A DNA stretch of 64,000 nt from the IMG/VR virus record IMGVR_UViG_3300021559_000316; one strand, given 5' to 3'. Positions 1 to 64,000 of the stretch are shown piece by piece. The translations under genes and the position numbers were made by a program. Within the stretch, counting starts at the first letter, position 1, and each line of letters begins with the position of its first letter. The stretch comes from an uncultured virus (IMG/VR IMGVR_UViG_3300021559_000316). Its lineage: Duplodnaviria; Heunggongvirae; Uroviricota; Caudoviricetes. The notes under the pieces were generated by a model. That model saw only the letters and a list, made by a program, of their open reading frames with translations. It was not told the origin of the DNA and made no database searches.

Positions 1-121
1 GGCGTTCGGGTACACCAGGAGCATCGTCCGCATCGCGCGCATCCTGTGAAGCGCGGCAAGGTCGGGCGACAGAAGAGACACGGGCCGAAGATGCTACGCC
101 GCCGGTACGTCATCGGGCGCG

Positions 122-1699
122 TTGACGTACCCGTTTGCTAAGGTGTCCGCGGTGCTCAAGCCCTCGCGTCGCCCCGACTGGTTCACCACGGACCAGGAGA
201 CCGCAGCCAAGCTCGGGAACGGCGTGCCGGGCATCAAGTTCGTAGAGCGTTCCAGGGGTTGGGAGATCCATCGCAGCCACCTGCCGCTGCTCGATGATCC
301 GCAAGCACGCGAGATCATTATGTCTTCGCCGCAGCCCGATTGGGCGGCGCGCGATCTCGCGACCGCGGATCGCAAGTTCAAGCTGCGCAACGTGCAGCAC
401 GCCGCGGTCGACTTCATCACGCGGCGCCGCGGCACGCTCCTCGGCGACGATCCGCGCGTCGGCAAGACGCTCGCCGCGATCATGAGCCACGATCCGAGCA
501 CGGGGCCGCTCGTCGTGATCTGCCCGGCGATGGTGCGTCCGGTGTGGCTCGGCTGGCTCGGCAAGGTGTTCCCCGACGAGCCCGTCGGCGTGTTCGTCGG
601 CCGCGAGTTCGACCACAAGGTCGTGCAGCACAAGCTCATCGTCGGGCACTACGACATCTTGGCGTGGTGGCAGTCGGCGCGGCCGATCGGGACGATCGTG
701 TTCGACGAGGCGCACACGCTCACCAATCGTGCGTCGCGCCGATCGAAGGCGGCGATCTTCCTCGCGACCCGCGCCAGCCGCGTGATCTGCGCGACCGGCA
801 CACCGATCTGGAACATGCCGACGGATCTGTGGAACGTGCTCGGGCTCGTTGCGCCGGACGCGTTCGGCGGCTTCCACGAGTTCGCGCAGCGCTACGGGCT
901 GCCGATCCCGTCGGCGTACGGCACCAAGTACACCGGGATCTCTAACGAGCAGGAGCTACGAGCGCGGCTTTCGGAGGTGATGATCCGGCGCAGGTGGGTC
1001 GACGTCGCCGACGATCTGCCGCCGATCTCGCGCAATGTGTCGCTCGTCCAGCTCGACGATTCCGAGACGCGTCGGCTCGATCTCATGGCGGCCGAGATCG
1101 TGTCCGACAGGGCCCGTGCGACGACGATCGGGCTCCTATCGCGCTACCGCGCCAAGATCTCCCACATCAAGGGCCCCGTCGCCGTTCGCGAGGCGTGCGC
1201 GATGCTCGACCGCGGCGAGCCCGTCGTCATCTGGACGTGGCACCGCGAGCTGGCAGAGAGCATCGCGGCTGATCTCGGCGAGCGCGCGTTCCTCGTCACC
1301 GGCGACGTCGTGACGAGCAAGCGCGACGCGGCGATCGCAGCGTGGAACGCGCACCCGGCTGCTGCGCTCGTGTGCACGATGGCGGTCGCGCAGGTCGGCC
1401 TCGATTTCTCCCACGCGCACCTAGCGATCTTCGCCGAGATCGACTACACGCCCGCGATCTTGGCGCAGGCCGAGATGCGTACGTACGCGCCGACGCGGCC
1501 GATGAACATCACCTACGTCGTCGCGAACCACATGATCGATCAGCGCATCGTGGTCGCGCTCACCAAGAAGCTCGACGCGTCGAACCCGTTGGGCGTCGGC
1601 GCGGCCAGCGAGACGATCTTCGCGCTCGACGTCACCCTGAACGGCCCCGTCGAAGAACCCGACATGGATCGGCTGCTAGCTGATATCTTGTCGTCGTAG
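122..1699 (+). CDS. SNF2/HARP-like SF2 helicase
   Basis: Motif I GDDPRVGKT, Ia VICPA, II DEAH, III ATGTP, V QVGLDF, VI QAEMRTY; TTG start uncertain. Confidence 0.9.
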   Translation: MTYPFAKVSAVLKPSRRPDWFTTDQETAAKLGNGVPGIKFVERSRGWEIHRSHLPLLDDPQAREIIMSSPQPDWAARDLATADRKFKLRNVQHAAVDFITRRRGTLLGDDPRVGKTLAAIMSHDPSTGPLVVICPAMVRPVWLGWLGKVFPDEPVGVFVGREFDHKVVQHKLIVGHYDILAWWQSARPIGTIVFDEAHTLTNRASRRSKAAIFLATRASRVICATGTPIWNMPTDLWNVLGLVAPDAFGGFHEFAQRYGLPIPSAYGTKYTGISNEQELRARLSEVMIRRRWVDVADDLPPISRNVSLVQLDDSETRRLDLMAAEIVSDRARATTIGLLSRYRAKISHIKGPVAVREACAMLDRGEPVVIWTWHRELAESIAADLGERAFLVTGDVVTSKRDAAIAAWNAHPAAALVCTMAVAQVGLDFSHAHLAIFAEIDYTPAILAQAEMRTYAPTRPMNITYVVANHMIDQRIVVALTKKLDASNPLGVGAASETIFALDVTLNGPVEEPDMDRLLADILSS

Positions 1700-1705
1700 G
1701 CAGCC

Positions 1706-1999
1706 ATGGAACACGAACGTACCAACGGCCACGATCTCGACGCGTTCTGGATCAAGCACAACGACTTCATCGAGCGGATCTACAAGAAGCACCCCGGGCT
1801 TCGGAAGCTACGACCACAAGGTTGGACGTACGACGAGAAGGTGACGTTCTTCATCCAGGAGCCGACGCGGATCCACGCCCACTGGCAGCTCGTCATCAAC
1901 GACATCGAGCTGCGCGAAGAGGCCAGGCCCCTGATCGCGCCGCTGCGGCCGAAGTACAACGGTATCGACGGTGTGCTCGTGCTGTCTCCGGTTCAGTAG
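1706..1999 (+). CDS. hypothetical protein
   Basis: ATG 6 nt after the helicase stop; GC3-rich codon usage. Confidence 0.65.
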   Translation: MEHERTNGHDLDAFWIKHNDFIERIYKKHPGLRKLRPQGWTYDEKVTFFIQEPTRIHAHWQLVINDIELREEARPLIAPLRPKYNGIDGVLVLSPVQ

Positions 2000-2035
2000 C
2001 GCTCGACTGTCGTACCCCCCGCGTACATTCGGCGC

Positions 2036-3061
2036 GTGGCCCGATCAACGACCTGTTTGCTCTGCGATGCAGAGCTGGAAGCCCTGCCCGACGGGCTACA
2101 GAAGCACCCGGAGGTCGGTGATTGCGACGTGCGGCTCACCGACGCCTGGGGCGTCGCGGTGCCGGTGCCCGAGACCAACGGCGTCGAGCACGATCCGCCG
2201 CAGACGATCGACATCAAGATGTTCCCGCTCGTCGACGAGGTGCTCGACGCGATCTTCGGCGAACGTGGGCTCCGTCGCCTCGGCGGCATGTCGAGCGGCA
2301 AGGGCTGGTCGATGTTCACGACGTACCAGCGGTGCCCGTACCTCTACCAGCAGAAGTACCTCCGTGATCGCAGGCCGCCGATGTTCGTCGAGTCACCGAG
2401 CCTGGCGATCGGCACGCTCGTGCACGTGTTCCTCGCGGTCTTCTACGCGCGGATGGTGATCGGCGACTACCCGTTCACGCCCGAGGAGATCTGCGATCGC
2501 ACCAAGGCCAAGGCGAATCCCGAGTTCGTCGACGAGGCGTGGCGCGTGTTCTCGGCCTACCGCGCGTTCTACAGCATCGAGAAGATCCTGCCGCTCGCGA
2601 TCGAGTACGACCTTCGCGATCCGCGCACCGGCGAGAGCTGCCGCTTCGACCTCATCGCCTACTTCGAAGAGAGCATCGCCGGCCGCCCGCCGGGGACCTA
2701 CGTGATGGAGCACAAGACCGCGAGCCGGTTCGATCAGGACACGCTCGAAGGCTGGGTCGTCGACGGTGAAGTCTTGGGTCAAGTCGCGCTGTGGGAGCGA
2801 CTCGGGCTCGACCTTCGCTTCGGCAAGCTCCGCGGCGTGATCGTGAACCTGCTCGGCAAGCACAAGGTGCCGCAGTTTCACCGCACGCTCGTCGCGCCCG
2901 AGTCGTGGCAGATCAAAAGCCACCTCGACGATCTCAAGCGCTGGGAGGGCCTCATCCAGCTCTCGAAGTCGACCGGTTCGTTTCCTCGTGCTCGCACCGG
3001 CTGCATCGGCCGCTACGGGCGCTGCTCGTTCTTTGATTCCTGTGCCACGGGAGAAGAGTGA
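2036..3061 (+). CDS. Cas4/RecB-like PD-(D/E)xK exonuclease with probable Fe-S cysteine staple
   Basis: CPYLYQQKY, GTLVH, RFD...EHKT nuclease core, C-terminal C-x4-C-x5-C-like cluster (CIGRYGRCSFFDSC). Confidence 0.85.
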   Translation: MARSTTCLLCDAELEALPDGLQKHPEVGDCDVRLTDAWGVAVPVPETNGVEHDPPQTIDIKMFPLVDEVLDAIFGERGLRRLGGMSSGKGWSMFTTYQRCPYLYQQKYLRDRRPPMFVESPSLAIGTLVHVFLAVFYARMVIGDYPFTPEEICDRTKAKANPEFVDEAWRVFSAYRAFYSIEKILPLAIEYDLRDPRTGESCRFDLIAYFEESIAGRPPGTYVMEHKTASRFDQDTLEGWVVDGEVLGQVALWERLGLDLRFGKLRGVIVNLLGKHKVPQFHRTLVAPESWQIKSHLDDLKRWEGLIQLSKSTGSFPRARTGCIGRYGRCSFFDSCATGEE

Positions 3062-3231
3062 TGACCGTTTTGCAAGAGGCGCGTCAATACTTGTATCGAT
3101 ATGGGACGATCACCGACACGACGATCGAGCCCGTCGACTTGATCCGGGACCTCGTCGGCGCGTTGGAACGTGCGCTCGCTGCCAGGAAGAAACCGACGGC
3201 GAGGAGCAAACTGAGCGCGCTCGGACGATGA
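3061..3231 (+). CDS. small hypothetical protein (56 aa, MTVLQEARQYLYRYG...)
   Basis: Read from the sequence; TGATG overlap upstream and ATGA overlap downstream. Confidence 0.55.
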   Translation: MTVLQEARQYLYRYGTITDTTIEPVDLIRDLVGALERALAARKKPTARSKLSALGR

Positions 3232-3548
3232 TCCTCGTCGACGAAGATGTCCTGAACGATCCTGTCTTCCACGCGACGCGGGAGATGGAGACCGATCCGA
3301 CGTTCGTGCCGTGCCGCGACGAGTGCTGCACGGTCCAAGCGCTTCATCGCGAGCACGAGGTCAAGGTCGGTCGCGGTCAGCGGTTCAAGCGTTGCCCGAT
3401 GTGCAACAGCGAGATCATCCGCATCCCCCGAAAGCGCGCCTACTGTTCGAGCCCGATCTGCTCGTGGCGGATCGTCAACCAATCAACGAAGGGAACGAAA
3501 CGTGCGAGAGATCAATCTGAGTCAGCCGACGAACGTCCTGCCCCGTAA
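3228..3548 (+). CDS. small zinc-finger protein
   Basis: CRDECC...LHREH and CPMC...CSSPIC motifs; ATG coupled to the upstream stop. Confidence 0.6.
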   Translation: MILVDEDVLNDPVFHATREMETDPTFVPCRDECCTVQALHREHEVKVGRGQRFKRCPMCNSEIIRIPRKRAYCSSPICSWRIVNQSTKGTKRARDQSESADERPAP

Positions 3549-4392
3549 CACGTTCCTCGTCTACGGAGATTCGCGAACGGGCAAGACGACGTGGGCCGCG
3601 ACGTTCCCGCGTCCGGTGTTCTTCTCGGACGCCACTGAAGGCGGGTGGGACTCGATCGCGAACATGTCCGACGATCAGCTGTTCGAGCCGGGCGTGAAGC
3701 CGCTCGTATGGGCTATTGAAAAAATGGACGATATGGTGACGGCGCGCGCGAAAGCCGAACCGCTCATCGCGTCGGGTCGCATCCAGACGATCGTCACCGA
3801 CAGCATCTCGTACTACTGCGATCTGTTCCTCAACTTCCTCCTGATGGCGCAGGCGAAGAAGGACACGCGATCGGCGTACGGCGACCTCGGCAACCACCTC
3901 CGCGATCTTCGCGTGAAGACCCACATGCTGCCGGTCAACGTGGTGTGGCTCGCTCTCGCGAAGCATCCCGACGACGTGTTCCCCGTCGGTGGGCCGATGA
4001 TCCCGGGCCAGCAGGCCGACAAGTTCATGGCCGGCGTGCACTACATCTTCCACTCGCGCGTTGATCAGCAGAAGCGCGGCCAGGAGCTTCTGCCACCAAC
4101 GTACGAGATGCGAACGAGGAAGTACCTCGGCTACATCGCCGGCAATCGCCTCGGTGGTCGCGCCAACCAGCTCCCCGATCCACTCGTCGGTGATTACCAG
4201 ACGCTCATCGAATCACTGGGCTACAACGCCGACGAGATCCGGAAGAACCTGCCGAAGATCGTTGCCAACGGCTCCGCACCTGCTCCGCAAGCACCGGCCG
4301 TCGTTCCGCAGCCGCGTCCCGTCGTTCAAGCACGTCCGCAAGTCGCTGTCGTGCCTCAGCGCAGGCCCGTGGTGGTGCCGCCGAAGAGCTAG
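3502..4392 (+). CDS. Sak4/AAA_24-like phage recombination ATPase
   Basis: Walker A YGDSRTGKT, DATEGG, Walker B IVTDSIS; lies between nuclease and SSB-like gene. Confidence 0.85.
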   Translation: MREINLSQPTNVLPRNTFLVYGDSRTGKTTWAATFPRPVFFSDATEGGWDSIANMSDDQLFEPGVKPLVWAIEKMDDMVTARAKAEPLIASGRIQTIVTDSISYYCDLFLNFLLMAQAKKDTRSAYGDLGNHLRDLRVKTHMLPVNVVWLALAKHPDDVFPVGGPMIPGQQADKFMAGVHYIFHSRVDQQKRGQELLPPTYEMRTRKYLGYIAGNRLGGRANQLPDPLVGDYQTLIESLGYNADEIRKNLPKIVANGSAPAPQAPAVVPQPRPVVQARPQVAVVPQRRPVVVPPKS

Positions 4393-4467
4393 CAGTCGTC
4401 CGAATGTCGGACCCCCGCTGTACAACCGCAGCTCAACAAGTTCTCTGATCAGAGAAAGGATCTCGCG

Positions 4468-5001
4468 ATGAGTTACCAACCGTTCGAAATCGACATGGAC
4501 CTCACCAACGTGCAGGAGTTCGCCGGTGATGGCGGCGCTCCTCCTGCACTTCCGCCGGGCGAGTACGTCTTCGACGTGGTCGACGTCCAGCAGGGCACGA
4601 GCAAGGCGAGCCAGCCGAAGATCGAAGTCACCTTCGAGTGCGTCGAGGGCCCGTTCACCGGCACGCGCGTCACCAACAACTACTCGCTGCAGCCGCAGGC
4701 CGTCGGGCGCTGGAAGAAGCTCCAGATGGCGTGCGGTGGCCCGCTGAACAAGATCAGCTCGGAGGCCGTGATGGGCGCCCGCCTGCGCGCGGCGATCATC
4801 CACAACGAGGGCCAGCAGCAGAAGAACCCCGACGGCACGTTGAAGGCGGGCCCCGACGGTCAGCCGCTGCCGCCGCGCGTGTTCGCCAACGTGGTGAACG
4901 AGCGCCCGCTCGATCAGCCCGCTGTCGAGCCCGCTGCTCCGCCGCCCGTCACGCGTGGCAAGGCCACGAACGCGACGGCTGGCACCGCCCGCCGCGCGTA
5001 G
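4468..5001 (+). CDS. DUF669-like single-stranded DNA-binding protein
   Basis: LPPGEY...SKASQPKIEVTFECVEGPFTG pattern; SD GAAAGGA; usual nuclease-Sak4-SSB order. Confidence 0.75.
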   Translation: MSYQPFEIDMDLTNVQEFAGDGGAPPALPPGEYVFDVVDVQQGTSKASQPKIEVTFECVEGPFTGTRVTNNYSLQPQAVGRWKKLQMACGGPLNKISSEAVMGARLRAAIIHNEGQQQKNPDGTLKAGPDGQPLPPRVFANVVNERPLDQPAVEPAAPPPVTRGKATNATAGTARRA

Positions 5002-5059
5002 TCGTTACGGGGCAGTTCTACCTCGGTTCCCACCACCTCCGTCGTCGGAGCTGTGCCGT

Positions 5060-5093
5060 ACGAAGAGCGCCGCAAGGCGCTCTTCGTCTTTTC
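5060..5093 (+). terminator. intrinsic terminator
   Basis: 12-bp stem ACGAAGAGCGCC-GCAA-GGCGCTCTTCGT followed by CTTTTC, downstream of the SSB gene. Confidence 0.8.
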
Positions 5094-5096
5094 GGT

Positions 5097-5149
5097 TTCT
5101 CCACAGCCCCTGTGGATAATCGATTTTTTTCCACAGCCTATGTGAATAA
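5097..5149. promoter_or_regulatory. cluster of four DnaA-box-like 9-mers in two inverted pairs (candidate origin or DnaA-binding site)
   Basis: TTCTCCACA 5097-5105, TGTGGATAA 5111-5119, TTTTCCACA 5127-5135, TGTGAATAA 5141-5149, in an AT-rich intergenic gap. Confidence 0.7.
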
Positions 5150-5371
5150 ATTGTGGGCGAAATTTTTCTCTCCAGTGATCTCCGTCGAGCAGATCCCACG
5201 TAGCGTTTTTTCGTTCGAAAAAACTTGCGAGTCAGATGCGTGATTCGCTAGAAGGGCTGAGCGCCCTCGCACATTGTGTCCTGACGGCGCACCTACGAAA
5301 CAGAACCAGGTCGAGCCGGTAACACTTCACAACTAAAAGATCTCCACGAGATCGCCAGGGGGCTGGCTAGC

Positions 5372-5779
5372 ATGTGGTGCCGCGACGAGCGTTGCGATCG
5401 CAACGACCTTCATTTTGCTCACGAAATTTCAACTGATCTGCTCGACGACGACGATGGTCTTCCGTCGAAGAGCACGCGCCCAGCGTGGCAAAGGCCCGCG
5501 AGCAAGGCGTTAGATCACTCGATCGCGAAGGCGACGTCGAAGACGTATCCCAAGCATCTCGACGCGATCCTTCGCGACGTGCAGGACGACTACGGCTCGT
5601 GTGAGTACCGTACGGTCCAGCGCCATCTCGCGCGGCTTGTCGAGCGTGGCCACATCATACGCGTCGATCTCGGGCGCCGGCTCTACGCGTACCTTCGGCC
5701 TGGCTCGTCGCTCGTGCGCGACGTCGAGCTGATGCGCGATCAGATCGAATGCCTGATCGAACAAGCGGCCAACGCGTGA
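5372..5779 (+). CDS. winged-HTH DNA-binding protein with N-terminal Cys/His motif
   Basis: YRTVQRHLARLVERGHIIRV wHTH pattern; N-terminal CRDERC...LHFAH. Confidence 0.7.
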   Translation: MWCRDERCDRNDLHFAHEISTDLLDDDDGLPSKSTRPAWQRPASKALDHSIAKATSKTYPKHLDAILRDVQDDYGSCEYRTVQRHLARLVERGHIIRVDLGRRLYAYLRPGSSLVRDVELMRDQIECLIEQAANA

Positions 5780-5789
5780 GCAGGTAGTC

Positions 5790-8700
5790 GTGGTCGCCGC
5801 GGCGTCGGTATCGCTTCCGCTCCTGCGCGGAACGACCGAAGGCGCCAAGTGCAACGAGTGCCCGTTCTCGATCGGTGGTCGTGCGGCGCGCCCGGTGTGC
5901 TCCGAGCATCCCGCAGAGCCAGCGTGGATCCTCGTCGGTGAGGGTCCCGGCTCGACGGAGGTCGTACTAAATCGTCCTTGGGTCGGGCCCTCGGGCGAGG
6001 TCGTCAACAAGCTGCTCGCGAAGATCGGCCGCGATCGTCGTGAGATTTTCGTCGGCAACGCAACGCTCTGCCAGCCGCCTCGTGGATCGCCAGATCACAT
6101 GCGCGACCTCGCGGCGAAGGCGTGCAAGCCTCGGCTCGACCAAGAGCTGGCGCAGTGGCCCGGTGTTCCCGTGCTCACGCTCGGGGCGGTCGCTGCGCGC
6201 GCTCTGATTCCCCAGGAAACGCTCGACGCGATCGACCCGCCGACGGTCCCCAAGTCGAAGAAACGTAGCCAGAAGGAACGCCAGCGCGCGGAGGCGCGAA
6301 CGCTCGCGCGAGAGGTCCGCGGGCGCGTCAAGGCGATCGAGCAGATCGCCAAGCGCCGGCTCAAGGACAAGATCAAGACGCGCCGTGAGCAGCTAGTCGT
6401 CTCGTGCACGACGCCGCTGCCGGGCACGCCGTATCGGAATCGGAAGCGGCCGACCGTGAGGCAGCTCGACCAGATGATCGAGGACGCGCGCGAGATCCCC
6501 AAGATGAAGCTCCTCGCCGATCGCGAAGCGATCACCGAGTACGAGCTGGGCGACAAGGAACGCGAGATGGCTGCGCAGTACGCGGCGGCGCACCCCAAGC
6601 CGAAGAAGCCGCCCAAGCCCAGGAAGGTGAAGATCACCGACATCATGGGCACGTGCTTCGACGTCGACGTCGACGGCACCGGCGTTCTTCGGCCGCTGAT
6701 CCCGGCGCTGCATCCGGCGGCGCTCTTGCGTGGCGGCGGCGCGACGATCGGTGGCACGCACACGCCCGATCTGGCGTTCGTCAACCTCATCTACGACGCC
6801 GGCAAGGTGAACGCGCTAGCGCAGGGCCACGACATCCGCCTGAAGGTCAACATCGAGACCGAGGTCGTCGACGAGGAGCGCACCGGGCAGCTCTTGCGCG
6901 ACATCATCTACGAAGGCATCGCCGAGGGGATGGTCGCGATCGACCTGGAGACCTACGTCGACGATCCCGAACGCCACCACGCGCTCATGGCGTACGTCGC
7001 ACGGATCAAGGCGATTGGCCTCGCGACCTCGCAGCGTTCGGTGTCGATCCTGTGGAGCAAGACGCCCGCGTGGGCGCAGACGCTCCTGGCGATCGTGCTC
7101 GCGCATCGCGACGTCACCAAGACGTTCCACAACGGCATCTACGATCGCACCGTGCTCACCGCGAACGGCTTTCTGATCGACGGCCCGTGGGAGGACACGC
7201 TGCTCGCGCACCACGCTGCGTTCCCGGGGCTCGCGCATCGCCTGCAGGTGGTGACGTCGCAGTTCTTCGCGACGGCCCCTTGGAAGTGCTTGCGTCGTGA
7301 CGTCGAGATCTTGTTACCGGATCGATCGACCGTGAACATCCGAGACTTCGTGCGCAGGCGGCTACCGGAGGTGTTATCGCTCGAAGACGGGAAGATCGTT
7401 CCGAAGAGGGTGGTCGGGTGGCACGAAGTTCACGTCCCAGGGCAGGAATGGTTATCGATTCGAACGGAGCGCTGCGACAAGAAATACACCCGCGGCCTTG
7501 TTGTAACGCCAGACCATCGCGTGATGACGCAGCGTGGGCTGGTCGAGGCGGATCGACTTGTACCGGGCGATGGCATTGCGATCGACGAGCCTAAGTTCTC
7601 AGAGGATCAGATCTCGGCTGCTGTTGGTACGCTGCTGGGTGACTCGTCGTTGTACGTCAGCCGTGTCTTCCACAAGCGTCCTTGGGACGCGCCACGCGCT
7701 AGCATTCGTGGCGGTCACACGAACAAGGGTCTTCGTGATTGTAAGGTAGCCGCATTGCCACTAGGGACCGTGTGCGGCACCGAACCGGCAGTAGTTCGAC
7801 AGAGCGCCGACGTTACGATCAACGCTGCGGAGTTTTTCCATTACGGGACGAAGTGGGCGTTCCAGTACATGGAGATCGCCAAGCTCGTATACGACGAGAG
7901 CTGGCGTCGCCGTATCAAGCCGGAAGCGCTATCGATGCTCGGGCGCCGTGGGCTTGCCATGATGTACATGGACGACGGAACGCTTCGTCAGGATGGCGCG
8001 TACATCGGTGTCGGGTTCGCCACGAATGGTTTCCTCGATGAAGATGTTGAGCTGTTCACGCAGTGGATTCGTGAGCGTTATGGAGCGGCGACCATCTATC
8101 GGAGCGCGGGGCCTTACTGTCAGCTCTCGGCCGCGGCGTCTCGTAACATGCTCGAAGATCTGCGCGGCTACATCCACCCGTCGAGCCGCTACAAGACGAT
8201 CTACGACGACGCCTACCGAGAGGTTCAAGACGGCGCTGGCGTGTACCACGCCAAGATCACGTCCGTCGATGTTGTGGCCAGGAACGAGAAGCGGCCGGCA
8301 TTGTTCGACTACAGGTATTGCTTGTCCGTCGAGGACACGAAGCTGTTCTTCACGAACTACGGCCTCGTGTCCAACAGCGAGTTCCGAAACGCCGAGGAAA
8401 CGCCCGAGGGGCTCACCGTCTACAACGCCAAGGACACCGGCGCCACGCACGCGCTGCTTCCGCAGCTCCAGTTCTGGGTCAAGAAGACCAAGACCGAGAA
8501 GATCTACGCGCTCGACAAGAAAATGGCCGAGATCGCCTCGAAGATGCACCTAGCGGGCATGCCCGTCAGCCGGGAGATCAACTCCGAGCTGCTCAAGACT
8601 TTCTCGAAGAACGTCGCTGACAGTCGTCGAGCCGTCGAGCACGTCGCCGAGGATCTGAAGCTGCACGAGAAGCTCCTCCACTACCTTGCTCTGCAGCAGG

Positions 8701-9908
8701 CGCAGAAACGCCGTAAGAACGACAGCGAGGTGCTCAACGACCGCTACAGCCAGCGGCTCGACGAGATCAAGTACGACACGAAGTGGAAGTGGAAGATCGG
8801 CGCTGGCAAGCACATCGCCGCGTTGCTTCAAGCGCTCGGTGTTCAGCTCCACCAGGTCACCGCCACCGGGCAGATCTCGACGAAGAAGGACGTTCTCGAA
8901 TCGCTCGTCAACGTCCCGGTCATCCGCGACATTCTAACATTCCGCGAGAACGACAAGTTGTTGACCACATTCGTGTGGCAGCTGTTCGACCGCGAGGACT
9001 CGTCGGGCAACACGATCCAGTACGGCTACGCCGACGAGAACGATCGCGTGCACCCGATCTGGGTCGTGCACAAGATCACCGGCCGCTGGGCAAGCAGCGA
9101 GCCGGTCGTCTCGAACGTGCCGAAGGAGAAGTTCAAGAAGCTCGCCGACGGGACCAAGCAGAGCATCCGGCCCAACCTCCGCCGGCAGATCGTTGCTCCG
9201 CCCGGCCGTATCTTCGTCGGCTTCGACTTCGGCCAGCTCGAAGCGCGGGTGATCGCGCTCATCTCGGGCGATCCGTTCTTGTGTCAGGTGTTCGCCGACG
9301 GGCGCGACATCCACACCGAGTGCGCTCGCGTGGTGTTCACCGGCTTCGACAAGCTTGAGAAGTACGAGCAGAAGCAGGCGCGCGACGTGACGAAAAATTT
9401 TGAGTATGGCTGTTTCTACGGCGGCTCTACGGAGACCTTGTGGAAGACGGTGCTCAAGGCCGGGCACAACATCAAGCAGGTCGATGTTGCCAAGGCGGTC
9501 GCTCTCCTCATGCAGCGTATGCCCGGCGTCGTCGCGTGGCAGCGAAGCAGCGTCGCCGAGGCGTGCCAGCCGCCGTATGAGATCCGCGACTTCCTCTACG
9601 GTCGGCGCCGCACGTTCCCGCTCGGTCAGGTGGAAGCCACCGAAGCGATGAACTTCGGCGTCCAAGCGGCCGGCGCGTCGATCATGAACACCGGCATGGC
9701 GCGAATGGACGACGTACTCCCCGAGTACAAAGAGGCATTCGCGATCGCGCAGATTCACGACGCGGCCGTGTTCGAATGCTGGGAAGACGACGCACCGAAG
9801 CTTGCCGAGGATGTCACGCGCTGCTTCACGCAGAGCTACGAGCGCGACGGCCGGACGATTCCCTTCCCAATTGATGCAAAGATCGGGAAGAGCTGGGCTG
9901 ATGTCTAG
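5790..9908 (+). CDS. polA: family A DNA polymerase with N-terminal family-4 UDG domain, 3'-5' exonuclease and intein
   Basis: UDG: CNEC, LVGEGPG, PWVGPSG, HPAALLR. Exo: DLETY, HNGIYD, YNAKD. Pol: motif A DFGQLEAR, B KNFEYGCFYG, C IHDA. Confidence 0.95.
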   Translation: MVAAASVSLPLLRGTTEGAKCNECPFSIGGRAARPVCSEHPAEPAWILVGEGPGSTEVVLNRPWVGPSGEVVNKLLAKIGRDRREIFVGNATLCQPPRGSPDHMRDLAAKACKPRLDQELAQWPGVPVLTLGAVAARALIPQETLDAIDPPTVPKSKKRSQKERQRAEARTLAREVRGRVKAIEQIAKRRLKDKIKTRREQLVVSCTTPLPGTPYRNRKRPTVRQLDQMIEDAREIPKMKLLADREAITEYELGDKEREMAAQYAAAHPKPKKPPKPRKVKITDIMGTCFDVDVDGTGVLRPLIPALHPAALLRGGGATIGGTHTPDLAFVNLIYDAGKVNALAQGHDIRLKVNIETEVVDEERTGQLLRDIIYEGIAEGMVAIDLETYVDDPERHHALMAYVARIKAIGLATSQRSVSILWSKTPAWAQTLLAIVLAHRDVTKTFHNGIYDRTVLTANGFLIDGPWEDTLLAHHAAFPGLAHRLQVVTSQFFATAPWKCLRRDVEILLPDRSTVNIRDFVRRRLPEVLSLEDGKIVPKRVVGWHEVHVPGQEWLSIRTERCDKKYTRGLVVTPDHRVMTQRGLVEADRLVPGDGIAIDEPKFSEDQISAAVGTLLGDSSLYVSRVFHKRPWDAPRASIRGGHTNKGLRDCKVAALPLGTVCGTEPAVVRQSADVTINAAEFFHYGTKWAFQYMEIAKLVYDESWRRRIKPEALSMLGRRGLAMMYMDDGTLRQDGAYIGVGFATNGFLDEDVELFTQWIRERYGAATIYRSAGPYCQLSAAASRNMLEDLRGYIHPSSRYKTIYDDAYREVQDGAGVYHAKITSVDVVARNEKRPALFDYRYCLSVEDTKLFFTNYGLVSNSEFRNAEETPEGLTVYNAKDTGATHALLPQLQFWVKKTKTEKIYALDKKMAEIASKMHLAGMPVSREINSELLKTFSKNVADSRRAVEHVAEDLKLHEKLLHYLALQQAQKRRKNDSEVLNDRYSQRLDEIKYDTKWKWKIGAGKHIAALLQALGVQLHQVTATGQISTKKDVLESLVNVPVIRDILTFRENDKLLTTFVWQLFDREDSSGNTIQYGYADENDRVHPIWVVHKITGRWASSEPVVSNVPKEKFKKLADGTKQSIRPNLRRQIVAPPGRIFVGFDFGQLEARVIALISGDPFLCQVFADGRDIHTECARVVFTGFDKLEKYEQKQARDVTKNFEYGCFYGGSTETLWKTVLKAGHNIKQVDVAKAVALLMQRMPGVVAWQRSSVAEACQPPYEIRDFLYGRRRTFPLGQVEATEAMNFGVQAAGASIMNTGMARMDDVLPEYKEAFAIAQIHDAAVFECWEDDAPKLAEDVTRCFTQSYERDGRTIPFPIDAKIGKSWADV
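7287..8375 (+). mobile_element. class 1 intein with LAGLIDADG homing endonuclease (363 aa) in the PolA exonuclease domain
   Basis: Begins CLRRD after PWK; block B TPDHRV; GTLLGDSS and MYMDDGT; ends GLVSN before Ser(+1); codon usage visibly more AT-rich. Confidence 0.9.
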
Positions 9909-10681
9909 GCGAGCTGCTGGATGACGAGCTTCTGCGCGTAGGCGTGCGTCAGGTTGCCGTCGGCCGGCGTGATCGTGAGCGCGGTCGCGTTGCCGGCCGG
10001 GTTGATCACCGCGAGCGTTTGGGCGGGGCCCGCCGGCACGGAGACGATCGCATCGACGACGATCGGATGGCCACCCGAGGTCGGGTTCGCGTTGCCGAAG
10101 CAGCTGTTGTCGACGGACGCGCCGTTCAGCTCCAGCTCCAGCTGTCCGGGCTCCGTGGTGTGCACGGTCGCCGTCACGCGGTAGACGCCGGGCAGGAGGG
10201 TGAACGACGAGTTGTCGACCCGAACGCCGGCTCCCGTGTTGGGCCCGGTGCGCGGGAACGGCACGCGGCCGGTTCCGGCCGATGTCTTGACCGCGACCGT
10301 CGCCGCGTAGTCGTTGCCCGACGAGCCGGTGCCCGTCGTGGTGCCGAAGAACATGCTGTACAGGAGCGCGGCGGCCCCCGAATCGACGTCGGTACCATCG
10401 ATGAACGGCTGAGGGTTCAGCACGATGTTTTGTGCGCCGCCGAACTCTCTTTCGATCGTGTGCCAGGACTCGACGAGCACGGACACGTTGAGCGGAAGGA
10501 GCGTCGTGTTCGTCACCGTGACGTTGGTGCCGTCTGCGGCGACGGTGATGCCCTTCGGGTTGGGGCAGATGAAGTCTGGGACCAGCGGAACACCTGCCTC
10601 GTTCAGCAAGTGCGGCTGCGAAACGGTGCCGCCTGCCGGGACTGCCGTGAAGTTCAGGATGTTCTTCAGCTGATTCGCCAT
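9905..10681 (-). CDS. putative virion spike/surface protein with BclA-C (C1q/TNF-like) domain
   Basis: Beta-rich T/G/N/V composition; C-terminal FTLLPGVYRV...GQLELELNG...LVIQQLA resembles BclA C-terminal domains. Confidence 0.6.
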   Translation of the reverse strand: MANQLKNILNFTAVPAGGTVSQPHLLNEAGVPLVPDFICPNPKGITVAADGTNVTVTNTTLLPLNVSVLVESWHTIEREFGGAQNIVLNPQPFIDGTDVDSGAAALLYSMFFGTTTGTGSSGNDYAATVAVKTSAGTGRVPFPRTGPNTGAGVRVDNSSFTLLPGVYRVTATVHTTEPGQLELELNGASVDNSCFGNANPTSGGHPIVVDAIVSVPAGPAQTLAVINPAGNATALTITPADGNLTHAYAQKLVIQQLA

Positions 10682-10758
10682 GCCCTGACGCTATCTCAGC
10701 TTCCGCCGTGCTTCAACATCTCGATGCCGGACCCGACGTGTACGGTCATTTTCTGTCG

Positions 10759-11169
10759 ATGATCCCAACACGCGAGCGCTTGCCGTCCGAGCGTAAGTCG
10801 ATCACGCGAACGTTCCGGCTCGCGTACAAGCACTCCGACGGTCGGCCCGACATGATGCGGTTCTACTTCACGGCGGGCTGCTACGACGACGGCCGCGTCG
10901 GCGAGGTGTTCGTCAAGGCCGACAAGATCGGAACGCTCGCCTCGGGCGCGCTCGACGCCGTCTGCATCATGATGTCGATGCTGCTCCAGCACGGCGTGCC
11001 GCTCGCCGAGATCCTGCCGAAGCTGCGCCACACCCGTTTCGACCCGTCTGGCTTCACCAAGGATCCTGACATTCCAAGCTGCTCGTCGGCGCTCGATTTG
11101 CTGGCTGCTTGGCTAGCTAAGAAGTTCTTGCCAGATCCGATGGCCGTGAAAGGTCAGGACGCCTCGTGA
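10759..11169 (+). CDS. stand-alone TSCPD-type domain (C-terminal part of class II ribonucleotide reductase NrdJ)
   Basis: RERLPSERKSIT...GEVFV...SMLLQHGVPL...RFDPSG...SSALD; start taken at the internal ATG. Confidence 0.85.
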   Translation: MIPTRERLPSERKSITRTFRLAYKHSDGRPDMMRFYFTAGCYDDGRVGEVFVKADKIGTLASGALDAVCIMMSMLLQHGVPLAEILPKLRHTRFDPSGFTKDPDIPSCSSALDLLAAWLAKKFLPDPMAVKGQDAS

Positions 11170-11648
11170 CGCGCAGAGGACATCGTACTTCGCCAGAAGA
11201 ACTGTTCTGCGCGAAGATCGTGATCGCACCAAACGGGTGCCATCTGTGGACGGCTGGCCGCACACTAGATGGGTACGGCAAATTCAGCATCACGCTCGAC
11301 GAGCGAAAGCCGTCTGGTCAGCTGAAGCAGAAGGTCGTTCGTGCGCATCGCTACGCGTTCTTCTTGAAGCACGGCCGTTGGCCAAACGAGAACGCGCTAC
11401 ATACGTGTGATGAGCCCCTGTGCGTGAACGCTGATCATCTAGAAGACGGCGATCAGAGCAAGAACGTCACCGATTGTGCTCTACGTGGGCGCCACGGCAA
11501 CAAACAAGCGACGCCGGAACTAGTGCGTGAGTGGCGCAATCGTGTGGCTGACGGGGAGCGGATCATCGACATCGTTCGCACTGCGAACGTCGCCTACCAC
11601 GTCGTCCGTCATGCGGTTCGTGGGCAGACTTGGAAGGCCGTTACATGA
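11166..11648 (+). CDS. HNH (His-Me finger) homing endonuclease
   Basis: GCHLWT, GYGKF, RAHRYA, LHTCDEPLCVNADHL, C-terminal HTH-like tail; lower GC. Confidence 0.9.
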   Translation: MTRRGHRTSPEELFCAKIVIAPNGCHLWTAGRTLDGYGKFSITLDERKPSGQLKQKVVRAHRYAFFLKHGRWPNENALHTCDEPLCVNADHLEDGDQSKNVTDCALRGRHGNKQATPELVREWRNRVADGERIIDIVRTANVAYHVVRHAVRGQTWKAVT

Positions 11649-12268
11649 GCGCCTTCTCCGTCGTGGTTGCTGATCCACCGTGGTCGTTCAACGACAAGCT
11701 TCCCGGTGAAGGCCGTGGCGCGGAGAAGCACTACCGCGTGATGACCATCGACGAGATCTGTGCGATGGCCATTCTTCCTGCACATCGCAGTGATCGCTTG
11801 ATGCTGTCGCTCTGCGGTCAGAGCGTACCGATCGCCGACGACGCCATCTTGTTCTTGTGGCGCGTTGCTTCACAGGTCGAAGAAGCGTGTCACGTCGTGC
11901 GAGCATGGGGCTTCACAGCGAAGAGCGAGATCGTCTGGAAGAAGCTGACGAAGTATGGCAAGCGCGCGTTCGGGATGGGTCGAACCGTTCGTATGGAACA
12001 CGAGATCTGCATGATCGCGACACGTGGTCGACCAACGATCAAGGTTAGGAACGTGCGTTCCGTGTTCGAGGCTCCGCTGGGCCGGCACTCGGAGAAGCCA
12101 CAAGCGTTCTACGAGATCGTAGAACAGCTTGTAGACGGCCCCTACCTGGAGCTGTTCGCTCGCCACGTGCGACCTGGTTGGGCCGTCTTGGGCGACGAGA
12201 TCGACGAGCGCGCGATCAACTCGAAGGCCGATCGTCGCGGCGACGTCGACGAGGTCATCATCACGTGA
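11645..12268 (+). CDS. MT-A70 family N6-adenine methyltransferase
   Basis: VVADPPW, LFLW, WGF, HEICMIATRG, HSEKP, YLELFAR, WAVLGDE. Confidence 0.9.
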   Translation: MSAFSVVVADPPWSFNDKLPGEGRGAEKHYRVMTIDEICAMAILPAHRSDRLMLSLCGQSVPIADDAILFLWRVASQVEEACHVVRAWGFTAKSEIVWKKLTKYGKRAFGMGRTVRMEHEICMIATRGRPTIKVRNVRSVFEAPLGRHSEKPQAFYEIVEQLVDGPYLELFARHVRPGWAVLGDEIDERAINSKADRRGDVDEVIIT

Positions 12269-12570
12269 GCGTTTACGTCGATAGCTCCATCTACGGCTAC
12301 GGCCGCATGGTGATGTGCCACATGATCGCGGACACGCCCGACGAGCTGCATGCGATGGCCGATCGCATCGGCGTCGCGCGACGCTGGTATCAGCAACCGC
12401 CCAAGGCCAGCTTCTGGCACTACGACATCGCGAAGAGCAAGCGTGCGCTCGCGGTCGCGGCCGGTGCGATCGAGTGTGGTCGCAACGAGTTCGTGGTCGC
12501 GCTTCGTCGCATTCGTGAGTCCGGCACGTACCCGAAGGCTGCGTGGCGGGCCGTCATGCGAGACGCTTGA
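12265..12570 (+). CDS. DUF4031 family protein
   Basis: VYVD...CHMIADTPDELHAMADRIG...HYDI...RALAVAAGA; GTGA coupling. Confidence 0.85.
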   Translation: MSVYVDSSIYGYGRMVMCHMIADTPDELHAMADRIGVARRWYQQPPKASFWHYDIAKSKRALAVAAGAIECGRNEFVVALRRIRESGTYPKAAWRAVMRDA

Positions 12571-12595
12571 CGGACCGTAGCTGTAAGATTAGTCC

Positions 12596-12760
12596 ATGCC
12601 CTACGTCCTGATCATCGCGCTCGTTGGTGGCCTCCTCATGTACCTCCTGTGCTCGAACGCCAAGGCGGCCGAGATCGGTCGCATGCTGTTCTTCGCGGCG
12701 ATCCTGGGCTTGCTGATCGCGCTCGCACCGAGCACGGTGCGCATGCTCCACGGCGGCTAA
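12596..12760 (+). CDS. 54-aa two-TM membrane protein (holin-like or virion membrane protein)
   Basis: MPYVLIIALVGGLLMYLLCSNAKAAEIGRMLFFAAILGLLIALAP...; TAAGAT-N6-ATG promoter. Confidence 0.7.
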   Translation: MPYVLIIALVGGLLMYLLCSNAKAAEIGRMLFFAAILGLLIALAPSTVRMLHGG

Positions 12761-12793
12761 CTAGGATCTAGTTAGATCCGGTACGCTGTAGCC

Positions 12794-13312
12794 GTGCTCG
12801 TCAGCGATCGGCTGAACAAGATCCCGGCGCGGCTCGTGTTCACGACCGGGCTCGATCCGTTCCAGCTGCTCATCAACTTCACGACGAAGTGCCCGGCGTC
12901 GCACGCAGCGATCGGCATCGACGATCATCTGCTGCACGCGTACGAGGACGGCGTGCTGTTCGAGCCGCGCGACAAGTGGCTCGGCGAGCGCAAGCAGAAG
13001 CTCATCGCCGAGTTTCAGATCCTGCCCGACGTCACCGACGGGATCCACGCCGCGATGGGGCACGTCGGCAAGAAGTACGACGTCGCGCACGTGTTCAAGA
13101 TCGGCCTGCTGCGCCTGCTCAAGCCGGCCTTGTGGTCGCTTGGTCCCGATGCGCCGGACAAGTTCACGTGCGCTCGGTTCGTGACGATGATCGATCCGTA
13201 CGGCGACGCGATCCCCGAGTGGCGGGACATCTGGCGCGAGGCGATCGTGCCCGCTGATCTCCTCGACGTGGCGATGACGGGTGGAAGCTTTTTTCGTCTC
13301 TACCCGACGTGA
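12794..13312 (+). CDS. permuted papain-like (NlpC/P60, YiiX/YebB-type) hydrolase
   Basis: SHAAI (His), VGKKYD, FTCARFV (Cys), IVPADL; His precedes Cys. Confidence 0.8.
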   Translation: MLVSDRLNKIPARLVFTTGLDPFQLLINFTTKCPASHAAIGIDDHLLHAYEDGVLFEPRDKWLGERKQKLIAEFQILPDVTDGIHAAMGHVGKKYDVAHVFKIGLLRLLKPALWSLGPDAPDKFTCARFVTMIDPYGDAIPEWRDIWREAIVPADLLDVAMTGGSFFRLYPT

Positions 13313-13349
13313 GTTGACGATGGCCCATTTCTTGTGGGAATCTCCTTCC

Positions 13350-13463
13350 ATGGCAAGACGCAAGAGTTTGAAGTCGAAGCGCGCCGGCAAGCACTGCAAG
13401 CACGGGTTCCGCAAGGGCTCGGCGAAGTGCCTCAAGCGCGCTCGTCGCCGCCGCCGACGCTAG
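13350..13463 (+). CDS. 37-aa protamine-like basic protein
   Basis: MARRKSLKSKRAGKHCKHGFRKGSAKCLKRARRRRRR; TTGACG-N18-GAATCT-N6-ATG upstream. Confidence 0.7.
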   Translation: MARRKSLKSKRAGKHCKHGFRKGSAKCLKRARRRRRR

Positions 13464-13547
13464 CCAGCGTTCGCTGATGCGTGTGGCGCGCTCCGTCAGA
13501 CGTAGTGCCCTCACGGCTAGCGGAGGCACTACAATGAAGGAGCGGCG

Positions 13548-13868
13548 ATGCATCAGGTAACGCAGTGGCAGCAGACGGGGGTGTACGACCCGTACAACCC
13601 GAACCAGATCATCCGGGAGCCGAACAACATCGGCATCCCGGGTGGTGCGTACGGGTCGTTCTACTTCAACAAGGTCCCGACGACCGTCACCCAGGTGCTC
13701 GGTGGGCTCCGCGGCTCGATGTCGGGCCTGCCGGTGTTCCTGCAGGTCGGCATCGTCGGGAGCCTCGCGGCGGTCGCCGGATACTACTCCTGGCGATTTT
13801 TGGGCCCCAAGCTCGGCGTCAAGGGCATGTCCGGGCTCGGCGGTCGCCGTCGTCGTCGGCGGCGCTGA
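13548..13868 (+). CDS. single-TM protein with MSGLGG-R7 tail
   Basis: SD GAAGGAG; hydrophobic LPVFLQVGIVGSLAAVAGYYSW; ends GMSGLGGRRRRRRR. Confidence 0.8.
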   Translation: MHQVTQWQQTGVYDPYNPNQIIREPNNIGIPGGAYGSFYFNKVPTTVTQVLGGLRGSMSGLPVFLQVGIVGSLAAVAGYYSWRFLGPKLGVKGMSGLGGRRRRRRR

Positions 13869-14185
13869 TGGCTGGTCCAGCACGAAGGTATCGACGCCGT
13901 TCGCCGGGTGACGACCGCGCAGCGAGCCCATCGGCAGCCAACGTCGAAGCTGCGACGAGGCTCGGTTGTCGAGACGCGGTCAAAGGCCGTAAGAATCCTC
14001 ACAAGCCTGAAGCGCGCGGGTTCGTCTCCGCGTACCGCGAGGGCTATCGGATCTGCGAGGCGATCTATACCGGCCGCGAGCGCTTCCTCAAGTCCGACGA
14101 GAAGCGCGTGATGCACAAGCTCAAGCTCGAAACCGAAGTACAGCACGTGCCGCTTTCTGGTACGCGCCGCCGAAGGCGTCGTTAG
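13868..14185 (+). CDS. basic protein with LSGT-R6 tail
   Basis: TGATG coupling; MAGPARRYRRR...HVPLSGTRRRRRR. Confidence 0.7.
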   Translation: MAGPARRYRRRSPGDDRAASPSAANVEAATRLGCRDAVKGRKNPHKPEARGFVSAYREGYRICEAIYTGRERFLKSDEKRVMHKLKLETEVQHVPLSGTRRRRRR

Positions 14186-14188
14186 ATC

Positions 14189-14527
14189 ATGGCCAAGCGC
14201 ATCGACGATAGCCACCACGCGTTCAAGCGCGGCGCTCGGCTCGGCCCCGGGCCGAGGAAGCGCCAGCTCTACGAGGAGCGCAACTGGGAGTGCACGAAGG
14301 GCAAGAACACGAGCACCGAGTACGTGCAGATCTGCCGCTACGTCGGCGACGATCGCACGAAGCGCGGCAAGCGCGTCAAGATCAAGCGCAAGAAGTCGGC
14401 GAAGAAGGCGTACAACAAGATCTACCGCGCGTGGCAGAAGCGAAACGCTCGCGTGCAAGCGTTCCAGTCGCGCCCGCGGAAGTCGGGCTACCGCTGCCGC
14501 AAGACTCCCGTCGCGAAGTGCAAGTAG
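14189..14527 (+). CDS. highly basic Lys/Arg/Cys protein (putative DNA-condensing core protein)
   Basis: Very K/R-rich with four Cys; good codon usage. Confidence 0.75.
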   Translation: MAKRIDDSHHAFKRGARLGPGPRKRQLYEERNWECTKGKNTSTEYVQICRYVGDDRTKRGKRVKIKRKKSAKKAYNKIYRAWQKRNARVQAFQSRPRKSGYRCRKTPVAKCK

Positions 14528-14540
14528 AGGAGGATCGCTA

Positions 14541-14813
14541 ATGCCCGCACTCATGACGCTTCAGGGGCCGAATCTCGGCAACCTCGGTTGGATGGAGCGC
14601 ACCAACGTGACGCCGCCGCTCTCCGGTGCTGGCGGATCGATCCTGCTCTCGCCGATCGTCATCCTCCTCATCGGCGGTGTCGTCGGCGGCGTGCTCGCGC
14701 AGAAGAACGTGCACCCGTTCCGCGCGCTGCGCAGCAAGGCCGCCAGCATCCGGGGCCACCAGCGCATGCAGCAGTCGCGCACCAAAGCGCTATCGGGGCG
14801 TCGCCGACGGTAG
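14541..14813 (+). CDS. single-TM protein with LSG-R4 tail
   Basis: SD GAGGAGG; LSGAGG before TM ILLSPIVILLIGGVVGGVLA; ends ALSGRRRR. Confidence 0.8.
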   Translation: MPALMTLQGPNLGNLGWMERTNVTPPLSGAGGSILLSPIVILLIGGVVGGVLAQKNVHPFRALRSKAASIRGHQRMQQSRTKALSGRRRR

Positions 14814-14834
14814 CCGTGATAGGCTGAAGCGGCG

Positions 14835-16289
14835 ATGTTACTCGCGGGCAATCCGGTCGCCGGCTTCGGTGTGTTCCGAAGCTTTCCGGGACAGGGTGCC
14901 GTCGCGACAACGCCGGGGCAGCTCGTCGCCTCGCCGCCCGACGTCGTGTTCGCTGGTGGCTACCAGGTAGGTCCGTTCGTCCTACCGACGCTGCCGTACG
15001 AGGACTACGACCCGGGGACCGGCGCGCCGACGGCGGGAAGCACGTTCGAAGACGGCACGCTCGACGCGATCGCCGCATGCTCGACGAACCAGCCGGCCGG
15101 GAGCGTGGCGTTCAAAGGCTCGGGGCTGGTGATGACCATCACCGACCCGTCGCAGATCTCGCAGGCGCTGCGCGATCAGATCGCCAAGGTAATCTTCGAT
15201 CCGCAGCTCGTGCATCCAGCGGCGGTCGCTCGCGGGCAGAACTTCTTCGGCAACTACTGGTTCAACGATTCGATGGGGACGCCGGACCCGTGGTGGAAGG
15301 ATCGCGGCCGGTTCTCGAACGAGCCCGGCTACGACATGACCAAGCCGGCGTGGTGGAACCAGCCGAAGCTTCAGCAGAGCTACCGCGACTGGATCACCGC
15401 GCTCGGGATCGGGCCCGACGAGAACTACAACCTCTCGATGATCTCGATCGCCGCGTCCGGCGTCGAGCCGTGGAACACGTACGGCCCGATCATGGGCGGT
15501 ATCCCGGTTGCGCAGTATCGCGGCCCACTCCTGCAGGTCCCGGGCGCTCCAAATGTCGTCCCGGGCGCTCCAAATGTCCCGGTCGGCGCGACCGCCGCCG
15601 ATCGCGGGCTCTCGATCTGGGATCCGTCGAACTGGACGGCGACCGACAACCCCGACGTGTGGGATCCCAACGATCCGACGCGGCCGTGGATGGAGTGGTC
15701 GATCTTTCTGCAGCTCCGCGCGTGGGGCAACAAGTACGACTACGAGAAGGTCGGCGGCGGCGTGCTCAGCTGCAGCTCGCAGTGCGTTCCTGTCCCGTAC
15801 ACGCCGGTCGACAGCTACTTCGTGCTCGACGTCTACTTCGTCCCGACGAGGAACTGGACGAACTTCGGCAAGAACTCGGGCTGCTTCGATCCGTTCGCGC
15901 TCCTGCCGAAGCTCCTCCTGGGAGAGATCAGCTGGGTGTTCGGCGCGCTGACGCAGCTCGTCTGCGACATCCTCACCAACCCCGCCGCGCTCGCCGCGCT
16001 CGCGGTGACGACCGCGGCGCAGACCGCACCGCCGTCGCAGAAGGGCAAGCCAACGCAGCCGCAGGTCGCTGCGGCGTCCGCACAGCTCCTCGCGCAAGCC
16101 GCCAAGCAGTGCACGATCACGTGCCCCGACGGCACGACGAAGGCGGCGACACAGGCGCAGTGTCCGACGTTGCTTCCCGTGCCGACCGTCGGCACGACCG
16201 GGATTCCGTGGAGCGTCGTGATCGTGGGCGCGCTCGCGCTCGCGGCGGCACTGCTGCTCAGCTCACCTCGACCGAAAGAAGCAACCTGA
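14835..16289 (+). CDS. large C-terminally membrane-anchored protein (putative virion or surface protein)
   Basis: Pro/Gly/Trp-rich body, TCPDG module, C-terminal TM WSVVIVGALALAAALLL. Confidence 0.8.
   Translation: MLLAGNPVAGFGVFRSFPGQGAVATTPGQLVASPPDVVFAGGYQVGPFVLPTLPYEDYDPGTGAPTAGSTFEDGTLDAIAACSTNQPAGSVAFKGSGLVMTITDPSQISQALRDQIAKVIFDPQLVHPAAVARGQNFFGNYWFNDSMGTPDPWWKDRGRFSNEPGYDMTKPAWWNQPKLQQSYRDWITALGIGPDENYNLSMISIAASGVEPWNTYGPIMGGIPVAQYRGPLLQVPGAPNVVPGAPNVPVGATAADRGLSIWDPSNWTATDNPDVWDPNDPTRPWMEWSIFLQLRAWGNKYDYEKVGGGVLSCSSQCVPVPYTPVDSYFVLDVYFVPTRNWTNFGKNSGCFDPFALLPKLLLGEISWVFGALTQLVCDILTNPAALAALAVTTAAQTAPPSQKGKPTQPQVAAASAQLLAQAAKQCTITCPDGTTKAATQAQCPTLLPVPTVGTTGIPWSVVIVGALALAAALLLSSPRPKEAT
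15537..15578 (+). repeat. perfect 21-bp tandem duplication (VPGAPNV x2)
   Basis: GTCCCGGGCGCTCCAAATGTC twice, in frame. Confidence 0.9.
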
Positions 16290-16657
16290 TGGCGATCGGA
16301 CCAGATCGATTTATCGTGCTCGGCCGCAAGGGCAAGCGGCGCACGTTCACCAACTGGGAAGACGCCGTCGCCGTCGCCAAGAAGTGTTCGCGCACCAAGC
16401 GCGGCACGATCTGCCGCGTGCTCCACGGCTATCCCGGCAACGAGGTTGCGGTCCTCGAATGCAAGCAGAACCGCTGCGGCGCGCCGCACCCGAAGTCGCC
16501 GCGTGGGCTGCACGGCCGCAAGAAGCGCCGCCGCGGCCTCGGCAACGGCAAGTACGAGCCGCCTCCGAGCTGGCACGAACGCAAGGGCCCACCGCCCGGC
16601 GTGCCGATCATTCCTTCGAACCTGAAGGGTCGGAAGAGCCGGAAGCGGCGCCGGTAG
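16289..16657 (+). CDS. basic Cys-containing protein with LxG-basic tails
   Basis: TGATG coupling; GLHGRKKRRRGLG and terminal NLKGRKSRKRRR. Confidence 0.75.
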   Translation: MAIGPDRFIVLGRKGKRRTFTNWEDAVAVAKKCSRTKRGTICRVLHGYPGNEVAVLECKQNRCGAPHPKSPRGLHGRKKRRRGLGNGKYEPPPSWHERKGPPPGVPIIPSNLKGRKSRKRRR

Positions 16658-16670
16658 AAAGGACACGACG

Positions 16671-17072
16671 ATGCTAGCTCTCGGTCATGGTCACGGCGGC
16701 GGTGGTCACCACGGAGGTGGCGGTCATCATCACGGTGGTGGCGGTCGCGGTTGGTGGGCTCCCGACGTCTACGTCGTGCAGACCGACTGCTGCGGCACCG
16801 TCGCGCAGAATCCCGTGATCGCGTCCGACGGGCAGATCTACTGCAACGCCGCGTGCGTTCCAGCCGGTCTCACCGTCGTCGGCGCCGCCGGCCTTCACGG
16901 GCTCGCCGGCTCGTTCATGCCGTCACTGCCGACGATCTTGGGCGTCGCCGCCGTCGCGCTCGTCGGGTTCTGGGGCTACCGCAAGCTCCGTCCGAAGAAG
17001 CGCGTCCTCGGTGCGCCGCCGCTCTGTGACGATCCGAAGTTCGCGAAGAAGCACCCGCGCGCTTGTCGCTAG
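16671..17072 (+). CDS. Gly/His-rich single-TM protein with a Kazal-like Cys motif
   Basis: SD GAAAGGA; GHGHGGGGHH, CC...PVIASDGQIYCNAAC, TM ILGVAAVALVGFWGY then basic tail. Confidence 0.75.
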   Translation: MLALGHGHGGGGHHGGGGHHHGGGGRGWWAPDVYVVQTDCCGTVAQNPVIASDGQIYCNAACVPAGLTVVGAAGLHGLAGSFMPSLPTILGVAAVALVGFWGYRKLRPKKRVLGAPPLCDDPKFAKKHPRACR

Positions 17073-17302
17073 AGATCGACATCGGGCACGGCATCACGAT
17101 CAAGTGGGCCGACGAAGGTCGGACGCTGATGTGGAAGCACCCCAAGTGTCGAGCGTGGTGGTGGCTCGCGTTCAAGCCGGATCCAAGGTCCACCGGTCAC
17201 GTGCTCGCGTCGCGTGAGCCGCTGACGATCATCGGCTCGTTGCTCTGCACGGACTGCAACACGCACGGCACCATCGAGAATGGCCGCTGGGTCCCGGCGT
17301 AG
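17063..17302 (+). CDS. small Cys/His protein (DUF6527-like)
   Basis: PLTIIGSLLCTDCNTHGTIENGRW. Confidence 0.55.
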   Translation: MSLEIDIGHGITIKWADEGRTLMWKHPKCRAWWWLAFKPDPRSTGHVLASREPLTIIGSLLCTDCNTHGTIENGRWVPA

Positions 17303-17485
17303 CTACCGCCTCGGGCGCTTCGGGATCGAGCGGTGGCCGGCTCGCCGGCACATCGAGTAGCCGATCGCGACGGCCTGCATGCGTTGCTTCTTCGTCCGGC
17401 ACTTGCCGCGCTTCTTGTGGCAGTGCCTCGCGATCTCCTCGGAGATGCACGCTCGTGCGGCGGCCGACGGTCGACGTTTCGCCAT
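17303..17485 (-). CDS. 60-aa basic protein
   Basis: K/R/C-rich with QAVAIGYS; TGA-TAGCCT-N6-ATG promoter. Confidence 0.7.
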   Translation of the reverse strand: MAKRRPSAAARACISEEIARHCHKKRGKCRTKKQRMQAVAIGYSMCRRAGHRSIPKRPRR

Positions 17486-17497
17486 GCCGCTAGGCTA

Positions 17498-18493
17498 TCA
17501 CTCCACGTACTCGGCGTCTTCGACGTCGTCGGGCGCGTTGATGTAGCCGCGCCAGCGTGACCGCGTCGACGCGAGGCGCTGTTCGCGTGCTTCCTTGATG
17601 AGCTTGGTGATCGGCCCGACGAGCATGCCACGGCGACCGCGCTCGTTGCCGTACGCACGCGCCAGCTCCTTGTCCGACGGCGGATCGGCCTCGGTGCTCG
17701 CCCACGCCTCGGCGCGGCGGGCGAACTCCTGCGGCGTTCGGCTCTCCTTGGCGATCACCGCGAGCATGCTCGGGCCATCGATCTCGGCGAACCCGAGCGA
17801 CTTGCGCCGCGACCAGAACCAGTACGCGGCGACGCCTGCGCCGAGGATGCCGACCGCGATCGCGATCCACAGGAGCGCGCGCTGCGTGCTCGGGAACACC
17901 GCGAGCACCTGCGGCGCGAGCTGCGTCGCGAAGTCGGACGCGCCCTGCGGCTGGAAGTGCACGCCGTCGCCCGCGCGGTTGTCCGTCGACGATAGCGGCC
18001 GAGCATCGATCACGTTGCCGCCGAACACGTCGTTCAGCATCGCGTAGACCTGATCGACCTTGGCGTTCAGGTTGGCGTCGGCGAAGATCGGCGGCCCGAT
18101 CGCCAGAATCTCGGTCGCCGTCGGGAACGAGTCGCGGATCTGCGCCATCGCCGCTGGATCGATCGCGCCCGAGTCGGCGTCGTTGGTGCCGAGCATGACG
18201 ATGACCTTGGTCGGCGCGAATTGCTGGTCGCTGGCGATTAGGCTCGCCGGGTCGTTCTGCTGAAAGCGTGCGTGCGGCGTGTTCCAGAAGTTGTGCGCCG
18301 AGCGGCCGACGTTGGCGTCGATCCGGACGGCTGTCGCGCCGGCCTCCGCGATCATGCTCGCGAGCAGATCGCCTGGCGCTGACGCCAAGCGGTCGGAGCC
18401 CGCGTCGACGTCCCAGATCTCGGGGTCACCGTCGCTGCCGTGGTGCGACAGCGAGTCTCCAAATAGGAGGACGCGCTCGCCGCTCACGTTCAT
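17498..18493 (-). CDS. SGNH/GDSL hydrolase with membrane anchor
   Basis: FGDSLS, GRS, LGTND, DGVHF; TM LLWIAIAVGILGAGVAAYWFW. Confidence 0.88.
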   Translation of the reverse strand: MNVSGERVLLFGDSLSHHGSDGDPEIWDVDAGSDRLASAPGDLLASMIAEAGATAVRIDANVGRSAHNFWNTPHARFQQNDPASLIASDQQFAPTKVIVMLGTNDADSGAIDPAAMAQIRDSFPTATEILAIGPPIFADANLNAKVDQVYAMLNDVFGGNVIDARPLSSTDNRAGDGVHFQPQGASDFATQLAPQVLAVFPSTQRALLWIAIAVGILGAGVAAYWFWSRRKSLGFAEIDGPSMLAVIAKESRTPQEFARRAEAWASTEADPPSDKELARAYGNERGRRGMLVGPITKLIKEAREQRLASTRSRWRGYINAPDDVEDAEYVE

Positions 18494-18545
18494 GGAGCTA
18501 GCCTATCACGCACGACTGCCGGACCGCTCTGGTAGGATGCTTCGA

Positions 18546-18944
18546 GTGCCGTACGCCGTAATCTCCCCGGATGGCGACGTCGTCGATCTCGTGCCCGACG
18601 TCGACGATGCGATCGACGTCGCCTCGCACATCGCGCCGATGGTCTCCGTCGAGAACGGTCCTAGCGACGCTGGCATGTCGGGCCTCGGTGAACTCGGCGC
18701 GGTCAACCGGAAGCGGCCCGAGCACGCGCTCCATGGCAACCCGTTGTCGCAAGATGACCACGAAGGATCTCGTCGCTCGCACCGAGCACGAGGTCGGCCG
18801 CAAGCTCACCACGGCCGAGCGCGCCGGCCTCGATCTCATGCCTCCGCAGTACGATTGCGCTACGCCGCGGGCGCAGTCGAGCGGTGGGAGCGGAAGAGCA
18901 AGAGGCCGATCCCAACTGCAGCGGCCACCGCGAGCGCGCCGTAG
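18546..18944 (+). CDS. acidic-then-basic protein with MSGLG motif; possible frameshift near 18740
   Basis: TGG-TAGGAT-N7-GTG; codon quality moves to the frame of 18733..18948 after about 18740. Confidence 0.5.
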   Translation: MPYAVISPDGDVVDLVPDVDDAIDVASHIAPMVSVENGPSDAGMSGLGELGAVNRKRPEHALHGNPLSQDDHEGSRRSHRARGRPQAHHGRARRPRSHASAVRLRYAAGAVERWERKSKRPIPTAAATASAP

Positions 18945-19792
18945 ATGAGCGTCTGAGGATCGAGTCCGAAGAACGTCGGTGTCGCCACGACGCCGCCGTC
19001 GGGCGGGATCGGCGATGGCGGCGTGAGCGGCGGCTGGTCGGTCGGCGTCACCGTCAAGCCCGTCGACGAGCCCGGTGCTGGCTGCGCGCCCGTGGGGCAC
19101 AGCGACGGGTCCGACGCCGTCGAGCCGTCGGGGCACGTGACGCCGCCGCCACCGGGTGCCGTCGTCGTCGTCGGCTGTGGGCAGGACGTGCCGATGGGAA
19201 CCTGCGTGCCGTCGGGGCACGTGATCGTCGGCGGCACGTACCACTGCGCGGCGCCCGCATTGTCGGGAAGGCTCAGGTACGTCTCCAGCCAGACGATCAT
19301 CTGCTGCGCGTTCGCGGCGAGCCACGCCGGCTGCGTGCAGCACGAGATCGCGACTTGGATGTCGCCCGACATCCCTCCGCACGACGGGTCGCTAGCGCAC
19401 GGCGGGTTCACGCCCGCGATCGCGACCGCCTGCGTGACCGTCGACGCGTCGATCACGGCGTTGAGCGGCATGACGTAGGTCGAGCCCTGAACTTGGCCGT
19501 AGAGCATCTGCGCGGCCTGGTTCAGGAGCCACTGCAGGTGACGGTACGTGTTCTGGACGTTCGGATCGCCGCTCGTGATCGAGCCCGAGCCCGTCTGGGT
19601 GAACCCCTGCGGGCCGATCACGGGTCCTGTGCTGGTGCCCGAGCCCGTCCGGATCGGCCCGGTGCTCACCGGCCCAGACCCGACTACCATCATCGGCATG
19701 AACGTCTGCGTGCTCTGTGGCGGCGTCGGGCCCTGTGGGATCGCGGGCGAGGCCCCGCGTGGCAGCATCCCGAGCCCGGTGAGCGTGAGCAT
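18860..19792 (-). CDS. Pro/Thr/Gly-rich C-terminally anchored membrane protein
   Basis: N-terminal MLTLTGLG, two TCPDG...CP modules, TM LIYGALAVAAAVGIGLLLF. Confidence 0.8.
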   Translation of the reverse strand: MLTLTGLGMLPRGASPAIPQGPTPPQSTQTFMPMMVVGSGPVSTGPIRTGSGTSTGPVIGPQGFTQTGSGSITSGDPNVQNTYRHLQWLLNQAAQMLYGQVQGSTYVMPLNAVIDASTVTQAVAIAGVNPPCASDPSCGGMSGDIQVAISCCTQPAWLAANAQQMIVWLETYLSLPDNAGAAQWYVPPTITCPDGTQVPIGTSCPQPTTTTAPGGGGVTCPDGSTASDPSLCPTGAQPAPGSSTGLTVTPTDQPPLTPPSPIPPDGGVVATPTFFGLDPQTLIYGALAVAAAVGIGLLLFRSHRSTAPAA

Positions 19793-19807
19793 GCTCCGAG
19801 CCTATCA
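19793..19807 (-). promoter_or_regulatory. extended -10 leaderless promoter TGA-TAGGCT-N6-ATG (representative of a repeated motif)
   Basis: Same arrangement at 18494-18508(-) and 17486-17500(-); at 14816-14834(+) with a 9-nt spacer; TAnnnT-N6 at 10682-10693(-), 12584-12595(+), 12782-12793(+). Confidence 0.7.
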
Positions 19808-20002
19808 CGCTTCGTACTTCCTCAGCTGGTAGTCGTCGGGCACGGCCTTGAAGAAGCGTTCGGCGTGATCGCCCGAGTAGACCTGGTTGAGCGCGGCGAC
19901 GATCGTGTCTACGTAGTACGCGTCGACGTGGTCGGCGATGAGCTTGTCGTCCGAGGTGCCGAGCTGCTCGCGATCGAAGTTGTCGACGGAGATGATCTTC
20001 AT
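19805..20002 (-). CDS. 65-aa hypothetical protein, copy 1 of a duplicated gene
   Basis: MKIISVDNFDREQLG...; 58/65 aa identical to 31923..32120. Confidence 0.8.
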   Translation of the reverse strand: MKIISVDNFDREQLGTSDDKLIADHVDAYYVDTIVAALNQVYSGDHAERFFKAVPDDYQLRKYEA

Positions 20003-20214
20003 CCGACCGTCCTCGCCGCTGCCGCCGGGTCCAGAAAGAAAACAGTTATCGTCACACAATGGAACTGCGAGTCGCTCGACTGCGTCACGACCAGGTCGGC
20101 CAGCTGATAGCTCGGGTGGCTCGCGAGCCACTGTGTGACCTTCTCACCGAGCTGTTCACGATCACGGACCATCGTTGCGCTGAAGACTTTGACCCCATTG
20201 AATTTCATCACCAT
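19999..20214 (-). CDS. small myxobacterial-type conserved protein (GVKVFS...TQSSD..FHC), copy 1
   Basis: FNGVKVFSATM...VVTQSSDSQFHCVTITVFF; paralog at 53637..53858. Confidence 0.8.
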   Translation of the reverse strand: MVMKFNGVKVFSATMVRDREQLGEKVTQWLASHPSYQLADLVVTQSSDSQFHCVTITVFFLDPAAAARTVG

Positions 20215-20344
20215 CAAACCCTCCACACAACGTGGTTGACGATCTTGCTGACCATGCTTTGTGAGATCGAGAAGCGGCGAGCGATCGATGTCTGGTTCTC
20301 GCCATGTTCGTAGCGTCCCAAAACCATGATCGCGTGCGCAGGGA

Positions 20345-20614
20345 TCACGACGCCCTGATCTCCAGCTTCCAACCGAGCCCGTAGTCTACCTGCCACTGCT
20401 GGATGATTTTGGCGAGGTAGCGCTTGAGCCGAACGATCGGCCACGCGGTCTTGTCGGGGATCGACGACCAGCCACAGACGTCGAGGAAGCCACGAGGCCC
20501 GCGTTCGCCTTCGAGCCGAACGAAGCACGCTTCAGGCATCCACGCGTTGGCCTTCGTCTGCCGCGTCTTCACGGCCCAGACCTGGCCCTTCGTCTTGGTG
20601 GCGACCTTCTTCAC
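20345..20614 (-). CDS. hypothetical protein
   Basis: GTGA-coupled start; 3' part of the 20345..20926 ORF. Confidence 0.55.
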   Translation of the reverse strand: MKKVATKTKGQVWAVKTRQTKANAWMPEACFVRLEGERGPRGFLDVCGWSSIPDKTAWPIVRLKRYLAKIIQQWQVDYGLGWKLEIRAS

Positions 20615-20793
20615 TTTCGCGGGCCTCGGTAGCGTCGCGACGGGCGCAGCTCGGGCGTGATGCCGATGTCGCCAGCGACCGCCTGCTCGACGATCGTCGA
20701 CATCGCGACACCTTGTTCGAGCGCGTGCGTCCTGAGCTGCTCGTAGGCGTCGCGCGACAGGCTGATCGACTTCAGCTTTCCTCGCTTCATCAT
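20611..20793 (-). CDS. ribbon-helix-helix DNA-binding protein
   Basis: KSISLSRDAYEQLRTHALEQGVAMSTIVEQAV; SD AAGGAG. Confidence 0.75.
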   Translation of the reverse strand: MMKRGKLKSISLSRDAYEQLRTHALEQGVAMSTIVEQAVAGDIGITPELRPSRRYRGPRK

Positions 20794-21203
20794 CTACTCC
20801 TTCGGTAGCGGCGCTGTCTCGGTGGGCATCTCGTTCGTGCGTTGATGCGGTGGTGGATAGCCGTGATCGTCGTCGCAGCTGTACGGGTTGGACTCGTCGT
20901 AGCCGCACTCTTGGTAGCCGCACCACGCTGGGCTGCGGATCACGCCGACACCGACGTCGGGCTTGTTCACCGTCACCTCTTGCGTCGACGAGGTTTCCTG
21001 CGACCGCTCACCTCGTAGCCGTTCGGCTCGTAGCGAAACATCCATGCGTCGCGCTCGGCGCGCCGTTCGATCACGCGCCCGAGCGCTGCATGGAACCGCT
21101 GCGCATCTTCGAGGCGGAACCAGTGATAGTCGCCGCCGGGAAGCTGGATCGTGATGTTCCCCTTGTATGTCGAGATGGTCGCGTGGCGCGTGTGGCTGTC
21201 TCT

Positions 21204-21647
21204 TCACAGCTTCACCTTGCCCGTGACTTCCGACATCTGACGGAGCGTGTACTCGATCGCGGCCTTGCCGTCCTCGTCGGTCGTCAGCTCGAACCGCGTG
21301 AGATCGGGCAGCCGTTCTCGCAGCATCTTGGCGACGAGCGCGAGCTGCTTGGCGAAGTAGGCCGTCGGCGTCGTCGGCTTGGCCTTGCTCTTCGGCGGAG
21401 CCTTGTGCGAGCGCTGGTGCGCCATCACCTGCTCTGAGGTGAGGCCCTTCTCGGCGAGCACCTCTTTCTTGATCTGCCCGAGCACGCCGGTGTCGATCGC
21501 GGCGCCGAACTTATTCGTCATCGCGTCGAGCAGGTTGTCGGGCCCGCTGTACGTGTGCATGTACGGATTGGCGAGCAGCTGTTCCTTGGCCCACACGCGG
21601 CGTGCTTCGACCGCGTCGGGATGGTGGTCTCGTTTCTTCTTCGACAT
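21204..21647 (-). CDS. hypothetical protein
   Basis: SD AAGGAG, good codon usage. Confidence 0.75.
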   Translation of the reverse strand: MSKKKRDHHPDAVEARRVWAKEQLLANPYMHTYSGPDNLLDAMTNKFGAAIDTGVLGQIKKEVLAEKGLTSEQVMAHQRSHKAPPKSKAKPTTPTAYFAKQLALVAKMLRERLPDLTRFELTTDEDGKAAIEYTLRQMSEVTGKVKL

Positions 21648-21931
21648 CGGTTACTCCTTCTCGTAGCCGGCTTCGAGATCATCCGGCGGTTGACCGAAAC
21701 GCTCTGTCAGCTCGGCGATCTTCTGCTCGGCCTCCTTCGGCGTTGCGAAGAGGCCCACCATCGCGCGACCCGACGCGTTCCAGCGTGGATCCTTCTTCGA
21801 ATGCAGGTACCACCAGCCCGCCTTCAGCATCTACTTGCGCCTCCGGATCTGCCAGTCGCGAAAGAGAATGCCGATCCCGATCCCGACGAGGAGCCACGCG
21901 GGATTTGGCGTGAGCAGAGCGTCTTCCCAGG

Positions 21932-23047
21932 TCATGACTTCGCCGCCAGGATGCGCTCGCGGTGGATGATGGGGCCGCGGCACCGAGCGTTAGACTTCGC
22001 CTTGCAGCGTGGACACGCGATCGTGAGCGCTCGGTTCTGCAGCTCGGTGAACGCCCCGATCGTCGATGCCGTGGTCACGACGACGGGCTCGGAAGCAGCC
22101 GCCTTGCGGAACTCGGCGACCGTGCCGTAGACGCCGTCGCCGCGGCTGCCGCGATCGTAGCCTCGCGTCGTCTCAGCCTTCGCGTGGTGGACCGACGCTT
22201 GGATGTCGCGCTCGTAGATCTTGGCGTCGTACGCGGTCGTGATGAACGCGGCGCGGAATCGGTGCGGCGTGATCGCTTCGGTGATGCCGGCCGCCTTGGC
22301 GCGGCTCGTGAGGATGCCGTTGATCGTCCCGAGCAGGACGTGCTCGCTCGGATCACCGCGCTTGGGGAACACGTAGTCGGACTTCGGCGCGATCTTGAGC
22401 CACGCGGTGAGCGCCGCCTCGGCCTCGGGCGTCAATCGGATCATGCCCTCCCGGCCGCCCTTCAAGATCACGATAGCGACCATGTTGTCGCCGTCGCGAC
22501 GAAACTGATCGCGGCGCAGACCCGCGAGCGACGCACGCCGCAGGCCAGTGTCGTAGAGCAGGCGCACGATCGCGGCGTCGCGGCGACCGTCGCGCGTTCG
22601 ATCGCAGTCGATCTGTATGAGGAGCTTCTCCACGTCGTCGTCTTGGACGGCCGGCGTCCGCTGCAGCGCGCTGACCTCGGGCCTGGGAAGCCACACCTTC
22701 GCGAAGGGGTTGGTACGTACGAGCCCGGCGTCGCGCAGCGCTCCGTAGAAGAACGACAGCGTCGACAGGATCCGTGCGATCGACGCAGGCCCGTACGCGA
22801 GCGCCTTGCCGTCACGGAACGCCGTGGTCGCCGCGAGCCCGGGGATCTTGATGTCGACGCGATTCTCGACGACGAACTCGCACCACTTTCGCCAGTCGGC
22901 CTCGTACGCGATGCGTGTGTTCTCCGATCGCCGCGACGCGATCAGCTGCTCGATCGCAGCGTCGACGTCAGGCCAGCGATCGGCGATGGTCTTCCGAGTC
23001 TCGGGCCAGAGATCGGATCGGAGCTGTAGGGCGGTGGTCGGGGGCAT
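21932..23047 (-). CDS. tyrosine recombinase/integrase 1 with C-terminal Zn finger
   Basis: SAM-like N-domain (SENTRIAYEADW), TGLRRAS, KGG, HRFR, HH...TTRGY; tail CPRCKAKSNARC...HRER; start at TAGACT-N7-ATG. Confidence 0.93.
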   Translation of the reverse strand: MPPTTALQLRSDLWPETRKTIADRWPDVDAAIEQLIASRRSENTRIAYEADWRKWCEFVVENRVDIKIPGLAATTAFRDGKALAYGPASIARILSTLSFFYGALRDAGLVRTNPFAKVWLPRPEVSALQRTPAVQDDDVEKLLIQIDCDRTRDGRRDAAIVRLLYDTGLRRASLAGLRRDQFRRDGDNMVAIVILKGGREGMIRLTPEAEAALTAWLKIAPKSDYVFPKRGDPSEHVLLGTINGILTSRAKAAGITEAITPHRFRAAFITTAYDAKIYERDIQASVHHAKAETTRGYDRGSRGDGVYGTVAEFRKAAASEPVVVTTASTIGAFTELQNRALTIACPRCKAKSNARCRGPIIHRERILAAKS

Positions 23048-23094
23048 GATCGCGAGTCTACGCTGGTCGCCATAGTTGCACATATGTTGGCGCG

Positions 23095-23111
23095 TGTATA
23101 CTTAGTATACA
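23095..23111. promoter_or_regulatory. AT-rich palindrome upstream of integrase 1
   Basis: TGTATAC-TTA-GTATACA. Confidence 0.5.
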
Positions 23112-23132
23112 GAGCAGATCCCTGATCGGGTG

Positions 23133-24386
23133 TCAAGGCTTCTTTTCGGGCGCGCCGCTCGGCTCAGAGCCGCGATCGGAAGTTTCCGAGTCGAGCACGT
23201 ACGTGTGCACGAGCCTCGCGCCTTCCTCGGGACCTTTCCAATACGGTGCGATCCACTTCGACGTGCGCAGCGAATGCTTGGGTCCGTGCGCTTGGTTCCG
23301 GTAGTGGCCGCGCACGATGTGGCGGTGCTTGAGCCGGAACGCCGGATCGCGCGAGCCATCGCGGACCGCGCGCACGAGCCGCGGATCGATCTTGATCGTT
23401 CGTCCGACGGTCCAGTGCGTGGCGCGGGGCTTGTCGGACGGCTTTCGCTTGGTAGCCGTCGGATCACGGGGCTCGACCGAGCGCTCGACCGTGCTCGTGT
23501 AGGCGAGCGCCCCGAAGACGATCTGACGGAGCGTCTGCTGCACCTCTTGATCCGTGTCGTCGTTGACGCCACTCGGCAGATCATCGAACGAAGCCCACGT
23601 GAGGCCCTTGCGCTCGATCATCGTCGTGAGCGAATGCGTGCCGTCGGACGCGTAGATGTGGAGCACGGTGTCGGCAGGATCGTCAGGGAGTAGCGACTTC
23701 GAGGCTGGTTTGCCGAACGTCGGGCTCGCTGCGAGATCGTCGAGGAGCGTGCGTCTATCCCGTCGGCTCAGATCCTTCATCGCTTGCTCGATCTTCGATG
23801 CGGCCTTGAGCTGCCGAACGTCCGAGCGCGGGATCTCGTGGATGTGGATCTTCGTGTAGCTCCCGCCCTCGGCGCCTCGCGCGAAGCTATCGGGCACGAG
23901 CATGAGAAGGCCCGCGAACGGAAGCCGCACCGACGTGATGTCCAGCTCCTTGGCGTCGGTGAGAAGGATCGCCGCCGTGAAGTCGGTCGACAGCTCGAAC
24001 ACGTTGTAACCGTGCCGCGCCCACGCTAGGCACCAACGCCCAACGGGCGCGTGATAGACCACGTCGACGATGTCCTTGACCTCACCGCGCATGGTGCCGG
24101 TGGCGTTGAGCATCGCTTCGAGCTTGGTCTCGTGTTCTTGGAGCCCAGCGAGCGTCTCGTCGTACTCGTCTTGGACGCGGCGAAGCTCGGCCAAGAGCGG
24201 CTTCGCTTCTGGAACGTTCGCCGCCTTCTTCTTCTCCCAGTGTTCGACTGCGTCGGTTTCGCCGATGTGTGTGTGATCGGAGTTCTTGCGGAGCCCGGGG
24301 ACCTTGATGAACGGGTTCTTCGGATCGGGGTTCGCCGCGAGCCACACGGCGGCGACCTCCATCATCTGTTTGGTGTAGCTGCTCAC
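23133..24386 (-). CDS. phage protein with C-terminal HxVRGHxR...WIxPxWKG motif
   Basis: HIVRGHYRNQAHGP...WIAPYWKGP; GTGA coupling. Confidence 0.8.
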   Translation of the reverse strand: MSSYTKQMMEVAAVWLAANPDPKNPFIKVPGLRKNSDHTHIGETDAVEHWEKKKAANVPEAKPLLAELRRVQDEYDETLAGLQEHETKLEAMLNATGTMRGEVKDIVDVVYHAPVGRWCLAWARHGYNVFELSTDFTAAILLTDAKELDITSVRLPFAGLLMLVPDSFARGAEGGSYTKIHIHEIPRSDVRQLKAASKIEQAMKDLSRRDRRTLLDDLAASPTFGKPASKSLLPDDPADTVLHIYASDGTHSLTTMIERKGLTWASFDDLPSGVNDDTDQEVQQTLRQIVFGALAYTSTVERSVEPRDPTATKRKPSDKPRATHWTVGRTIKIDPRLVRAVRDGSRDPAFRLKHRHIVRGHYRNQAHGPKHSLRTSKWIAPYWKGPEEGARLVHTYVLDSETSDRGSEPSGAPEKKP

Positions 24387-25171
24387 GGTTCCTTCGCGAG
24401 CGCGGCGTAGATCTCTTCAGCGATCGTGTACGGCGCGTCTTCATGGTACCCGACGAGGCGGTACCCGACGAGGATCTCGACGATGGTCTCGATGGTCTGC
24501 TCGCGTGACTTCTCCAGCGCCGCGGTGAACACCGCGATCGGCACGGCCTGCGGCTCGGGCGTCGTCGGCTGCGGCGGGGCCTCTGGTGGGCTCGCGAATC
24601 GAATGGCGAGCAGCTCGATCGCCTTTTCGAGCCCTTGTTCGTAAATCCCCGGAGGGTGATCGGCCCACTTGATGGTCGTCTGATACGCGGCGATCTTGTC
24701 GATGCTCTCGACGACGCCCTTCTTCCAGCCTTCGATGTAGGCCGAGTCGAGGCGTGCTCGCAGCCGCTCGTTCTCGGCACGAGCGTTCGACAGCTCGCCG
24801 TCGAGCCGGACGATCTCCTCACGATCGTGCGGCGTCACGGCTGCGGTCCGATCTTGGCGATGCCGCACCGATCCAGCTGGGAGTCGGTTGTACTCACGAT
24901 GTAGCCTCTCTTCGCCCATGCCCTCGGGGTAATGCGTCGCAGCCCCGACCCACTTGCGGCCCTCGGACTCCATCGTGTCCGCGCACGCGAGCGCCTCAAT
25001 AATCTGCTCGTCGCCCGGCTGGTTCTTGCCGAGTTCGATGCGCTTGTTCACCCATTCGCGGATGGCGTGCGGAGCGGCGGCATCGCGGCCGATCAACACG
25101 AACGTCATCTCGTTTGGATGCGCGCTCTGCATGCATGTGTGTTTCTTGGATAGCTCGTCCTTCTTGCGCAT
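24383..25171 (-). CDS. modular phage hypothetical protein
   Basis: N-terminal FVLIGRDAAAPHAIREW domain, coiled coil, ends ALAKEP. Confidence 0.75.
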   Translation of the reverse strand: MRKKDELSKKHTCMQSAHPNEMTFVLIGRDAAAPHAIREWVNKRIELGKNQPGDEQIIEALACADTMESEGRKWVGAATHYPEGMGEERLHREYNRLPAGSVRHRQDRTAAVTPHDREEIVRLDGELSNARAENERLRARLDSAYIEGWKKGVVESIDKIAAYQTTIKWADHPPGIYEQGLEKAIELLAIRFASPPEAPPQPTTPEPQAVPIAVFTAALEKSREQTIETIVEILVGYRLVGYHEDAPYTIAEEIYAALAKEP

Positions 25172-25208
25172 TACGTCACTCCTTGGGTGTTAACCGGACA
25201 AGCACGCT

Positions 25209-25499
25209 TCATTCGATGCTCCGCAGGTGTGCCACCGCATCGTCGACGATCGCCTGCATCCAGCCGCGGCCCTTGTACTGCTTGCGCTCGAACCCGCGCC
25301 GCGTGATCTTCTCGCCCTCGAAGCGACCGCTCGTGCAGTTGAAGCCACTGCGGAAACCGCGCTGCTCGAAGTCGAGCGTGGCGCCGTATCGACCGGGCGG
25401 CGGCGACGTGATCACGGCGAACCTGAACCTCTGCTCGGGCCAGAGCACCTCGATCGTCCAGCCGTCGGGCAGCTCGACGCAATCCAGGTCGCGCTTCAT
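25209..25499 (-). CDS. hypothetical protein
   Basis: ATGA-coupled, good codon usage. Confidence 0.65.
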   Translation of the reverse strand: MKRDLDCVELPDGWTIEVLWPEQRFRFAVITSPPPGRYGATLDFEQRGFRSGFNCTSGRFEGEKITRRGFERKQYKGRGWMQAIVDDAVAHLRSIE

Positions 25500-25644
25500 G
25501 ACTTACCGCCTCTGCTTCGCAGCGCGAAGGCGATCTCGAGCGTGATCGCCGCTGCTGCGAATCCGAGTTGGAGGAGGATGGTCGTCGTCATGCTTCCACC
25601 AGCACATAGCGATCTCTTCAACCGGTAACACGATCGATCATTGC

Positions 25645-25672
25645 TTGACAACAAGTATTACCTCGTAATACT
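25645..25672 (+). promoter_or_regulatory. sigma70-like promoter overlapped by an inverted-repeat operator at the divergence point
   Basis: TTGACA 25645-25650; AGTATTA-N5-TAATACT 25654-25672; strand switch between leftward and rightward arms. Confidence 0.7.
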
Positions 25673-25680
25673 CATCCTTC

Positions 25681-25902
25681 GTGACCGCGAAGCGATCTCA
25701 TCTCTTCCAAGCGAAGCTCACGGCTAAGGAGCTCACAGCCTGGAAGCGCGCGGCGCGGCGCTCAGGCAAGACGATCACCGATTGGGCCCGAGACATCCTG
25801 AACCTCAGCTCGGCACCGCCTCCGTCACCGGTGCCACCAGTCGTTGGCGGCGATCAGACCGAGCTGCCGCTCAACGGGAAGCCACCGAGGCGTGTGACGT
25901 GA
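25681..25902 (+). CDS. RHH/MobC-like small regulator, first gene of the rightward arm
   Basis: FQAKLTAKELTAWKRAARRSGKTITDWARDIL. Confidence 0.7.
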   Translation: MTAKRSHLFQAKLTAKELTAWKRAARRSGKTITDWARDILNLSSAPPPSPVPPVVGGDQTELPLNGKPPRRVT

Positions 25903-26729
25903 AGCGTGACGTCCGCTTTTACCTCGACCGAAAGATCAATGTCTCGGCCGACCGGTGCTCTCCGGCGAGCGCTCCCCAACGCGCGCCGGACAGATCGGGA
26001 TCAGATCGCGGCGATCCACCCGCGTCGCGATCTGTCCCCCGGCGCCGGTCGGCCGACTTCTCTACGCCGGGGCGTGACCCATGACGCGATCACGCGTCGT
26101 CACGCATCCTCGCGGCGTCAACACCGCGGCGATCACCCGTCGAGATCAGATCCGCGCCCTCGCCGGCGACATCGTCGACCAGATCGTCGCGACCAAGGGT
26201 GACGACGCGCGGGACAAGCGGATCGATCTCGTCACCACCTATTTGATCTCGCTGATCGAGTCGGCGGCCAATGGCGCGATCGCGCGCCTCGCGGCGATGG
26301 CGGAGGACGAGCGCGACGCGATCTTCGCGCGCATGAGGGAGGCAACTGCGCCATGAAGCGCTTCACCACGATCCGCGTCCTCAACGAGATCTGGCGCGTG
26401 CCGCGCGGCTTTGGTCGAGCGTACGCGCGCGCGGCCAAGGACGATCTCGCGCTGGTTCGCGACGGCAAGCCCGGCGCGGTGATCGACAGCGTGATCGATC
26501 TGCTCGCACTGATCGGCTACGCGGCCACCCGCGAGCAGGTCGCCGACTGGAATCTTCGCCGCCGCGTCGAGGCCGTCGTCTACGCCGGGACCGAGTACCT
26601 GCGCGCGTCGGACAACCGCGGCCCGCGACATCCGCGGCCGATCTGGCTGCCCGCGGATCCGTGGCGGGGGGCCAATCGCGGCGAGGGCGCGATCGCCGGG
26701 CCGGCGGGGACGCCGATCGCGGGGATGCC

Positions 26730-27839
26730 GTGACGATCGACGCCCGCATCCGCCACATGATCGTGTTCCGAAACGGGAACGTCGCCGCGTGCGACGCCGA
26801 CGGCCAGCAGATCGTCGAATACCAGGGCAACGTCCACCGCGATCCAACGCTGATTCGTCGCGTGCGCGCCGCCGCGGCCCCGGACGTCGAGTGGATCGGG
26901 ATCGAGCATCTACCGCCCGAGCCTAAGACGGCGCGATCTACATCGGAGCAGCGCTACGCGTGGCGAAAGCTCGTCGATTTGCCCCACTGGGAGGCGCCCG
27001 AGTTGGTAGAGGCCGACGACGCGATCAAGAGCCTCCTCGGTGAGGTCGACCTGCTCGAGCGCGAGCTGCGAGAGGTCCGATCCGCGAGAGAGGCGTCCGC
27101 GCGCGCGATCGGGCGACTCTCTCGCGAGGGTGCCGGCGACAAGAGCACCAAGATCTACGACGGGGAGTTCGTCCTGGCCGCCCGCAACGTCGAGTGCCCC
27201 GTCTGCGCTGCACCGCCCGGATCGCCGTGCGCCCAGGTTCAGCCGCAGGGGGCCGGCTGGTCCCTCGTCGTCGGCGGCGGCCATCAGGGCGAGATGGCCA
27301 GCTGGGCTCACCTGGGCCGAGATCTGTTCGCCCTCGTCGAACAAACAGCGGCATTACGAGATGCGAGCGCTGCGGATGATCAAGAGCGTCGAAAGCTCGA
27401 CGACGTCCGTCTCGCGCTCCGCGGGGAGCTATTCGGTCCATTCGGTGTGAGCACCGTCGTCGCGAGCGAGGCGGCGGCGCTTTACAAAAAGCACGCGCTG
27501 GCGATCGCCGATCTGGCAAAGCTCAAAGAAGAGTTCGCCGAAATGAAGCAAAAGCACGCCGTCGCCGCCTTTGAATCGGATCAGAAGCTTGCGGCCAGTG
27601 CCGCGCACAGCGGCGAGCTCGTCGATCTGATCGATCGCATCGATCGGATCCTCAGCGTCCGCAACGGCGCGCGCGTGATCGACGTCGCCGGCGTGATCGC
27701 GGCCATCGAGAAGCTGCTCGATCGGAACCGCGCTGCCGAAGAAGTCCTCTCGCGCGTGCGCGAGGCGCTTCGCGGCATCGGCGCCATGGTCATCGATCCG
27801 TTCGACGTCGTGAACCCGCCGGAGGTCGTCAAGTCATGA
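26730..27839 (+). CDS. modular coiled-coil protein with a phage Zn finger
   Basis: CPVCAAPPGSPC...HLGR; GTGA-coupled start. Confidence 0.7.
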   Translation: MTIDARIRHMIVFRNGNVAACDADGQQIVEYQGNVHRDPTLIRRVRAAAAPDVEWIGIEHLPPEPKTARSTSEQRYAWRKLVDLPHWEAPELVEADDAIKSLLGEVDLLERELREVRSAREASARAIGRLSREGAGDKSTKIYDGEFVLAARNVECPVCAAPPGSPCAQVQPQGAGWSLVVGGGHQGEMASWAHLGRDLFALVEQTAALRDASAADDQERRKLDDVRLALRGELFGPFGVSTVVASEAAALYKKHALAIADLAKLKEEFAEMKQKHAVAAFESDQKLAASAAHSGELVDLIDRIDRILSVRNGARVIDVAGVIAAIEKLLDRNRAAEEVLSRVREALRGIGAMVIDPFDVVNPPEVVKS

Positions 27840-29942
27840 GAGGCAAGAAGAAGCCACCACGTCGGCCACTACCCAAGACGTGGGCCGGCGCGCGCGTCGT
27901 CCGCGGCCTCGGCATGAACAGTGACGAGATCGACGCGCTCGTCGAGCGCCACGCGTATTCCGAGTTCAGCGACGCGCGCGGCAAAGACGTCTACCTCGTG
28001 CTCGAGGACAAGGCGCTCGAGGATGGCTCGTTCATGGAGCCGCGGCTGTTCGCGGACTACGACACGGCGCTTCGTTACGCGCGAGCGATGGGGAACGGCA
28101 ACATCGATCAGCGCGTGCTTCGCGTGACCGAGCAGACGCTAGTCGTCGGAACAGATAGCGACCTATGAGCGGCTACCGCGCCGGCATGACCGACGACGCG
28201 TTCGCTGCTTGGGCCGAGCGCGAGAAGCCGTGTCGCTACTGCAACACGAAGTTCGTCGGTCCGATCTGTCCCCGCTGCGAGTTGCCGCTGATCGCCGGAA
28301 AGAAATCCCAGTCGTGAGCATCACCGCCGAACACCGCGAGGAAAGCAAACGCTTCTCGTGCTCGGGCTGCACCGATCGCGAGCAACGGCGGCTTTTGATC
28401 GATGTCGGACAGGCCGTGCCGCCCCTGGTGCTCTCGCCGTTCGTCGTCCACGGCGCTGACTTCACCGCGCACCTATGCACGGACTGCGCGATCAAGGTCG
28501 TCGAGGCGCTCAGCGCGGTAATCACGATGCGCGATCCGAAGGGAGCACGAGAGCTGCGACGCTTCTTCGGCGTCGGTAAGCGAAAGAAGAGGATTTCTAG
28601 GAAGGCCGCCGCGTGAGCACGACGAGAAAACAAAAACTAACGAAGGCCGAGTACGTCGACTTGTGGAAGGAGCTTTTCGCCCTCGCCATGGCGTGGGAAG
28701 ACCGCCACGACATGGATCCCAACGATACGTCCCGTCTCTTGTTGCAGGTCGGCACCTTCTTGGCGAAGGAGATGGACATCTCCATCGATCAGGTGATCGA
28801 GTACGTGCGCGGCACGTACTCGATCGGAAGACCGACGTGACAGACGGGCGTCAAGCCATGACACCGCGCGAGGAGCGCCGCTCCAGATGAACCAGCACGC
28901 CAAGGCATTCATCGAGGACGACGGCGAGCCGCCGATCGCGCGGCGCTTTCGCTACGTCTGCCAGTGCAGCAAGGCCGGCGAGTGGCGGGCGAGCGAGCAG
29001 GCGGCCAAGAACGATCACACGATCCACAAGCACACCGCCGATCTCGGCGGGGGGTGGGCCGGATGAGCAACCCACGAACCCCGCCGCTGCGCCTCTGGTG
29101 CGTCGAGATCGATCCCGATCGCCCGACGACCGTGCGCGCCTGGATCGGCCGGCTCTACTTCGAATCGATGTGGTCATCGGCCGATCTCGCGCGCAACGTC
29201 GCCGAGCGGATCGCGCGTGACAACGGGATGCGCCGGCGGCCGGCGAAGTACGGCGCCCAGTGGATGGTGGGCAAGACCCGGCGGCCGAAGATCTTGCAGA
29301 TGATCGCCGGCCACCCGCTCCGGCCAGCGCAGGTCAGCGCCGCGCGCTGGCTCGCGGAGATTCGCGACGAGGTACGCGCATCGACCTTCGACTGGCCAAA
29401 GATCGCCGAGGCGCTCGAGCAGCATCGCGATCCCAAGCGGAGTCAGGGCAACTCCGCCGTGCGGGCGATGGCGAAGATCGTGACCGTGCTACGGGAGATC
29501 CCGCGGTGAGCGACGACATTTTCGTCGTCTATGCCGACGACCTCGACGGCCATCGGCAGCCGATTGGCTGGCGCGCGACCGAGGCGGAGGCGCGTGAGTT
29601 CGCCGCTCTCGCGGCTGCCGATCTCGAGCGCCGTAAGAACATCTTGAGACCGGGGCGGGAGCGACTGCATGCCGCGTGGTGCGCGCGCAGCGACAGCAGC
29701 CGAGCAACATATCCGGGAGGATTTGGCCCGCTATGGCCAGAAGATCATCCTTCACACGCAACGTACGATGCCGAACTCGAGGAATATCGGCGACAGTTCG
29801 CCCTCGTACAGACGGGTGCGATCGATCCCGGCGCGCTCGACGTCACCTCATTCGTCGGCGAGTACGATACACACGCCGAATACGGTGTGTGGCGCGTGGC
29901 GCGGAATGATCAGTGCGGCGATTGCACAGAAGGGAGGCTGTC

Positions 29943-30245
29943 ATGAGCGCGTACGTCGGCGACTACGCGATCGACGCGATGCCCGGCCACCTCGTGGTTC
30001 GGATCGTCGCCCCGCCCTGGCGATCGGCGATCGATCGTGAGGACTCACTTCGAATGGCCGAGGTCCTCGACATCGGATCGCCGCCGCTCGACAACGACAC
30101 CCGCTCGATGCTCGGAGCCGGCGGGCTGGTCGCGCTCCATAAATTCAGCGGCGTGACCCTCACGATCGACGGCGAAGAGCTGCTCGTCGTCCGCTACGAC
30201 GACGTCGCCGCGATCGTGCGGCCGAAAGCAGAGCGGACGTCGTGA
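29943..30245 (+). CDS. groES: GroES/Cpn10-like co-chaperonin
   Basis: PGHLVVRI...AEVLDIG...KFSGVTLTIDGEELLVVRYDDVAAIV; mobile loop divergent. Confidence 0.75.
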   Translation: MSAYVGDYAIDAMPGHLVVRIVAPPWRSAIDREDSLRMAEVLDIGSPPLDNDTRSMLGAGGLVALHKFSGVTLTIDGEELLVVRYDDVAAIVRPKAERTS

Positions 30246-30474
30246 CCAAGAAGCGCGGGTTCATCTGCGGCCAGTGCGGTCAGCCATTCACCGCCCGACC
30301 CTGCGGTCCCACGCACGCCCTGATCGTGAGGGAGCTGCGCGAGGGCCCCTACGCCGCGTCCAAGCTCCGCCGCCTGAAGCAGCGGATCGCGAGCATCTTG
30401 TGGGAGCTGCCGGACGCGCGGAAGAAGATCAACGACGCGATCGATGCGTGGGCTCTCGCGGAGAGGAAGCGCGC

Positions 30475-31008
30475 GTGACGTCGATCCGAGACGCCGAGCT
30501 CCGCCTCGCCGCTGGCCTCGCGCGCTGGAAGACCTCGCGCACGTACAAGACCTCGCGCGTCGCGAGCGCCTCGATCGAGCTGCGAGACGCGATCGCTGTC
30601 GCGGTATTGGTTCGACGCGAGATCGAGCCCGACGCCGAGTACCTCGATCTCAAGGGCGAGTGCGGCCGCGCCGCCGTCACGATCGCGATTCGTCTCCTCG
30701 ATCCGGACGCGCTCCGCATGGGCTACTTCCTCGACGGGGTAGGCGGGCGGCGCGCCAAGGAGGTCCTCGCGTGGAAGGCGCGGCACCCGTCCGATCACGC
30801 GTGGTGCGTGGTCGACGACCACGTCGTCGACGCGACCGCGACGCAGTTCGGCGACTACCCGGCGATCTACGTGAGGCCGATCGCCCAGGCCGCGCAGTAC
30901 GTCGAGATCCATCGCGGCGTCGCGGCCGCGGAGCAGATGCGGACGTGGGACTACCACGGCTGGCCACGGAAGCTGGCTCGCTTGCGCGCGTTGGATGTGT
31001 CGCCGTGA
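30475..31008 (+). CDS. papain/transglutaminase-fold protein with a Cys-His-Asp triad
   Basis: GECGRAA...DHAWCVVDDHVVDATATQF. Confidence 0.6.
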   Translation: MTSIRDAELRLAAGLARWKTSRTYKTSRVASASIELRDAIAVAVLVRREIEPDAEYLDLKGECGRAAVTIAIRLLDPDALRMGYFLDGVGGRRAKEVLAWKARHPSDHAWCVVDDHVVDATATQFGDYPAIYVRPIAQAAQYVEIHRGVAAAEQMRTWDYHGWPRKLARLRALDVSP

Positions 31009-31143
31009 AGATCCCGCACGACATCCTCGTCCTACGCCAGTTCGTCTACGGCATCGGAGATCGATCCTGGACCGAGATCGAGCACGCGCACGTACTGGAC
31101 CTCGTGCGCGCGATCTTGCGCCGGCGATCGAAGAGTAAGCCGA

Positions 31144-31401
31144 ATGTCTGACGCCGAGTCGACCTCGATCCGCGTGCTCCGCTACCTCGCCGCGCACGGT
31201 CCCGTCGACGCCACATCGGTCGGCGCCGCCGTGTGGCGCGACTTGAAGCGGGGACACGTCATCTCGTCCAACGGCGGCGGCGACTACGCCGCGCAGATGT
31301 TGCTCGGCAGGCTCAAGAAGCGGGGCCTCGTCCGCCACGCGCCGAGCGATGGCGCCTCGCGCTGGGAGATCACCGCCGAGGGCCGGAGGCAGATCGCGTG
31401 A
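31144..31401 (+). CDS. winged-HTH protein
   Basis: IRVLRYL...LGRLKKRGLV...WEITAEGR. Confidence 0.7.
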   Translation: MSDAESTSIRVLRYLAAHGPVDATSVGAAVWRDLKRGHVISSNGGGDYAAQMLLGRLKKRGLVRHAPSDGASRWEITAEGRRQIA

Positions 31402-31922
31402 TGGCGAACAAGCGCCCGCCAATGGCCGTCGATCGCCCGCTGATGGAGCTACGTCCATCACCGGAAGATCTCGTCGGCATGCTCGTCGAAGAAGAGCTGG
31501 TCGCGCTCGATCTCCTGCTCGATCGGCTACCGATCGGCGACAAGGACGAGCGGGACATGCGCGATCCGGCTGACTTCGACGATCCCCAGCTGCGACTGCT
31601 CGTACCCGATCCGGTCCGTCGCGGCACCGTCGTCACCGTCGCGCGACAGCTCCGTCAGATCGGCGTGTCGATCCGGCCGCGGAGGAAATCGTGAGTGCCT
31701 GCCACCGCCAGCACCCGAAGAAGCTGGAGAGGAAGATCGTCGCATGAACAAGTTCCAGAAGCTGGCAACGGAGAGCGTCGGCGATCTCGTTGGCCACGCC
31801 ATCCTGATCGTCTGCGCGTCGCAGATGCCTCACAACTCCAAGCTCGAGCTAGTCGACATCTTGGGCGAGCTGGGGCTGCGTCTCCGGCAGGTGGATCGTC
31901 TCGGCCCGCGTCAGGAAGCGCC

Positions 31923-32120
31923 GTGAAGATCATCTCCGTCGACAATTTCGATCGCGAGCAACTCGGCGCCTCGGACGATAAGCTCATCGCCGACCACGTC
32001 GACGCGTACTACGTCGACACCATCGTCGCGGCGCTCAACGCGACCTACTCCGGCGATCACGCCGCGCGCTTCTTCAAGGCCGTGCCCGACGACTACGTGC
32101 TCCGGGAGTACGTGGCGTGA
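31923..32120 (+). CDS. 65-aa hypothetical protein, copy 2 of a duplicated gene
   Basis: Inverted near-identical copy of 19805..20002. Confidence 0.8.
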   Translation: MKIISVDNFDREQLGASDDKLIADHVDAYYVDTIVAALNATYSGDHAARFFKAVPDDYVLREYVA

Positions 32121-33461
32121 TGGATTCGACGAGGGACGCAATCGAGCTGGCCAAGCGGATCCACGCTGGCGTTCGCGGCGAGCTGGGGCGCGATCGCGCC
32201 GAGGACTCGCTGACGATCGTCTCGTTCGCGCATGCGATCGTCGAGTTGTCGCGCCCGAACAAGATCGATCAGGAGCGCGTCGAGCGCGCTGATTGGAACC
32301 GTGCGTCCGGCGACGTCGAGTGCCCGCACTGCACCCACGTCTATTACGATCATCCGACCGTTCCTGGGTTCGAGTGGCTGCACCGGCTGTGCAGCGGGAG
32401 GCTCGTGAAGCTATGACGAAGAAGGCCCCCAAAGTGACCGAGGATGAGTTCGCCGCGCTGTTCGGAGAGCTCTCGCTCACGCGCGAATCGTTGAACGCGA
32501 TCCGCGCCGCGCACAAGAAAGAGCGACATGCCGGAAGATAAGCTCACCCGCCAGGGCGTACGAGATCTCGGCAACAACAGCCGCGTGCGCCAGCCGAAGT
32601 TCATCGTCGGGTGCTCGCACATCTGGGAGGACAAGATCCGCTTCGACTGCTGGGATGAGACGACGAAGCATTATCAGGAGTGCGGGCTCTGCCACGAGGT
32701 GCGGCAGTGATCAGAAGGAGTGGGACATGAGCGACGATCAAGACGTCCTCTGCGGCAACGAAGACTGCGATCGCTGCCACCCGCTGCCGCGCTTCAAGAT
32801 CGGCGTCGAGCGCGTGCAGCGCGTCGTCTACGAGCGGACGATCAAGGCGGCGACCGAGGCCGAGGCCCGCGCGATCTTCGATCGCGGCACGGCGTGGCCC
32901 GAGAGCTACGACGAGCGCCTCGTCGAGACGATCGAGGAGAAGCCGCCCGTCGTGACGATCGTACCGCCCGACGACGATCGGATGATCGAGAGCACGTGTT
33001 GGAACAACCTGCCGTCTGCGAAGACCGAGCGCAGCGTAAACGGCGAATGGCCTCCACTCGAGGACGTAATCGAATGACGTGTACCGCCGCCTGCGAGGCG
33101 ACGCAGATCTGCGGACGCTGCCGCCGCCGCAAGGCGCCGCGCGGCCGATCCGTCGCCCCCGCGATGGCCGGCGGACTGTGCGACATCGACTGTCCCGGTT
33201 ACCGCGAGGAGCCCGAGCCGGGCCACCTCTGGCCGGGCGAGCTGGAGAGGAGCAAATTATGTTGACGATCATCCTGCACTGCCCAGACGCCGAGCGCGTC
33301 TGGAGCGTCGCGTTCCCCGAGACATCGACGGCCCTGCTCGTGCTCATCTTTCAGAGGCTCTCGCGGTTCGATACCAAGGAGGAGACCGACGACGACGGCA
33401 AGCGCGCCCTGACCATCACAAGTCCCGATCCAATGCCCGTCAGCTTTTGGAAGGGGCAGCC

Positions 33462-33923
33462 ATGAGCGACGTGCAATTGACTGACGACGAGATCGAGGCT
33501 GCGCGGGCGTTGTGCAAGGCAGCGACGCCGGGACCGTGGAAGCCCTGTGAGGCGCAGCCGGACGCGAAATGCCCGTGCCAGCTCGTGTGGTCAATTCCGG
33601 CCGACGTGCCGGTGATGCGAGGCTACGGCGACGACGGCGAGAATGGGCGAGAGGCCGACGTGTTGTTCGCCGCCGCCGCCCGCACGCTCGTGCCGAAGCT
33701 GATCGCGGAGGTGGAGCGGCTGAACAAGCTGTGTCGCACGCTCGAAGGTATCGGGCCGGTGTTCGTCGAGCGCGACGCCCTGCGCGCCGAGGTCGAGCGC
33801 ATGCGGCCGATCTATGACTTGGCCGTGAAGGTCGCGGACTGCGCCGAGGACTACGACACAAGCGCCGTCGATGCGCTCATCTGCGCCGTCGATGACGCAC
33901 TCGCGAAGGAGTCCACGCCGTGA
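33462..33923 (+). CDS. Ead/Ea22-like protein
   Basis: KAATPGPW...DVLFAAAARTLVPKLIAEVERL, then the ERMRPxY...AVDDALAKE module. Confidence 0.75.
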   Translation: MSDVQLTDDEIEAARALCKAATPGPWKPCEAQPDAKCPCQLVWSIPADVPVMRGYGDDGENGREADVLFAAAARTLVPKLIAEVERLNKLCRTLEGIGPVFVERDALRAEVERMRPIYDLAVKVADCAEDYDTSAVDALICAVDDALAKESTP

Positions 33924-35068
33924 CCAAGATTATCGCGATCTCCGACCTCCACCTCGGCCAGACCGGCGCCGACGGTCTCGGCCAGCATTCACTCTTGTCG
34001 ACGAAGGCAGCGACGAATCTCGTCCCCGCCCTCGCGAGGGCGATCTCCACCTTCACCAGCAACGCGGCAGATCCCTACACGCTCCTCGTCGTCGGCGACT
34101 TCCTCGATCTGTCCCTCGCGTACGCGCAAGACGCCGTCGAAGATCTGCGAGATCTCCTCGCGCGCCTCCCGCGCCCAGACGAGATCATCGTCGTCGCGGG
34201 CAATCACGATCATCATCTGTGGTCGCTGCACAGCGAAGACAAGCGGCTGCTCGCGCCGCTGCGAGGCGGCATGATCCCGCCGACGGGAGGGGGGACCTAC
34301 CAAATCACGTCTCCCGTCGGTGAGCCGTTCACGATCTTGCAGCCGCTAATCGACGGGATCTACGCCCAGGGGCACGCGAAGGTCACGATCGCGTACCCCA
34401 GCTACGTTCGCGAGCTCGAGGGCGGCGCGCGCCTCTACGTCACGCACGGCCACCTCTTCGGCGGACTCTACACCGATCTGTCCGATCTACTCGCCCCCAA
34501 GCTCGCCGGGCTGCCACACGATCGTGTCGCCGCGACGGTGAACCATCCGATCATCGAGCTGATCTACTGGCTCCTCGGCGAGACGGGCGAGGGGATCGGC
34601 GCCGACGGGCTCGTCGAGGCGATCTACACCGACTTGCAGAAGGGCAAGGACGGCCTGCTGCGGCCGATCGTCGCGCGCCTCGTCGACCAGATCCTGCCGC
34701 ATGGCGTCCTCTGGCGCGTGATCGGCGGGATCGAGCGGCGGATCATCGTCGATGCGATCATGGCCGAGCTCGACAAGCAGCTGCTCTCGCCGCCGCTCGC
34801 GAGCGTGACGTCGGCCGATCGCTTCGCCGACGTCGAGGCGACGCGCGCTCGACTTCGCGCGTGGATGGAGGCGATCGCCTGGCCGAAGCAGCAGAGCACG
34901 ATCATGCTCTACGGCCACACGCACGTGTGGGACGACTACGCGATCCCGGACACGGGCGTCCACTCGTACAACCTCTCGACGTGGCTCGTCGAGCCGAACC
35001 ACGCGCCACCGAGGACGGGCTTTCTGGGGATCGACGGCGCCGACGCGCGCTGGATCGACGTGACGTAA
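33920..35068 (+). CDS. calcineurin-like metallophosphoesterase
   Basis: SDLHLG, GDFLD, GNHD, THGH, GHTH. Confidence 0.9.
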   Translation: MTKIIAISDLHLGQTGADGLGQHSLLSTKAATNLVPALARAISTFTSNAADPYTLLVVGDFLDLSLAYAQDAVEDLRDLLARLPRPDEIIVVAGNHDHHLWSLHSEDKRLLAPLRGGMIPPTGGGTYQITSPVGEPFTILQPLIDGIYAQGHAKVTIAYPSYVRELEGGARLYVTHGHLFGGLYTDLSDLLAPKLAGLPHDRVAATVNHPIIELIYWLLGETGEGIGADGLVEAIYTDLQKGKDGLLRPIVARLVDQILPHGVLWRVIGGIERRIIVDAIMAELDKQLLSPPLASVTSADRFADVEATRARLRAWMEAIAWPKQQSTIMLYGHTHVWDDYAIPDTGVHSYNLSTWLVEPNHAPPRTGFLGIDGADARWIDVT

Positions 35069-35088
35069 CCACAAGAGGAGCGGAGCAC

Positions 35089-35355
35089 ATGAAGAAGAAA
35101 GCAACTGGCATCCAGCACGTCTACGCCGTGACCTACCAATACTGGTTCGAGGGCCAGGAGCATCCCTGGGCTACCGCCACCCGACACGTGCTCGCCAACG
35201 GTGACGCCCGCTCCGCGGGCGAGCATCTCGAGCGACAGGTCGTCGGCGGAATCGTCGTATTCCGTACCGCAAACGAGAAGGCCATCGAAAAATACCGCAT
35301 CAACAAGATCGCCATCGAGAAGATCGAGCGCGTCGCGATAGACGTCCTCGTCTGA
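35089..35355 (+). CDS. hypothetical protein
   Basis: SD GAGGAG/GGAG; MKKKATGIQHVYAV... Confidence 0.65.
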   Translation: MKKKATGIQHVYAVTYQYWFEGQEHPWATATRHVLANGDARSAGEHLERQVVGGIVVFRTANEKAIEKYRINKIAIEKIERVAIDVLV

Positions 35356-35383
35356 CAACCGGTGCGCGCTGGATCAACGTGAC

Positions 35384-35578
35384 GTGACGAAGGAAGATCC
35401 CAAAAAGAATCCGCCCGGCCGCCCGTTCGGCTGGCGCAAGCCCCACGCGCGTCGGCTCACGATCATGCTGCGCGTTACCAAAGAAGAGCTCGCGATCTTG
35501 CGACGGGCCGCGCGCCGACGAGATCTCACGCTGAGCGACGTGCTTCGCGAGGCGATCAGCAAGGTGATCAAGTCGTGA
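35384..35578 (+). CDS. RHH/MobC-like DNA-binding protein
   Basis: GRP hook, IMLRVTKEELAILRRAARRRDLTLSDVLREA. Confidence 0.7.
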   Translation: MTKEDPKKNPPGRPFGWRKPHARRLTIMLRVTKEELAILRRAARRRDLTLSDVLREAISKVIKS

Positions 35579-35796
35579 ACGATCTCGACGCCAAGATGAA
35601 GGAGCTGCGCGCGATCTGCGATCGACTCGAGTCCGGCAAGCTCCCGCTCGAGCAGACCCTCGCCGAGTACGCGCGTGGCGTCACGATCGGCCACGAAATC
35701 GACGCGCTGCTCGGGCAGGCAGAGCAGAAGATCGATCTCATCAAGCCGGACGGCTCGATCGAGCCGTTCCCACGCTCACCAGGAGGCGCCCAGTGA
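35575..35796 (+). CDS. xseB: exodeoxyribonuclease VII small subunit
   Basis: MKELRAICDRLESGKLPLEQTLAEYARGV...LGQAEQKI. Confidence 0.85.
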   Translation: MNDLDAKMKELRAICDRLESGKLPLEQTLAEYARGVTIGHEIDALLGQAEQKIDLIKPDGSIEPFPRSPGGAQ

Positions 35797-36104
35797 AGGC
35801 ATTCGACGCACTGACGGACGAAGAACTCGAAGACGCCAAGCGCGGTGGCGTCGATATGCTCGCCGCACACTACCGCGAGCTACGGGAGCACCACGTCGCG
35901 GAGACCGCGCACCTCGCCGCGCGCGATCGATCGGCGATCTTGCGCATGGCCGGGAACATCGCCGGCGGACTCGTCGCGAGCCTGAACTATCACGAGCTCT
36001 CCTCGGGGGACGAGGCCGGCGTGGCGATGACGAGCGTCGCGATCGCGCGCGCGATCGTCGCCGAAGTCGACGGACGCTTGGTTCCTCTGGAGGAGGACTA
36101 GATC

Positions 36105-36608
36105 ATGGGCGCGCATCTCATCGACGGCCAATTCCAGAGCGACAAGTACCCCACCTGCCCACCGGGTAAGGTCCCGCTGTCGGTCGAAGATCCGACCGCC
36201 CAGGATTTACTCTGGACATACGCCCAGCGCCGGCGCACGATCGATGCCGAGTTCGCCGACGATCTCGAGACTGCGCTCCGCGCCGCCGGCTATACGCCGA
36301 ACCCGCAGCACGCGCTGACCGAAGCGGAGGCGTCGCTCGTGATCTTGGCGATTGGCGTCGCACTCGAGCCCGAGCGGCGCCTGCCACCCGAGGCCCGCGC
36401 CGCGTGCGACGCCCTGTACGCACGGCTCGTGGCGGAATCGATGGGACGGCGCGGCCCAATCTGGCCGGCGCTCGCGCCTGCCCACGTGGCGGCCGTGATC
36501 GCCGCGATCGACTGCGCGCTCGATCCTGACGGTCCGCATCGCGCCGATCAAGAGCTGGCCGATCGATGGAAGCTAATCCGCCAGTGGCTGCGGATGGTGG
36601 CGTCGTGA
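36105..36608 (+). CDS. hypothetical phage protein
   Basis: SD GGAGGAG; DPTAQDLLWTYA...DAEFADDL. Confidence 0.7.
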   Translation: MGAHLIDGQFQSDKYPTCPPGKVPLSVEDPTAQDLLWTYAQRRRTIDAEFADDLETALRAAGYTPNPQHALTEAEASLVILAIGVALEPERRLPPEARAACDALYARLVAESMGRRGPIWPALAPAHVAAVIAAIDCALDPDGPHRADQELADRWKLIRQWLRMVAS

Positions 36609-37169
36609 AACCGCTCAGCGACAGCGATCTCGACGAGCTCGAGAAGATGGGACCCCCGTCGTCGAAGATCGTGCGCGCGATCATCGAGCTGCGCGCGCTG
36701 CGTAAGGTCATGGCGGGGCGCGACGCGCTGATGATCGAGCACATCAACAACCACGTGTTCGTCGTGAACGTACTGACGACGAACTCGGACTGCTGGCTCT
36801 GCGGCCTGGAAGAGGACAACCCCGTCCACGAAGTGGGCCCATAGATGACGAGGATCGATCCGACGATCATGAACCTCTTCTGGCTCCGCATCGCGAAGCA
36901 CGCGCGGGAAATCGGGATCGACGACGCCTCGTGGAAGGACGCTGACGATCCCTGCGACGCGATCGCCAGGGCGGTGCTCGACAAGATGGATCGCCGATGC
37001 CTCGCGTGTGACAACCCAGCCGACCAGATCTCGATCGCCGTCGCGTCGGGCGGACCGAGCGTCGTCTACATCCATTGCGGAAAGCACGCCATCGATCAGA
37101 TCGAAGCACTCATCGCCGAGCAACAGGGAGACGTGCAATGAGTGATGGACGTTACTGGAAGGAGCCCGC

Positions 37170-37694
37170 GTGACCATCACCCGCCGCCAGTGCCTCAACT
37201 GCCACCGCTTCATGATCCGCGATCGCGCCGCGGACGGCAGCGATCCGCAGGTCTGCGTCGAGTGTCGCGCGACTTCCGGCATGCTCTCCGCGTCGACCGC
37301 GCCGGGCATCCCGCTGCGCTGCGACGGCGACCACGTCGCACCGCAGTGCGAAGATCCGCAGTGCTGGCAGAAGGTACCCGAGAAGATCGACGCACCCGAC
37401 AGCCTCGAAGGAAAGGACATGCCGGTGACCCGACACTGCGACGACTACATCGACGATCCGTCGACGCCCGATCCGCTGCGGAAGTACCTCGCGAGAGCGC
37501 GGATGCCGGGACACGGCATGCTCGTGGCGGATGAGTACCCGAGGCTGTTCGCGAACCACAAGGGCAAGCGCGTGCGCGTCGTCATGGCGAGCCGGTTCGG
37601 CGACGTCGGCATCACGTCCAAGCTAAAAAATGAGCTCGGCTACGAAACCCGCGTGACGATCGATCAGCTCGACGCCTTCTCGGAGACGCCGTGA
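37170..37694 (+). CDS. phage protein with Cys-rich N-terminus and MASRFGDVGIT motif
   Basis: SD AAGGAG; VVMASRFGDVGIT; may start later at MPVTRHC. Confidence 0.65.
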   Translation: MTITRRQCLNCHRFMIRDRAADGSDPQVCVECRATSGMLSASTAPGIPLRCDGDHVAPQCEDPQCWQKVPEKIDAPDSLEGKDMPVTRHCDDYIDDPSTPDPLRKYLARARMPGHGMLVADEYPRLFANHKGKRVRVVMASRFGDVGITSKLKNELGYETRVTIDQLDAFSETP

Positions 37695-39434
37695 GTCGCA
37701 ATTATAGGAGCCCCCGCGAGCGAATCCGCGAACGGGCCGTCACCAACGTCGACGCGCGCCACGGCTACACGATGGAATTCGCGCCATCACCAGCCGTGCA
37801 TCGCGCCGAATACGCCGAGGAGGAGGCGCGGATCACCTCGCAGATCGGTGACGATCCCGGCCTCGCGATCTGCGAGCACGACCCCCGCGACCACTACCTT
37901 GGTGGTGGAATCAAGATCTGCTTCGCATGCTGGGCGAAACTGATCGTCGGAGGACTATGAGCGAGCATCAAGTGAAGACAGCCCGCGTTGATCAGGAGGC
38001 GATGGCTCGCCTGTGCGCGATCCTCGCGAGCGATCGGGCACGCGGTGCAGCGTCCGTGATCGATCTACCGCTTCCCGGCACGCCCGAGTGCGACGCGATC
38101 TTCCTCGCCGCGTGGGCCGCGTTCCGGCACGTGACGGCGCAGTTCGGATGGAAGCTCATGACCGACGGCGGGATCCGCGTGCGCAATAGCGATCCGCTCG
38201 AGGCGTTCGTGCACGGCAAGGCGATCCCGGCGCACGTACGGTGGGCGGAGACCGAGGCGATGATCCGGGCCGGGGAGTGGGCGCCGTGACGTCGAATAAG
38301 CTGCAAGAGCTCGCCGAGTCCGCGATCGACGCCGCGACAGCCGACGACCTGCGCGGCGCCTATCGCGCGCTGCGCAATCACTACATCAAGGAGATGGCGA
38401 AGCTCTGCGACAAGCTGGAGACGCTCCACGACATCAACGCGAAGCTCGTCGACGTCAACGATCGGATCGTCGCGTCGCAAGACGAGGCGCAGATCGCGAT
38501 GGCCGACACGATCGACACCGCCGTCAACGCGATCCGCGATCATCCCGAGGACGGGATCATGCTATTCGCGCTGCTCGATCGGCTCGCCGCGTTGTCCAAG
38601 GAGCTGCGGTTGCGCGCCGAAGATCGGCTCGGGAAGCCGAGACTGTCATGACACTCCGCGCGCGCTGGGCCGGATCGCCACCGCGGATCGGCGATTACTT
38701 GATGAGCGCGGTCCGCCCGCGCTACGCGTATCAGGTACGTGAGGTGATCCACCGTGATCGGCGCGTCACCTGGGATCCGGTGACGAAGGCCGAGCAGCAC
38801 CGGCTCGAGCTCGCCGTAGATCGCCTCGCCGCCGGCGACGTGCCGCGAAATGCGCGTGTGCACGCGTGGAAGTGGGACAAGCGCGGATGACCGAGTCGAA
38901 AACCCGCGATCGTGCTGCCGACAAGGCGGAGTTCGAGCGACGGACCGGCCTCGACCACGACGAGCTCGAGGCACGCATCCGCCAAATGAAGTGGAAGGAC
39001 GTCGTCAAGCTCCTCAAGGAAGCCGTCGTGAAGGAGCCGCCGCGCGAGATGCCCCAGGCCGTCCTCGACTGGTTCGATCTCAATCGCAAGACGATCGACG
39101 AGGCCGTCCTCGAGAAAGCCAGGGGCGTCGTCACGCGGCTCGAGCAGTACGCGGCGACCACGAAGATCGATCTCGGTGAGGCCGCCGAGCGCGCGCCGAT
39201 CGGCGTCTGGTGGATCGGGATCTCGCACTATCTCCGCGACGGCAAGCGCTGGTGGCTCCTGCGAGCGTTCCGCGACGACGGCGCAGATGCGCAGGCTGGA
39301 TCGACGAAGGACGACCTCTATCGGTTGCGGAAGATCGTCGATTACGCTGGAGGGAACGCGAAGAAGCTGCTCATCGACGCGGGCGACACGTTGATCTGGA
39401 CGTGGCGGGTGTGATGAAGAGAAAAGCGCCGTTT

Positions 39435-39692
39435 TCACCGCGACCGACGATTTCCAGCCATTGCTGCACGGCGCGAGACGCGTGGCGGTGGAAGCCGTGC
39501 TGAAGGATGTGAAGATGTACGTGGGGGCGCCGGGTAAGCGCTAGCGCATTTGAACAGCGCGGCGCGCGCTTCGGCATAGGAGAGTCCTTCGGATTCGACT
39601 ACCAGCAAGATGCGAAGCGCGAATTTGACGATCGCCGGCGTTTCGAGCGCGGCGATCACGTCAAGCTCACGATTGAATTCAGCGCGCGTCAT
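39435..39692 (-). CDS. small protein coupled to integrase 2 (possible HTH or directionality factor)
   Basis: ATGA overlap with the integrase stop; ESEGLSYAEARAAL. Confidence 0.5.
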   Translation of the reverse strand: MTRAEFNRELDVIAALETPAIVKFALRILLVVESEGLSYAEARAALFKCASAYPAPPRTSSHPSARLPPPRVSRRAAMAGNRRSR

Positions 39693-40657
39693 TCTTTCAC
39701 GTCCTCCGGCTCGGGCATCTGCTCAAACGCCTCCTTCCCGCGCCACGCCGTTCGATCGTAGCTCCGCGTCGTCTCGGGATCCGCGTGCCCAGCGGCCTCT
39801 TGCTTGGCCTCGAGCCCGGCCGGGTTGTACGTCAAGAACGCGACGCGCAGCATGTGCGGCGAAATCCGATCGCGGATGCCGGCCAAGCGAGCTCGTCGCG
39901 CGAGCGCATTCCACACACCGCTCGGCGTGAGGGGTCGCTTCTTGCCGAGCCAAAGCGGCCCCGTGCGAATGCCGGACTTCGCGAGAACGGCGAGCCACGC
40001 GGCGAGCGCCGCGCCGGCTTGACCGCGAATCTGGACGCGGACGCGCTTATCTCGCTTGGCGGCGAGCACGATCTCAAACACCGGGAAGCCGCCCTCGGGA
40101 GCGCGGTGCTCGAGCTGCTCGATGCGCATCGCCGCGATCGAAGATCGCCGCGCGCCGGTGCGCCAGAGCACGCGCAAGAGCGCCCGGTCGCGGATACCGA
40201 TCGGGTCAGATCCGCACCCCTTCAAGAGCGCCGTCACCAGATCGGGGCGCGCCACCGGCGTCGGCGCGATCGGGTGGACGCGCTCGCGCTTGGGTCCGCC
40301 ATCCACCGCGAATGGATTCTCGACGCGCACGATCGGCGGGTGCTCGTTACCGGCGTCATCGTGAATCTCGCGGCGGAGCTCACGGTAGATCGAACATAGG
40401 GCCGAGATCCGGCGACCGCGCGTCTTGGGCGCGACGGCCTCCTCGATCATCGTCTCCATCCACGCAGCGACGTCGTGCCGGCGCGCGATCGACGGATCGA
40501 CGCCGCGGCCGCGGCAGAACGCGATCCAGCGCGCGGCATCACGTGAGTAGGCATCGACCGTGTGCTTGTTGCGCGTGACCTGCCGGATCGCGAGGCGTAC
40601 GAACGCGTCGAACGAGGCGTAGTCGACGGCGGTGGTGAGCTCGCGGCCGCGCTTCAT
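39689..40657 (-). CDS. tyrosine recombinase/integrase 2
   Basis: HTVDAYSRDA, RDRALL...TGARRSS, KRDK, HMLR, GHADPETTRSY. Confidence 0.93.
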   Translation of the reverse strand: MKRGRELTTAVDYASFDAFVRLAIRQVTRNKHTVDAYSRDAARWIAFCRGRGVDPSIARRHDVAAWMETMIEEAVAPKTRGRRISALCSIYRELRREIHDDAGNEHPPIVRVENPFAVDGGPKRERVHPIAPTPVARPDLVTALLKGCGSDPIGIRDRALLRVLWRTGARRSSIAAMRIEQLEHRAPEGGFPVFEIVLAAKRDKRVRVQIRGQAGAALAAWLAVLAKSGIRTGPLWLGKKRPLTPSGVWNALARRARLAGIRDRISPHMLRVAFLTYNPAGLEAKQEAAGHADPETTRSYDRTAWRGKEAFEQMPEPEDVKE

Positions 40658-40782
40658 TGGCCCCACGATGCCGCGGCGCCGCCGGCAGCCGCAATAGGCA
40701 TAATGGGAATTATGACAACAGCCGGCGACGCGATTTTCGGCGCTTGCGTTGTAGCTACAGCCGTGCTAACCAAACGTAGGAC

Positions 40783-41031
40783 ATGAATCGACGATTTCCA
40801 CCACGGTCGCCGAAGCCCCCTTCGCCTGCCCCATCCAACTCGAGCACGCGAGCAACCATGCGCGTCGCTTCGACGCGCGACGTAGTCGCGCGCGTACGCT
40901 TGCGTGATCGCGAACTCGCCGAGTGGAAGACGCTCGCGGCGCGCGCCGACGTGACGCTCAGCGAGTGGATTCGTGCGGTAGTCGACGCGCACATCCGCAA
41001 CGGGAACGAGAGCAAGGCGATCGCGTCGTGA
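40783..41031 (+). CDS. RHH/MobC-like regulator divergent from integrase 2
   Basis: VARVRLRDRELAEWKTLAARADVTLSEWIRAVV; true start may be 40858. Confidence 0.65.
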   Translation: MNRRFPPRSPKPPSPAPSNSSTRATMRVASTRDVVARVRLRDRELAEWKTLAARADVTLSEWIRAVVDAHIRNGNESKAIAS

Positions 41032-41418
41032 ACCGGGGTTGCGGGGGGACGGTGGGTATCTCAGCACCCGGATACGCGCCGGCGCACCGTGAACACGCGA
41101 CAACACATCCGCGGGTTCGCCAACGAGCCCTTGCACCGACGGCCGGCTGGCACGTAGTGCGCAGTAGTGCCCGAGTATGACCGCCAAGCCCAAGTCGAAG
41201 CGCCTTCCGCGCGGCTTCCGCCGCGGACACGACGACTCCCTCGCGTGTTCGCACCGCGACATCTCGTGCTGTGACGCGTGCGCGAAGGCGCACGAGGAGA
41301 TCGTCGACGTCTACGGCAACCACTACTGGATCCCCGATCCGGTCGAGCGCGCCGCGCTGGTCGCCGACATGAAGGACGACGACGTCAGCCCCGCAGGCGA
41401 CAACAAGGAGATCCTGTC

Positions 41419-42060
41419 GTGACCGAGCCCGAGATCAAGCGCTGCCCCGTCTGCGACGTCCCCGTGCCAGCCGGCAAGAGCGACGACTACGGCCGCTGCG
41501 CCAACTGCGCGGCGTCGATGCACGTCATCGTCGACGGCAAGCGCATCGAGGTCACTGCGATCGAAATGCGCGACGGTGAGAAGCGCGATTCAGCGACGAT
41601 CTCGCCCAAGACGCGCGAGCGGATCATGCGCGGCATCCGCACGTACCTCCGCGAGACAGGCAACGAGATCGTCGAGCCGATCGCCGTGGGGTTGTCGACG
41701 CGTCAACTCGCCGCCGCACAGGGGTTCGATCCGAACCGGCTCACACGCGCGATGTCGCGGCTCCGCTGCTCGCCGGGCTACGAGGTATGCGCCGCGTGCA
41801 CTGGAACTGGAAAGGATCCCAAGCACCGGTTTTGCGAGGTCTGCGGCGGTAACGGCGAAGTGGTTGCGGAGAAGCGCCAGGCGATCCCGCTCACGCAGCC
41901 GTGCAACGAGTGCGGCGTCCTCGTCTCCTACGCCGACTGGAACACGCACGCGTGCCGCCCCGAAGATCGCGCGAAGTACACCTCGCAACTCGACGAGCGC
42001 CGAACGGCGCGCGAGGTTCGCGTCTCGAACGAAACTGTGTTCGACAAGGAGACGAAGTAG
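41419..42060 (+). CDS. multi-Zn-finger mosaic protein with Dcm-like fragments
   Basis: Several CxxC pairs; SPKTRERIMRGI and RQLAAAQGF resemble internal Dcm segments. Confidence 0.6.
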   Translation: MTEPEIKRCPVCDVPVPAGKSDDYGRCANCAASMHVIVDGKRIEVTAIEMRDGEKRDSATISPKTRERIMRGIRTYLRETGNEIVEPIAVGLSTRQLAAAQGFDPNRLTRAMSRLRCSPGYEVCAACTGTGKDPKHRFCEVCGGNGEVVAEKRQAIPLTQPCNECGVLVSYADWNTHACRPEDRAKYTSQLDERRTAREVRVSNETVFDKETK

Positions 42061-42062
42061 CC

Positions 42063-42737
42063 ATGGCCAAACGCAACCCGATCCTCCGCACCTGGCTCGA
42101 CGACTCCATCATCGTGGACAGCTTCGCCGGCGGCGGCGGAGCCAGCTCGGGCATCGAGCAGGCGCTCGATCGCTCCCCCGACGTCGCGATCAACCACGAC
42201 CCCGAGGCGATCGCGATGCATGCGATCAACCATCCGAGCACGAAACACTACATCGAGAACGTCTGGCAGGTCGATCCCGTCGCCGCGACGGCTGGCAAGA
42301 GTGTCGGCATCATGTGGTGCTCGCCCACGTGCAGTCACTACTCCAAGGCGAAGGGCACGGCGCTCGACGAGGAATCGATCAAGATCCGCGCGCTCGCCTG
42401 GATCATGGTGCGCTGGGCCGCCGCGGTGAAGCCGCGCGTGATCCTCGCCGAGAACGTCGAAGAGTGGGAGAAGTGGGGGCCGCTCCACCGCCGCCACACG
42501 GACGACTGCCCCGGCGTCGCGTGCGTTGAAGGCTGCACCTTCGGCAAGCGCCCCAAGAACCGCCGCACCGACATCAGCGGCCCGCAGTACCGGACGACCC
42601 GCGTGCTCAAGGATGAGGGAGGCCCGCCCACGGGTGCGCGCGGCGCCCCCGGTTTGCTGGGAGTCGCGTGGTTCGCGGTGCGCGATCACATCGATCGCGG
42701 TGTGCTGGTCGTGCTCGACGAGGAGGCAATATCGTGA
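42063..42737 (+). pseudogene. C5-cytosine methyltransferase (Dcm-type), N-terminal half only
   Basis: Motif I DSFAGGGG, INHD, IV SPTCSHYSKAKG, VI ENVEE; motifs VIII-X not found before the stop. Confidence 0.75.
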
Positions 42738-45700
42738 GTCACGCATCAAGACAAAGTCCAATCAGGTACCTGGCGATTACCACCGTCGATGGGGACAAGT
42801 TCACGATCCGCGTCACGCGCGAGACCGCGAAGGGCGTGAGCGGTATCGAAGTTGACAGAGATGGCGAGGAAATCGTTCCTGTCGGGTTCCACAATCGGAC
42901 ACGGATCATTACGCGTGACGCCATCAAGAGGGCCGTCGAGATGCGCATGAACACGATGTACGGCCGGATCGAGCGGGCCAAATGAACATGAGAGATTTGG
43001 ACTTGCTAGCGCGCGCCGCGTCCTATGGAACAGTCGATCTAGAGGATCTGGTGCCGCCCGCGAAGCGCACCGCGCGCCTTTCGCGAACACGTGTGGAGCG
43101 CAACCGTACTGCGTTTGCGCGCCTACGATCTCTCGAAATGCAGGGCTATCTTGCGGGCTCACCGCTCAACTCCCGTTTTGAGCCGACCGCAAAAGGATTC
43201 AACGCCCTCAAGTCTGCTGGCTTCTCGCCGAACAAGGTGGGCTACTGGCTTCGTCCTGACGCTGTACGCCCGGGATGGTCGCTGTGAAAGACTGGCTTCG
43301 TCCCGTGCCGGTGTTTCGCGCCCTAGCAATCACATTGATTGTGGGTTACGCAATCTTCATCGGCTTTCTGATTTGGCGAGCGACGTCGTGAAAATCAAAT
43401 GGGAGCCCTGGACAACTGAGCACACCCTCGGTCACCTCCCGACGCATGTACGTAAGGGACGTGCACAAGACGGCCGTCTCGTAGAGATCTACATGTCTCG
43501 TGGCGACGAGAGCCGCTGGTGTCGAACCTGGCACATCGGGATCCGCATCAACGGCGTGCTGATTCACCAGTCCGGGATGCACACCGCTGAAGATAAGCGG
43601 AGTGCAAAGTCAGATCTCGTTCACATGGCTTGCAGCTGGGCTGACGCTGAACTGGACCCGCGGAAAGGATCAGCGTTGTGAGTCAGGACCTCATGGACAT
43701 CCCGCTCGAAGATGTCAGGACCATCCACGCGATCGCAGAGGCGCTGATCGACGCGCTCGAAGAGCAGGTCACGTTCAGGGGCATCACCGAGGGCAACATC
43801 TGCATCGACGCGGCGATCAACTGCCTCTGCTACGCGATGAAGCAGAGCGAGCCACCGCTCGAAGACGAAGAGCTGCTTCGACGCATGAAGAAATACTTCG
43901 AGGCCATGAAGCTCCCTGGCGCACCGGGAACGCGATCGCCGTGACGTGAACGTGAACGTGGTAGCGAGTATCCGGGTAGCAGATCACCCACGCCTTCCCA
44001 CCACACCGAAGCGTCGTAGAAACACCGCACTACACGCGTCATACGTTGGTATGCCACGTGTATTACCTCCAGACATGACGAAGACCCAAGCCGCCGCCGT
44101 CCGCATGGTCGTGATCGCCATTTACGAGACCGTCGCCGCCACGGGCAACGCCGGCGCACCCGCCGGCGTCGTGTTCGCCGCCCTCCAGACGCAGGGCTGC
44201 AAGCTCTCCCAGTACCAGAGCCTCGAAACGAGCCTCCTCGACCTCGGCCTCATCACGAAGCAGGGCGACCTGCTCTTCGCCGTGCCGAGCCGCGCGCGCG
44301 AGCTGGGGTTCGTGTCGTGAGCCGCAAGTCTTCGAGCGGGGGTGGTGGGCAGGGGCAGGGTCCGAAGATCGATCCCCGCATCCAAGTCATCGGCCGCTGG
44401 CACGACGTCCACGTCGACGGCAACCGCCTCTTCGCGCCGCTCTTCGGCGGCATCTTCCTCGCCGCGTACCTCGAAGGCGATCGCTTCGTCTTCACCGGCG
44501 GCCGCTGGGGCGAGCACAGCCTCGCCGCCGACGCCTCGATCACGAGTGCCGATCGGCTGCTCGCCCACTGGCGCGGCTTCGTCCAGAACCACATGGGGAT
44601 CGCTTCGTGAAGAAGCCACGGATCGTCTACGCCGAGCGCGGCCTCGTCACGGCGTTCGTGGGAACACCGCTGGAAGGCCGCGCGAAGATCGGCTACATCC
44701 GCGTGGGCGCACCGGCCGGCGCGCCAATGCTCACCAAGGATCAGGCGCGCTACGACGCCCGCCTGCGCGGCGCCGTCGCCGTGTTCAGGAGGATCCCATG
44801 ACTCCCCGCGCCCGCGATCACCTCGCGCGCCTCGGCGTGACCGTCGAGCTGGCCCTGCTCGTGTTCGCCGGCGCTGCGCTGCTCGGTTGGCTCGGAGTGC
44901 TGCCATGAGGGCCGTGTACATCAACGTCGAGCCACGCTACACGCCCGGATCGCCCGGAGCGATCCACGACGAGAAGCTCGCGCGTCGCATCGCGGGCCAA
45001 GAGCGCGACCACTACGAGCACGCGCTGACCGGCCTATACGGCGACGAGATGCGTGCGACCGCCGAGGCGCGTGGCCTTGATCTGATCGTATTCCTGATGA
45101 TCGAGCGCCCGCGCGGCTGGGCGGTCGAAGATTTCATCACCGGCAAGAAGACGTGGTGGCCGCACAAGGCGAAGTGCCGCCACTGCGGCAAGAGCAAGCC
45201 GGCCCGGCGCGGCGTCATCGAGCCGCACGATCGCGACGCCGGCGCTCGCCACGGCTGCCACGATCCACAGTCCGTCGCGCGAGAGATCACGCCGGAGTTC
45301 CAGCCATGACCCTCGATCCCAAGAGCATCAAGCGCGGCGCACTCGTCGAGATGCGCGACGACGATCGGGGCGAGTGGATCCCGCTCACGATCATCTCGAT
45401 CGTGTTCGACAACGTCGAGCTGCGGACGATCTCCAACCAACCGATCCACGCCAAGATGGCCGACGTCGCGATCCGCTGCCGGCCACGCCCGGCCGACGGA
45501 TCATGTCGCGACTGCGGCGACGAGGCACACGAGGGATCGTGCATCGATCGCTGCTGCTCCGAGTGCGGCCACGACGTCGCCTCACGCTGCTCGCTTCACC
45601 CACGCGCAGCGATCCACGTCTACCGCCGCGAGCGCTGGCTCGCCGAGCTGATCGAAGATCGCCCCTACCCGACGCAAGAGGACTCCGAGCCGCTGCGCCG

Positions 45701-46089
45701 GGATCTGCACGATCAGATCGCGACACTCCGCAACGCCGATCGGCCACGCGCCGGGCGCGTGATGATCACGGCGCTCCAGGCCACCGAGATCCAGTCGGCG
45801 CTCGAGAACGCCGCCGCGCTGATCGGCCGACTGCCGAAGAAGACGCGGTGGCCGTAATGCTGACCGCCCGCCAACTCACGGAGCCCATGTCATGACCCTT
45901 CCGAACGCCCTCTTGCAAGCCGCCCGCTCTCCCAGCGTCTACTCGACGCTCATGCTCGATCGCGACGGCGCCCAGCTCGTCTCTCAGCTGATCAACGCGG
46001 CGCAGGAGCTGCGCGCGACCGGTGACAACGACCGCAACCACGACAGCCTCTACCGTGCGCTCGCCGCGATCGAGGGGCACCGCGCGTGA
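42734..46089 (+). other. array of about 11 small hypothetical ORFs; 42.7-43.7 kb is more AT-rich
   Basis: Coupled ORFs 42734..42985, 42982..43287, 43678..43944, 44317..44610, 44607..44801, 44905..45309, 45306..45857, 45892..46089. Confidence 0.65.
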
Positions 46090-46145
46090 GTCGATTTCCT
46101 GCACGAAACGCGCGGCTCGCGCACATAGGGAAGTAGGAGGACACG

Positions 46146-46949
46146 ATGATCACCGATACCGTCCAGCGCTGGCAAGAGGGCCGCGAGTCGCGCCGCCCCG
46201 CCGGCGAGCTGATCCGCACCGCCGAGTACGACGTCGCGCCGATCTCCGGCGCAGCCGCGCGCGCCTTCGTCGAGGCCCACCACTACAGCGGGACGTGCTC
46301 GCCGACCGCGCACCCGTTCGGCCTCCACCACCGCGGCGAGCTCGTGGGCGCCGCCGTGTTCGGCCCACCGGCCTCCATGAACGCGCACCGCGCGGTGTTC
46401 CCGACGCTCGCGATCGGCCAGGCCGCCACGCTCGGCCGCCTGGTCTTGCTCGACGAGGTGCCGGGCAACGGCGAGAGCTGGTTCGTCGCCCGCTGCTTCG
46501 GCCAGCTCCGCGCAGACGGCATCATCGCGATCGAGAGCTGCGCCGATCCGCAGCCGCGCACGACGATCGACGGCCGCCGCGTGCACCGCGGCCACGTCGG
46601 CTGCGTATACCAGGCGCTGAATGGTCGCCACGTCGGCAAGACGCGCGAGGCGTCGCTCAACATCTTGCCGGACGGCACCGTGCTCTCGAACCGCGCGCAG
46701 GGGAAGATCGCCCGTCGCGAGCGCAACTCGGCCGGTCCCGCGAGCCAGCTCGTCCGCTTCGGCGCCGATCCGTTGCACGCGGAGGCGACCGCCGAGGAGG
46801 CCCTCGCGTGGCTGCGCCACTGGCGCGCGCAGATCACGCGGCCGATGCGACATCGCGGCAACTACCGCTACGTGTGGTCGCTCAACCGCCGCTACCGGAG
46901 CGAGCTGGAGCAGATGCCGAAGCTGCCGTACCCGAAGGTGGCCGCGTGA
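46146..46949 (+). CDS. mom: Mom-family (GNAT-fold) adenine modification enzyme
   Basis: FVEAHHYSG, LVGAAVFG, LGRLVLLDEVPGNGESWF, SCADP, GHVGCVYQALN; SD AGGAGG. Confidence 0.85.
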   Translation: MITDTVQRWQEGRESRRPAGELIRTAEYDVAPISGAAARAFVEAHHYSGTCSPTAHPFGLHHRGELVGAAVFGPPASMNAHRAVFPTLAIGQAATLGRLVLLDEVPGNGESWFVARCFGQLRADGIIAIESCADPQPRTTIDGRRVHRGHVGCVYQALNGRHVGKTREASLNILPDGTVLSNRAQGKIARRERNSAGPASQLVRFGADPLHAEATAEEALAWLRHWRAQITRPMRHRGNYRYVWSLNRRYRSELEQMPKLPYPKVAA

Positions 46950-46965
46950 CTCCCGCCGCGCACCG

Positions 46966-47157
46966 CTACGGCAGCAGCGCGGCCGGCTCGAGATCGAGCA
47001 CGCGGGCGACCTTCGTGACCCGCTGCGCGCGCGGTGCCGTCTTCCCCGCCTCCCACGACTCGACGCACTGCCGGGTCACGCCGAGCTTCTCGGCCAGATC
47101 GACGACCGACCAGCCGCGGTGAACGCGCGCGGCGCGAATCTTGTCTCCGATGGACAT
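46966..47157 (-). CDS. XRE/Cro-CI family HTH repressor
   Basis: IGDKIRAARVHRGWSVVDLAEKLGVTRQCVESWEAGKTAP. Confidence 0.9.
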   Translation of the reverse strand: MSIGDKIRAARVHRGWSVVDLAEKLGVTRQCVESWEAGKTAPRAQRVTKVARVLDLEPAALLP

Positions 47158-47190
47158 CCCCTCACGCATAGCACGAGACGCGACGACGGC

Positions 47191-47225
47191 GCAAGATTAG
47201 CTTGCAATGCGCAAGGCGCTCTTGC
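47191..47225. promoter_or_regulatory. tandem palindromic operators
   Basis: GCAAG-ATTAG-CTTGC (47191-47205) and GCAAG-GCGCT-CTTGC (47211-47225), between divergent genes. Confidence 0.75.
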
Positions 47226-47257
47226 TACAAGGAGCAGACGATGACAGAGGCAGATCG

Positions 47258-47563
47258 ATGAGTAAGACGTACCGCGAGGGAGACGTCGTCCGCGTGATCG
47301 CCGGCGAGCACGCCGGTCGGCGCCCCGTGAAGCCCCGCGACATCCCGTGCCAGCACTGCAAAGCGTCTGCCGGCGCTCCCTGCTCGGGTCCGAGCCCGGG
47401 CGCCGGTGTCCCAGGTGCGCGACAGGGACTGACCTTCTATCACGCCGATCGGGTCGACGCGGCGTTCGAGCAACTAACGAGCCTGACGCGCGACGCGCTC
47501 GATCGCATTACCGGTCTCTTCCAAGAGGCGCTTAGCCGTTTCCAAGAGGATCCCAACGCATGA
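47258..47563 (+). CDS. KOW-like plus phage Zn-finger protein
   Basis: GDVVRVIAGEHAG; CQHCKASAGAPC...HADR. Confidence 0.65.
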   Translation: MSKTYREGDVVRVIAGEHAGRRPVKPRDIPCQHCKASAGAPCSGPSPGAGVPGARQGLTFYHADRVDAAFEQLTSLTRDALDRITGLFQEALSRFQEDPNA

Positions 47564-50500
47564 TCCGCTCATACACGCGCGACGGAGAGAAGCCGTGAGC
47601 GCCCGACAGAAGCCGCTCCACCAGGAGGTCGCGAAGTTCGTCGAGTGGCACCTCGGCCGCGGCTGCTTCGCACCGCATACCGGCCAGGACTGGCCAGCGT
47701 GGCGCGGCTTCGTCTACCTCGTCGAATGCTACAGCCACGGCGGCGGCGAGGCCGCGATCGCGGCGATGCGCGCGACGGTGCGCTGCGCGCAGCCGCACGG
47801 CCTCGTCCTTCGGACGTTCGTGCAGGCGATCCCGGCCGTCATGGACTGGGGCGATGTGCGACGGCTGTGGCCGCAGATCGCCGAGGGGATCCAGATCGAA
47901 CGCGATGTTTACACCCCGTCGATCGACGCGAGGGAGCTGCACGCGATCGAAAGAACGATCCTCAGTGACAAAAGCGAGCGTATCGCTCACCACGGATGGC
48001 TGCGCGACGAAAATCGCGCACTGCCCCGGACGATCATCGGGATGGAGGGCCAAGCCTTCCGCGGGGAGAAACCGTGAAGCTCTCCGCCAAGGAGCACCGC
48101 GCGCTCGCCGTATTTGCCAAGCCGACCGGCCAGCGCCACTACGGCAACGTCCACGGCCGCACGATCCACGCGCTCGAGCGAAAGGGGCTCGTCGGCTACA
48201 TCCGCGGCGGACGCCAGCTCACGCCCGCGGGCATCCGCGAGCTCGCCGCCGTGCCGAACATCTTCGACGACCTGTTCGAGAAGAAGGAGCAAACGATGCC
48301 TGTCACCAAGACCGCCAAGGCTGCCGCCGCGATCACGCGGCTGCACACGCTGACCAACGTCGAGATCGACGCACACCCGCTGCTCGATCACGAGCAGAAG
48401 AAGCTCTGCAAGATCTTCCGCGACAAATCCAAGAAGGACGGCGACGAGTTCACGATGCTCGATTTTGCCAAAATCGCGCTCCGCGCGACCGGCAACGACT
48501 ACGCCGAGGCCGGTAGTGACGAGCAAGCCGTCATCTGCGACGCCGCGCACCGCCGCGCCGCGCTGCTCTACGCGTACGAGGCGCTCAAGCACGGACCGAA
48601 GATCATCACCGAGACGATCGAGAAGCGGGGCACGTTGCGTGACATCGAACTCCTCGCGAGTCACGGATGAGCTACGACGACGATCATCAGCACTGGTCGC
48701 CCTTCGACCGCGCGCAATCGGCCGCCGCCGATCTTCGCTTCATGCTCTCCATGCACGGTTCGAAGGATCAAGTTCGGGACGCGATCGGTCCCAGCAACTA
48801 CACCCGCGCCTTCGAGTACCTCGACTGCGTCGACAAGAATCTTCTGGTCCTCCAGAAGCACGTCGACGCGCTGATCCAGGTCATCGAGCGCGTCGCGCCG
48901 AATGCCCTGGACGACGAGAGGGTCACGCGGGCGCGCGTCGAGGCGGGACTCGTCGATCACGAGGAGACCGCGCAGTGACGAAGGTCGCTTCCGTATTCCA
49001 AGACGCGATCGGTCAGCGCGTCAAGTTCATCAACTTCGCTCGCCTGCCAACCGCCGAACCACGTATGGAGATCTCGATCTCCGCCGTACGCGGGTACTTC
49101 GTGATCAGCGATTGCTCGCCGATCACCAACGCGGAGGCCGACGCGATCCGGGGGAGCACGATCGAGCGCCTCGTCGTCGAGATCAACGACGACGTCGAGA
49201 AGCACAATCTTCCCGCGTGTCTCTCGATCACCGTCGAGGGTGGCGCCTCGCTCGAGCTCACCGTCTACGCACCGATTTACTACATGAACAGAGACACGCA
49301 GATGTTCGAGCGCTTCCCCGTGCCGATGCACTTGAGGGACGATCAGACCGGGTACGGCAATCCCTTCGGGAACTGGTGACGATGACGGCGAAGGTCCCAC
49401 AGATGGTAGGTGATAGCTACGCCGACATCTTGGTCTGGACCTGGGACCGATCGCGCATGCACTACGAGACCAAGCACGAGGGCACCGTCCTTCGCGTCTT
49501 GTTCCACAAGATCGGCGGCCGGTGGAGTCGGACCCTGCCGAGCGGCAAGCCGAACCCGAGCAATCGGCGGAGCTACTGGACGATTTCGATGCAGCCGCCC
49601 GATACGTACCCAGAGCGTCCGATCGATCGCTACGACAGCGCGGAGGCCGCGAAGGAGGCCGTCGCGGAGATGTACCGAAAGTACTTGCGCGGACACGCGG
49701 CGCTCTACCAGGGGCGGTCATGAAGATCCCGCCTAAGAGCATCGTCATAGAGCTGCCCTCCGACGTGGTGCGCGCGATCGACGCGTACCTCGACACCGAC
49801 TGGCGCAGCTGCGACTCGATCGCGCCGTTGAACGCGGTCGCATTTATCGGCGAGCGCGTCGCGGCGATTCGCAAGACGAGCCGTCGGAGGCACAAGTGAG
49901 TCGCGGCAAGAAGATCGGCAAGCTCGTCGTCATGCTCGATCGCGTAGTCCAGAAGGTCCGCTGGGGTGGCAACAGCGATCATCGCGCCGAGTTCACGGTC
50001 GACCTCCGATTCGACTTCCATACCGGCGATTTCCACGTCGAGCACGACGGCAAGTGGTACACGGCCAAGACCAAGGAGGCGCTCGAGGGCAAGGTCAAGA
50101 AGGCCGTCGAGCGTACGATCGATCTCGTGTGGGATCGCTACATCGTCGTCCACTACGAGGCAACAGCCAAGCCGCTCGAGCTGGGCACGAACGCGCCGAG
50201 CACCTCGACCGGCAACATCTACGACATCAATTCGGATCGCGCCAAGATGGAAGGCTGGCGCGGCAAGAAGTCCAGGAGCGTGATCGCCGGCATCGATCTC
50301 ACCTGGGAGCTTCGCGACTACACCAGGCCGTGGACCCGTCCCGAGAGCGGTAAGATCGTACGGAGCAAGCGCGACGTCGACTACTGGGAGAGCGACGAGG
50401 GCAAGATCACGGAGCACCTCGGCGATCCAATCGAGCTGGACGACGACGAGCTGCCGACCGGCGCCGTGCTCTGGTCGAAAGATCGCGAGCAACTCCTCCA

Positions 50501-52421
50501 CGACATCTTGAAGATGCTCGCCGATCTAGATCGCCGGATGGTCGAGTTGTTCCGCGGCGACGCCGAAGCGCTCGCCGGCAAGCTCGACGTGCTCAGCTTC
50601 GACCCGCAGCGCCTGCTCGCCGCGCCACCGGCCGATTTGAAGCCGGCCAAGCGCGAGAAACGGAAACACCCATGAGCCACGAGCACCGCCGATGATCAAG
50701 AAGCACCTCATCTTCTTCGGCCAAGCCGCCACGCACGCGTGCGATGGGCGCTGCGACAAGGCGTGGGGCCACAACAGTCGACCAACCGTGCAGCTCTCCG
50801 ACGACGTCGACGACTACGCGTACCTCGCGGACGATGAGCTCGGCGAGGCACCGAAAGATCCGGGCACGTACGAGGGCGACGACGCCAAGCCGATCAGCGC
50901 GCGGGGATCGGACGACGTCAACCGCTGGTGCGTGCGCGAGTGTGAGCGCGCGTGGATCAGCCCGCCCAAGGAGCCGGACGCGGCGCCTGATCTGCCGGAC
51001 TTCTCGGTCCGCTTCTACAACAAGGCGCCGCACAGGAGATCTCCATGACTGCCGATCGGCACGTCATCTGCGAGATCGAGCACGTTCATTCGTCGCTCAC
51101 GCCCCACGGCGGCTTCCGCGCGCGCTGCCTGTGCGGCTGGGGATCCGACTGCTACGCGCAGTACAGCGACGCGCAGCGCGCCGGCGAGGTCCACGATCGC
51201 CGCGCGAATCGCCTCGACTTCGACGTGCTGATCGATCGGAGCTCGATCGGCACGGCGATCCGCGACATCAAGGAGCGCGGCATCGACGCCCACGCGGAAG
51301 ATCTCGCACGATCGATGAAGCCGCGTAGAAGGAAGCATCAGCGATGAAGCTCCTCACCCTCGCCGAGTGGCAGAAGCTTCCACCGTTCCAGCAGGGCTGG
51401 GCGCTTTACATGCAAGCGAGCTGGCCAGGATCCGAACTAATCGGCGAGTCGTGTCCGTACGGCCTCGGCTCGAGAGAGCGACGACAGTTCTTTGAGGGCG
51501 AGCGCGCCGCCGTGCTCGCCGCCCAGGATTCGGAGGAATAGATGCCCATCGTGAAACTCACCGCGAAGGAGAAGAAGGCCGGCGTCGACCTGCGCGACGT
51601 GCTCGGCCCGCGCGCCGCACCGAAGGGTAACGACAGCCCAGTCATCAGTGACGCGACGACCCGCGCATCTCGCCGCTTCACCAACGTCAGCTTCGACGTC
51701 AGCCTACCCGTCGCCAAGGCGTTACGTGTCCTGCGCGACACGGGCTTCTTCGGCACCGGCGACTGCGCGTCGGTCGCCGAGGAGCTGCTGCGCCGCGCGC
51801 TGCTTTCGCCGAGCGTCATCGAGCACTGGAAGAAGCCGTGAGCAAGAAGCACGAGCGGAACTTGCGCTACCTGGCCCGCGCCGAGGCGTACGCGCGGATC
51901 GCCGCCGAGGCGCTGCACCAGGCGGGCGTCTCGATCTCGCAGTTGGAAATCGGACCCTCCGCCGATCAGGCGCAGTTCACGTACGACGAGGCCAAACACC
52001 GCATGCGCGAGCTCGAATCGGAGATCGGCAAGCTGGAGAGTTTGGTGTGCTCGTCATGATCACGAGGAGGAAGCCGTGAAGCCGCTCAAGCCCATCGACG
52101 AGTTCAAGGAAACGGTGCGCCGCGAGATCGCCAGGAATCCCGCTCAGTCGATTTTGGACGTCCTCGGCCAGCCGCTGTGCGAGGAGATCATCGGCGCCAG
52201 GACGAGCCAACTCGTCATATGGATCGGGGACGATGAGGCCCTCATCGATCTCGTCTGCAAGACGCTCGATCTTGATCTGGCGACCGATCGCGGCAAGCTC
52301 ACGATCACCGCGGCGGCGGCCCTCGCGTGCCAGGTGCTCGACGAGCGGCTGCCGATCCCGTCCGATCACCGCGAGTGGAAGGAAGGCGTGACGTCGTGAC
52401 TCAAGCCGAGCCGAGCAAGGA

Positions 52422-52604
52422 GTGGACGAATCGATGAGCCGCAGGGCGATCGATGTCTCGTGCAGCGTCTGCGGCGCCAGCCCCGGCATGCGCTGCACGA
52501 TCGCGCCGGGAAACCGGTGTGTCGGGATGTTTCACATCGAGCGCGTGCGTGCGGCCGCTATGCAAACGCGCGAGGAGAATCTCCAACGAGGACGAAAACA
52601 ATGA
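52422..52604 (+). CDS. phage Zn-finger protein
   Basis: CSVCGASPGMRC...HIERV. Confidence 0.7.
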   Translation: MDESMSRRAIDVSCSVCGASPGMRCTIAPGNRCVGMFHIERVRAAAMQTREENLQRGRKQ

Positions 52605-53636
52605 CCCGCGGGGCCTGCGCGCGCTGCGGTTGCGCGTACCACGAGTGCGAATGCCAGGACGGCCGCCCGACGTCTCACCCGCACCTCCTGCCGGCATCCG
52701 CCTACCCGCTGACGATCAAGATCGTCTCGGGTACGACGGGCAAGATCGTGTGGAGCCGGAAGATCGATCTGGTCGAGGCCAAGACACTGGCCAAGATCGA
52801 GATCCCGAGCTTCAAGGACACCGAGCACTACCCCGTCCGTACCGAAATCGAGTACGCGGACGGCACGAAGGAAGTCGGAGGCATGGAATGATCGAGAAGC
52901 GCGTCCTATTCACAAACCTCTGGTACGTCTCGATCGGAGACGTCCGCACGAACTGCTACGCGCTCCTACTCGAGCACGACGACGATCCACTTCAACGCGG
53001 AACGCCGCGCTGCCAGTTGCGCGGCTTCGGCACCGAGGCCGCGTGGCCCGTGTTTGACGTACGCGTCCCCACGCTCACGTACGAGATCCGCACCGATCGT
53101 GGCGATCACCTCGTTATCCCGGGCGGTCCTGAGATCCTGCTCTGGCGCGACACCCAGGAGCAGCCGATCTGCATCCAGACGTTCGAGTGGGACTCCGCCG
53201 ACAACGAGCGGGGGCATCGCTTCAGCGAGATCTGGACCGCGCTCGAGTCGAGTGTCGCCCGCCACTGGCACACGCCGTACATGCCGCGCCTCGTCCACAT
53301 GGAGCCGGCACGAGCGCTCAAGCTGCCGTCGCGGGCGGCGAGCTGGGGGAGCCCATGAGCCGGACAGATCTCGACAATGCCGCGATCGAGTGGGCCCGCC
53401 GCGATCGCGCGTGCGACGATCGCGCCGCCGAGCTGAACCAGATCGAGGAGGCGATCGTCAGGATCGCGCCGCGGAGGTCCGAGGCACTCCTCGCCGACCG
53501 CGAGGGCGCCGTCGTCACGCTGCGCATCGCGTGCAAGGAGGAAGAGCGCGCGCGGCACGCGCTCGAAGATGCTTCCAAGAGGCTACTCGACGAAGAGGAA
53601 GCAGTAGCAGGAGCCACCCATAACGAGGAGTGAGGC

Positions 53637-53858
53637 GTGAAGCGATTCAACGGCGTGAAGGTGTTCTCGGCCACCATGGTCGAGCAGCGACAGAGACTCG
53701 GCGATATGGTCACCGACTGGATCGCCAAGCATCCCGACTGCGAGATCGTCGACATGACGGTGACGCAGTCATCCGACAGCGCGTTCCACTGCATCGCGAT
53801 CTGCGTCTGGTACTGGGATCCGCAAGCGGCGGCGCGAACGATCGGAGCAAAGCGATGA
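53637..53858 (+). CDS. small myxobacterial-type conserved protein, copy 2
   Basis: FNGVKVFSATM...TVTQSSDSAFHCIAI. Confidence 0.8.
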   Translation: MKRFNGVKVFSATMVEQRQRLGDMVTDWIAKHPDCEIVDMTVTQSSDSAFHCIAICVWYWDPQAAARTIGAKR

Positions 53859-54219
53859 CAGACGGGAGCTGGGCCGAATTCGAGAGCGCACAACTCTCGC
53901 TAGAGGCGCGCTTCCGCGCGGCCGAAGTCCGCGCGATCCTCCAGCGCGACGCCCCCGATCTCGTCGAGGACGTCACCGCGATCGAAGAAGGCGGTGTCAG
54001 CCTCGGCTACGAGAGCACGACGATCGGACGCGAGATCGTCTTCCTCATCCCGGCCAAGATAAAGATCGGCGTTCCGGGAGGTCTCTACTTCATCGCGAGA
54101 GGGACGGATTTCCGACGCGCCGGCATCGTACTCGAGTCCGATCTACAGATCGGCATCTCGAGCCTCGTGCGCTGGGGCACGGGAGCGGAGGCCGATCTCT
54201 CCGCGGAGGGCCTCGACTC

Positions 54220-54864
54220 ATGACGATCATCTTGCACGTCGAGGACGATCCCGAGATCGCGCGCGCGGCCAAGCGATGGCTGCGTCGCGTCTTCTCGGAC
54301 GCCGCCGTCATCCACGCCGACAACGCCGCCGAGGCGATGCGCATCATCGAGCGCACCGATCTCGATCTCGTCCTCTCCGACTACGATCTCGGCATGGGGG
54401 CAAACGGCGGCGCCGTCCTCACCTTCGTGCGCGACGTCAAGCCCGAGCTCGAGAAGCACTTCGTCTTCTTCTCGGCGTCGCACGAGGCCCGCAGGATGAT
54501 CAAGCAGGCCGGACACTTCATCGAGAAGCCGTCCGAGTACGAGGCGTTCGCCACCGTGGTCCGGGCCGCCGCGCGAAACGCCGCGGCGATCACGGACGTC
54601 GAGAAGCTCGCCCGCTGCGCCGGCTGCCGCGACGACTTCTACAACGGCAAGAATCCGCTCAACGTGAAGCGGTGCTGGTCGTTCGAGAGCGCTGAGTTGG
54701 TGATTCGCTGGCGGCTCGGCACGTGGATCCAACCGACTCAGCCGGGGGCATTCACCGAGGTCGAGACGCTCAGCTGCCACCACGGCGAGGGCTACCACCA
54801 CTACAAAGAGCTGCCCGACGTCGCGATCGATCCAGTGCGGCTGCGCATCAAGGAGTCGCGATGA
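54220..54864 (+). CDS. response-regulator receiver domain fused to a Cys-rich domain
   Basis: LHVEDD, VLSDYDL (phospho-Asp), FFSA, IEKP; C-terminal CAGCRDDFYNG...CW. Confidence 0.85.
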   Translation: MTIILHVEDDPEIARAAKRWLRRVFSDAAVIHADNAAEAMRIIERTDLDLVLSDYDLGMGANGGAVLTFVRDVKPELEKHFVFFSASHEARRMIKQAGHFIEKPSEYEAFATVVRAAARNAAAITDVEKLARCAGCRDDFYNGKNPLNVKRCWSFESAELVIRWRLGTWIQPTQPGAFTEVETLSCHHGEGYHHYKELPDVAIDPVRLRIKESR

Positions 54865-55112
54865 GCGACGCTGACTTCATGGAATGCGCGGCGTGCCGCG
54901 CCAAGCCCGGAGCGCCGATGCTGTGCCAGGCATGCCTGCACAACCGGCGGCTGGTCGGCGAGCTACGCGCCGAGATCGAGCGCATGCGACCGGTGTACGA
55001 GATTGCATGCGGGCGCTGGCGAACCGGCCATGCGGCGCAGGTGGGATCGTGGCCGTTTCAGCGAGAGCTTGCAGGCGCCGTCGATGCCGCGCTGGCGAAA
55101 GAGCCGCGATGA
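54861..55112 (+). CDS. ERMRP-family paralog
   Basis: CAAC...LRAEIERMRPVYE...AVDAALAKEPR. Confidence 0.75.
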   Translation: MSDADFMECAACRAKPGAPMLCQACLHNRRLVGELRAEIERMRPVYEIACGRWRTGHAAQVGSWPFQRELAGAVDAALAKEPR

Positions 55113-55405
55113 GCGACGCGCTGTGCGACATCCACGACCGCCGCGACACGCGCGGGCAATGCTCGTGTTCGCTGATCGTCAGCGAGCTGCGCGCTGAGGT
55201 GGTGAAGCTCAAGGCAGAGAAGGCGATGCTCGCCGAGACCATGAATGAGGCAGTAAAGCGCTACCTCGCTGACGAGAAGGAGAATGAGCGCATGCGGCCG
55301 GTGTACGAGATCGCGTGCGGACGCTGGCGAACCGGTCACGCAGCACAAGTAGGAAGTTGGCCGTTTCAGCAGGCGCTCGCCGCCGCCGTCGACGCCGCGC
55401 TCGCC
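54978..55405 (+). repeat. 120-bp diverged direct repeat (54978-55097 and 55286-55405)
   Basis: Encodes ERMRPVYEIACGRWRTGHAAQVGSWPFQ..LA.AVDAALA, 37/40 aa identical, mostly synonymous differences. Confidence 0.9.
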
Positions 55406-55540
55406 AGCGAGACGAAGCCGCCGTTCAACGGTTCGCCGCATCACTTCGTCGGTGAGCACGACTGCGAGATCTGCGGCGAAGGATATTGCCACTACCACCA
55501 CGCGCCGAATCACGCCAGCGAAGCGAAGGAGCCGAAGTAA
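55109..55540 (+). CDS. ERMRP-family paralog
   Basis: KLKAEKAMLAETMN plus ERMRPVYE module; ends SEAKEPK. Confidence 0.75.
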   Translation: MSDALCDIHDRRDTRGQCSCSLIVSELRAEVVKLKAEKAMLAETMNEAVKRYLADEKENERMRPVYEIACGRWRTGHAAQVGSWPFQQALAAAVDAALASETKPPFNGSPHHFVGEHDCEICGEGYCHYHHAPNHASEAKEPK

Positions 55541-55776
55541 TGCTGATCTATACGCTCTGGCACGAAGGCGATCCAGGCGACGTGCCCTGGCTCGCCGACG
55601 CCGTCGACGAATACACGGTCGACAACAACGGTGAATTCCCGCCGGACTACGCGAATAAGCGCGTCGACGCCATGCACCGTGAGCTGATCATCGACGTACC
55701 ACTGACAGCGGTGCAAGCGCTGTTTGATTCACCCACCGTCAAAGCGCGGGTCGTCGTCGCGAAGGAACCAAAGTGA
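55540..55776 (+). CDS. hypothetical protein
   Basis: TAATG coupling; ends AKEPK. Confidence 0.7.
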   Translation: MLIYTLWHEGDPGDVPWLADAVDEYTVDNNGEFPPDYANKRVDAMHRELIIDVPLTAVQALFDSPTVKARVVVAKEPK

Positions 55777-56138
55777 CTGACGATGATCCCATTCATCTGG
55801 CACGCACCGTCATTGACAAGTACGGCGCCGCCGCTGACAAGCCAAGCGCTCGCTTGGCGAAGGCGCTGCTCGACGGTGCGCACGAGCGCGACGCCCTGCG
55901 CGCCGAGATCGAGCGACTGCACCGAACTGACGAGATGGACCATCGCGGTGTGCTGGTCGACAAGCTTCGCGCCGAAGTCGAGCGCATGCGACCGGTGGTG
56001 CACGCCGCGAGGCTCTGGTTCAAGGTCCACGGCGAGAATCCGGGCGTCCACCCCGATTCCAACTGCCGCCACGCCGACAACCAACTTGGCGTGTTCGTCG
56101 ATCGCTATGAGACCAGCGAAGCGAAGGAGACGCGATGA
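55773..56138 (+). CDS. ERMRP-family paralog
   Basis: ERDALRAEIERL...LRAEVERMRPVV; ends SEAKETR. Confidence 0.75.
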   Translation: MTDDDPIHLARTVIDKYGAAADKPSARLAKALLDGAHERDALRAEIERLHRTDEMDHRGVLVDKLRAEVERMRPVVHAARLWFKVHGENPGVHPDSNCRHADNQLGVFVDRYETSEAKETR

Positions 56139-56458
56139 AGGAGATCAAAGATTGGCGCGCGCGGTGCGAGAGCATGCGTCGCTGGCAAGGTGACAGCCAC
56201 GGTGATCCGTTGACTTGCGACGAGGCGATCACGCTGCTCGACGAGGTGGAGCGGTTGCGAGCCGAGGGTGACGCCCTGCGCACCCAGATGAAGAAGCTCA
56301 AAGCGGAGAAGTCAATGCTCGCCGAAACGATGAACGACATGCGGCCGGTGTTCGAGGCGGCGAAGGCCGTTCGTGACGATCTACATTCAGTGCGAGGATT
56401 CTGGATCGTCCGGTTGCGCGACGCCGTCGATGCCGCGATTGCGAAGGGGCAGCGATGA
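56135..56458 (+). CDS. ERMRP-family paralog
   Basis: KLKAEKSMLAETMNDMRPVFE...AVDAAIAKG. Confidence 0.75.
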   Translation: MKEIKDWRARCESMRRWQGDSHGDPLTCDEAITLLDEVERLRAEGDALRTQMKKLKAEKSMLAETMNDMRPVFEAAKAVRDDLHSVRGFWIVRLRDAVDAAIAKGQR

Positions 56459-56967
56459 GCATCGATCTCGATGATCCGCCCGAAGCCGCGCGGCCGTACG
56501 TCGATCTATACGAGCGCGTGAAACAGGAGCGCGACGCCCTGCGCGCGGCGAACGCACGCACGCGCACGTGCGCGCGCTGCCAATCGACCGGCGCCGGCAA
56601 CATCGATTTCCACTGCGCGACGTGCTGGCGGAACCTCGAAGCGGAGCGCGACGCCCTGCGCGTCGAGAACGAGAAGCTACGCGGCGCCGTGCTGAGGCCG
56701 CTCGACACGAGCGACGTGATCGCCGCACTGCACGAGGGCCATGCCGAGCGGAAGGTCGCCGAGCACGACAACGCGTGGACGTCGCTGATGCGCCAACGCG
56801 ACGAGGCGCGCGCTGAAGTCAAGCGCATGCAGCCGGTGTACGCGTGGGCCAAATCATTCCGACGCGTCGTGCCGAACCATGGCGACTGGCCGGACGATGA
56901 GCAGCAGGAGGCGCTCGACAATCTCTACGCGAGCATCGACGGCGCGATCGCGAAAGAGCCGCCGTGA
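56455..56967 (+). CDS. ERMRP-family paralog
   Basis: ERDALR x2, AEVKRMQPVY...IDGAIAKEPP. Confidence 0.75.
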   Translation: MSIDLDDPPEAARPYVDLYERVKQERDALRAANARTRTCARCQSTGAGNIDFHCATCWRNLEAERDALRVENEKLRGAVLRPLDTSDVIAALHEGHAERKVAEHDNAWTSLMRQRDEARAEVKRMQPVYAWAKSFRRVVPNHGDWPDDEQQEALDNLYASIDGAIAKEPP

Positions 56968-57638
56968 GCGACGACGACGATCCCGAGTACCACATCGCGT
57001 ACGACGTCGATCAATGCAAGGTCGGCTGCATCCTGATCCAGGCAGCGCTCGGCTGCGACGTACCGCGCGATCTCTTCTTCGATTACTTCGGTACGGGCGA
57101 GGCGTGGACGGTCAACGCGAGGGACTGCAAAATCTACCCGATCCGCCACAGCCAGCTGCCGCTGCTCGCCGCGCGCACCGACTTCACAAGGCGTGATGAC
57201 GTATGACTTCGGTATTACGCAAGTCATACTTTATGAAGACTCCGTGACGAAGATTTCCTTCCACACCGTGGCGCTTGGGACCCGGGTCGTGGGTCACCCA
57301 CCCTCGTACATGTCGATACTTGGGGCTCCGAGCATCGGCACGCCGCGCGCATCTGGAGAGGGCATGCTGCGCTCCTACGCGACCATCAACTTCCTCTTCC
57401 GCGGCGGTCAGATCGTCTTCGAGGCGATCTGGCGGCCGTCGTACGCCCACAAGGCGCACCGCAGCGCGTACTGCCTCGGCCGCTTCCCGACCAAGGCCGC
57501 CGCGATCGCCGCGTGCGAGCGCGTCGCCACGCACGAGCACTCGACCCTCACGATCATCGCCGGCGATCAGCCGCGCGGCGTCCGCCGGCGCGGATCGACG
57601 ATCACGCGCGCCGAGGCCGTCTCCGGGACGGTGTGGTC

Positions 57639-58055
57639 GTGAGCGCGCTGTCGATGTTGCTCGGCGCCGCATTCGTCGTGATCGGCGTGCTCGCCGCCGC
57701 CCTCGCCGACCGCATCCGCGGCCTGCGCGTCGCGCGACCGCAAGATCGGGCCACGCGCTCCGAGCCGATCGCCGCGCCGGAGATCTCCCACGCGCGGGGA
57801 TCGCGGGGCAAGGCGCCCGAAGATCGCATCGCGATCCCGATCATCTCGCAGGGGGCGACGATCATCTCGCAGGGACCAACGACCGATCGCGAGAAGACGA
57901 TGGGCACCGACGTCGTCGCCGCGCTCGTCGGCGCCGGCTACAAGAAGTACGTCGCGCACAGCGCGGCGTGGAGCTGCGACGCGATCGAGCGCGCGTCGGT
58001 CGAAGCGTGGACCCGCGCGGCGCTCCGCCGCGCCTCGCAGGGAGTGTCGCCGTGA
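57639..58055 (+). CDS. N-terminal TM helix fused to a RuvA C-terminal (domain III)-like domain
   Basis: MLLGAAFVVIGVLAAALA; DVVAALVGAGYKK...VEAWTRAALR; GTGA-coupled to ruvB. Confidence 0.7.
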   Translation: MSALSMLLGAAFVVIGVLAAALADRIRGLRVARPQDRATRSEPIAAPEISHARGSRGKAPEDRIAIPIISQGATIISQGPTTDREKTMGTDVVAALVGAGYKKYVAHSAAWSCDAIERASVEAWTRAALRRASQGVSP

Positions 58056-59053
58056 AGACCGATCAAGATCTCCGTCCCACGTCCCTCGACGACTTCGTCA
58101 GCCAGCATCAGACGATCGCGACGCTCCGGCGCGCGATCACCGCCGCGCGCCGCGCCGGCCGCCCGGTCGGGCACCTGCTGTTCGCCGGAATGGCGGGATG
58201 CGGCAAGACGTCGCTCGCGGCCGTCGTCGCCGCGGAGATGGGCGCGAAGTTCGTCGCGACGACCGGCCCGGCAATCGAGCACCGCGGCGAGCTGGCCGCG
58301 CTGCTCACCGGCCTCGGCGCCGGCGACGTGCTCTTCGTCGACGAGATCCACGGCCTGGACAAGAAGCTCCAGGAGATCTTGTACTCGGCGATGGAAGACG
58401 GTGTCGTCGATCTCGCCGCCGGCAAGAAGATGATCCGCATGCAGCTGCCGGCGTTCACGCTGATCGGCGCCACGACGCGGACACACCTCCTCACCGGCCC
58501 GCTCCGCGATCGGTTCGCGTACACCTTCCAGATCGGCCACTACGACGACGTCGATCTCCAGGCGATCGTGGGCCGCTCCGCCCGCCGCCTCGGCCTGCCG
58601 ATGGACGACGACGCGGCCGCGGAAATCGGTCGCCGATCGCGCGGCACGCCGCGCGTCGCCAACCGCCTCGTGCGCGCGGCGCGCGACTTCGTCGAGTCGG
58701 TCGGCGCCACGCGCGTGACCTCGATCGTCGCGGCGGCGGCCCTTGACGCGATCGGCGTCGACGATCTCGGCCTCGACACCACTGATCGGACCTACCTCGC
58801 GATCGTCGCCGAGGCTGGCGCGCCGATCGGCCTGGAGGCCATCGCGTCCGCGATGGGCACCGAGCGCGGCACGATCGAGGACGTGATCGAGCCGCACCTC
58901 GTCGCGCGCGGCCTCGTGCGCCGCACGTCGCGCGGGCGCGTCGCAACCGCCGCCGGCATCCAGCACCTCCAGCCGCGCGCGGATCGCTGGGCGCCGAAGA
59001 GCCGGATGATCAGCGAAGGCAACGATGTCATCGACGCGGAGCTGGTCTCGTGA
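58052..59053 (+). CDS. ruvB: Holliday junction branch migration ATPase RuvB
   Basis: LRPTSLDDFVSQ, GMAGCGKTS, LFVDEIH, LYSAMED, FTLIGATTR, PLRDRF, SRGTPRVAN, IEPHL...RTSRGR. Confidence 0.95.
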   Translation: MKTDQDLRPTSLDDFVSQHQTIATLRRAITAARRAGRPVGHLLFAGMAGCGKTSLAAVVAAEMGAKFVATTGPAIEHRGELAALLTGLGAGDVLFVDEIHGLDKKLQEILYSAMEDGVVDLAAGKKMIRMQLPAFTLIGATTRTHLLTGPLRDRFAYTFQIGHYDDVDLQAIVGRSARRLGLPMDDDAAAEIGRRSRGTPRVANRLVRAARDFVESVGATRVTSIVAAAALDAIGVDDLGLDTTDRTYLAIVAEAGAPIGLEAIASAMGTERGTIEDVIEPHLVARGLVRRTSRGRVATAAGIQHLQPRADRWAPKSRMISEGNDVIDAELVS

Positions 59054-61539
59054 GCGACAAGGCCGACTGGTTCGACGTCTCGCGAAAGGGCCTCGCCAAG
59101 CTGATCGAGCGGCGCGGCAAGATCTGGCTCCTGCACGAGCTGATCGCCAACGCGTGGGATGCCGACGACGTCACGACTGTCGAGGTGGTGCTCGAGCCCG
59201 AGGAGGGCCGGCCGCTCGTGACGGTGCTCGTGCGCGACGACGCGCCGGACGGATTCGCGCTCGATGTTGCTACGCCGATTCCGACTCCCAGTGGATGGTC
59301 CACCATGGGACAAGTTCAGGTCGGCGACCTGATCTACGACGATGGCGGAAAGATCCGTCACGTCATCGCCAAGACCGACGTGATGTATGATCGGCCCTGT
59401 TACGAAGTCGTTTTTGCCGATGGAGAAGTGCTCGTCGCAGACGCGAATCACCTTTGGACCGTCACAGACGACAACGATCGCGCAAGGAATCGGCCCGCCC
59501 GCATCTTGACAACAGCGCAGCTGGCTGAACGCGTAGGTCAAGGGCGCCAAGACCGCAGACATCTATCAACAGGGATACAAGCAGTCCTCGAAACACCCTC
59601 CCTCGCGCTACCAGTTGACCCGTACTTGCTGGGCTACTGGCTCGGAGACGGCACCAAACGCACCAGTGTGATAGCTGTTGCAAAACGTGATGCCGAACAT
59701 CTTCGAGATCGAGCGGAACGTGCCGGTTATAAATTTCGACATAACGGAAGCTACTCAGCCTCGCTGCACGGTCTACTCGAAGATCTCCGCACGCTCGGCG
59801 TCCTAGACGAAAAGCACATCCCTCAACTTTACTTGCGCGGCGGGGTTCAACAGCGCTTAGAGCTGCTGCAAGGCTTGGTTGATTCCGATGGCTGCTCATC
59901 CTCCGTTCAACACAGTCGCCGGGCAGAATTCGTCAACACCAACCTGAAGCTCATCGAAGGTTTCGAGGAGTTGGTGCAATCGCTCGGCGGAAGAATAACT
60001 AGACGACTGAGAGGGCGCGCCGGGAAGGTATATCCCGGCATCAAAGGCGGTAAGCCGATCGTACAACGCAAGGACGTTTATCGCGTCTCGTTCACTGTTC
60101 CGTATCTTGCCTTCGCCCTTCCACGCAAGGCTGCGCAGTTTTATCCAGCGACAGAGCGTCAGCGTCGACGCATGATCAAAGCTGTTCGACCGTGCGCTTC
60201 ACGCCCTGTTGTCTGCATCACGACGGATGCGCCGTCGGGGCAGTTTCTTTGCGGTCGATCGATGGTTGCAACACACAACTGCGATATCACGCACGCATGG
60301 ACCCTGTTCGCGGAATCGAACCGCAAGGGCCAGGCGCAGAAAAGAGGCAGATTCGCGATCGGTGAAAAACTTGTGCTCGCGCTGTGCGAGGAGGCGTCGA
60401 TCATCTCGACCAAGGGCGCGGTGCTGTTCGACGGCCGCGGACGATCGAGCATGCGGGCCCGCCGCGATCGCGGCACCGAGTTCCAGGGCATCGCGCGGAT
60501 CACGCGCGCCGAGCTGGCCGAGATCCGCGAGGGGCTCGCCAGGATGATCCCGCCGCCGCACGTCGCGACCTTCGTCGACGGCAAGAGGCTGCCGACGCGG
60601 GATCCGATCAAGACGATCGAGGCGACGCTGCCGACCGAGATCGCGGACGAAGACGGCCTCATCCGGCGCACGGCGCGGAAGTGCACCGTTCACGTCCACG
60701 AGACGCTGCCGGGCGAGACGGGGACGCTCTACGAGATGGGCGTGCCGATAACCGAGACCGGCGATCGATGGAGTGTGGACATCCAACAGAAAGTCCCACT
60801 CAGTATGGAGCGCGACAACGTCACACCCGCGTACCTGCGCGCCATCCGCACGCTGGTCGTCAACGCGCTCCACGACAAGCTCACGGAGGAAGACGCGAGC
60901 ACGTCGCTCGTGAACGACGCGCTGGCCGATGAGAGGGCCACGCCCGAGGCCGTGTCGAGCGCGATCGACGCCAAGTACGGCAAGAAGCGCGCGGTGTTCG
61001 ATCCGAGTGATCCCGAGGCGAATATGAACCTCGTCTCGCAGGGCTACACGCTCATCAAGGGCGGACAGCTCACGCGATCGCAATGGGACAACGTCAGGAA
61101 GCACGGCGCCGCGCAGCCGGCCGGTCAGATCGCACCGACCAAGAAGGCGCTGTTCTCGCCGGACGGCGAGGACAACTGGGTGCCCGAGGAAAAGTGGACG
61201 CCGGCGATCCGCGCCGTCGTGGCGTACGCTCGCGCCATCTGCCGCGATCTCCTCGGCGCGTCCACGCGCGTCGGTGTCCTGTCGGACATCAAGGTCAGCT
61301 GGGCCGCGTGCTTTGGCAGCAGCCAGGGCCTCGTGTTCAACCTGGGGCGCCTCGGCCACGACTTCTTCGAGGCGTGCGAGCGCGGCCCGACCGATCAGCT
61401 GAATCAGCTGATCATCCACGAGCTGGGTCACGACGCCGCACCGAACCACCTCGACGAGAGCTACCACGAGGCGCTGTGCGCACTCGGTGCCAAGCTCGCG
61501 CGACTCGCCCTCACCAAGCCGGAGATGTTCAGGTGGTGA
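59050..61539 (+). CDS. GHKL (HATPase_c) ATPase with intein and C-terminal HExxH zincin-like motif
   Basis: ELIANAWDA, DDAPDGF|CDITHA, RGRFAIGEK, GTEF; C-terminal IIHELGH...H. Confidence 0.85.
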   Translation: MSDKADWFDVSRKGLAKLIERRGKIWLLHELIANAWDADDVTTVEVVLEPEEGRPLVTVLVRDDAPDGFALDVATPIPTPSGWSTMGQVQVGDLIYDDGGKIRHVIAKTDVMYDRPCYEVVFADGEVLVADANHLWTVTDDNDRARNRPARILTTAQLAERVGQGRQDRRHLSTGIQAVLETPSLALPVDPYLLGYWLGDGTKRTSVIAVAKRDAEHLRDRAERAGYKFRHNGSYSASLHGLLEDLRTLGVLDEKHIPQLYLRGGVQQRLELLQGLVDSDGCSSSVQHSRRAEFVNTNLKLIEGFEELVQSLGGRITRRLRGRAGKVYPGIKGGKPIVQRKDVYRVSFTVPYLAFALPRKAAQFYPATERQRRRMIKAVRPCASRPVVCITTDAPSGQFLCGRSMVATHNCDITHAWTLFAESNRKGQAQKRGRFAIGEKLVLALCEEASIISTKGAVLFDGRGRSSMRARRDRGTEFQGIARITRAELAEIREGLARMIPPPHVATFVDGKRLPTRDPIKTIEATLPTEIADEDGLIRRTARKCTVHVHETLPGETGTLYEMGVPITETGDRWSVDIQQKVPLSMERDNVTPAYLRAIRTLVVNALHDKLTEEDASTSLVNDALADERATPEAVSSAIDAKYGKKRAVFDPSDPEANMNLVSQGYTLIKGGQLTRSQWDNVRKHGAAQPAGQIAPTKKALFSPDGEDNWVPEEKWTPAIRAVVAYARAICRDLLGASTRVGVLSDIKVSWAACFGSSQGLVFNLGRLGHDFFEACERGPTDQLNQLIIHELGHDAAPNHLDESYHEALCALGAKLARLALTKPEMFRW
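59257..60279 (+). mobile_element. class 3 (Ala1, WCT) intein with LAGLIDADG endonuclease (341 aa)
   Basis: Starts ALDVATPIPTPSGW; block B HLW; block F VCI; ends VATHN before Cys(+1); LGYWLGDG and LQGLVDSDG; more AT-rich. Confidence 0.9.
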
Positions 61540-62571
61540 CGAAGATCTATCCGGCGCGCATCGAGGGCGAGCCCATCGAGACGTGGTGGACGCGCATCGA
61601 TACGATCTGGACGGCGCACCTCGATCGCTGCGACGCGTGCAACTACGACGAGGAGTGCGTCGCCTGCGCGGTCGGCGGCCGCGAGGAGGCGGGGCACAAC
61701 TGCAACTGCTCGCAGGGGTGCGACGGCGGCTACGGCGCGCGCCTCTCCCAGCTGCACGAGGAAGCGCGGAAGGAGAAGATCGGACAATGATGCCGTACGA
61801 AGATCTGCTCACCCGCGTGATCGACGAGGGCATCGAGGCCGCGCGTGTCGACTACGGCAAGCGCGAAGACAAGCCGGAGATGCTGCGCGGGGCGATCGAC
61901 GGCTTCGAGGCATGCCGCGGCAAGAGCCCGCTCGAGCTCGCGGCGCTGTGGCAGCACGCGGAGCGGCAGGGCCACTTCACGCGATCGCGCGAGACGACGA
62001 TGGGCGACGCACAGACCTTCTGGTACTGGCGTTGCTACGCCAGCGAGCTGGAGTGGGTCGCGAACGTGCTCTCGGTCGGTCTCGTACAGAAGGGCCTACC
62101 GCCGATCTTGCCGTGGCTGCCAACCGCGCGCGGCACGCTCAAGTACGCCGAGATCGTCGGCGTCGAGGAGATCACTGCGTCGTGAGCGACGATCGCGATC
62201 CCCAGGCGAGGAAGCACCTGTCGATCCCCGATCGACAGCCGCAGCTCAGCTACGTCGTCCTGCCCGACGGCACGTCGACCGTCCGCTGCGCGTGCGGCTG
62301 GCAGCTCCCGCCGGCGGCGCCGAGCCCGTTCGACCCGACCGAGGCGCTCGTCGCCGCGCAGGGCGAGCACCGCGCGTGTCCGCCACCGACGTCCCCCACG
62401 CTGACCGATCTCGTCGATCGGGCAATCGCCGCGATCCGCGATCTCAACGATCGCTTCCTGCCGGCGCACACGCGGGAGCACGCCCTCGCCGCGCTCGATC
62501 TGCTCCAGATTGCGCGCGCGGAGATCACCCTCGATCACGACGAGGATCCGTGCCGCCTGGTGATCTCGTGA
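61536..62571 (+). other. three coupled hypothetical ORFs (61536..61790, 61787..62185, 62182..62571)
   Basis: GTGA/ATGA overlaps, GC3-rich codons. Confidence 0.65.
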
Positions 62572-62698
62572 TCCATCGCGACTACGACTACGACTACGTT
62601 AGTGAGGCTCTGAAGGTCGTCTGGGGCGCGCTGATCAAAAATGCCTGGAAGCACCAGCGCGAGTTCATCGTCTTCCGCGCCAAGAAAGGAACACCGCC

Positions 62699-63019
62699 AT
62701 GAAGAAAGCGATCTCCCTCCCCCTCATCGCGCTCGTCACCGCCTGCGCCGTCGCGCCGGCGGCCGAGACCACCCTGCTCGATCAGCGCGTCGAGCTCTAC
62801 GCCGCGCCGACCGACGTCGCCGGCGACGCGTGGACGATCCGGCCCAGCGACTACCTGATCGATCGGCCCCTCCACGTGACGCGCTTCGTCTCGGCCGATG
62901 GCGCCGCGATCGATCTCGACGCCACGATCCCGGCCGGCGGCGGGATCACCCTCCCCATCGCGGCGGCCGATCGCGTGATCGACGGATCGGGCCTCGCCAG
63001 CATCGAGGGCTGGTACTAA
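62699..63019 (+). CDS. putative lipoprotein
   Basis: MKK plus hydrophobic stretch plus LVTA-C lipobox-like site. Confidence 0.65.
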   Translation: MKKAISLPLIALVTACAVAPAAETTLLDQRVELYAAPTDVAGDAWTIRPSDYLIDRPLHVTRFVSADGAAIDLDATIPAGGGITLPIAAADRVIDGSGLASIEGWY

Positions 63020-63173
63020 GAAGATGACCCTGCGCGAGCGAGCACACGCGATCGAGCTGCGCGCGTACATCTTCGTGAAGACGCTGCTCTTCGCACGACT
63101 GTACAAGATGCCCTGGCGCCGCGCCGCGCGCGTCGCGTGGGACAACGCCCTGCGCCCGGCGAGGGAGGATTGA

Positions 63174-63987
63174 GTGTCTTTCACCTGCTACGCCTGCGTC
63201 GTGCGTCGCGGGCAGGCGCAGATCGCACGCCTGACGGAGTCCGAAGTCGTCGCGCGCGACGCCGCGCTGGGCGACAAGATCGATAGCGCCGTCGACGTGC
63301 TCGTTGCGGCGGGCATGACGCGAGAGCAGGCGAAGACGCGCGTCGACGAGCTGGCCACGCTGCCCGTCGAGATCCCGTCGTACTGGAAGATCGGCGATCA
63401 CGAGGCATGGCCCGGCGAGCAGGTCTGGCTCCCGGATTGGGGCGTATCGGTCGGGCCTTGCGAAGACTGCCGGAACGATCGACCGTGCAGGAACCTATGA
63501 GCAAGGACGACGACGATCAGCTCGCGGAGTTCATGGCGCTGCGCCGGGCGCATGCCGAGCAGCACGCCGATCTCGTGATCGCTCGCGGGCAACCGATCGG
63601 TCGCGACGAGATCGTCGCCGCGTACGTCGCCGGCCACGAGCGCGCGGCGATCGTCGCCTCGGCGCTGCACCGGATCGAGACCGATCGCTTCCACCGCAAG
63701 CTCGACTTGCTCGGCGGGCGGATCCGCCTGCCGAGCATTCCGAGGGAGAAGACGACTCGATGACGGTCGAAGACGCCGACAACGCCTGGCGCAAGATCAA
63801 GATCCGCGTCGTCTCGGACGACGAGATCCACTACTACGTCATCGAGCGCAACGGATCCTACGTGAGGCGCTACGTCCTCCACCGCGAGGAGGACGGTCGC
63901 TTCTACCCCTACAACAACAGGGGTCTGTTGGAGGGCCCACCCCTCACGATCGACCAGGCCCGCGAGCTGGAGAAAACGACGTGGTGA
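63174..63987 (+). other. three coupled hypothetical ORFs (63174..63500, 63497..63763, 63760..63987)
   Basis: ATGA overlaps, SD-like GAGG/GGAG. Confidence 0.65.
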
Positions 63988-64000
63988 CCTGTCAGATCTG

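Follow-up and report, generated by a model that had tools for sequence, protein, structure and literature searches.

Which kind of virus particle is encoded by the region 9905–19792 of the analyzed 64,000-nucleotide stretch (hereafter, the window)? An earlier note proposed a membrane-containing virion rather than a tailed head-tail module, possibly that of an unusually large tailless bacterial virus. Our reading, to which we give an even chance when it is taken as a whole, is that the window is a genome segment of an uncultured bacterial virus of high GC content, that the genomes of its lineage range from about 78 kb to at least 138 kb and do not use the head–portal–terminase–tail machinery, and that the segment 13314–17302 would be the core-and-membrane cassette of the particle.

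Gene content of the region

The region as a whole is not a structural module, as its left part (10708–12570, about a quarter) consists of DNA-metabolism genes (Table 1). The real unit within the span is a single, tightly packed predicted operon at 13314–17302.

Table 1. Features of the region 9905–19792 and one gene outside it (coordinates of the window)
Position	Strand	Feature	Details
9905..10681	-	Fibre/spike-like protein, 258 aa	N-domain of ~97 aa, short linker, BclA_C/TNF-like C-terminal domain
10708..12570	+	TSCPD-domain protein, HNH endonuclease, MT-A70 methyltransferase, DUF4031	Pfam, PHROGs
12596..12760	+	54-aa protein, two membrane helices (residues 1-24, 23-51)	
13314..13340	+	Promoter-like motif TTGACG-N14-T(G/A)TGGGA	Conserved
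13350..13463	+	Protamine-like peptide, 37 aa	51% Arg+Lys, two Cys, RRRRRR end
13548..13868	+	106-aa protein, one membrane helix (58-79)	C-terminus GMSGLGG, then seven Arg
13868..14185	+	105-aa soluble basic protein	PLSGT, then six Arg at the end
14189..14527	+	112-aa basic protein	33% Arg+Lys, pI 11.0
14541..14813	+	90-aa protein, one membrane helix (26-55)	C-terminus ALSG, then four Arg
14835..16289	+	484-aa acidic protein, C-terminal anchor (452-480)	CPDGT-x9-CP Cys-loop before the anchor
16289..16657	+	122-aa basic protein	C-terminal end NLKGRKSRKRRR
16671..17302	+	133-aa His/Gly-rich protein (membrane helix 80-101), then 79-aa Cys-containing protein	
17498..18493	-	GDSL lipase domain, membrane helix (204-228), conserved C-terminal domain	
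18860..19792	-	310-aa Pro/Thr/Gly-rich acidic protein, C-terminal anchor (280-302)	Two CPDG-x-CP loops
59050..61539	+	GHKL-type ATPase with LAGLIDADG intein (residues ~68-423)	Outside the region

The operon starts with a promoter-like motif that a sigma-70 consensus scan leaves uncalled. Exactly one copy is present in the window and in each of three related genomes (G001, G002, and G003), always ahead of the mini-ORF, compared with 0–0.1 copies per genome in shuffled sequence. The mini-ORF encodes a previously unnoticed protamine-like peptide that contains no hydrophobic stretch, and its gene is followed by an inverted repeat. Homologues are found at the same place in G001–G003 and in a further relative, L004, with two in tandem in an element from Gemmatimonadota. 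The product of the next gene, 13548–13868, has homologues in G001 (63% identity), G002 (47%), G003 (42%), and L004, all with G-x-Arg5-6 at the end. Judged by sequence, these two families are core rather than accessory genes.

Four operon proteins terminate in L-x-G-x-Arg4-7. Such ends (at 13868, 14185, 14813, and 16657 in the window) occupy one syntenic place across the relatives (6275, 7577, and 7897 in G001; 88212 and 90079 in G002; 4701, 5189, 5512, and 6977 in G003), and the tail is also carried by the soluble, helix-free proteins 13868–14185 and 16289–16657. The earlier observation of basic, DNA-condensing-like proteins is upheld by six consecutive products (13350–16657) with a pI of 11.0–12.0, and the products of 13350–13463, 13868–14185, and 16289–16657 are additions to the original list. 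The basic protein 14189–14527 shares 63% identity with G001_6913-7254 and 55% with an L004 protein. No PHROG match was obtained for 13868–14185 or 16289–16657, while the acidic protein 14835–16289 has neither a relative in viral_contigs nor a Pfam or PHROG match. The pair of genes at 16671–17302 closes the plus-strand operon.

All seven ORFs for which membrane helices had been noted pass the Kyte-Doolittle criterion (19-residue windows, at least 1.6). Genes with such segments constitute 7 of 13 in 12596–19792, versus 3–4 of the 88 genes in the rest of the window (one-sided Fisher test, p = 1e-5 to 2.6e-5, with crude gene calls and threshold). Outside the operon, the 54-aa protein is 50% identical to the 52-aa protein G003_110900-111058. 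The lipase scores 31.7 bits against Pfam Lipase_GDSL (cut-off 23.6), and its last 120 residues share 42% identity with G001_10380-10907, a protein that bears a helix at its N-terminus and has an EncFtn-like match in Pfam. The CPDG-x-CP loop of 18860–19792 recurs in G001_12355-13050; the strand of this gene was assigned by length and context, codon-position GC being ambiguous there. Small membrane proteins with charged C-termini fit holins as well.

The C-terminus of the fibre-like protein 9905–10681, previously described as a BclA-C/TNF-like beta protein, indeed matches Pfam BclA_C (E 8.9e-9), albeit with 35.7 bits, under the curated cut-off of 38; the protein also matches the PHROG "collagen like minor tail" (E 1.5e-4). 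Its N-terminal 97 aa recur in three paralogues of G003 (E 5e-28 to 2.5e-14) as well as in the Gemmatimonadota element, in a protein of 760 aa; in all of these proteins, the domain is followed by a Gly-rich linker and unrelated C-termini. In the Atlas, the N-domain lies nearest to clusters of phage fibre type, which counts as a lead only.

Relatives of the window and the search for packaging and tail genes

The relatives of the window were identified via the polymerase (60–86% identity; PolA of L001, 86%; L003, 74%; L004, 71%; L005, 62%; L006, 61%; L002, 60%) and have at least eight syntenic genes in common with it. Two of the genomes look complete, i.e., G003 (137,914 bp, terminal repeat of 123 bp, CheckV 100%) and G001 (77,539 bp, terminal repeat of 127 bp), although CheckV completeness of the latter is only 73%. 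The same proteins also occur on further contigs of 77.9–80.4 kb.

Searches of the window against PHROGs (30, 77, and 116 ORFs, including all ORFs of at least 135 aa on both strands) and Pfam (107 ORFs) revealed no portal, HK97 capsid, tape measure, or sheath gene, nor any other tail gene, which agrees with the earlier statement that terminase, portal, HK97 capsid, tape measure, and sheath are not recognizable in 64 kb. The only "terminase large subunit" matches, at 59050–61539 (E 5e-37), were rejected as artifacts, because a LAGLIDADG intein lies inside this gene. The matches span residues 53–420, and the intein matches the DnaB and gp41-1 inteins in PDB (E 1e-24) and Pfam LAGLIDADG_3, while the C-extein searched alone yields zero matches.

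The genes named at the outset as evidence against a tailless virus (TerL, portal, HK97 capsid, and tail) were detected neither in the window nor in G001 or G003. In these two genomes, PHROGs (182 G001 ORFs, 90 called and 92 in gaps; 150 G003 ORFs) and Pfam (83 G001 ORFs) yielded no terminase large subunit, true portal, HK97 capsid, sheath, tube, tape measure, or baseplate; absence from profile HMMs is not absence of the fold, and fold models cover two proteins. A PHROG "portal protein" match in G001 (38623–39612, E 3.5e-9) coincides in its residues with Pfam NUDIX. Six-frame searches with Phage_capsid, TerL_ATPase, Terminase_6N, and Phage_portal each matched none of three relative records, while control genomes were matched. 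The A32/P9-like FtsK-HerA ATPase proposed as a diagnostic gene is likewise missing from the six-frame results (FtsK_SpoIIIE, PF01580, 0/3 relatives), and these family searches found no packaging ATPase of any kind in the relatives. The only conserved Walker-A proteins are a Sak4-like protein and a 534-aa protein adjoining the helicase, which we read, from the motif alone, as an SF3 helicase.

Jelly-roll proteins and comparison with known viruses

The earlier caveat that morphogenesis genes may lie outside the window was well placed. By synteny, a block rich in small proteins bearing C-terminal membrane helices is located outside the window, just upstream of the SNF2 helicase gene (122–1699) at its left end. 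In the relatives, this block contains two strongly conserved jelly-roll proteins, neither of which is encoded inside the window. The 236-aa protein (75–79% identity across G001–G003; 472 homologues, none named) exceeds even the polymerase in conservation and ranks first in the lineage. The best VIA match of its model (pLDDT 63.9, mediocre confidence) is chain 6oj0_Z of Sulfolobus polyhedral virus 1 (SPV1; Z 7.3, rmsd 3.3, 122 aligned). Six BFVD matches have E <= 0.001, and the three that carry names are all single-jelly-roll capsid proteins; Foldseek against PDB gave none at this threshold. The model of the 176-aa protein (pLDDT 90.9) is closest to the capsid chains of EhV-201 (Z 7.8) and PBCV-1 (Z 7.4), followed by HCIV-1 6h9c_D (Z 6.9, 127 aligned), SPV1 (6.4), PRD1 P3 (6.0), and P23-77 VP17 (5.7), with one Foldseek match to PDB at E <= 0.001. 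Every fold match is below Z 8, graded middling by the tool, and the lists include non-viral jelly rolls (nucleoplasmin, GOLD, PHM) as well as tailed-phage proteins of the cement, turret, and fibre types (KHP40, Pam1, HFTV1, 7-7-1). Both models have jelly-roll folds; each looks like a single rather than a double jelly roll.

The protamine-like mini-ORF and the 236-aa gene occur together in all four elements that could be checked (G001, G002, G003, and the Gemmatimonadota-integrated element). The window itself would be tied to the jelly-roll genes through its homologous replication module and cassette, modules of a kind that can pass from one virus to another.

Features in common with Tectiviridae and Corticoviridae, to which the region was likened earlier, are small membrane proteins, a TNF-like knob, and jelly-roll capsid folds (PRD1 P3, Z 5.4 and 6.0). 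In PRD1, the spike protein P5 has a TNF-like knob behind a conserved N-terminal domain, to which the fibre protein of the window may be likened. HCIV-1, HHIV-2, and P23-77 have small genomes with a packaging ATPase gene beside the coat genes. They resemble the present lineage in having two small jelly-roll coat-type genes near each other (PDB 6H9C, 6H82, 3ZMN; fold matches Z 6.9, 5.4–6.4, and, for VP17, 5.7), whereas the ATPase of these inner-membrane viruses was not found here. Atlas leads to the PM2 P2 and PRD1 P3 families score 0.76–0.78 only. As described by Yutin et al. (2018; PMC5894146), prokaryotic double-jelly-roll viruses have genomes of 7–18 kb and share the FtsK-HerA packaging ATPase as their most prominent common gene, while the genomes considered here are 5–10 times larger. 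The tectivirus/corticovirus comparison was not supported, no hallmark of it having been found: FtsK_SpoIIIE was unmatched in the three relatives, and neither model gave a clear match to a double-jelly-roll capsid protein.

A closer parallel is SPV1 (Portogloboviridae). According to its ICTV profile (PMC8459092), two single-jelly-roll proteins form a shell over a lipid layer, and the DNA, condensed by a basic protein, forms a nucleoprotein core; the word ATPase is absent from the text of the profile. Among the VIA matches, SPV1 ranks first for the 236-aa model and also appears for the 176-aa model; however, there is no sequence similarity, and the Z scores are too low for a claim of homology. 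SPV1 has a genome of ~20 kbp and an archaeal hyperthermophile host and is presumably non-lytic (PMC8459092), in contrast to the 78–138+ kb, bacterial lysis genes, and one copy in a bacterial genome observed here. By description, the 37-aa peptide resembles the baculovirus P6.9 and adenovirus core proteins, tiny Arg/Lys-rich proteins of eukaryotic viruses that condense viral DNA for encapsidation (PMC6163548, PMC5899202); a literature search found no bacterial-virus counterpart. Finally, the tail fibres of PHROG 30509 ("collagen like minor tail") share a BclA_C/TNF-like C-terminus and exchangeable C-termini with the product of 9905–10681, which nonetheless lacks collagen repeats and adjoining tail genes and has a sub-cut-off Pfam score.

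Alternative explanations and a possible particle

The main rival, which we consider rather unlikely, is a tailed phage (Caudoviricetes) with head, portal, terminase, and tail genes too divergent for PHROGs and Pfam to recognize. The jelly-roll pair would then be decoration/cement or fibre parts, 9905–10681 a tail fibre, and the membrane/basic cluster non-structural. This would agree with the replication, recombination, RIIA/RIIB, endolysin, and integrase genes, all of tailed-phage type, with the Uroviricota label of neighbouring Atlas clusters, with the tail-fibre association of the BclA_C domain and "collagen like minor tail" match, and with the cement and turret proteins among the fold matches; furthermore, an HTH domain inside the conserved block (G003 88915–89499) weakly matches the PHROG "terminase small subunit" (E 6e-5). 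On the other hand, G001 contains no unexplained conserved protein of 350–500 aa to account for a terminase, portal, or HK97 capsid, five six-frame family searches added no match to the zero among the G001 and G003 ORFs, and conservation above that of the polymerase would be odd for a decoration protein.

It is unlikely that 12596–19792 is instead a lysis and host-surface cassette, irrespective of the particle type, with holin/antiholin-like small membrane proteins, a LysB-like lipase, and superinfection-exclusion or lysogenic-conversion proteins near the integrase. Several features fit, namely small proteins with one or two helices and highly basic C-termini, a lipase bearing a membrane helix, location between replication genes and the tyrosine integrase 21932–23083, and the poor, accessory-like conservation of most members. 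Nevertheless, no endolysin is detectable within 64 kb by PHROGs and Pfam, and in G001 the GH25 endolysin (35.0–35.9 kb) and a conserved 3-helix protein listed with the lysis genes (37.9–38.3 kb) are ~29 kb away from the cassette. Nor does this explanation suit the Arg tails on helix-free soluble proteins, the peptide devoid of hydrophobic stretches, or the core status of the mini-ORF and 13548 families. A non-autonomous element (a large integrative or plasmid-like element, or a satellite using a helper capsid or another route of spread) is quite improbable: the two tyrosine integrases in the window, a relative that is inserted in the chromosome of a Gemmatimonadota MAG and bordered on its right by host genes, and the missing packaging ATPase are outweighed by the endolysin, RIIA/RIIB, and endonuclease VII of the relatives, the strongly conserved jelly-roll pair amid membrane proteins, the recurrence of ~78–80 kb contigs across samples, some with terminal repeats, and the lack of conjugation genes in Pfam and PHROGs searches of the relatives.

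The proposal of a large tailless, lipid-containing virus is thus partly supported, since tailed-phage hallmarks are absent from two relatives with terminal repeats (77.5 and 137.9 kb) and two jelly-roll proteins are encoded among small membrane proteins; the fold matches are middling, no packaging ATPase was found in the relatives, and its membrane and the virion roles of its proteins are presumptive. In such a particle, the 37-aa peptide and the soluble Arg-tailed proteins would condense the DNA, Arg-tailed proteins with a membrane helix would anchor this condensate at a lipid layer, and a shell of the two jelly-roll proteins, encoded just outside the window, would enclose this core, the DNA presumably entering without a motor, in line with the lack of a motor candidate in the relatives. 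The product of 9905–10681 could serve as an exchangeable receptor-binding fibre or spike, and accessory roles at the membrane or surface may fall to the lipase and to the two tail-anchored proteins encoded on the minus strand. By analogy, the nearest architecture would be the motor-less, nucleoprotein-core type of SPV1 rather than that of PRD1 or PM2. Because the complete relatives have no detectable tailed-phage genes and encode two jelly-roll coat-type proteins, the virus of the window is probably a member of a group of exceptionally large tailless viruses that has not been described before.

Gene content of the window and its relatives

The G+C content stays at 62–70% along all 64 kb of the window, no tRNA genes lie within it, and its phage-like character extends from end to end. 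A replication and DNA-modification module occupies the left end, and the right half consists mostly of small genes without known function, together with those encoding Mom, a C5 methylase, a receiver domain, a RuvB-like ATPase, and an intein-containing GHKL ATPase (see the table). The frame of the RuvB-type ATPase probably has an internal true start. A LAGLIDADG intein of ~340 aa (roughly residues 520–862) splits the UDG-polymerase fusion; the same fusion is encoded, without this intein, in three whole related IMG/VR contigs, G001 to G003. The Phage_zn_bind_8 finger of the first integrase was found again in 26661–27839 and 47207–47563. No match was obtained when positions 9000–20000 were compared by megablast with 50,697 phage records.

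Features of the window (strand as + or −)
Feature	Position	Strand	Remarks
Replication and DNA-modification module	1–12570		SNF2 helicase, PD-(D/E)XK nuclease, Sak4-like ATPase, DUF669 protein, UDG-PolA fusion, TSCPD, HNH, MT-A70, DUF4031 (Pfam, PHROGs)
DNA polymerase, 1372 aa	5790–9908	+	UDG-superfamily domain (residues 40–145) fused to family-A polymerase
Protamine-like peptide, 37 aa	13350–13463	+	51% Arg+Lys, two Cys; followed by inverted repeat
Helix protein ending in seven Arg	13548 gene	+	First after the mini-ORF
Soluble basic protein ending in six Arg	13868–14185	+	
33% Arg+Lys protein	Next after 13868–14185	+	
Helix protein ending in four Arg	Between 33% Arg+Lys protein and 484-aa protein	+	
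Tail-anchored protein, 484 aa	14835 gene	+	
Basic protein ending in KRRR	16289–16657	+	
His/Gly-rich helix protein, then 79-aa protein	Operon end, to 17302	+	
GDSL lipase (predicted), helix and conserved C-domain	17498–18493	−	PF00657, 31.7 bits against a gathering cut-off of 23.6
Tail-anchored protein, 310 aa	18860 gene	−	
Tyrosine integrase	21932–23083	−	C-terminal Phage_zn_bind_8 finger
Cpn10-like protein	29913–30245	+	Among small genes without known function
Exonuclease VII small-subunit-like protein	35575–35796	+	Among small genes without known function
Tyrosine integrase	39689–40666	−	17 kb from the 21932–23083 integrase
Mom-like DNA-modification protein	46146–46949	+	Among small genes without known function
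Response-regulator receiver domain	54220–54864	+	Among small genes without known function
RuvB-type ATPase	57275–59053	+	RuvB_N E 4e-50, lid and winged-helix domains; residues 263–570 of a long ORF
GHKL-type ATPase	59050–61539	+	ELIANAWDA motif, C-terminal HELGH; intein directly after DDAPDGF motif

A query with the last 502 aa of the polymerase retrieved six IMG/VR loci at 60–86% identity. The relatives found in this way share with the window the helicase-to-polymerase gene order and the families of the 13548 and 14189 genes. The whole contigs are G001 (77,539 bp, 127-bp terminal repeat, CheckV completeness 73%), G002 (121,351 bp, linear), and G003 (137,914 bp, 123-bp repeat, 100% completeness). 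The relatives encode RIIA/RIIB, a GH25 endolysin, an M23 peptidase, ThyX, dCMP deaminase, endonuclease VII, RNA ligase, AlkB, and an integrase (PHROGs on G001 and G003; Pfam on 83 G001 ORFs).

The non-replication genes common to the three contigs form one minus-strand block. In G001 its end is marked by a 534-aa Walker-A protein encoded immediately upstream of the SNF2 helicase; hence, by synteny, the block would begin in the window's genome just left of position 1. It also includes a conserved 699-aa coiled-coil protein rich in Gln, Ala, and Glu (G001 62615–64714, minus strand), which might serve as a scaffold or as a ruler of the tape-measure kind.

Search for packaging and tail genes

The PHROGs profiles were run on 223 ORFs of the window (every ORF of at least 135 aa and the called smaller ones), and Pfam on 107. 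The earlier note had recognized no terminase, portal, HK97 capsid, tape measure, or sheath, and had proposed a tailless, membrane-containing virion. Neither scan showed any of the last four in the window, and tail genes (tube, sheath, tape measure, baseplate) were not detected there by PHROGs. There are matches of three "terminase large subunit" PHROGs to 59050–61539, the sole such matches in the window, in residues 53–420 only. The same residues match "HNH endonuclease" and "DnaB-like helicase" features of other phages, the solved DnaB and gp41-1 inteins, and LAGLIDADG_3. Since this stretch is an intein and the remaining 406 residues have no matches, we rejected the gene as a terminase, and the reported absence of terminase stands. 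The extein carries GHKL motifs and a weak likeness to the RIIA protein of G001 (BLASTP E 0.008 over 47 aa). Such an intein-borne false call is a trap for automatic annotation.

Three long ORFs considered as tape measure, portal, or capsid genes (1372, 525, and 341 aa) were rejected, as they encode the UDG-PolA fusion with its intein (5790–9908), the SNF2 helicase, and the PD-(D/E)XK nuclease, respectively.

The relatives gave the same picture. With the sensitivity of profile HMMs, PHROGs matched no terminase large subunit in 182 ORFs of G001 (90 called and 92 from gaps) or 150 ORFs of G003, nor did Pfam in 83 ORFs of G001. Six-frame searches with TerL_ATPase, Terminase_6N, Phage_portal, Phage_capsid, and FtsK_SpoIIIE each matched none of the three related records and matched the control genomes. 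Capsid, sheath, tube, tape measure, and baseplate were likewise not found in G001 (PHROGs, 182 ORFs; Pfam, 83 ORFs) or G003 (PHROGs, 150 ORFs). There are two weak counter-signs: a PHROG "portal" match (E 3.5e-9) that covers a NUDIX domain only, and a "terminase small subunit" match (E 6e-5) on an HTH domain. As to a packaging ATPase, for which the profile search used the FtsK_SpoIIIE model, the relatives also showed no small Walker-A protein that is conserved. We considered the 534-aa Walker-A protein encoded next to the helicase for this role and rejected it on its motif order, which we take to resemble that of SF3 or D5-type helicases.

One alternative is that the window derives from a tailed phage whose structural genes lie beyond the reach of profiles. 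The limits of HMM searches speak for it: two proteins were folded, and a divergent HK97 fold may be present among the others, e.g., in the 329-aa G001_51138-52127. A further point in its favor is the fibre-like protein encoded by 9905–10681 (minus strand), in which the earlier note had seen a BclA-C/TNF-like protein; a BclA_C-type C-terminus was indeed found (PF18573, residues 122–240, E 8.9e-9; 35.7 bits, under the gathering cut-off of 38). Its first 97 residues recur in three paralogues of G003 and in a 760-aa protein of an element in a Gemmatimonadota chromosome, where a Gly-rich linker leads to unrelated C-terminal domains. Receptor-binding proteins are built in this modular way, with a shared N-domain and varying C-termini, and the Atlas neighbors of the N-domain, at lead strength only, are phage fibre-type clusters. 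Both features fit a tail fibre and a vertex spike alike. Against the hallmark searches in the window and its relatives, we consider a tailed phage unlikely.

The arginine-rich and membrane-protein cassette

The span 9905–19792 had been proposed to be structural. Its left quarter (10708–12570) is not structural, whereas the span does contain a coherent plus-strand operon (13548–17302) in which genes overlap or abut. All seven ORFs named as transmembrane proteins in the earlier note contain hydrophobic segments. By our own gene calls, such segments occur in 7 of 13 genes within 12596–19792 versus 3–4 of 88 elsewhere in the window (p about 1e-5).

Upstream of the 13548 gene, in a gap aligned with its counterparts in three relatives, we identified a conserved promoter-like motif, TTGACG-N14-T(G/A)TGGGA, with one copy per genome versus 0–0.1 in shuffled sequences. 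Downstream of it lies a 30–39-aa ORF encoding a protamine-like peptide with two conserved Cys, present in the window, G001, G002, G003, and the polymerase-matched locus L004; in the window, motif and ORF together occupy 13314–13463 (plus strand). In G002 and G003 the ORF is followed by a long hairpin with perfect pairing and a T-rich tail. We rejected the motif as a general late promoter common to the coat genes, because a single copy per genome provides no co-regulation link.

The operon that follows encodes several proteins with arginine tails. An extreme C-terminal L/S-x-G-(x)-Arg4–7 is likewise carried by clustered neighbors in the syntenic region of G001, G002, and G003. The frame filter used for this listing overlooked some tails (16657 in the window; 4701 and 5189 in G003) and admitted one probable shadow frame (33877). 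Candidates for DNA-condensing nucleocapsid proteins are the 37-aa peptide and those with Arg tails, and the L-x-G motif before the Arg run could additionally be a processing or particle-targeting signal.

A loop of the form C(P/A)DG(T/S)-x7–9-CP precedes the membrane anchor in the products of 14835, 18860 (twice), and G001_12355, these being three of about 660 proteins scanned. For the 484-aa protein, viral_contigs yielded no relative. The membrane-anchored C-domain of 17498–18493 is conserved in G001 (10380–10907, minus strand), where Pfam gives it an EncFtn-like (encapsulated ferritin) match (E 7.8e-10); its counterpart in the window has the GDSL lipase fused to its N-terminal side. The gene-level enrichment of membrane-helix proteins is the basis on which a lipid layer in the particle may be proposed.

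Alternatively, the cluster may be a lysis or host-surface cassette, as the small helix proteins and the lipase would suggest. The soluble Arg-tailed proteins and the 37-aa peptide do not fit such a role, however, and no endolysin was detected in the window by PHROGs or Pfam, the G001 endolysin being encoded ~29 kb from the cassette. We regard this explanation as slightly less probable still than a tailed phage. That the window represents a non-autonomous element seems improbable.

Jelly-roll proteins and the proposed particle

The reading that we favor, a nucleocapsid core and membrane cassette, is tied to a particle type through the conserved block of the relatives. Within this block, conservation is highest for a 236-aa protein (75–79% identity across G001, G002, and G003, above the polymerase). 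Its homologues at E ≤0.001 number 472, all unnamed and on contigs of up to 178 kb, and it has no match among 50,697 GenBank phage records. It has no Pfam family, and a Pfam scan of 129 remote homologues yielded no capsid or other informative family. Its predicted structure is a beta sandwich (pLDDT 63.9), whose best matches are viral jelly-roll capsid proteins, including those of Sulfolobus polyhedral virus 1 (SPV1; 6oj0_Z, Z 7.3), satellite panicum mosaic virus (7.2), PBCV-1, PRD1, FLiP, and HHIV-2. Foldseek of this model gave nothing at E ≤0.001 against PDB. Six BFVD matches reach that threshold; the three named ones are all capsid proteins, two from uncultured viruses.

A 176-aa protein encoded two to three kb away is modeled as a jelly roll (pLDDT 90.9), with best matches to capsid chains of EhV-201 and PBCV-1, HCIV-1, SPV1 (Z 6.4), PRD1, and P23-77 VP17 (Z 5.7–7.8). 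PRD1 P3 is matched by the 236-aa model over one of its two jelly rolls (chain 254–386, Z 5.4) and by the 176-aa model over a longer stretch (chain 172–390, Z 6.0); FLiP matches the two models at Z 5.5 and 6.3. Atlas leads to double-jelly-roll capsid families score 0.76–0.78. Every fold match of either model has Z <8, and the lists also hold non-viral jelly rolls and tailed-phage cement, turret, and fibre proteins; thus the jelly-roll fold is supported, and homology to any capsid family is not. A predicted complex of the two proteins scored 0.00, which has no bearing for or against. Small proteins with C-terminal helices are abundant around both genes.

The 236-aa gene is also present in four GTDB genomes, with one copy in a closed Gemmatimonadota MAG chromosome. 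There, a ~31-kb stretch holds the conserved block, the fibre N-domain, and two tandem protamine-like mini-ORFs, and ordinary host genes begin ~1 kb past its right end. The same chromosome encodes a related polymerase (2,236,662–2,239,820; 42–58% identity, 1503-aa open frame) 1.48 Mb from the jelly-roll element, so two related elements may coexist there, or an exchange of modules may have taken place. The mini-ORF accompanies the 236-aa gene in all four elements where both could be sought, which is our main reason for tying the window's cassette to a jelly-roll particle type.

We propose that the protamine-like peptide and the Arg-tailed proteins would condense the DNA, that the condensed DNA would be coupled to a lipid layer within a shell of two jelly-roll proteins, and that encapsidation would proceed without a motor, by analogy with SPV1. 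Taken as one proposal, this cassette and particle build has, in our judgment, about an even chance of being correct. More doubtful, and advanced only tentatively, is the wider claim that a widespread bacterial virus lineage of 78 to >138 kb packages DNA without a motor, the peptide and L-x-G-x-polyArg proteins, some of them membrane-anchored, condensing the genome onto a lipid vesicle and a two-jelly-roll shell enclosing this core.

Prokaryotic jelly-roll viruses are described as small, and, to our knowledge, bacterial viruses with large genomes are regarded as tailed phages throughout. Our searches of the main texts of open journals turned up no description of this family, of bacterial jelly-roll or tailless viruses >70 kb, or of protamine-like phage proteins. 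In one survey, prokaryotic double-jelly-roll viruses have genomes of 7–18 kb (Yutin et al., 2018, PMC5894146). According to the ICTV profile of Portogloboviridae (PMC8459092), whose text does not mention an ATPase, archaeal SPV1 has a shell of two single-jelly-roll proteins over a lipid layer and a DNA core condensed by a basic protein; the lineage proposed here would be a bacterial counterpart of this build, 4–7 times larger. The family is abundant in public metagenomes, as the counts for the 236-aa coat-type protein in metagenomic and GenBank phage records show. If the proposal is true, a tailless-type lineage of 78 to >138 kb would break the jelly-roll size rule. Its combination of a tailed-phage-like replication module, integrases, RIIA/RIIB, and endolysin with a protamine-like core and no detectable packaging ATPase would provide a bacterial model of motor-less, condensation-driven encapsidation, and would bear on how jelly-roll viruses grew large.

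What the first reader, a model, noticed from the sequence alone, without database searches (positions are those of the whole stretch)
12794..19792. Cluster of otherwise unrelated membrane and basic proteins sharing [LM]-x-G motifs and poly-Arg tails: a candidate protease-matured virion system
Seen: neighbouring proteins repeat one short motif at termini and at TM or basic-segment boundaries. 13548 ends GMSGLGG-R7, 13868 ends PLSGT-R6, 14541 has PLSGAGG before its TM and ends ALSG-R4, 16289 has GLHG-RKKRRR-GLG and ends NLKG-RKSRKRRR. 16671 has GLHGLAG before its TM, 18546 has GMSGLGELG, and three proteins begin MLTLTGLG (19792), MLLAG..VAGFG (14835) and MLALG (16671). Established: adenain cuts (M/L/I)xGx|G and (M/L/I)xGG|x in Arg-rich core precursors pVII and pX; MSGLG (twice), LSGAG and LTGLG match the first pattern exactly. 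Inference: these are virion precursors whose Arg tags bind DNA or membrane during assembly and are clipped at LxG. I do not know of this adenovirus-like logic being described for a large PolA-encoding bacterial element.
Basis: partly seen in the sequence, partly recalled or inferred. Interest (0 to 1): 0.9.

Follow-up and report, generated by a model that had tools for sequence, protein, structure and literature searches.

The report
Arginine-tailed proteins of a tailless virus
A block of small membrane and very basic proteins in an uncultivated large bacterial virus shares a conserved ending (hydrophobic-x-glycine followed by a run of arginines) and a short LxGLG signal, which probably marks proteins that hold the viral DNA and inner layers together; whether the signal is cut by a protease, as in adenovirus, is still open.

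Summary
Poly-Arg/Lys C-termini are far beyond chance: 5 of 107 window proteins against 0.25 expected, all between 13.3 and 16.7 kb. They are conserved in orthologs from at least five distant relatives. The broad adenain patterns are not enriched in the window. The narrower [LMI]xGLG is enriched, and in 17 independent loci of related genomes it occurs 76 times against 11-15 expected.

The window belongs to an undescribed lineage of temperate bacterial viruses whose contigs here run 39-221 kb. They encode PolA. In a complete 138-kb relative Pfam/PHROG found no terminase, portal, HK97 capsid or tail gene. The lineage's most conserved gene is a jelly-roll protein.

My best reading (0.5) is that these are inner-membrane and core proteins whose "LxG + Arg-run" ends clamp DNA or acidic lipid. 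Cleavage at LxG (about 0.25) is untested. No clan CE protease was found. Two papain-fold cysteine enzymes exist: a YiiX-type hydrolase at 12794, and in relatives a membrane-anchored transglutaminase-like core gene. The main rival is host-membrane or lysis proteins (0.3). I rate it a new variant of a known kind, interest 0.7.

The parts
12596..12760 (+). 54-aa protein with two hydrophobic helices
   Evidence: GC3 0.91. Two TM segments. Orthologs in L011 and G002. Weak LydA-holin Pfam hit, E 0.019, below the cut-off.
12794..13312 (+). 172-aa YiiX-type permuted NlpC/P60 (papain-fold) cysteine hydrolase
   Evidence: 93 homologs, all metagenomic. H37, H48 and C126 are invariant in 44 sequences. AF2 model pLDDT 90.7. 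VIA Z 13.8 to 3kw0, 13.3 to YiiX 2if6, 8.2 to TseH. Foldseek 3kw0 E 4.2e-4. No Pfam hit at E up to 5.
13350..13463 (+). 37-aa mini-protein (ORF opens at 13281), net charge +19, 2 Cys, ends KRA-RRRRRR
   Evidence: Orthologs in L011, L012 and by eye in L017. Similar small genes stand before the 13548 ortholog in G003 and G006.
13548..13868 (+). 106-aa single-pass membrane protein: conserved N-domain, L-x-G, TM, basic linker, ends GMSGLGG-RRRRRRR
   Evidence: GC3 0.88. TM at residues 60-78; the C-part carries +10. Orthologs in L012, L017/L018, G001, G002, G003, G006, L058, L059. 31 representatives at 50% clustering. L51 and G53 are at least 90% conserved and the C-end consensus is LSGxRRRRR.
13868..14185 (+). 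Up to 105-aa basic protein (+16), ends PLSGT-RRRRRR; its start is uncertain
   Evidence: The frame shows high GC3 only from about 13940. No homolog. Absent from L012.
14189..14527 (+). 112-aa very basic protein (+29), 4 Cys, no Arg tail
   Evidence: GC3 0.94. Orthologs in L017/L018 at E 2e-41 and in L058. Absent from L012.
14541..14813 (+). 90-aa single-pass membrane protein: starts MPALMTLQGP, PLSGAGG before the TM, basic C-part (+12), ends ALSG-RRRR
   Evidence: Orthologs in L012, L017/L018, G002, with ends FFG-RKLKRRRR and SLHGP-RRRRR. In G003 the same ALSG is followed by a further domain.
14835..16289 (+). 484-aa protein with a C-terminal membrane anchor and a TCPDGT..CP element; no signal peptide
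   Evidence: GC3 0.87. TM at residues 457-475. Only one homolog cluster in 5.8 billion (92% identity), plus L012. No Pfam or PHROG hit.
16289..16657 (+). 122-aa basic protein (+26), 4 Cys, internal GLHG-RKKRRR-GLG, ends NLKG-RKSRKRRR
   Evidence: GC3 0.86. Ortholog in L017/L018 ending TLG-RARRRR.
16671..17072 (+). 133-aa membrane protein: His/Gly-rich start, 6 Cys, GLHGLAG before the TM, basic C-part (+9)
   Evidence: No homolog found.
17063..17302 (+). 79-aa Cys-containing protein of unknown role
   Evidence: GC3 0.88. No hits.
17303..17485 (-). 60-aa basic protein (+18), 4 Cys, DUF6496-like, ends PKRPRR
   Evidence: Pfam DUF6496 at 21.2 bits, under the cut-off of 24. A similar gene lies in L058.
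17498..18493 (-). 331-aa SGNH/GDSL esterase domain, one TM, then a 107-aa C-terminal domain
   Evidence: Pfam Lipase_GDSL at 31.7 bits, over the cut-off of 23.6. TM at residues 206-224. Orthologs in G001, L018, G002.
18546..18944 (+). Doubtful ORF carrying GMSGLGELG
   Evidence: GC by codon position 0.75/0.56/0.74. Overlaps the 3' end of the 18860 gene. No homolog.
18860..19792 (-). 310-aa Thr/Pro/Gly-rich protein with a C-terminal membrane anchor and two TCPDG..CP elements; starts MLTLTGLG
   Evidence: GC3 0.90. TM at residues 282-300. Weak homolog G001 61071-61889 at E 3e-4, whose start is MLSITSLG. L015 6751-7497 starts the same way and has CPDGS..CP.

Best explanation
Window 12.6-19.8 kb is a conserved gene block of an uncultivated, temperate, large bacterial virus. 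The lineage has no recognisable tailed-phage head, portal, terminase or tail genes, and its most conserved gene is a jelly-roll protein.

The block encodes four kinds of protein:
- five or six Cys-containing mini-proteins with net charges of +16 to +29;
- three single-pass membrane proteins whose strongly basic C-parts should face the cytoplasm;
- tail-anchored Cys/Thr/Pro-rich proteins;
- two envelope-acting enzymes, a YiiX-type NlpC/P60 hydrolase and a membrane-anchored SGNH esterase.

Many otherwise unrelated proteins of the lineage end in one module: hydrophobic-x-Gly, then 0-2 residues, then 4-8 Arg/Lys, then stop. I read this module as a polycation clamp on a glycine hinge. On this reading these are proteins of the particle's inner membrane and nucleoprotein core, or of its assembly site. 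They bind and neutralise the viral DNA, or acidic lipid, and tether it to the membrane.

The second signal, [LMI]xGLG, is lineage-wide and concentrated near the capsid gene. It is a recognition site. It may or may not be cut by the lineage's papain-fold cysteine enzymes.

Shown here: the motifs, their excess over chance, their conservation, the membrane and charge anatomy, the enzyme folds, and the lack of tailed-phage genes in relatives.

Inferred: presence in the particle, DNA binding, membrane topology, and any cleavage.
For: Tails:
- Window: 5 of 107 proteins against 0.25 expected. G001: 3 of 111 against 0.19. G002: 6 of 207 against 0.18.
- The Arg codons are mixed.
- Orthologs keep the module while the rest of the protein diverges. 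The 13548 family ends GLGG-R7, GLGG-RRRRGRRR, GLGGY-R6, LMGT-R6-S, LSGA-R5, LAGP-R6-T and LHGH-R4. The 14541 and 16289 families behave likewise.
- 16 of the 30 fetched representatives of the 13548 family end in a basic run.
- 27 of 59 non-redundant tail-bearing proteins have [LMIFV]xG 0-2 residues before the run, against a 10% background. These fall in at least 8 families by my reading of the list.

Soluble basic proteins without a TM carry the same ends. That fits nucleic-acid binding better than a topology signal.

[LMI]xGLG:
- 76 against 11.3 expected in 17 loci round the jelly-roll gene.
- 76 against 14.5 with local shuffles, 0 of 60 reaching it. Permuted controls are flat at 12 against 14.7 and 20 against 13.6.
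- In complete G002 the looser [LMI]xG[LF]G hits lie almost only in the Arg-tail operon and in the jelly-roll region.

Lineage:
- G002 is complete (137,914 bp with terminal repeats). No terminase, portal, HK97 capsid, tail or DJR capsid was found among 128 proteins scanned against PHROGs and 58 against Pfam.
- PF03237 and PF05065 hit 0 of 5 genomes.
- The jelly-roll protein has 453 homologs, and the best 120 are at least 67% identical. The model is a beta sandwich; Foldseek's best hit is the SPV1 capsid, and VIA gives Z 6.0-6.5 mostly to viral capsid jelly rolls.
- The 13548 family and the jelly-roll gene share a contig in six genomes.
Against: - No proteomic or expression data exist, so presence in particles is only inferred.
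- The window block follows the replication and methylase genes and borders the integrase. In G001, G002 and G003 the Arg-tail operon keeps that place, tens of kb from the jelly-roll gene.
- No window cluster protein lies within 10 kb of the jelly-roll gene in 17 loci.
- The window itself holds no jelly-roll or transglutaminase-like gene. Its membership in the lineage rests on shared genes and synteny with G001.
- The jelly-roll model is only moderate: pLDDT 64.5 and Z about 6, a range where matches can reflect a common arrangement.
- 75 small ORFs of G002 were not scanned.
- 14 of the 30 fetched representatives of the 13548 family lack a basic run at the end.
- 4 of the 17 loci show no motif excess.
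- Cytoplasm-facing basic tails are also what the positive-inside rule gives any membrane protein.
Confidence: 0.5

Rival explanations
1. Host-membrane proteins, not particle parts. On this reading the block is a lysis, egress, entry-exclusion or membrane-remodelling cassette. The small TM proteins act as holin- or antiholin-like or exclusion proteins. The YiiX-type hydrolase and the SGNH esterase attack the envelope. The Arg runs only fix topology or bind acidic lipid.
For: - The block sits after the replication genes and next to the integrase, away from the jelly-roll gene in relatives.
- 12596 has a weak holin-like hit, E 0.019.
- 12794 is YiiX-type and resembles the type VI effector TseH at Z 8.2; that TseH is a cell-wall hydrolase is recalled.
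- An SGNH esterase with a TM is present.
- All basic parts lie on the predicted cytoplasmic side.
- 0 of 17 jelly-roll loci hold window-cluster homologs.
Against: - Five soluble, TM-less mini-proteins carry the same ends and charges of +16 to +29.
- The LxG element before the run recurs in at least 8 families.
- [LMI]xGLG is concentrated round the capsid-type gene.
- G001 has a separate GH25 lysozyme with small TM proteins at 38-41 kb.
- In G001 and L015 the 12794 and 18860 families lie 6-10 kb from the jelly-roll gene, among motif-bearing TM proteins.
Confidence: 0.3
2. The proteins are particle precursors, and a viral cysteine protease cuts them at (M/L/I)xGx|G-type sites. This trims N-terminal peptides, frees ectodomains from their TM anchors and clips off oligo-arginine tails, as adenain does with pVI, pVII and pX. 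This is a special case of the best explanation.
For: - MSGLG, LSGAG and LTGLG fit (M/L/I)xGx|G (the adenain consensus is recalled).
- The motif sits at domain boundaries and is conserved there: L51 and G53 are at least 90% conserved in the 13548 family.
- There is a strong lineage-wide excess of [LMI]xGLG.
- A membrane-anchored transglutaminase-fold enzyme is a core gene of the jelly-roll module (14 of 17 loci). Its Cys/His/Asp are invariant in 15 of 15 sequences, and a GLG element lies just after its own TM.
- In G003 a 14541-type protein runs on past ALSG into a further domain, like a polyprotein joint.
Against: - There is no evidence of any cut.
- The broad consensus is not enriched in the window.
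- The ends LSG-x-Rn have Arg, not Gly, after the site.
- Some motif copies lie inside TM helices or in 11-residue LNGLG tandem repeats, which look structural.
- Clan CE families hit 0 of 5 genomes.
- 12794 was found in 0 of 17 jelly-roll loci. Its closest folds are YiiX and, more distantly, TseH, which I recall as a cell-wall hydrolase.
- Transglutaminase-fold enzymes may cross-link rather than cut.
Confidence: 0.25
3. Composition or chance. High G+C coding favours Gly, Arg, Ala and Leu, so the motifs and Arg runs carry no function.
For: - The window is 62-70% G+C.
- The broad LxG patterns match the shuffled expectation.
- The N-terminal likeness is not significant.
Against: - Tails: 5 against 0.25 expected, and no shuffle above 2.
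- None of the other 92 window proteins of the same composition has such an end.
- The ends are conserved across orthologs of 40-57% identity.
- Composition-matched permuted motifs are flat.
Confidence: 0.03

Closest known systems
Adenovirus core and cement precursors pVII, pX (mu) and pVI, matured by adenain (recalled knowledge, not from a call)
   Same: Both have small Arg-rich proteins beside membrane-active ones. Both have a short hydrophobic-x-Gly-x-Gly element at segment boundaries. Both have a short basic peptide after the last element: pVI ends in an 11-residue basic peptide released at an IVGL|G-type site, and 13548 ends MSGL-GG-R7.
   Different: No clan CE protease was found. No double jelly-roll capsid was found. 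The broad consensus is not enriched in the window. Most ends are LSG-x-Rn, which adenain's rules do not cover. Many of the proteins are membrane-anchored. The host is bacterial. No cleavage is shown.
Sulfolobus polyhedral virus 1 (Portogloboviridae)
   Same: It gave the best Foldseek match of the lineage's jelly-roll protein (6oj0_Z, E 0.012, prob 0.91; VIA Z 6.4). [quoted passage not shown] That is the architecture in which basic core proteins and membrane proteins with basic tails would make sense.
   Different: SPV1 has a 20-kb circular genome and an archaeal host. Here the contigs run 39-221 kb, the host is bacterial, and the genomes carry PolA, helicases, integrases and methylases. The structural match is moderate. 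Nothing shows lipid in these particles.
Vaccinia membrane protein A17 with I7 protease, and the ASFV polyproteins with pS273R (recalled)
   Same: A viral membrane protein is trimmed at both ends at a two- or three-residue Gly motif during maturation of a jelly-roll-scaffolded, membrane-containing particle.
   Different: Those proteases are clan CE, the sites are AG|X or GG|X, and the hosts are eukaryotic. None of this is shown here.
T4 internal proteins with their N-terminal capsid-targeting sequence, removed by the prohead protease (recalled)
   Same: Unrelated small, partly basic proteins in a variable gene block share a short terminal signal that directs them into the particle.
   Different: T4 is a tailed phage with an HK97-fold head. 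Its signal is N-terminal and ends LxE. Here the robust shared signal is C-terminal, and the N-terminal likeness is not significant in the window.
YiiX / Peptidase C92-type permuted NlpC/P60 hydrolases (PDB 3kw0, 2if6) and the type VI effector TseH
   Same: The 12794 protein matches the fold at Z 13.8, 13.3 and 8.2. It has an invariant His-His-Cys.
   Different: It gave no Pfam match at E up to 5. Its substrate is unknown: cell wall, lipid or protein.

Membership tests
Adenain-type (clan CE) maturation system | A clan CE cysteine protease (Peptidase_C5, C48 or C57) encoded by the element | tested here: inconclusive
   No such Pfam hit among 107 window proteins. PF02902 hit 0 of 5 related genomes and its control rang. 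PF00770 hit 0 of 5, but its control rang nowhere. The rest of the window's genome could not be read.
Adenain-type (clan CE) maturation system | (M/L/I)xGG|x and (M/L/I)xGx|G sites in excess in the precursor proteins | tested here: not met
   Window cluster: 9 against 6.4 and 11 against 8.3 with 10 of 60 shuffles reaching it. Only the narrower [LMI]xGLG is in excess, 3 against 0.3-0.5. In 17 related loci the broad pattern is 397 against 271.
Adenain-type (clan CE) maturation system | Demonstrated cleavage products in particles | not testable with these tools
   Needs particle proteomics.
Internal-membrane jelly-roll viruses (SPV1-like, Sphaerolipoviridae-like) | A jelly-roll major capsid protein | tested here: inconclusive
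   The window has none. Relative G001 has a 236-aa protein with 453 homologs. Its model has pLDDT 64.5. Foldseek's best hit is the SPV1 capsid at E 0.012. VIA gives Z 6.0-6.5, mostly to viral capsid jelly rolls.
Internal-membrane jelly-roll viruses (SPV1-like, Sphaerolipoviridae-like) | An FtsK/HerA-type packaging ATPase (a Sphaerolipoviridae and PRD1-type feature) | tested here: inconclusive
   A DUF87/HerA-like ATPase is present in G001 (Pfam E 2.4e-10), in L015 and in 2 of 5 further genomes. It is absent from the complete G002 and G006.
Internal-membrane jelly-roll viruses (SPV1-like, Sphaerolipoviridae-like) | Lipid in the particle | not testable with these tools
   Only many small TM proteins are seen.
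Tailed phages (Caudoviricetes) | Terminase large subunit, portal and HK97-fold capsid | tested here: not met
   None in the window. The PHROG 'terminase' hits of 59050-61539 come from its intein; the extein is GHKL/sacsin-like. None in G001. None in the complete G002 among 128 proteins (PHROGs) and 58 (Pfam). PF03237 and PF05065 hit 0 of 5. Caveats: divergent forms could escape, and 75 short ORFs of G002 were not scanned.
YiiX / permuted NlpC/P60 hydrolases (the 12794 protein) | Permuted papain-like fold with a His...His...Cys catalytic set | tested here: met
   VIA Z 13.8 (rmsd 2.6 A over 142 residues) to 3kw0 and Z 13.3 to 2if6. H37, H48 and C126 are invariant in 44 sequences.
YiiX / permuted NlpC/P60 hydrolases (the 12794 protein) | A match to Pfam PF05708 over its cut-off | tested here: not met
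   No Pfam family at E up to 5. The ESM Atlas places it near viral clusters of which 35-49% carry PF05708, with scores of 0.93-0.94.
Holin / lysis cassette | A recognised holin family next to an endolysin | tested here: inconclusive
   12596 matches Phage_holin_3_3 at E 0.019 and 15.5 bits, against a cut-off of 28.4. The other small TM proteins have no hit. 12794 could be a wall hydrolase.
SGNH/GDSL hydrolases (the 17498 protein) | A Pfam Lipase_GDSL match over the cut-off and the N-terminal GDS block | tested here: met
   31.7 bits against a cut-off of 23.6. FGDSLS lies at residues 11-16 of the translation.

The most novel reading that the evidence does not exclude
A maturation code in a new group of large tailless bacterial viruses. 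A membrane-anchored transglutaminase-fold cysteine protease, and/or the YiiX-type one, would cut [LMI]xGL|G-type sites in dozens of unrelated membrane and core proteins. The cuts would release ectodomains and free oligo-arginine peptides that condense the genome. This would be adenovirus- and poxvirus-like logic reached with an unrelated protease, in viruses that seem to lack any packaging motor.
Probability: 0.2. Interest if true: 0.9.

Novelty: new variant of a known kind. Interest (0 to 1): 0.7.

Why it matters
Cultured bacterial viruses are not known to use protamine-like core proteins or membrane proteins with DNA-binding tails; that statement is my own knowledge. Five full-text searches, of which I read only the listings, turned up nothing on this lineage or this motif.

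If the Arg-tailed set builds a nucleoprotein core under a membrane, it would explain how a genome of about 100 kb or more can be enclosed without a terminase-type motor. It would also give sequence markers (LxG-Rn ends, LxGLG) for finding particle proteins in a widespread soil virus group that annotation pipelines now label as tailed phage. The motifs make the question testable with one proteomics experiment on an induced provirus. A relative of the lineage's jelly-roll gene lies in a Gemmatimonadota chromosome.

Tried and rejected
- Ribosome-site origin of the Arg runs. Rejected: the codons are mixed CGN, not AGGAGG.
- Close relatives among known phages. None by blastn of the block or by tblastn of the 484-aa protein. 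IMG/VR pattern scans with the 484-aa and SGNH proteins found nothing.
- The window's own genome is not held, so the rest of the contig could not be read.
- "Terminase" at 59050-61539. Rejected: the hits are to its intein.
- HerA-like ATPase as the lineage's packaging motor. Not supported: it is missing from the complete G002 and G006.
- Complex prediction of the 12794 hydrolase with the 13548 protein. The tool gave no verdict, score 0.00. This counts neither for nor against binding.
- A shared N-terminal tag. By a residue-class test the window has no such pair among cluster proteins. My post-hoc pattern found only 1 of 207 proteins in G002. What remains is that orthologs keep their own N-termini (MPALMTLQGP / MPTILTLQGP; MLTLTGLG / MLSITSLG).
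- P0220, a 2750-aa hit of the 13548 search, is a repeat protein matching only a DPYxxxQ stretch. I dropped it as spurious.
- The Gemmatimonadota chromosome. The 12794-like gene (2.25 Mb) and the jelly-roll gene (3.71 Mb) are far apart, and no 13548 family was found there. That record is therefore not one provirus carrying the whole set.
- The first genome-contig scan, with the 12794 family, found nothing.
- The Foldseek and VIA lists for the jelly-roll model did not place PRD1 or PM2 capsids among the shown rows. The ESM Atlas lead to those families is weak, 0.76-0.78.

Full report
**What is in the window**

The window is 62-70% G+C and has no tRNA gene. I called genes by third-position G+C: 104 ORFs covering 82% of the window. 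I dropped two antisense ORFs inside 16289-16657 and added five more ORFs by hand (three, two). Counts on 107 proteins come from these sets.

Pfam and PHROGs on 107 proteins give this order:
- SNF2 helicase;
- PD-(D/E)XK nuclease;
- Sak4-type AAA_24;
- DUF669;
- a UDG-PolA fusion with a LAGLIDADG intein (5790-9908);
- a BclA_C/C1q-type fibre on the minus strand (9905-10681);
- TSCPD;
- MT-A70 methylase;
- DUF4031;
- the block in question;
- minus-strand genes running to a tyrosine integrase (21932-23083).

Further on lie a second integrase, a C5 methylase, Mom and a response regulator. No capsid, portal, terminase or tail gene was recognised. The PHROG "terminase" hits of 59050-61539 come from its intein. 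The extein begins like a GHKL/sacsin-type ATPase.

**Checking the observation**

All quoted strings are present.

- Very basic, Cys-containing proteins without a TM: 13350-13463 (37 aa, +19, ends R6), 13868-14185 (+16, ends R6), 14189-14527 (+29), 16289-16657 (+26) and 17303-17485(-) (+18).
- Single-pass membrane proteins whose C-parts carry +10, +12 and +9: 13548, 14541 and 16671.
- Proteins with only a C-terminal anchor: 14835 and 18860. They share a TCPDG..CP element.
- An SGNH esterase with a TM (17498-18493).
- A two-helix mini-protein (12596).
- A 172-aa protein at the head of the block (12794).

Two items are weak. The 18546 ORF has no clear coding signature. The first third of 13868 is also doubtful. 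Neither has a homolog.

**Chance**

C-terminal runs of at least four R/K occur in 5 of 107 window proteins, against 0.25 expected from shuffling each protein. The maximum in 500 shuffles was 2. All five lie within 3.4 kb. The runs use mixed Arg codons.

The broad adenain patterns are not enriched. They occur 9 times against 6.4 inside the block and 30 against 23.2 outside it. With local shuffles the figure is 11 against 8.3.

The narrower [LMI]xGLG is enriched: 3 against 0.32 expected, with 6 of 1000 shuffles reaching it, and 0 against 1.0 in the rest of the window. The likeness of the three N-termini is not significant.

**Relatives**

The block has no DNA match among 50,697 phage records. 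The 484-aa protein has one homolog cluster in 5.8 billion.

The 12794 protein opened the way. It gave two IMG/VR loci and nine metagenome loci, with 93 homologs in all.

- The 94% relative L012 keeps the ends R6, GLGG-RRRRGRRR and ALSG-R4, but lacks the 13868 and 14189 genes.
- The 47% relative L017/L018 keeps the gene order. Its ends are LMGT-R6-S, FFG-RKLKRRRR and TLG-RARRRR.
- The 80-kb IMG/VR contig G001 shares ten genes with the window: helicase, AAA_24, DUF669, a 135-aa protein, PolA, fibre, 12794, 13548, the SGNH esterase and the integrase. A weak match to 18860 (E 3e-4) makes an eleventh.
- Its 13548 ortholog ends IAGLGGY-R6.
- The complete genome G002 has 13548-, 14541- and 16289-like genes in a row after its methylase. 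They end LSGA-R5, SLHGP-R5 and LPGLG-RARRKRRRK.
- G003, L058 and L059 repeat the pattern. In L059 five consecutive genes end in basic runs.

A HMMER search of 1.84 billion representatives found 31 members of the 13548 family; one was spurious. In the alignment of 30 sequences the L-x-G after the N-domain is at least 90% conserved. The C-end consensus is L-S-G-x-RRRRR.

Over all proteins I had collected, 59 of 1034 non-redundant ones end in a basic run. Of these, 27 have [LMIFV]xG 0-2 residues before the run, against 10% at other positions. About 20 of the 27 belong to the 13548 family. The rest spread over at least seven other families by my reading of the list.

**The LxGLG signal in independent genomes**

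I took the motif as defined from the window and counted it in 17 further IMG/VR loci. Each locus is 13-21 kb, centred on the lineage's jelly-roll gene.

- It occurs 76 times against 11.3 expected.
- With shuffles confined to 12-residue blocks it is 76 against 14.5, and 0 of 60 shuffles reach it.
- Same-composition permutations are flat: [LMI]xLGG 12 against 14.7 and [LMI]xGGL 20 against 13.6.
- Ten loci reach the observed count in at most 1 of 200 shuffles, and 13 in at most 5. Four loci show no excess. All four have a jelly-roll gene 62-63% identical to G001's.

The copies lie before TM helices, sometimes inside them. They also form tandem 11-residue LNGLG repeats in the protein next to the jelly-roll gene. 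Only 3 of 76 lie in the first ten residues. The signal is therefore real and lineage-wide, but not all copies look like protease sites.

**What kind of virus**

G001 shows no terminase, portal, HK97 capsid or tail gene.

Its 236-aa protein has 453 homologs, the best 120 at least 67% identical, on contigs up to 179 kb. It folds as a beta sandwich (pLDDT 64.5). Foldseek's best match is the SPV1 capsid (E 0.012). VIA's best matches (Z 6.0-6.5) are mostly viral jelly-roll capsid proteins. This is a moderate result.

G002 (137,914 bp, terminal repeats, CheckV 100%) was scanned on 128 proteins of at least 110 aa with PHROGs. A further 58, including the four that span my fetch boundaries, were scanned with Pfam. 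The scans found replication genes, RIIA/RIIB, an integrase and wall-binding domains, but no morphogenesis gene of any known type. Seventy-five shorter ORFs were not scanned.

A HerA-like ATPase exists in G001, L015, G004 and G005, but not in G002, G003 or G006.

The jelly-roll gene also lies in a Gemmatimonadota chromosome and on contigs binned with an Actinomycetes MAG and a Polyangiales MAG. That makes the host bacterial and fits the integrases.

Earlier notes of this scan describe the same kind of lineage. I treated them as leads. My own calls agree on three points: the missing tailed-phage genes, the SPV1-like jelly roll, and the N-arm (VGVAPGTTT) shared between the jelly-roll protein and a small TM protein in G001 and L015.

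**Candidate enzymes**

The 12794 protein is a YiiX-type permuted NlpC/P60 hydrolase.
- The model has pLDDT 90.7.
- VIA gives Z 13.8 to 3kw0, 13.3 to YiiX and 8.2 to the type VI effector TseH.
- His-His-Cys is invariant in 44 sequences.
- It stands next to motif-bearing proteins in every relative with enough flank.
- It is absent from all 17 jelly-roll loci.
- Apart from TseH, which I recall as a wall hydrolase, its nearest folds carry no stated role.

The core of the jelly-roll module is:
- the jelly-roll protein (17 of 17 loci);
- the LNGLG-repeat protein (17 of 17);
- a 165-aa protein (14 of 17);
- a membrane-anchored transglutaminase-like protein (14 of 17).

In the transglutaminase-like protein Cys, His and Asp are invariant in 15 of 15 sequences. 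One copy has an intein at the catalytic Cys. A GLG element lies just after the TM. The window does not contain this gene. Clan CE families were not found.

**Reading**

The Arg-run ends are shared by soluble and membrane proteins. They sit at the very C-terminus after a Gly, and they are kept over large distances. Together with the charge of the mini-proteins, this fits a polycation clamp for DNA, or for acidic lipid.

The lineage seems to build a jelly-roll shell without a recognisable packaging motor. Core and inner-membrane proteins are therefore the most economical role (confidence 0.5).

The block's place in the genome and its two envelope-acting enzymes keep a host-membrane or lysis role alive (0.3).

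Cleavage at LxG (0.25) is attractive because of the boundary positions, the G003 fusion at ALSG and the core cysteine enzyme. It has no direct support. The ends LSG-x-Rn do not fit adenain's rules.

**Limits**

- No part of the window's genome outside the 64 kb could be read.
- Gene starts come from my own simple caller.
- Family counts are not phylogenetically independent.
- I read only the search listings of papers, not their texts.
- The adenovirus, poxvirus, ASFV and T4 comparisons are from recall.

Noticed in passing
window 59050-61539 (+): An 829-aa protein whose PHROG 'terminase large subunit' hits come only from an intein (LAGLIDADG_3, about residues 67-420). The extein starts like a GHKL/sacsin-type ATPase, and the intein sits in the ATP-binding Gly box. 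The C-extein is 47% identical to an unannotated stretch of a 485-kb uncultured phage record.
   Followed up: partly
window 5790-9908 (+); L004:8212-14247 (G001): A UDG-PolA fusion interrupted by a LAGLIDADG intein. The G001 ortholog is 2012 aa, with LAGLIDADG and HNH/Hint inteins.
   Followed up: no
window 9905-10681 (-); G002 2724-3830, 6902-7609, 11505-12257; G001 52351-54078: The fibre's first 90 or so residues (MA.QLKN.L.F...) are shared by several proteins with different C-terminal domains, such as BclA_C/C1q here. This looks like exchangeable spikes on one anchor domain.
   Followed up: partly
G002 (L038-L044), complete 137,914-bp genome with terminal repeats: No terminase, portal, HK97 or DJR capsid, tail or FtsK-type ATPase was found by PHROGs (128 proteins) or Pfam (58 proteins). 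RIIA/RIIB, PolA, an integrase and ThiF are present.
   Followed up: partly
G001 60339-61055 (L002:6001-6714:-) and 14 of 17 jelly-roll loci: A membrane-anchored transglutaminase-like protein is a core neighbour of the jelly-roll gene. Cys/His/Asp are invariant in 15 of 15 sequences. In L031 an intein is inserted at the catalytic Cys.
   Followed up: partly
G001 55003-55689 and its orthologs in 17 of 17 loci (e.g. L028:9098-9790, L025:9309-9929): The protein next to the jelly-roll gene carries tandem 11-residue repeats of the type LNGLG-(I/M/Y)P-x3-A.
   Followed up: no
G001 54189-54899 vs 63998-64222; L015:9639-9914: The jelly-roll protein's N-arm (MAGGTVGVAPGTTT) recurs near the start of a small TM protein (MLAISLTPYVGVAPSTTT; L015 ...TPYVGVAPGTTT), as an earlier scan note said for another genome.
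   Followed up: partly
L050:1812-2237 (G003): The 14541-type protein does not stop after ...ARALSG. It continues into a 50-residue domain that resembles the start of the 16289 family. This is either a natural fusion at the LxG joint or an assembly frameshift.
   Followed up: no
L055 (Gemmatimonadota chromosome record, 3.71 Mb), L053, L054: The jelly-roll gene (69-71% identity) occurs in a complete Gemmatimonadota chromosome and on contigs binned with an Actinomycetes MAG and a Polyangiales MAG, which gives a host lead. A 12794-like gene lies 1.46 Mb away in the same chromosome.
   Followed up: partly
L012:2484-2595 vs window 13868-14527: The 94% relative lacks both 13868 and 14189, an indel of about 670 bp. 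The 47% relative L017 and L058 keep the 14189 family.
   Followed up: no
window 14835-16289 and 18860-19792(-); L015:6751-7497: A shared mini-element, (I/V)TCPDG(T/S)-x(6-8)-CP, lies ahead of the C-terminal anchor in otherwise unrelated proteins. It occurs once in the 484-aa protein and twice in the 310-aa protein.
   Followed up: no
G001 37486-37920 and 37923-38363: Two adjacent paralogs of about 145 aa both end in F-I-(G/D)-G-I-G-A.
   Followed up: no

Follow-up and report, generated by a model that had tools for sequence, protein, structure and literature searches.

Gene Organization at the Locus

The stretch of DNA analyzed here (64 kb in full, hereafter the window) is part of a longer contig from an uncultured, phage-like soil element, and the absences reported for this element refer to the window. 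The element carries its own RuvB gene, which is preceded by a gene for a small protein related to domain III of RuvA. This small gene, here called gene A, occupies positions 57639–58055 on the plus strand and encodes 138 amino acids, which begin at the N-terminus with a hydrophobic helix and continue through a disordered linker into a helical bundle like RuvA domain III. Its GTG start overlaps the stop of an open reading frame (ORF) at 57193–57642, and its stop in turn shares 4 nt with the GTG start of RuvB at 58052. Four plus-strand ORFs are chained in this way through 4-nt start/stop overlaps, namely the ORF at 57193–57642, gene A, RuvB (58052–59053), and an ORF at 59050–61539. The gene A call draws on the ORF itself, these overlaps, GC3, and the homologs described below. 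The G+C content of the window is 65%, and over the bases of gene A the GC3 is 0.91 in the gene A frame versus 0.59 in the RuvB frame, identifying the gene A frame as the coding frame. A longer open frame at 57275–59053 is accordingly regarded as an artefact of the high G+C content.

The ORF that ends at the gene A start (149 aa, plus strand, taken from the ORF list) shows no conservation with the pair. Its sole Pfam match is a marginal one to DUF2188 (E 0.099; 13.2 bits vs. a 22-bit cut-off), it has no PHROG match, and tblastn found no homolog of it in the 12 metagenome loci L001–L012.

The phage-like character of the element is apparent from the other genes in the window, which include those for an SNF2-type helicase, a Sak4-like AAA_24 ATPase, a DUF669 SSB-like protein, and a Mom-like protein. 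Also present are a family A polymerase with a UDG-like domain and a LAGLIDADG insertion, an exonuclease, MT-A70 and C5 methyltransferases, and two tyrosine integrases. This gene content gives the window the appearance of a section of a large phage-like element. The sequence clusters of gene A and of RuvB include contigs of 178,797 and 91,744 nt. The first-pass annotation had noted that no ruvC is in the window, and this holds for the 75 window ORFs scanned, among which Pfam found no RuvC, RusA, or RuvA core; the best tblastn match to RuvC had an E value of 1.0.

Gene A Encodes a RuvA Domain III–like Bundle without the RuvA Core

Residues 82–133 of the gene A product (57882–58037, plus strand) are modeled as a three-helix bundle like RuvA domain III, as the first-pass annotation had proposed for the C-terminal part of the protein. 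The resemblance was recovered by Pfam, a profile search of the PDB, two fold searches, and tblastn, all in agreement. At the sequence level the match is weak. Pfam RuvA_C (PF07499) aligns to residues 90–131 with an E value of 0.0021 and 18.9 bits, which is under the 24-bit cut-off, and a precomputed PF07499 match is carried by 17 of the 120 listed gene A homologs. When the family profile was compared with PDB sequences, the top six of eight matches were to RuvA domain III (E 0.13–0.45), and tblastn with domain III of a Kofleriaceae RuvA matched the gene A bundle with 40% identity (E 0.045).

The modeled structure points the same way. In a Foldseek search of the PDB, the first 16 rows listed were all RuvA, including 7pbl_G with a target-normalized TM score of 0.83, an rmsd of 1.8 Å, and 36% identity over 47 columns (probability 1.00, E 0.22). 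VIA-align, which is independent of Foldseek and was run on 48,161 representative chains, placed RuvA domain III in its top four positions with Z scores of 7.2, 7.2, 6.5, and 6.4 and rmsd values of 1.6–2.1 Å over 48–50 residues, with identities of 22–35% in three of these and 19% in the fourth. Scores below 8 are common for small helical domains and a Z of about 7 is middling, so the fold argument is carried by the ranking together with the 22–35% identity rather than by Z alone. On the basis of the model, we consider the bundle to have the RuvA domain III fold.

The other two domains that define RuvA are absent from gene A, in keeping with the initial description of a protein having no OB or HhH junction-binding domains. 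Pfam found no OB fold (RuvA_N, domain I) and the model contains no strands; no HhH family (domain II) was matched by Pfam at E ≤ 0.1, and residues 32–81 are modeled as disordered. A tblastn search with residues 1–140 of the Kofleriaceae RuvA returned nothing better than E 2.3 in the 174,852 bases of the window and loci. Because it lacks two of the three domains that define RuvA, gene A does not count as one; it represents a domain III homolog set on a new scaffold.

Gene A belongs to a sizable family of similarly short proteins. A word-seeded search gave 180 homologs at E ≤ 0.01, of which the 120 listed span 106–181 aa, and an HMM search of 1.84 billion representatives gave 291 clusters (50% identity) at E ≤ 0.001, 212 of them at E ≤ 1e-10. 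The best 150 of the 291 clusters, those listed, are 76–182 aa long and include no full-length RuvA; in one member of 182 aa, domain III occurs twice in tandem. A search for fused or longer forms gave one protein, in which an unrelated stretch of ~110 residues comes before the family-like part, and which from its sequence we read as having an over-called start.

This distribution bears on whether gene A is a decayed remnant of a full ruvA that has lost its function, as might be supposed from the survival of domain III alone and a Pfam score under the cut-off. The short architecture recurs across the 291 clusters, uniformly so among the homologs listed, and the single longer protein is read as having an over-called start. 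The GC3 of 0.91, the strong conservation of both the N-terminal helix and domain III (see below), and the failure of RuvA domains I and II to match anywhere in the 174,852 bases searched by tblastn also argue against decay, and we regard a functionless remnant as extremely improbable.

PHROGs, NCBIfam, and PADLOC contain no family for gene A, and the phages of INPHARED yielded no gene A relative; the RuvBs present there all have <60% identity and mostly come from unannotated records. Scans of IMG/VR with gene A alone, RuvB alone, or the gene A alignment likewise gave no relatives, and those from IMG/VR discussed below were recovered through an alignment of the RuvB clade only. The Atlas cluster nearest to gene A has 55 members, and all of those with a taxon are viruses (match score 0.76, to be taken as a lead only).

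A Predicted Membrane Anchor and a Flexible Linker

Residues 2–31 of the gene A product (57642–57731, plus strand) form one helix in the AlphaFold2 model and are predicted to be a single membrane-spanning segment from hydropathy and charge bias, the transmembrane helix proposed at the outset for the gene before ruvB. The best 19-residue Kyte–Doolittle window begins at residue 4 and scores 2.54, the usual membrane threshold being taken as 1.6. All 44 aligned relatives are alike in having one hydrophobic segment with a window of at least 1.89, and a second segment occurs in none of them. In this copy there are no lysine or arginine residues before the helix and five after it, where the basic motif DRIRGLR follows the hydrophobic core, and among the 44 relatives the 15 residues preceding the helix average 0.18 K+R, versus 4.4 for the 15 that follow it. 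By the positive-inside rule, basic residues lie on the cytoplasmic side of the membrane, so this bias predicts an anchor with its N-terminus outside and its C-terminus inside.

Mean column identity across the 44 sequences is 0.87 for the N-terminal helix, 0.81 for domain III, and 0.38 for the linker. The conservation of the helix exceeds what a passive anchor needs, and the helix could be one that contacts another protein; together with its pattern of glycine and alanine, the conservation suggests helix–helix packing within the membrane. The same features could fit a soluble, reduced RuvA in which the helix serves oligomerization or partner binding, the protein as a whole loading and activating the RuvB of the phage for branch migration in phage recombination. 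Besides the high identity of the helix and its richness in Gly and Ala, such a role would suit the recombination module in the window (the Sak4-like protein, the exonuclease, and the SSB-like protein). It accords less well with the single hydrophobic segment found in 44 of 44 members, each above the 1.6 threshold, or with their charge asymmetry of 0.18 to 4.4, and Pfam detected no DNA-binding domain in the protein.

A more diverged subfamily from IMG/VR viral contigs also retains a hydrophobic helix and a basic stretch. Seven of its eight proteins were examined (that of locus L030 was left out as a near-duplicate of L029), and in these the N-terminal helix has diverged and is rich in Gly, Ala, and Ser, with the basic stretch after it. 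Their best 19-residue windows score 1.40–1.75, and for one protein among them the highest-scoring window lies outside the N-terminal helix. Taking these observations together, we think a soluble protein rather unlikely and favor a membrane anchor as the predicted function of the helix.

The linker (residues 32–81; 57732–57881, plus strand) has no secondary structure in the AlphaFold2 model, and its mean pLDDT is 46–56 in blocks of ten over residues 31–80. It contains the duplicated IISQG motif that had drawn attention in the initial annotation. The repeat can be read directly from the sequence as a 21-nt tandem duplication with a 16-nt exact repeat at 57838–57853 and 57859–57874, 21 nt apart. 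This duplication is private to the present copy of gene A, the relatives having an IPVVE-type motif at that place.

A Distinct RuvB Group with a Shortened Presensor-1 Hairpin

The RuvB gene (58052–59053, plus strand) is complete, encoding 333 aa, as originally annotated. Pfam recognizes all three domains, RuvB_N (1.1e-50), AAA_lid_4 (1.5e-22), and the winged-helix RuvB_C (1.8e-21), and the protein clears both NCBIfam equivalog cut-offs (NF000868, 362.5 vs. 282 bits; TIGR00635, 321 vs. 299.05). It aligns end to end with solved RuvBs (E 7e-82), and in that alignment Walker B, sensor 1, the arginine finger, and sensor 2 are in place; the catalytic motifs are intact. Invariant columns are K52, D97, E98, T141–T142, R154, and R201/R205. 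The Walker A motif reads GMAGCGKTS here versus GPPGLGKTS/T in cellular RuvBs. By every sequence test save hairpin length, the protein is a member of the RuvB family.

The exception is the presensor-1 β-hairpin (residues 120–132; 58409–58447, plus strand), which had been described as looking shorter than usual. Alignments to solved RuvBs show that four residues are missing from its tip, GKGPxAR becoming GK----K/R. The hairpin segment is 30 residues long in all 40 of the related proteins compared, that is, in 9 of 9 RuvBs linked to gene A, 22 database relatives, and 9 IMG/VR relatives, versus 34 residues in 12 of 13 aligned cellular RuvBs, the thirteenth being 2 residues shorter. The canonical RuvB encoded in a Kofleriaceae metagenome-assembled genome (MAG) has the long hairpin of 34 residues.

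The nearest relatives of this RuvB share 56–66% identity with it, versus 49–54% for cellular RuvBs. A quick maximum-likelihood tree was built from 45 rows, of which 31 have a short hairpin; these 31 require one change (SH-aLRT 89), and none of 500 label shuffles gave a number of changes as low. As judged from these alignments and the tree, the partnered RuvBs form a distinct group with its own change in the element on which RuvA docks.

Conservation of the Gene Pair and Probable Hosts

Synteny was surveyed from both genes. A RuvB gene lies downstream of gene A in 9 of 15 loci centered on gene A (12 from metagenomes and 3 from species genomes). Three of the six loci without RuvB have <150 nt of sequence downstream, and the other three have 825 nt (L008), 1.3 kb (L015), and 3.1 kb (L005). 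At L015 the downstream sequence carries other ORFs, and at L005 a Hint/LAGLIDADG-type ORF occupies the position of RuvB. In the reciprocal view, centered on the RuvB clade in nine IMG/VR viral contigs (two of them near-identical), the family HMM detected a domain-III protein upstream of RuvB in eight of nine (E 6e-23 to 4e-10), and five of the six such proteins scanned have sub-threshold RuvA_C matches (E 6e-4 to 0.014). The ninth locus, L027, has no domain-III gene upstream of RuvB. The anatomy first proposed from one sequence, consisting of a helix, a linker, domain III only, and a full RuvB with a short hairpin, is thus supported by these comparisons as a conserved trait of the family.

We compared the pair with 40 distant viral RuvB-like genes (24–43% identity), whose hairpin segments range from 22 to 39 residues. 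Pfam found no RuvA_C or RuvA_N at E ≤ 0.01 in 117 ORFs upstream of the RuvB genes of L027 and 38 of these 40, two near-duplicate loci having been omitted from the scan. An HMM of domain III only likewise found none upstream of the RuvB-like gene in all 40 distant loci, and gave nothing better than E 0.21 outside the domain-III genes of the clade.

Pfam found no consistent third partner, RuvA core, or resolvase near the pair or gene A at loci L002, L004, L005, L006, L007, L011, and L014, and a junction-binding RuvA or resolvase was absent from the window and from all 15 loci centered on gene A, as far as these partial contigs extend. Genes seen as neighbors of the pair include those for Ser/Thr kinases, NADAR, DUF7448, methylases, integrases, and a sigma factor.

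The three genome matches to gene A are all to MAGs of Haliangiales or Kofleriaceae, and source labels assign one RuvB of the clade to Polyangia and one gene A homolog to Gaiellaceae. The hosts of these large soil phages are probably Myxococcota. In a 9.9-Mb Kofleriaceae MAG, the pair lies on a 457-kb contig beside integrase and kinase genes and, farther out, ordinary chromosomal genes. A canonical ruvC-ruvA-ruvB operon is encoded elsewhere in this MAG, indicating that the pair adds to the host system and does not replace it.

Modeled Docking and Proposed Role

In the bacterial RuvAB complex, RuvB is brought in by domain III, which also serves as the nucleotide-exchange and ATPase-activating factor of the motor and links the motor to the core formed by RuvA and the junction. 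Published cryo-EM accounts describe domain III as binding a hydrophobic composite surface made of RuvB helix α3 and the presensor-1 hairpin (PMC9477746, PMC10272136). We modeled RuvB together with residues 80–138 of the gene A product, supplying our own alignments, and obtained a score of 0.65 in three runs, the best of three controls scoring 0.00. Of 157 solved complexes, 116 attain this mark, as do 2 of 215 mismatched pairs; these counts apply here only roughly, since our own alignments were supplied. The runs shared at least 98% of their contacts, with a partner pLDDT of at least 86. The modeled interface joins residues 77–87 and 121–131 of RuvB to residues 91–101 and 121–133 of the gene A product, and it matches the α3 and presensor-1 surface described in PMC9477746. 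Since complexes of this kind have already been solved, the agreement speaks for likeness rather than for binding by this copy, and the model may draw on the solved RuvA–RuvB structures.

On this evidence we consider it fairly probable that the gene A product brings the element's own RuvB to the cytoplasmic membrane, activates it, and keeps it there. The N-terminal helix would insert in this membrane with the C-terminus inside, and the flexible linker of ~50 residues would carry the RuvA-domain-III-like bundle. The co-translated RuvB would then receive this bundle on its helix α3 and shortened presensor-1 hairpin, the surface also used by RuvA domain III. With a membrane anchor in place of the junction-binding core, the membrane would become the site where RuvB hexamers are recruited, activated, and retained, and the motor thus seems to be tethered to the cell membrane rather than to a Holliday junction. 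Three loci without an adjoining partner run counter to this reading, namely L005 and L015, both with >1 kb of sequence downstream, and L027.

Another use can be envisaged for a membrane-bound domain III, that of a decoy capturing the RuvB of the host and so disabling host RuvAB during infection. Domain III is the module by which RuvB is docked, and the canonical ruvC-ruvA-ruvB operon in the one host-type genome examined would offer a possible target. However, gene A travels with its own RuvB, to which it is translationally coupled here, the partnered RuvBs have their own hairpin length, and the complex model supports docking on the cognate protein. Sequestration of host RuvB is for these reasons disfavored, and we rate it as quite unlikely.

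If the gene A product does hold its own RuvB in place, the membrane could provide a fixed point and RuvB could act as a two-protein, membrane-tethered pump for double-stranded DNA, a possibility raised in the first-pass annotation (for entry, segregation, or packaging) and one that we advance tentatively. According to PMC9477746, DNA in RuvAB is pulled from the RuvA side and passes through the ring, so a ring held at the membrane would draw DNA off the membrane into the cytoplasm. Movement in this direction would fit the completion of genome entry, or the holding and segregation at the membrane of phage DNA undergoing replication, and would be unsuited to export or packaging.

Comparison with Known Translocases

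The pair resembles bacterial RuvAB (PDB 7pbl-7pbt, 7x7p, 7x7q, 1ixs, 1ixr) in several respects. Its RuvB retains the three domains with their motifs intact, the partner bears a flexibly tethered bundle of domain III type, the partner gene precedes RuvB, and the contact, modeled here and solved there, is through RuvB α3 and the presensor-1 hairpin. In contrast to RuvAB, the OB fold (domain I) and HhH region (domain II) that serve tetramer formation and junction binding are replaced by one hydrophobic helix. The tether is ~50 residues long, the tip of the RuvB hairpin is 4 residues shorter, and no ruvC lies beside the pair, which is found on phage-like elements in addition to the host ruvCAB.

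FtsK and SpoIIIE are membrane-anchored translocases of double-stranded DNA, built from an anchor, a long disordered linker, and a hexameric ring motor. The predicted arrangement of anchor, linker, and ring motor in the present system is similar in design only, with no homology. Its motor is an AAA+ RuvB and not the RecA-fold domain of FtsK, for which Pfam gave no match on gene A or RuvB, and its anchor would be a separate protein that grips the motor noncovalently. A search of the full-text literature found no paper describing a phage RuvB whose RuvA partner is membrane-anchored or consists of domain III only.

RuvA has two jobs, gripping the Holliday junction and regulating and anchoring RuvB through domain III. 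The gene A family separates them, keeping the docking domain on a membrane-type helix alongside a motor that has varied with it, and domain III emerges as a portable module for docking RuvB. If the tether is real, the pair would offer a direct test of whether an immobile domain III is all that RuvB requires for pulling DNA, and would represent a second, unrelated design of membrane-anchored double-stranded DNA translocase. It would also point to a previously unrecognized stage in how large soil phages, probably those of Myxococcota, complete their life cycle.

Variants of Gene A and RuvB

Both members of the pair, gene A (138 aa, encoding a predicted membrane helix, a disordered linker, and a bundle resembling RuvA domain III) and the RuvB gene directly after it, vary among relatives. 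A 182-aa metagenome protein of the gene A family, P0123, carries the N-terminal helix followed by two domain III copies in tandem, recalling the two adjacent domain IIIs on neighboring RuvB subunits described for RuvAB in PMC9477746. The RuvB ORFs of one branch of the loci recovered via gene A (L001/L002, L004, and L006) have a conserved N-terminal extension of ~80 residues ahead of RuvB_N, which in L002 starts at residue 76 of 392.

Gene Neighborhood and Intein-Like Insertions

Immediately 3' of RuvB in the window, an 829-aa ORF (59050–61539, +) has a start that shares 4 nt with the RuvB stop. It contains an intein-like insertion with a Pfam LAGLIDADG_3 match at residues 268–318, and its matches to PHROG "terminase large subunit" families, spanning residues 53–420, are probably to inteins inside those families. 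By eye, the insertion is flanked by a GHKL-ATPase-like motif on the N-terminal side and HExxH on the C-terminal side, and neither flank matched a family in Pfam or NCBIfam. No counterpart of this ORF is present beside RuvB in the closest relative, L007.

Hint/LAGLIDADG-type ORFs also lie directly 3' of gene A in two related loci, separating it from RuvB in L004 (2468–3079) and occupying the place expected for RuvB in L005 (8407–9567). The spot after gene A seems to be a target of homing elements. Elsewhere in the window, a second intein or homing-endonuclease insertion (LAGLIDADG_2, residues 610–765) is found in a 1372-aa family A DNA polymerase (5790–9908, +) with an N-terminal UDG-superfamily domain.

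Upstream of the pair is a run of small ORFs (54884–56967, +) with a common C-terminal motif, …ERMRPVYE…W…, also found at about 33759–33911. A tblastn search with 56455–56967 matched 54957–55106 (E 2.7e-4) and 33759–33911 (E 1.7e-5). The ORFs just 5' of the pair look like a local amplification of one family with no annotated function. Three loci (L002 8099–9328, L006 12696–14327, and L014 6717–8969) have a Ser/Thr protein kinase gene no more than a few kb from the pair, and no kinase was found among the 75 ORFs scanned in the window.

RuvB Relatives in Other Viral Contigs

Among IMG/VR contigs found via the RuvB clade, four have a conserved ORF of ~300 aa that separates RuvB from the domain III gene (L026 8506–9597, L028 about 8920–9834, L029 8775–9689, and L031 about 2830–3822). 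These ORFs share 30–81% identity, gave just weak coiled-coil-type matches in Pfam, and could encode a third component in this branch.

More distant RuvB-like ATPases (24–43% identity) are encoded on 40 further IMG/VR contigs (L034–L073). Their presensor-1 β-hairpin segments, the docking element for RuvA domain III in RuvB, are 22 to 39 residues long, and no domain III gene was detected upstream of the ATPase in these 40 contigs. RuvB-like motors that come with no part of RuvA seem to be common among phages.
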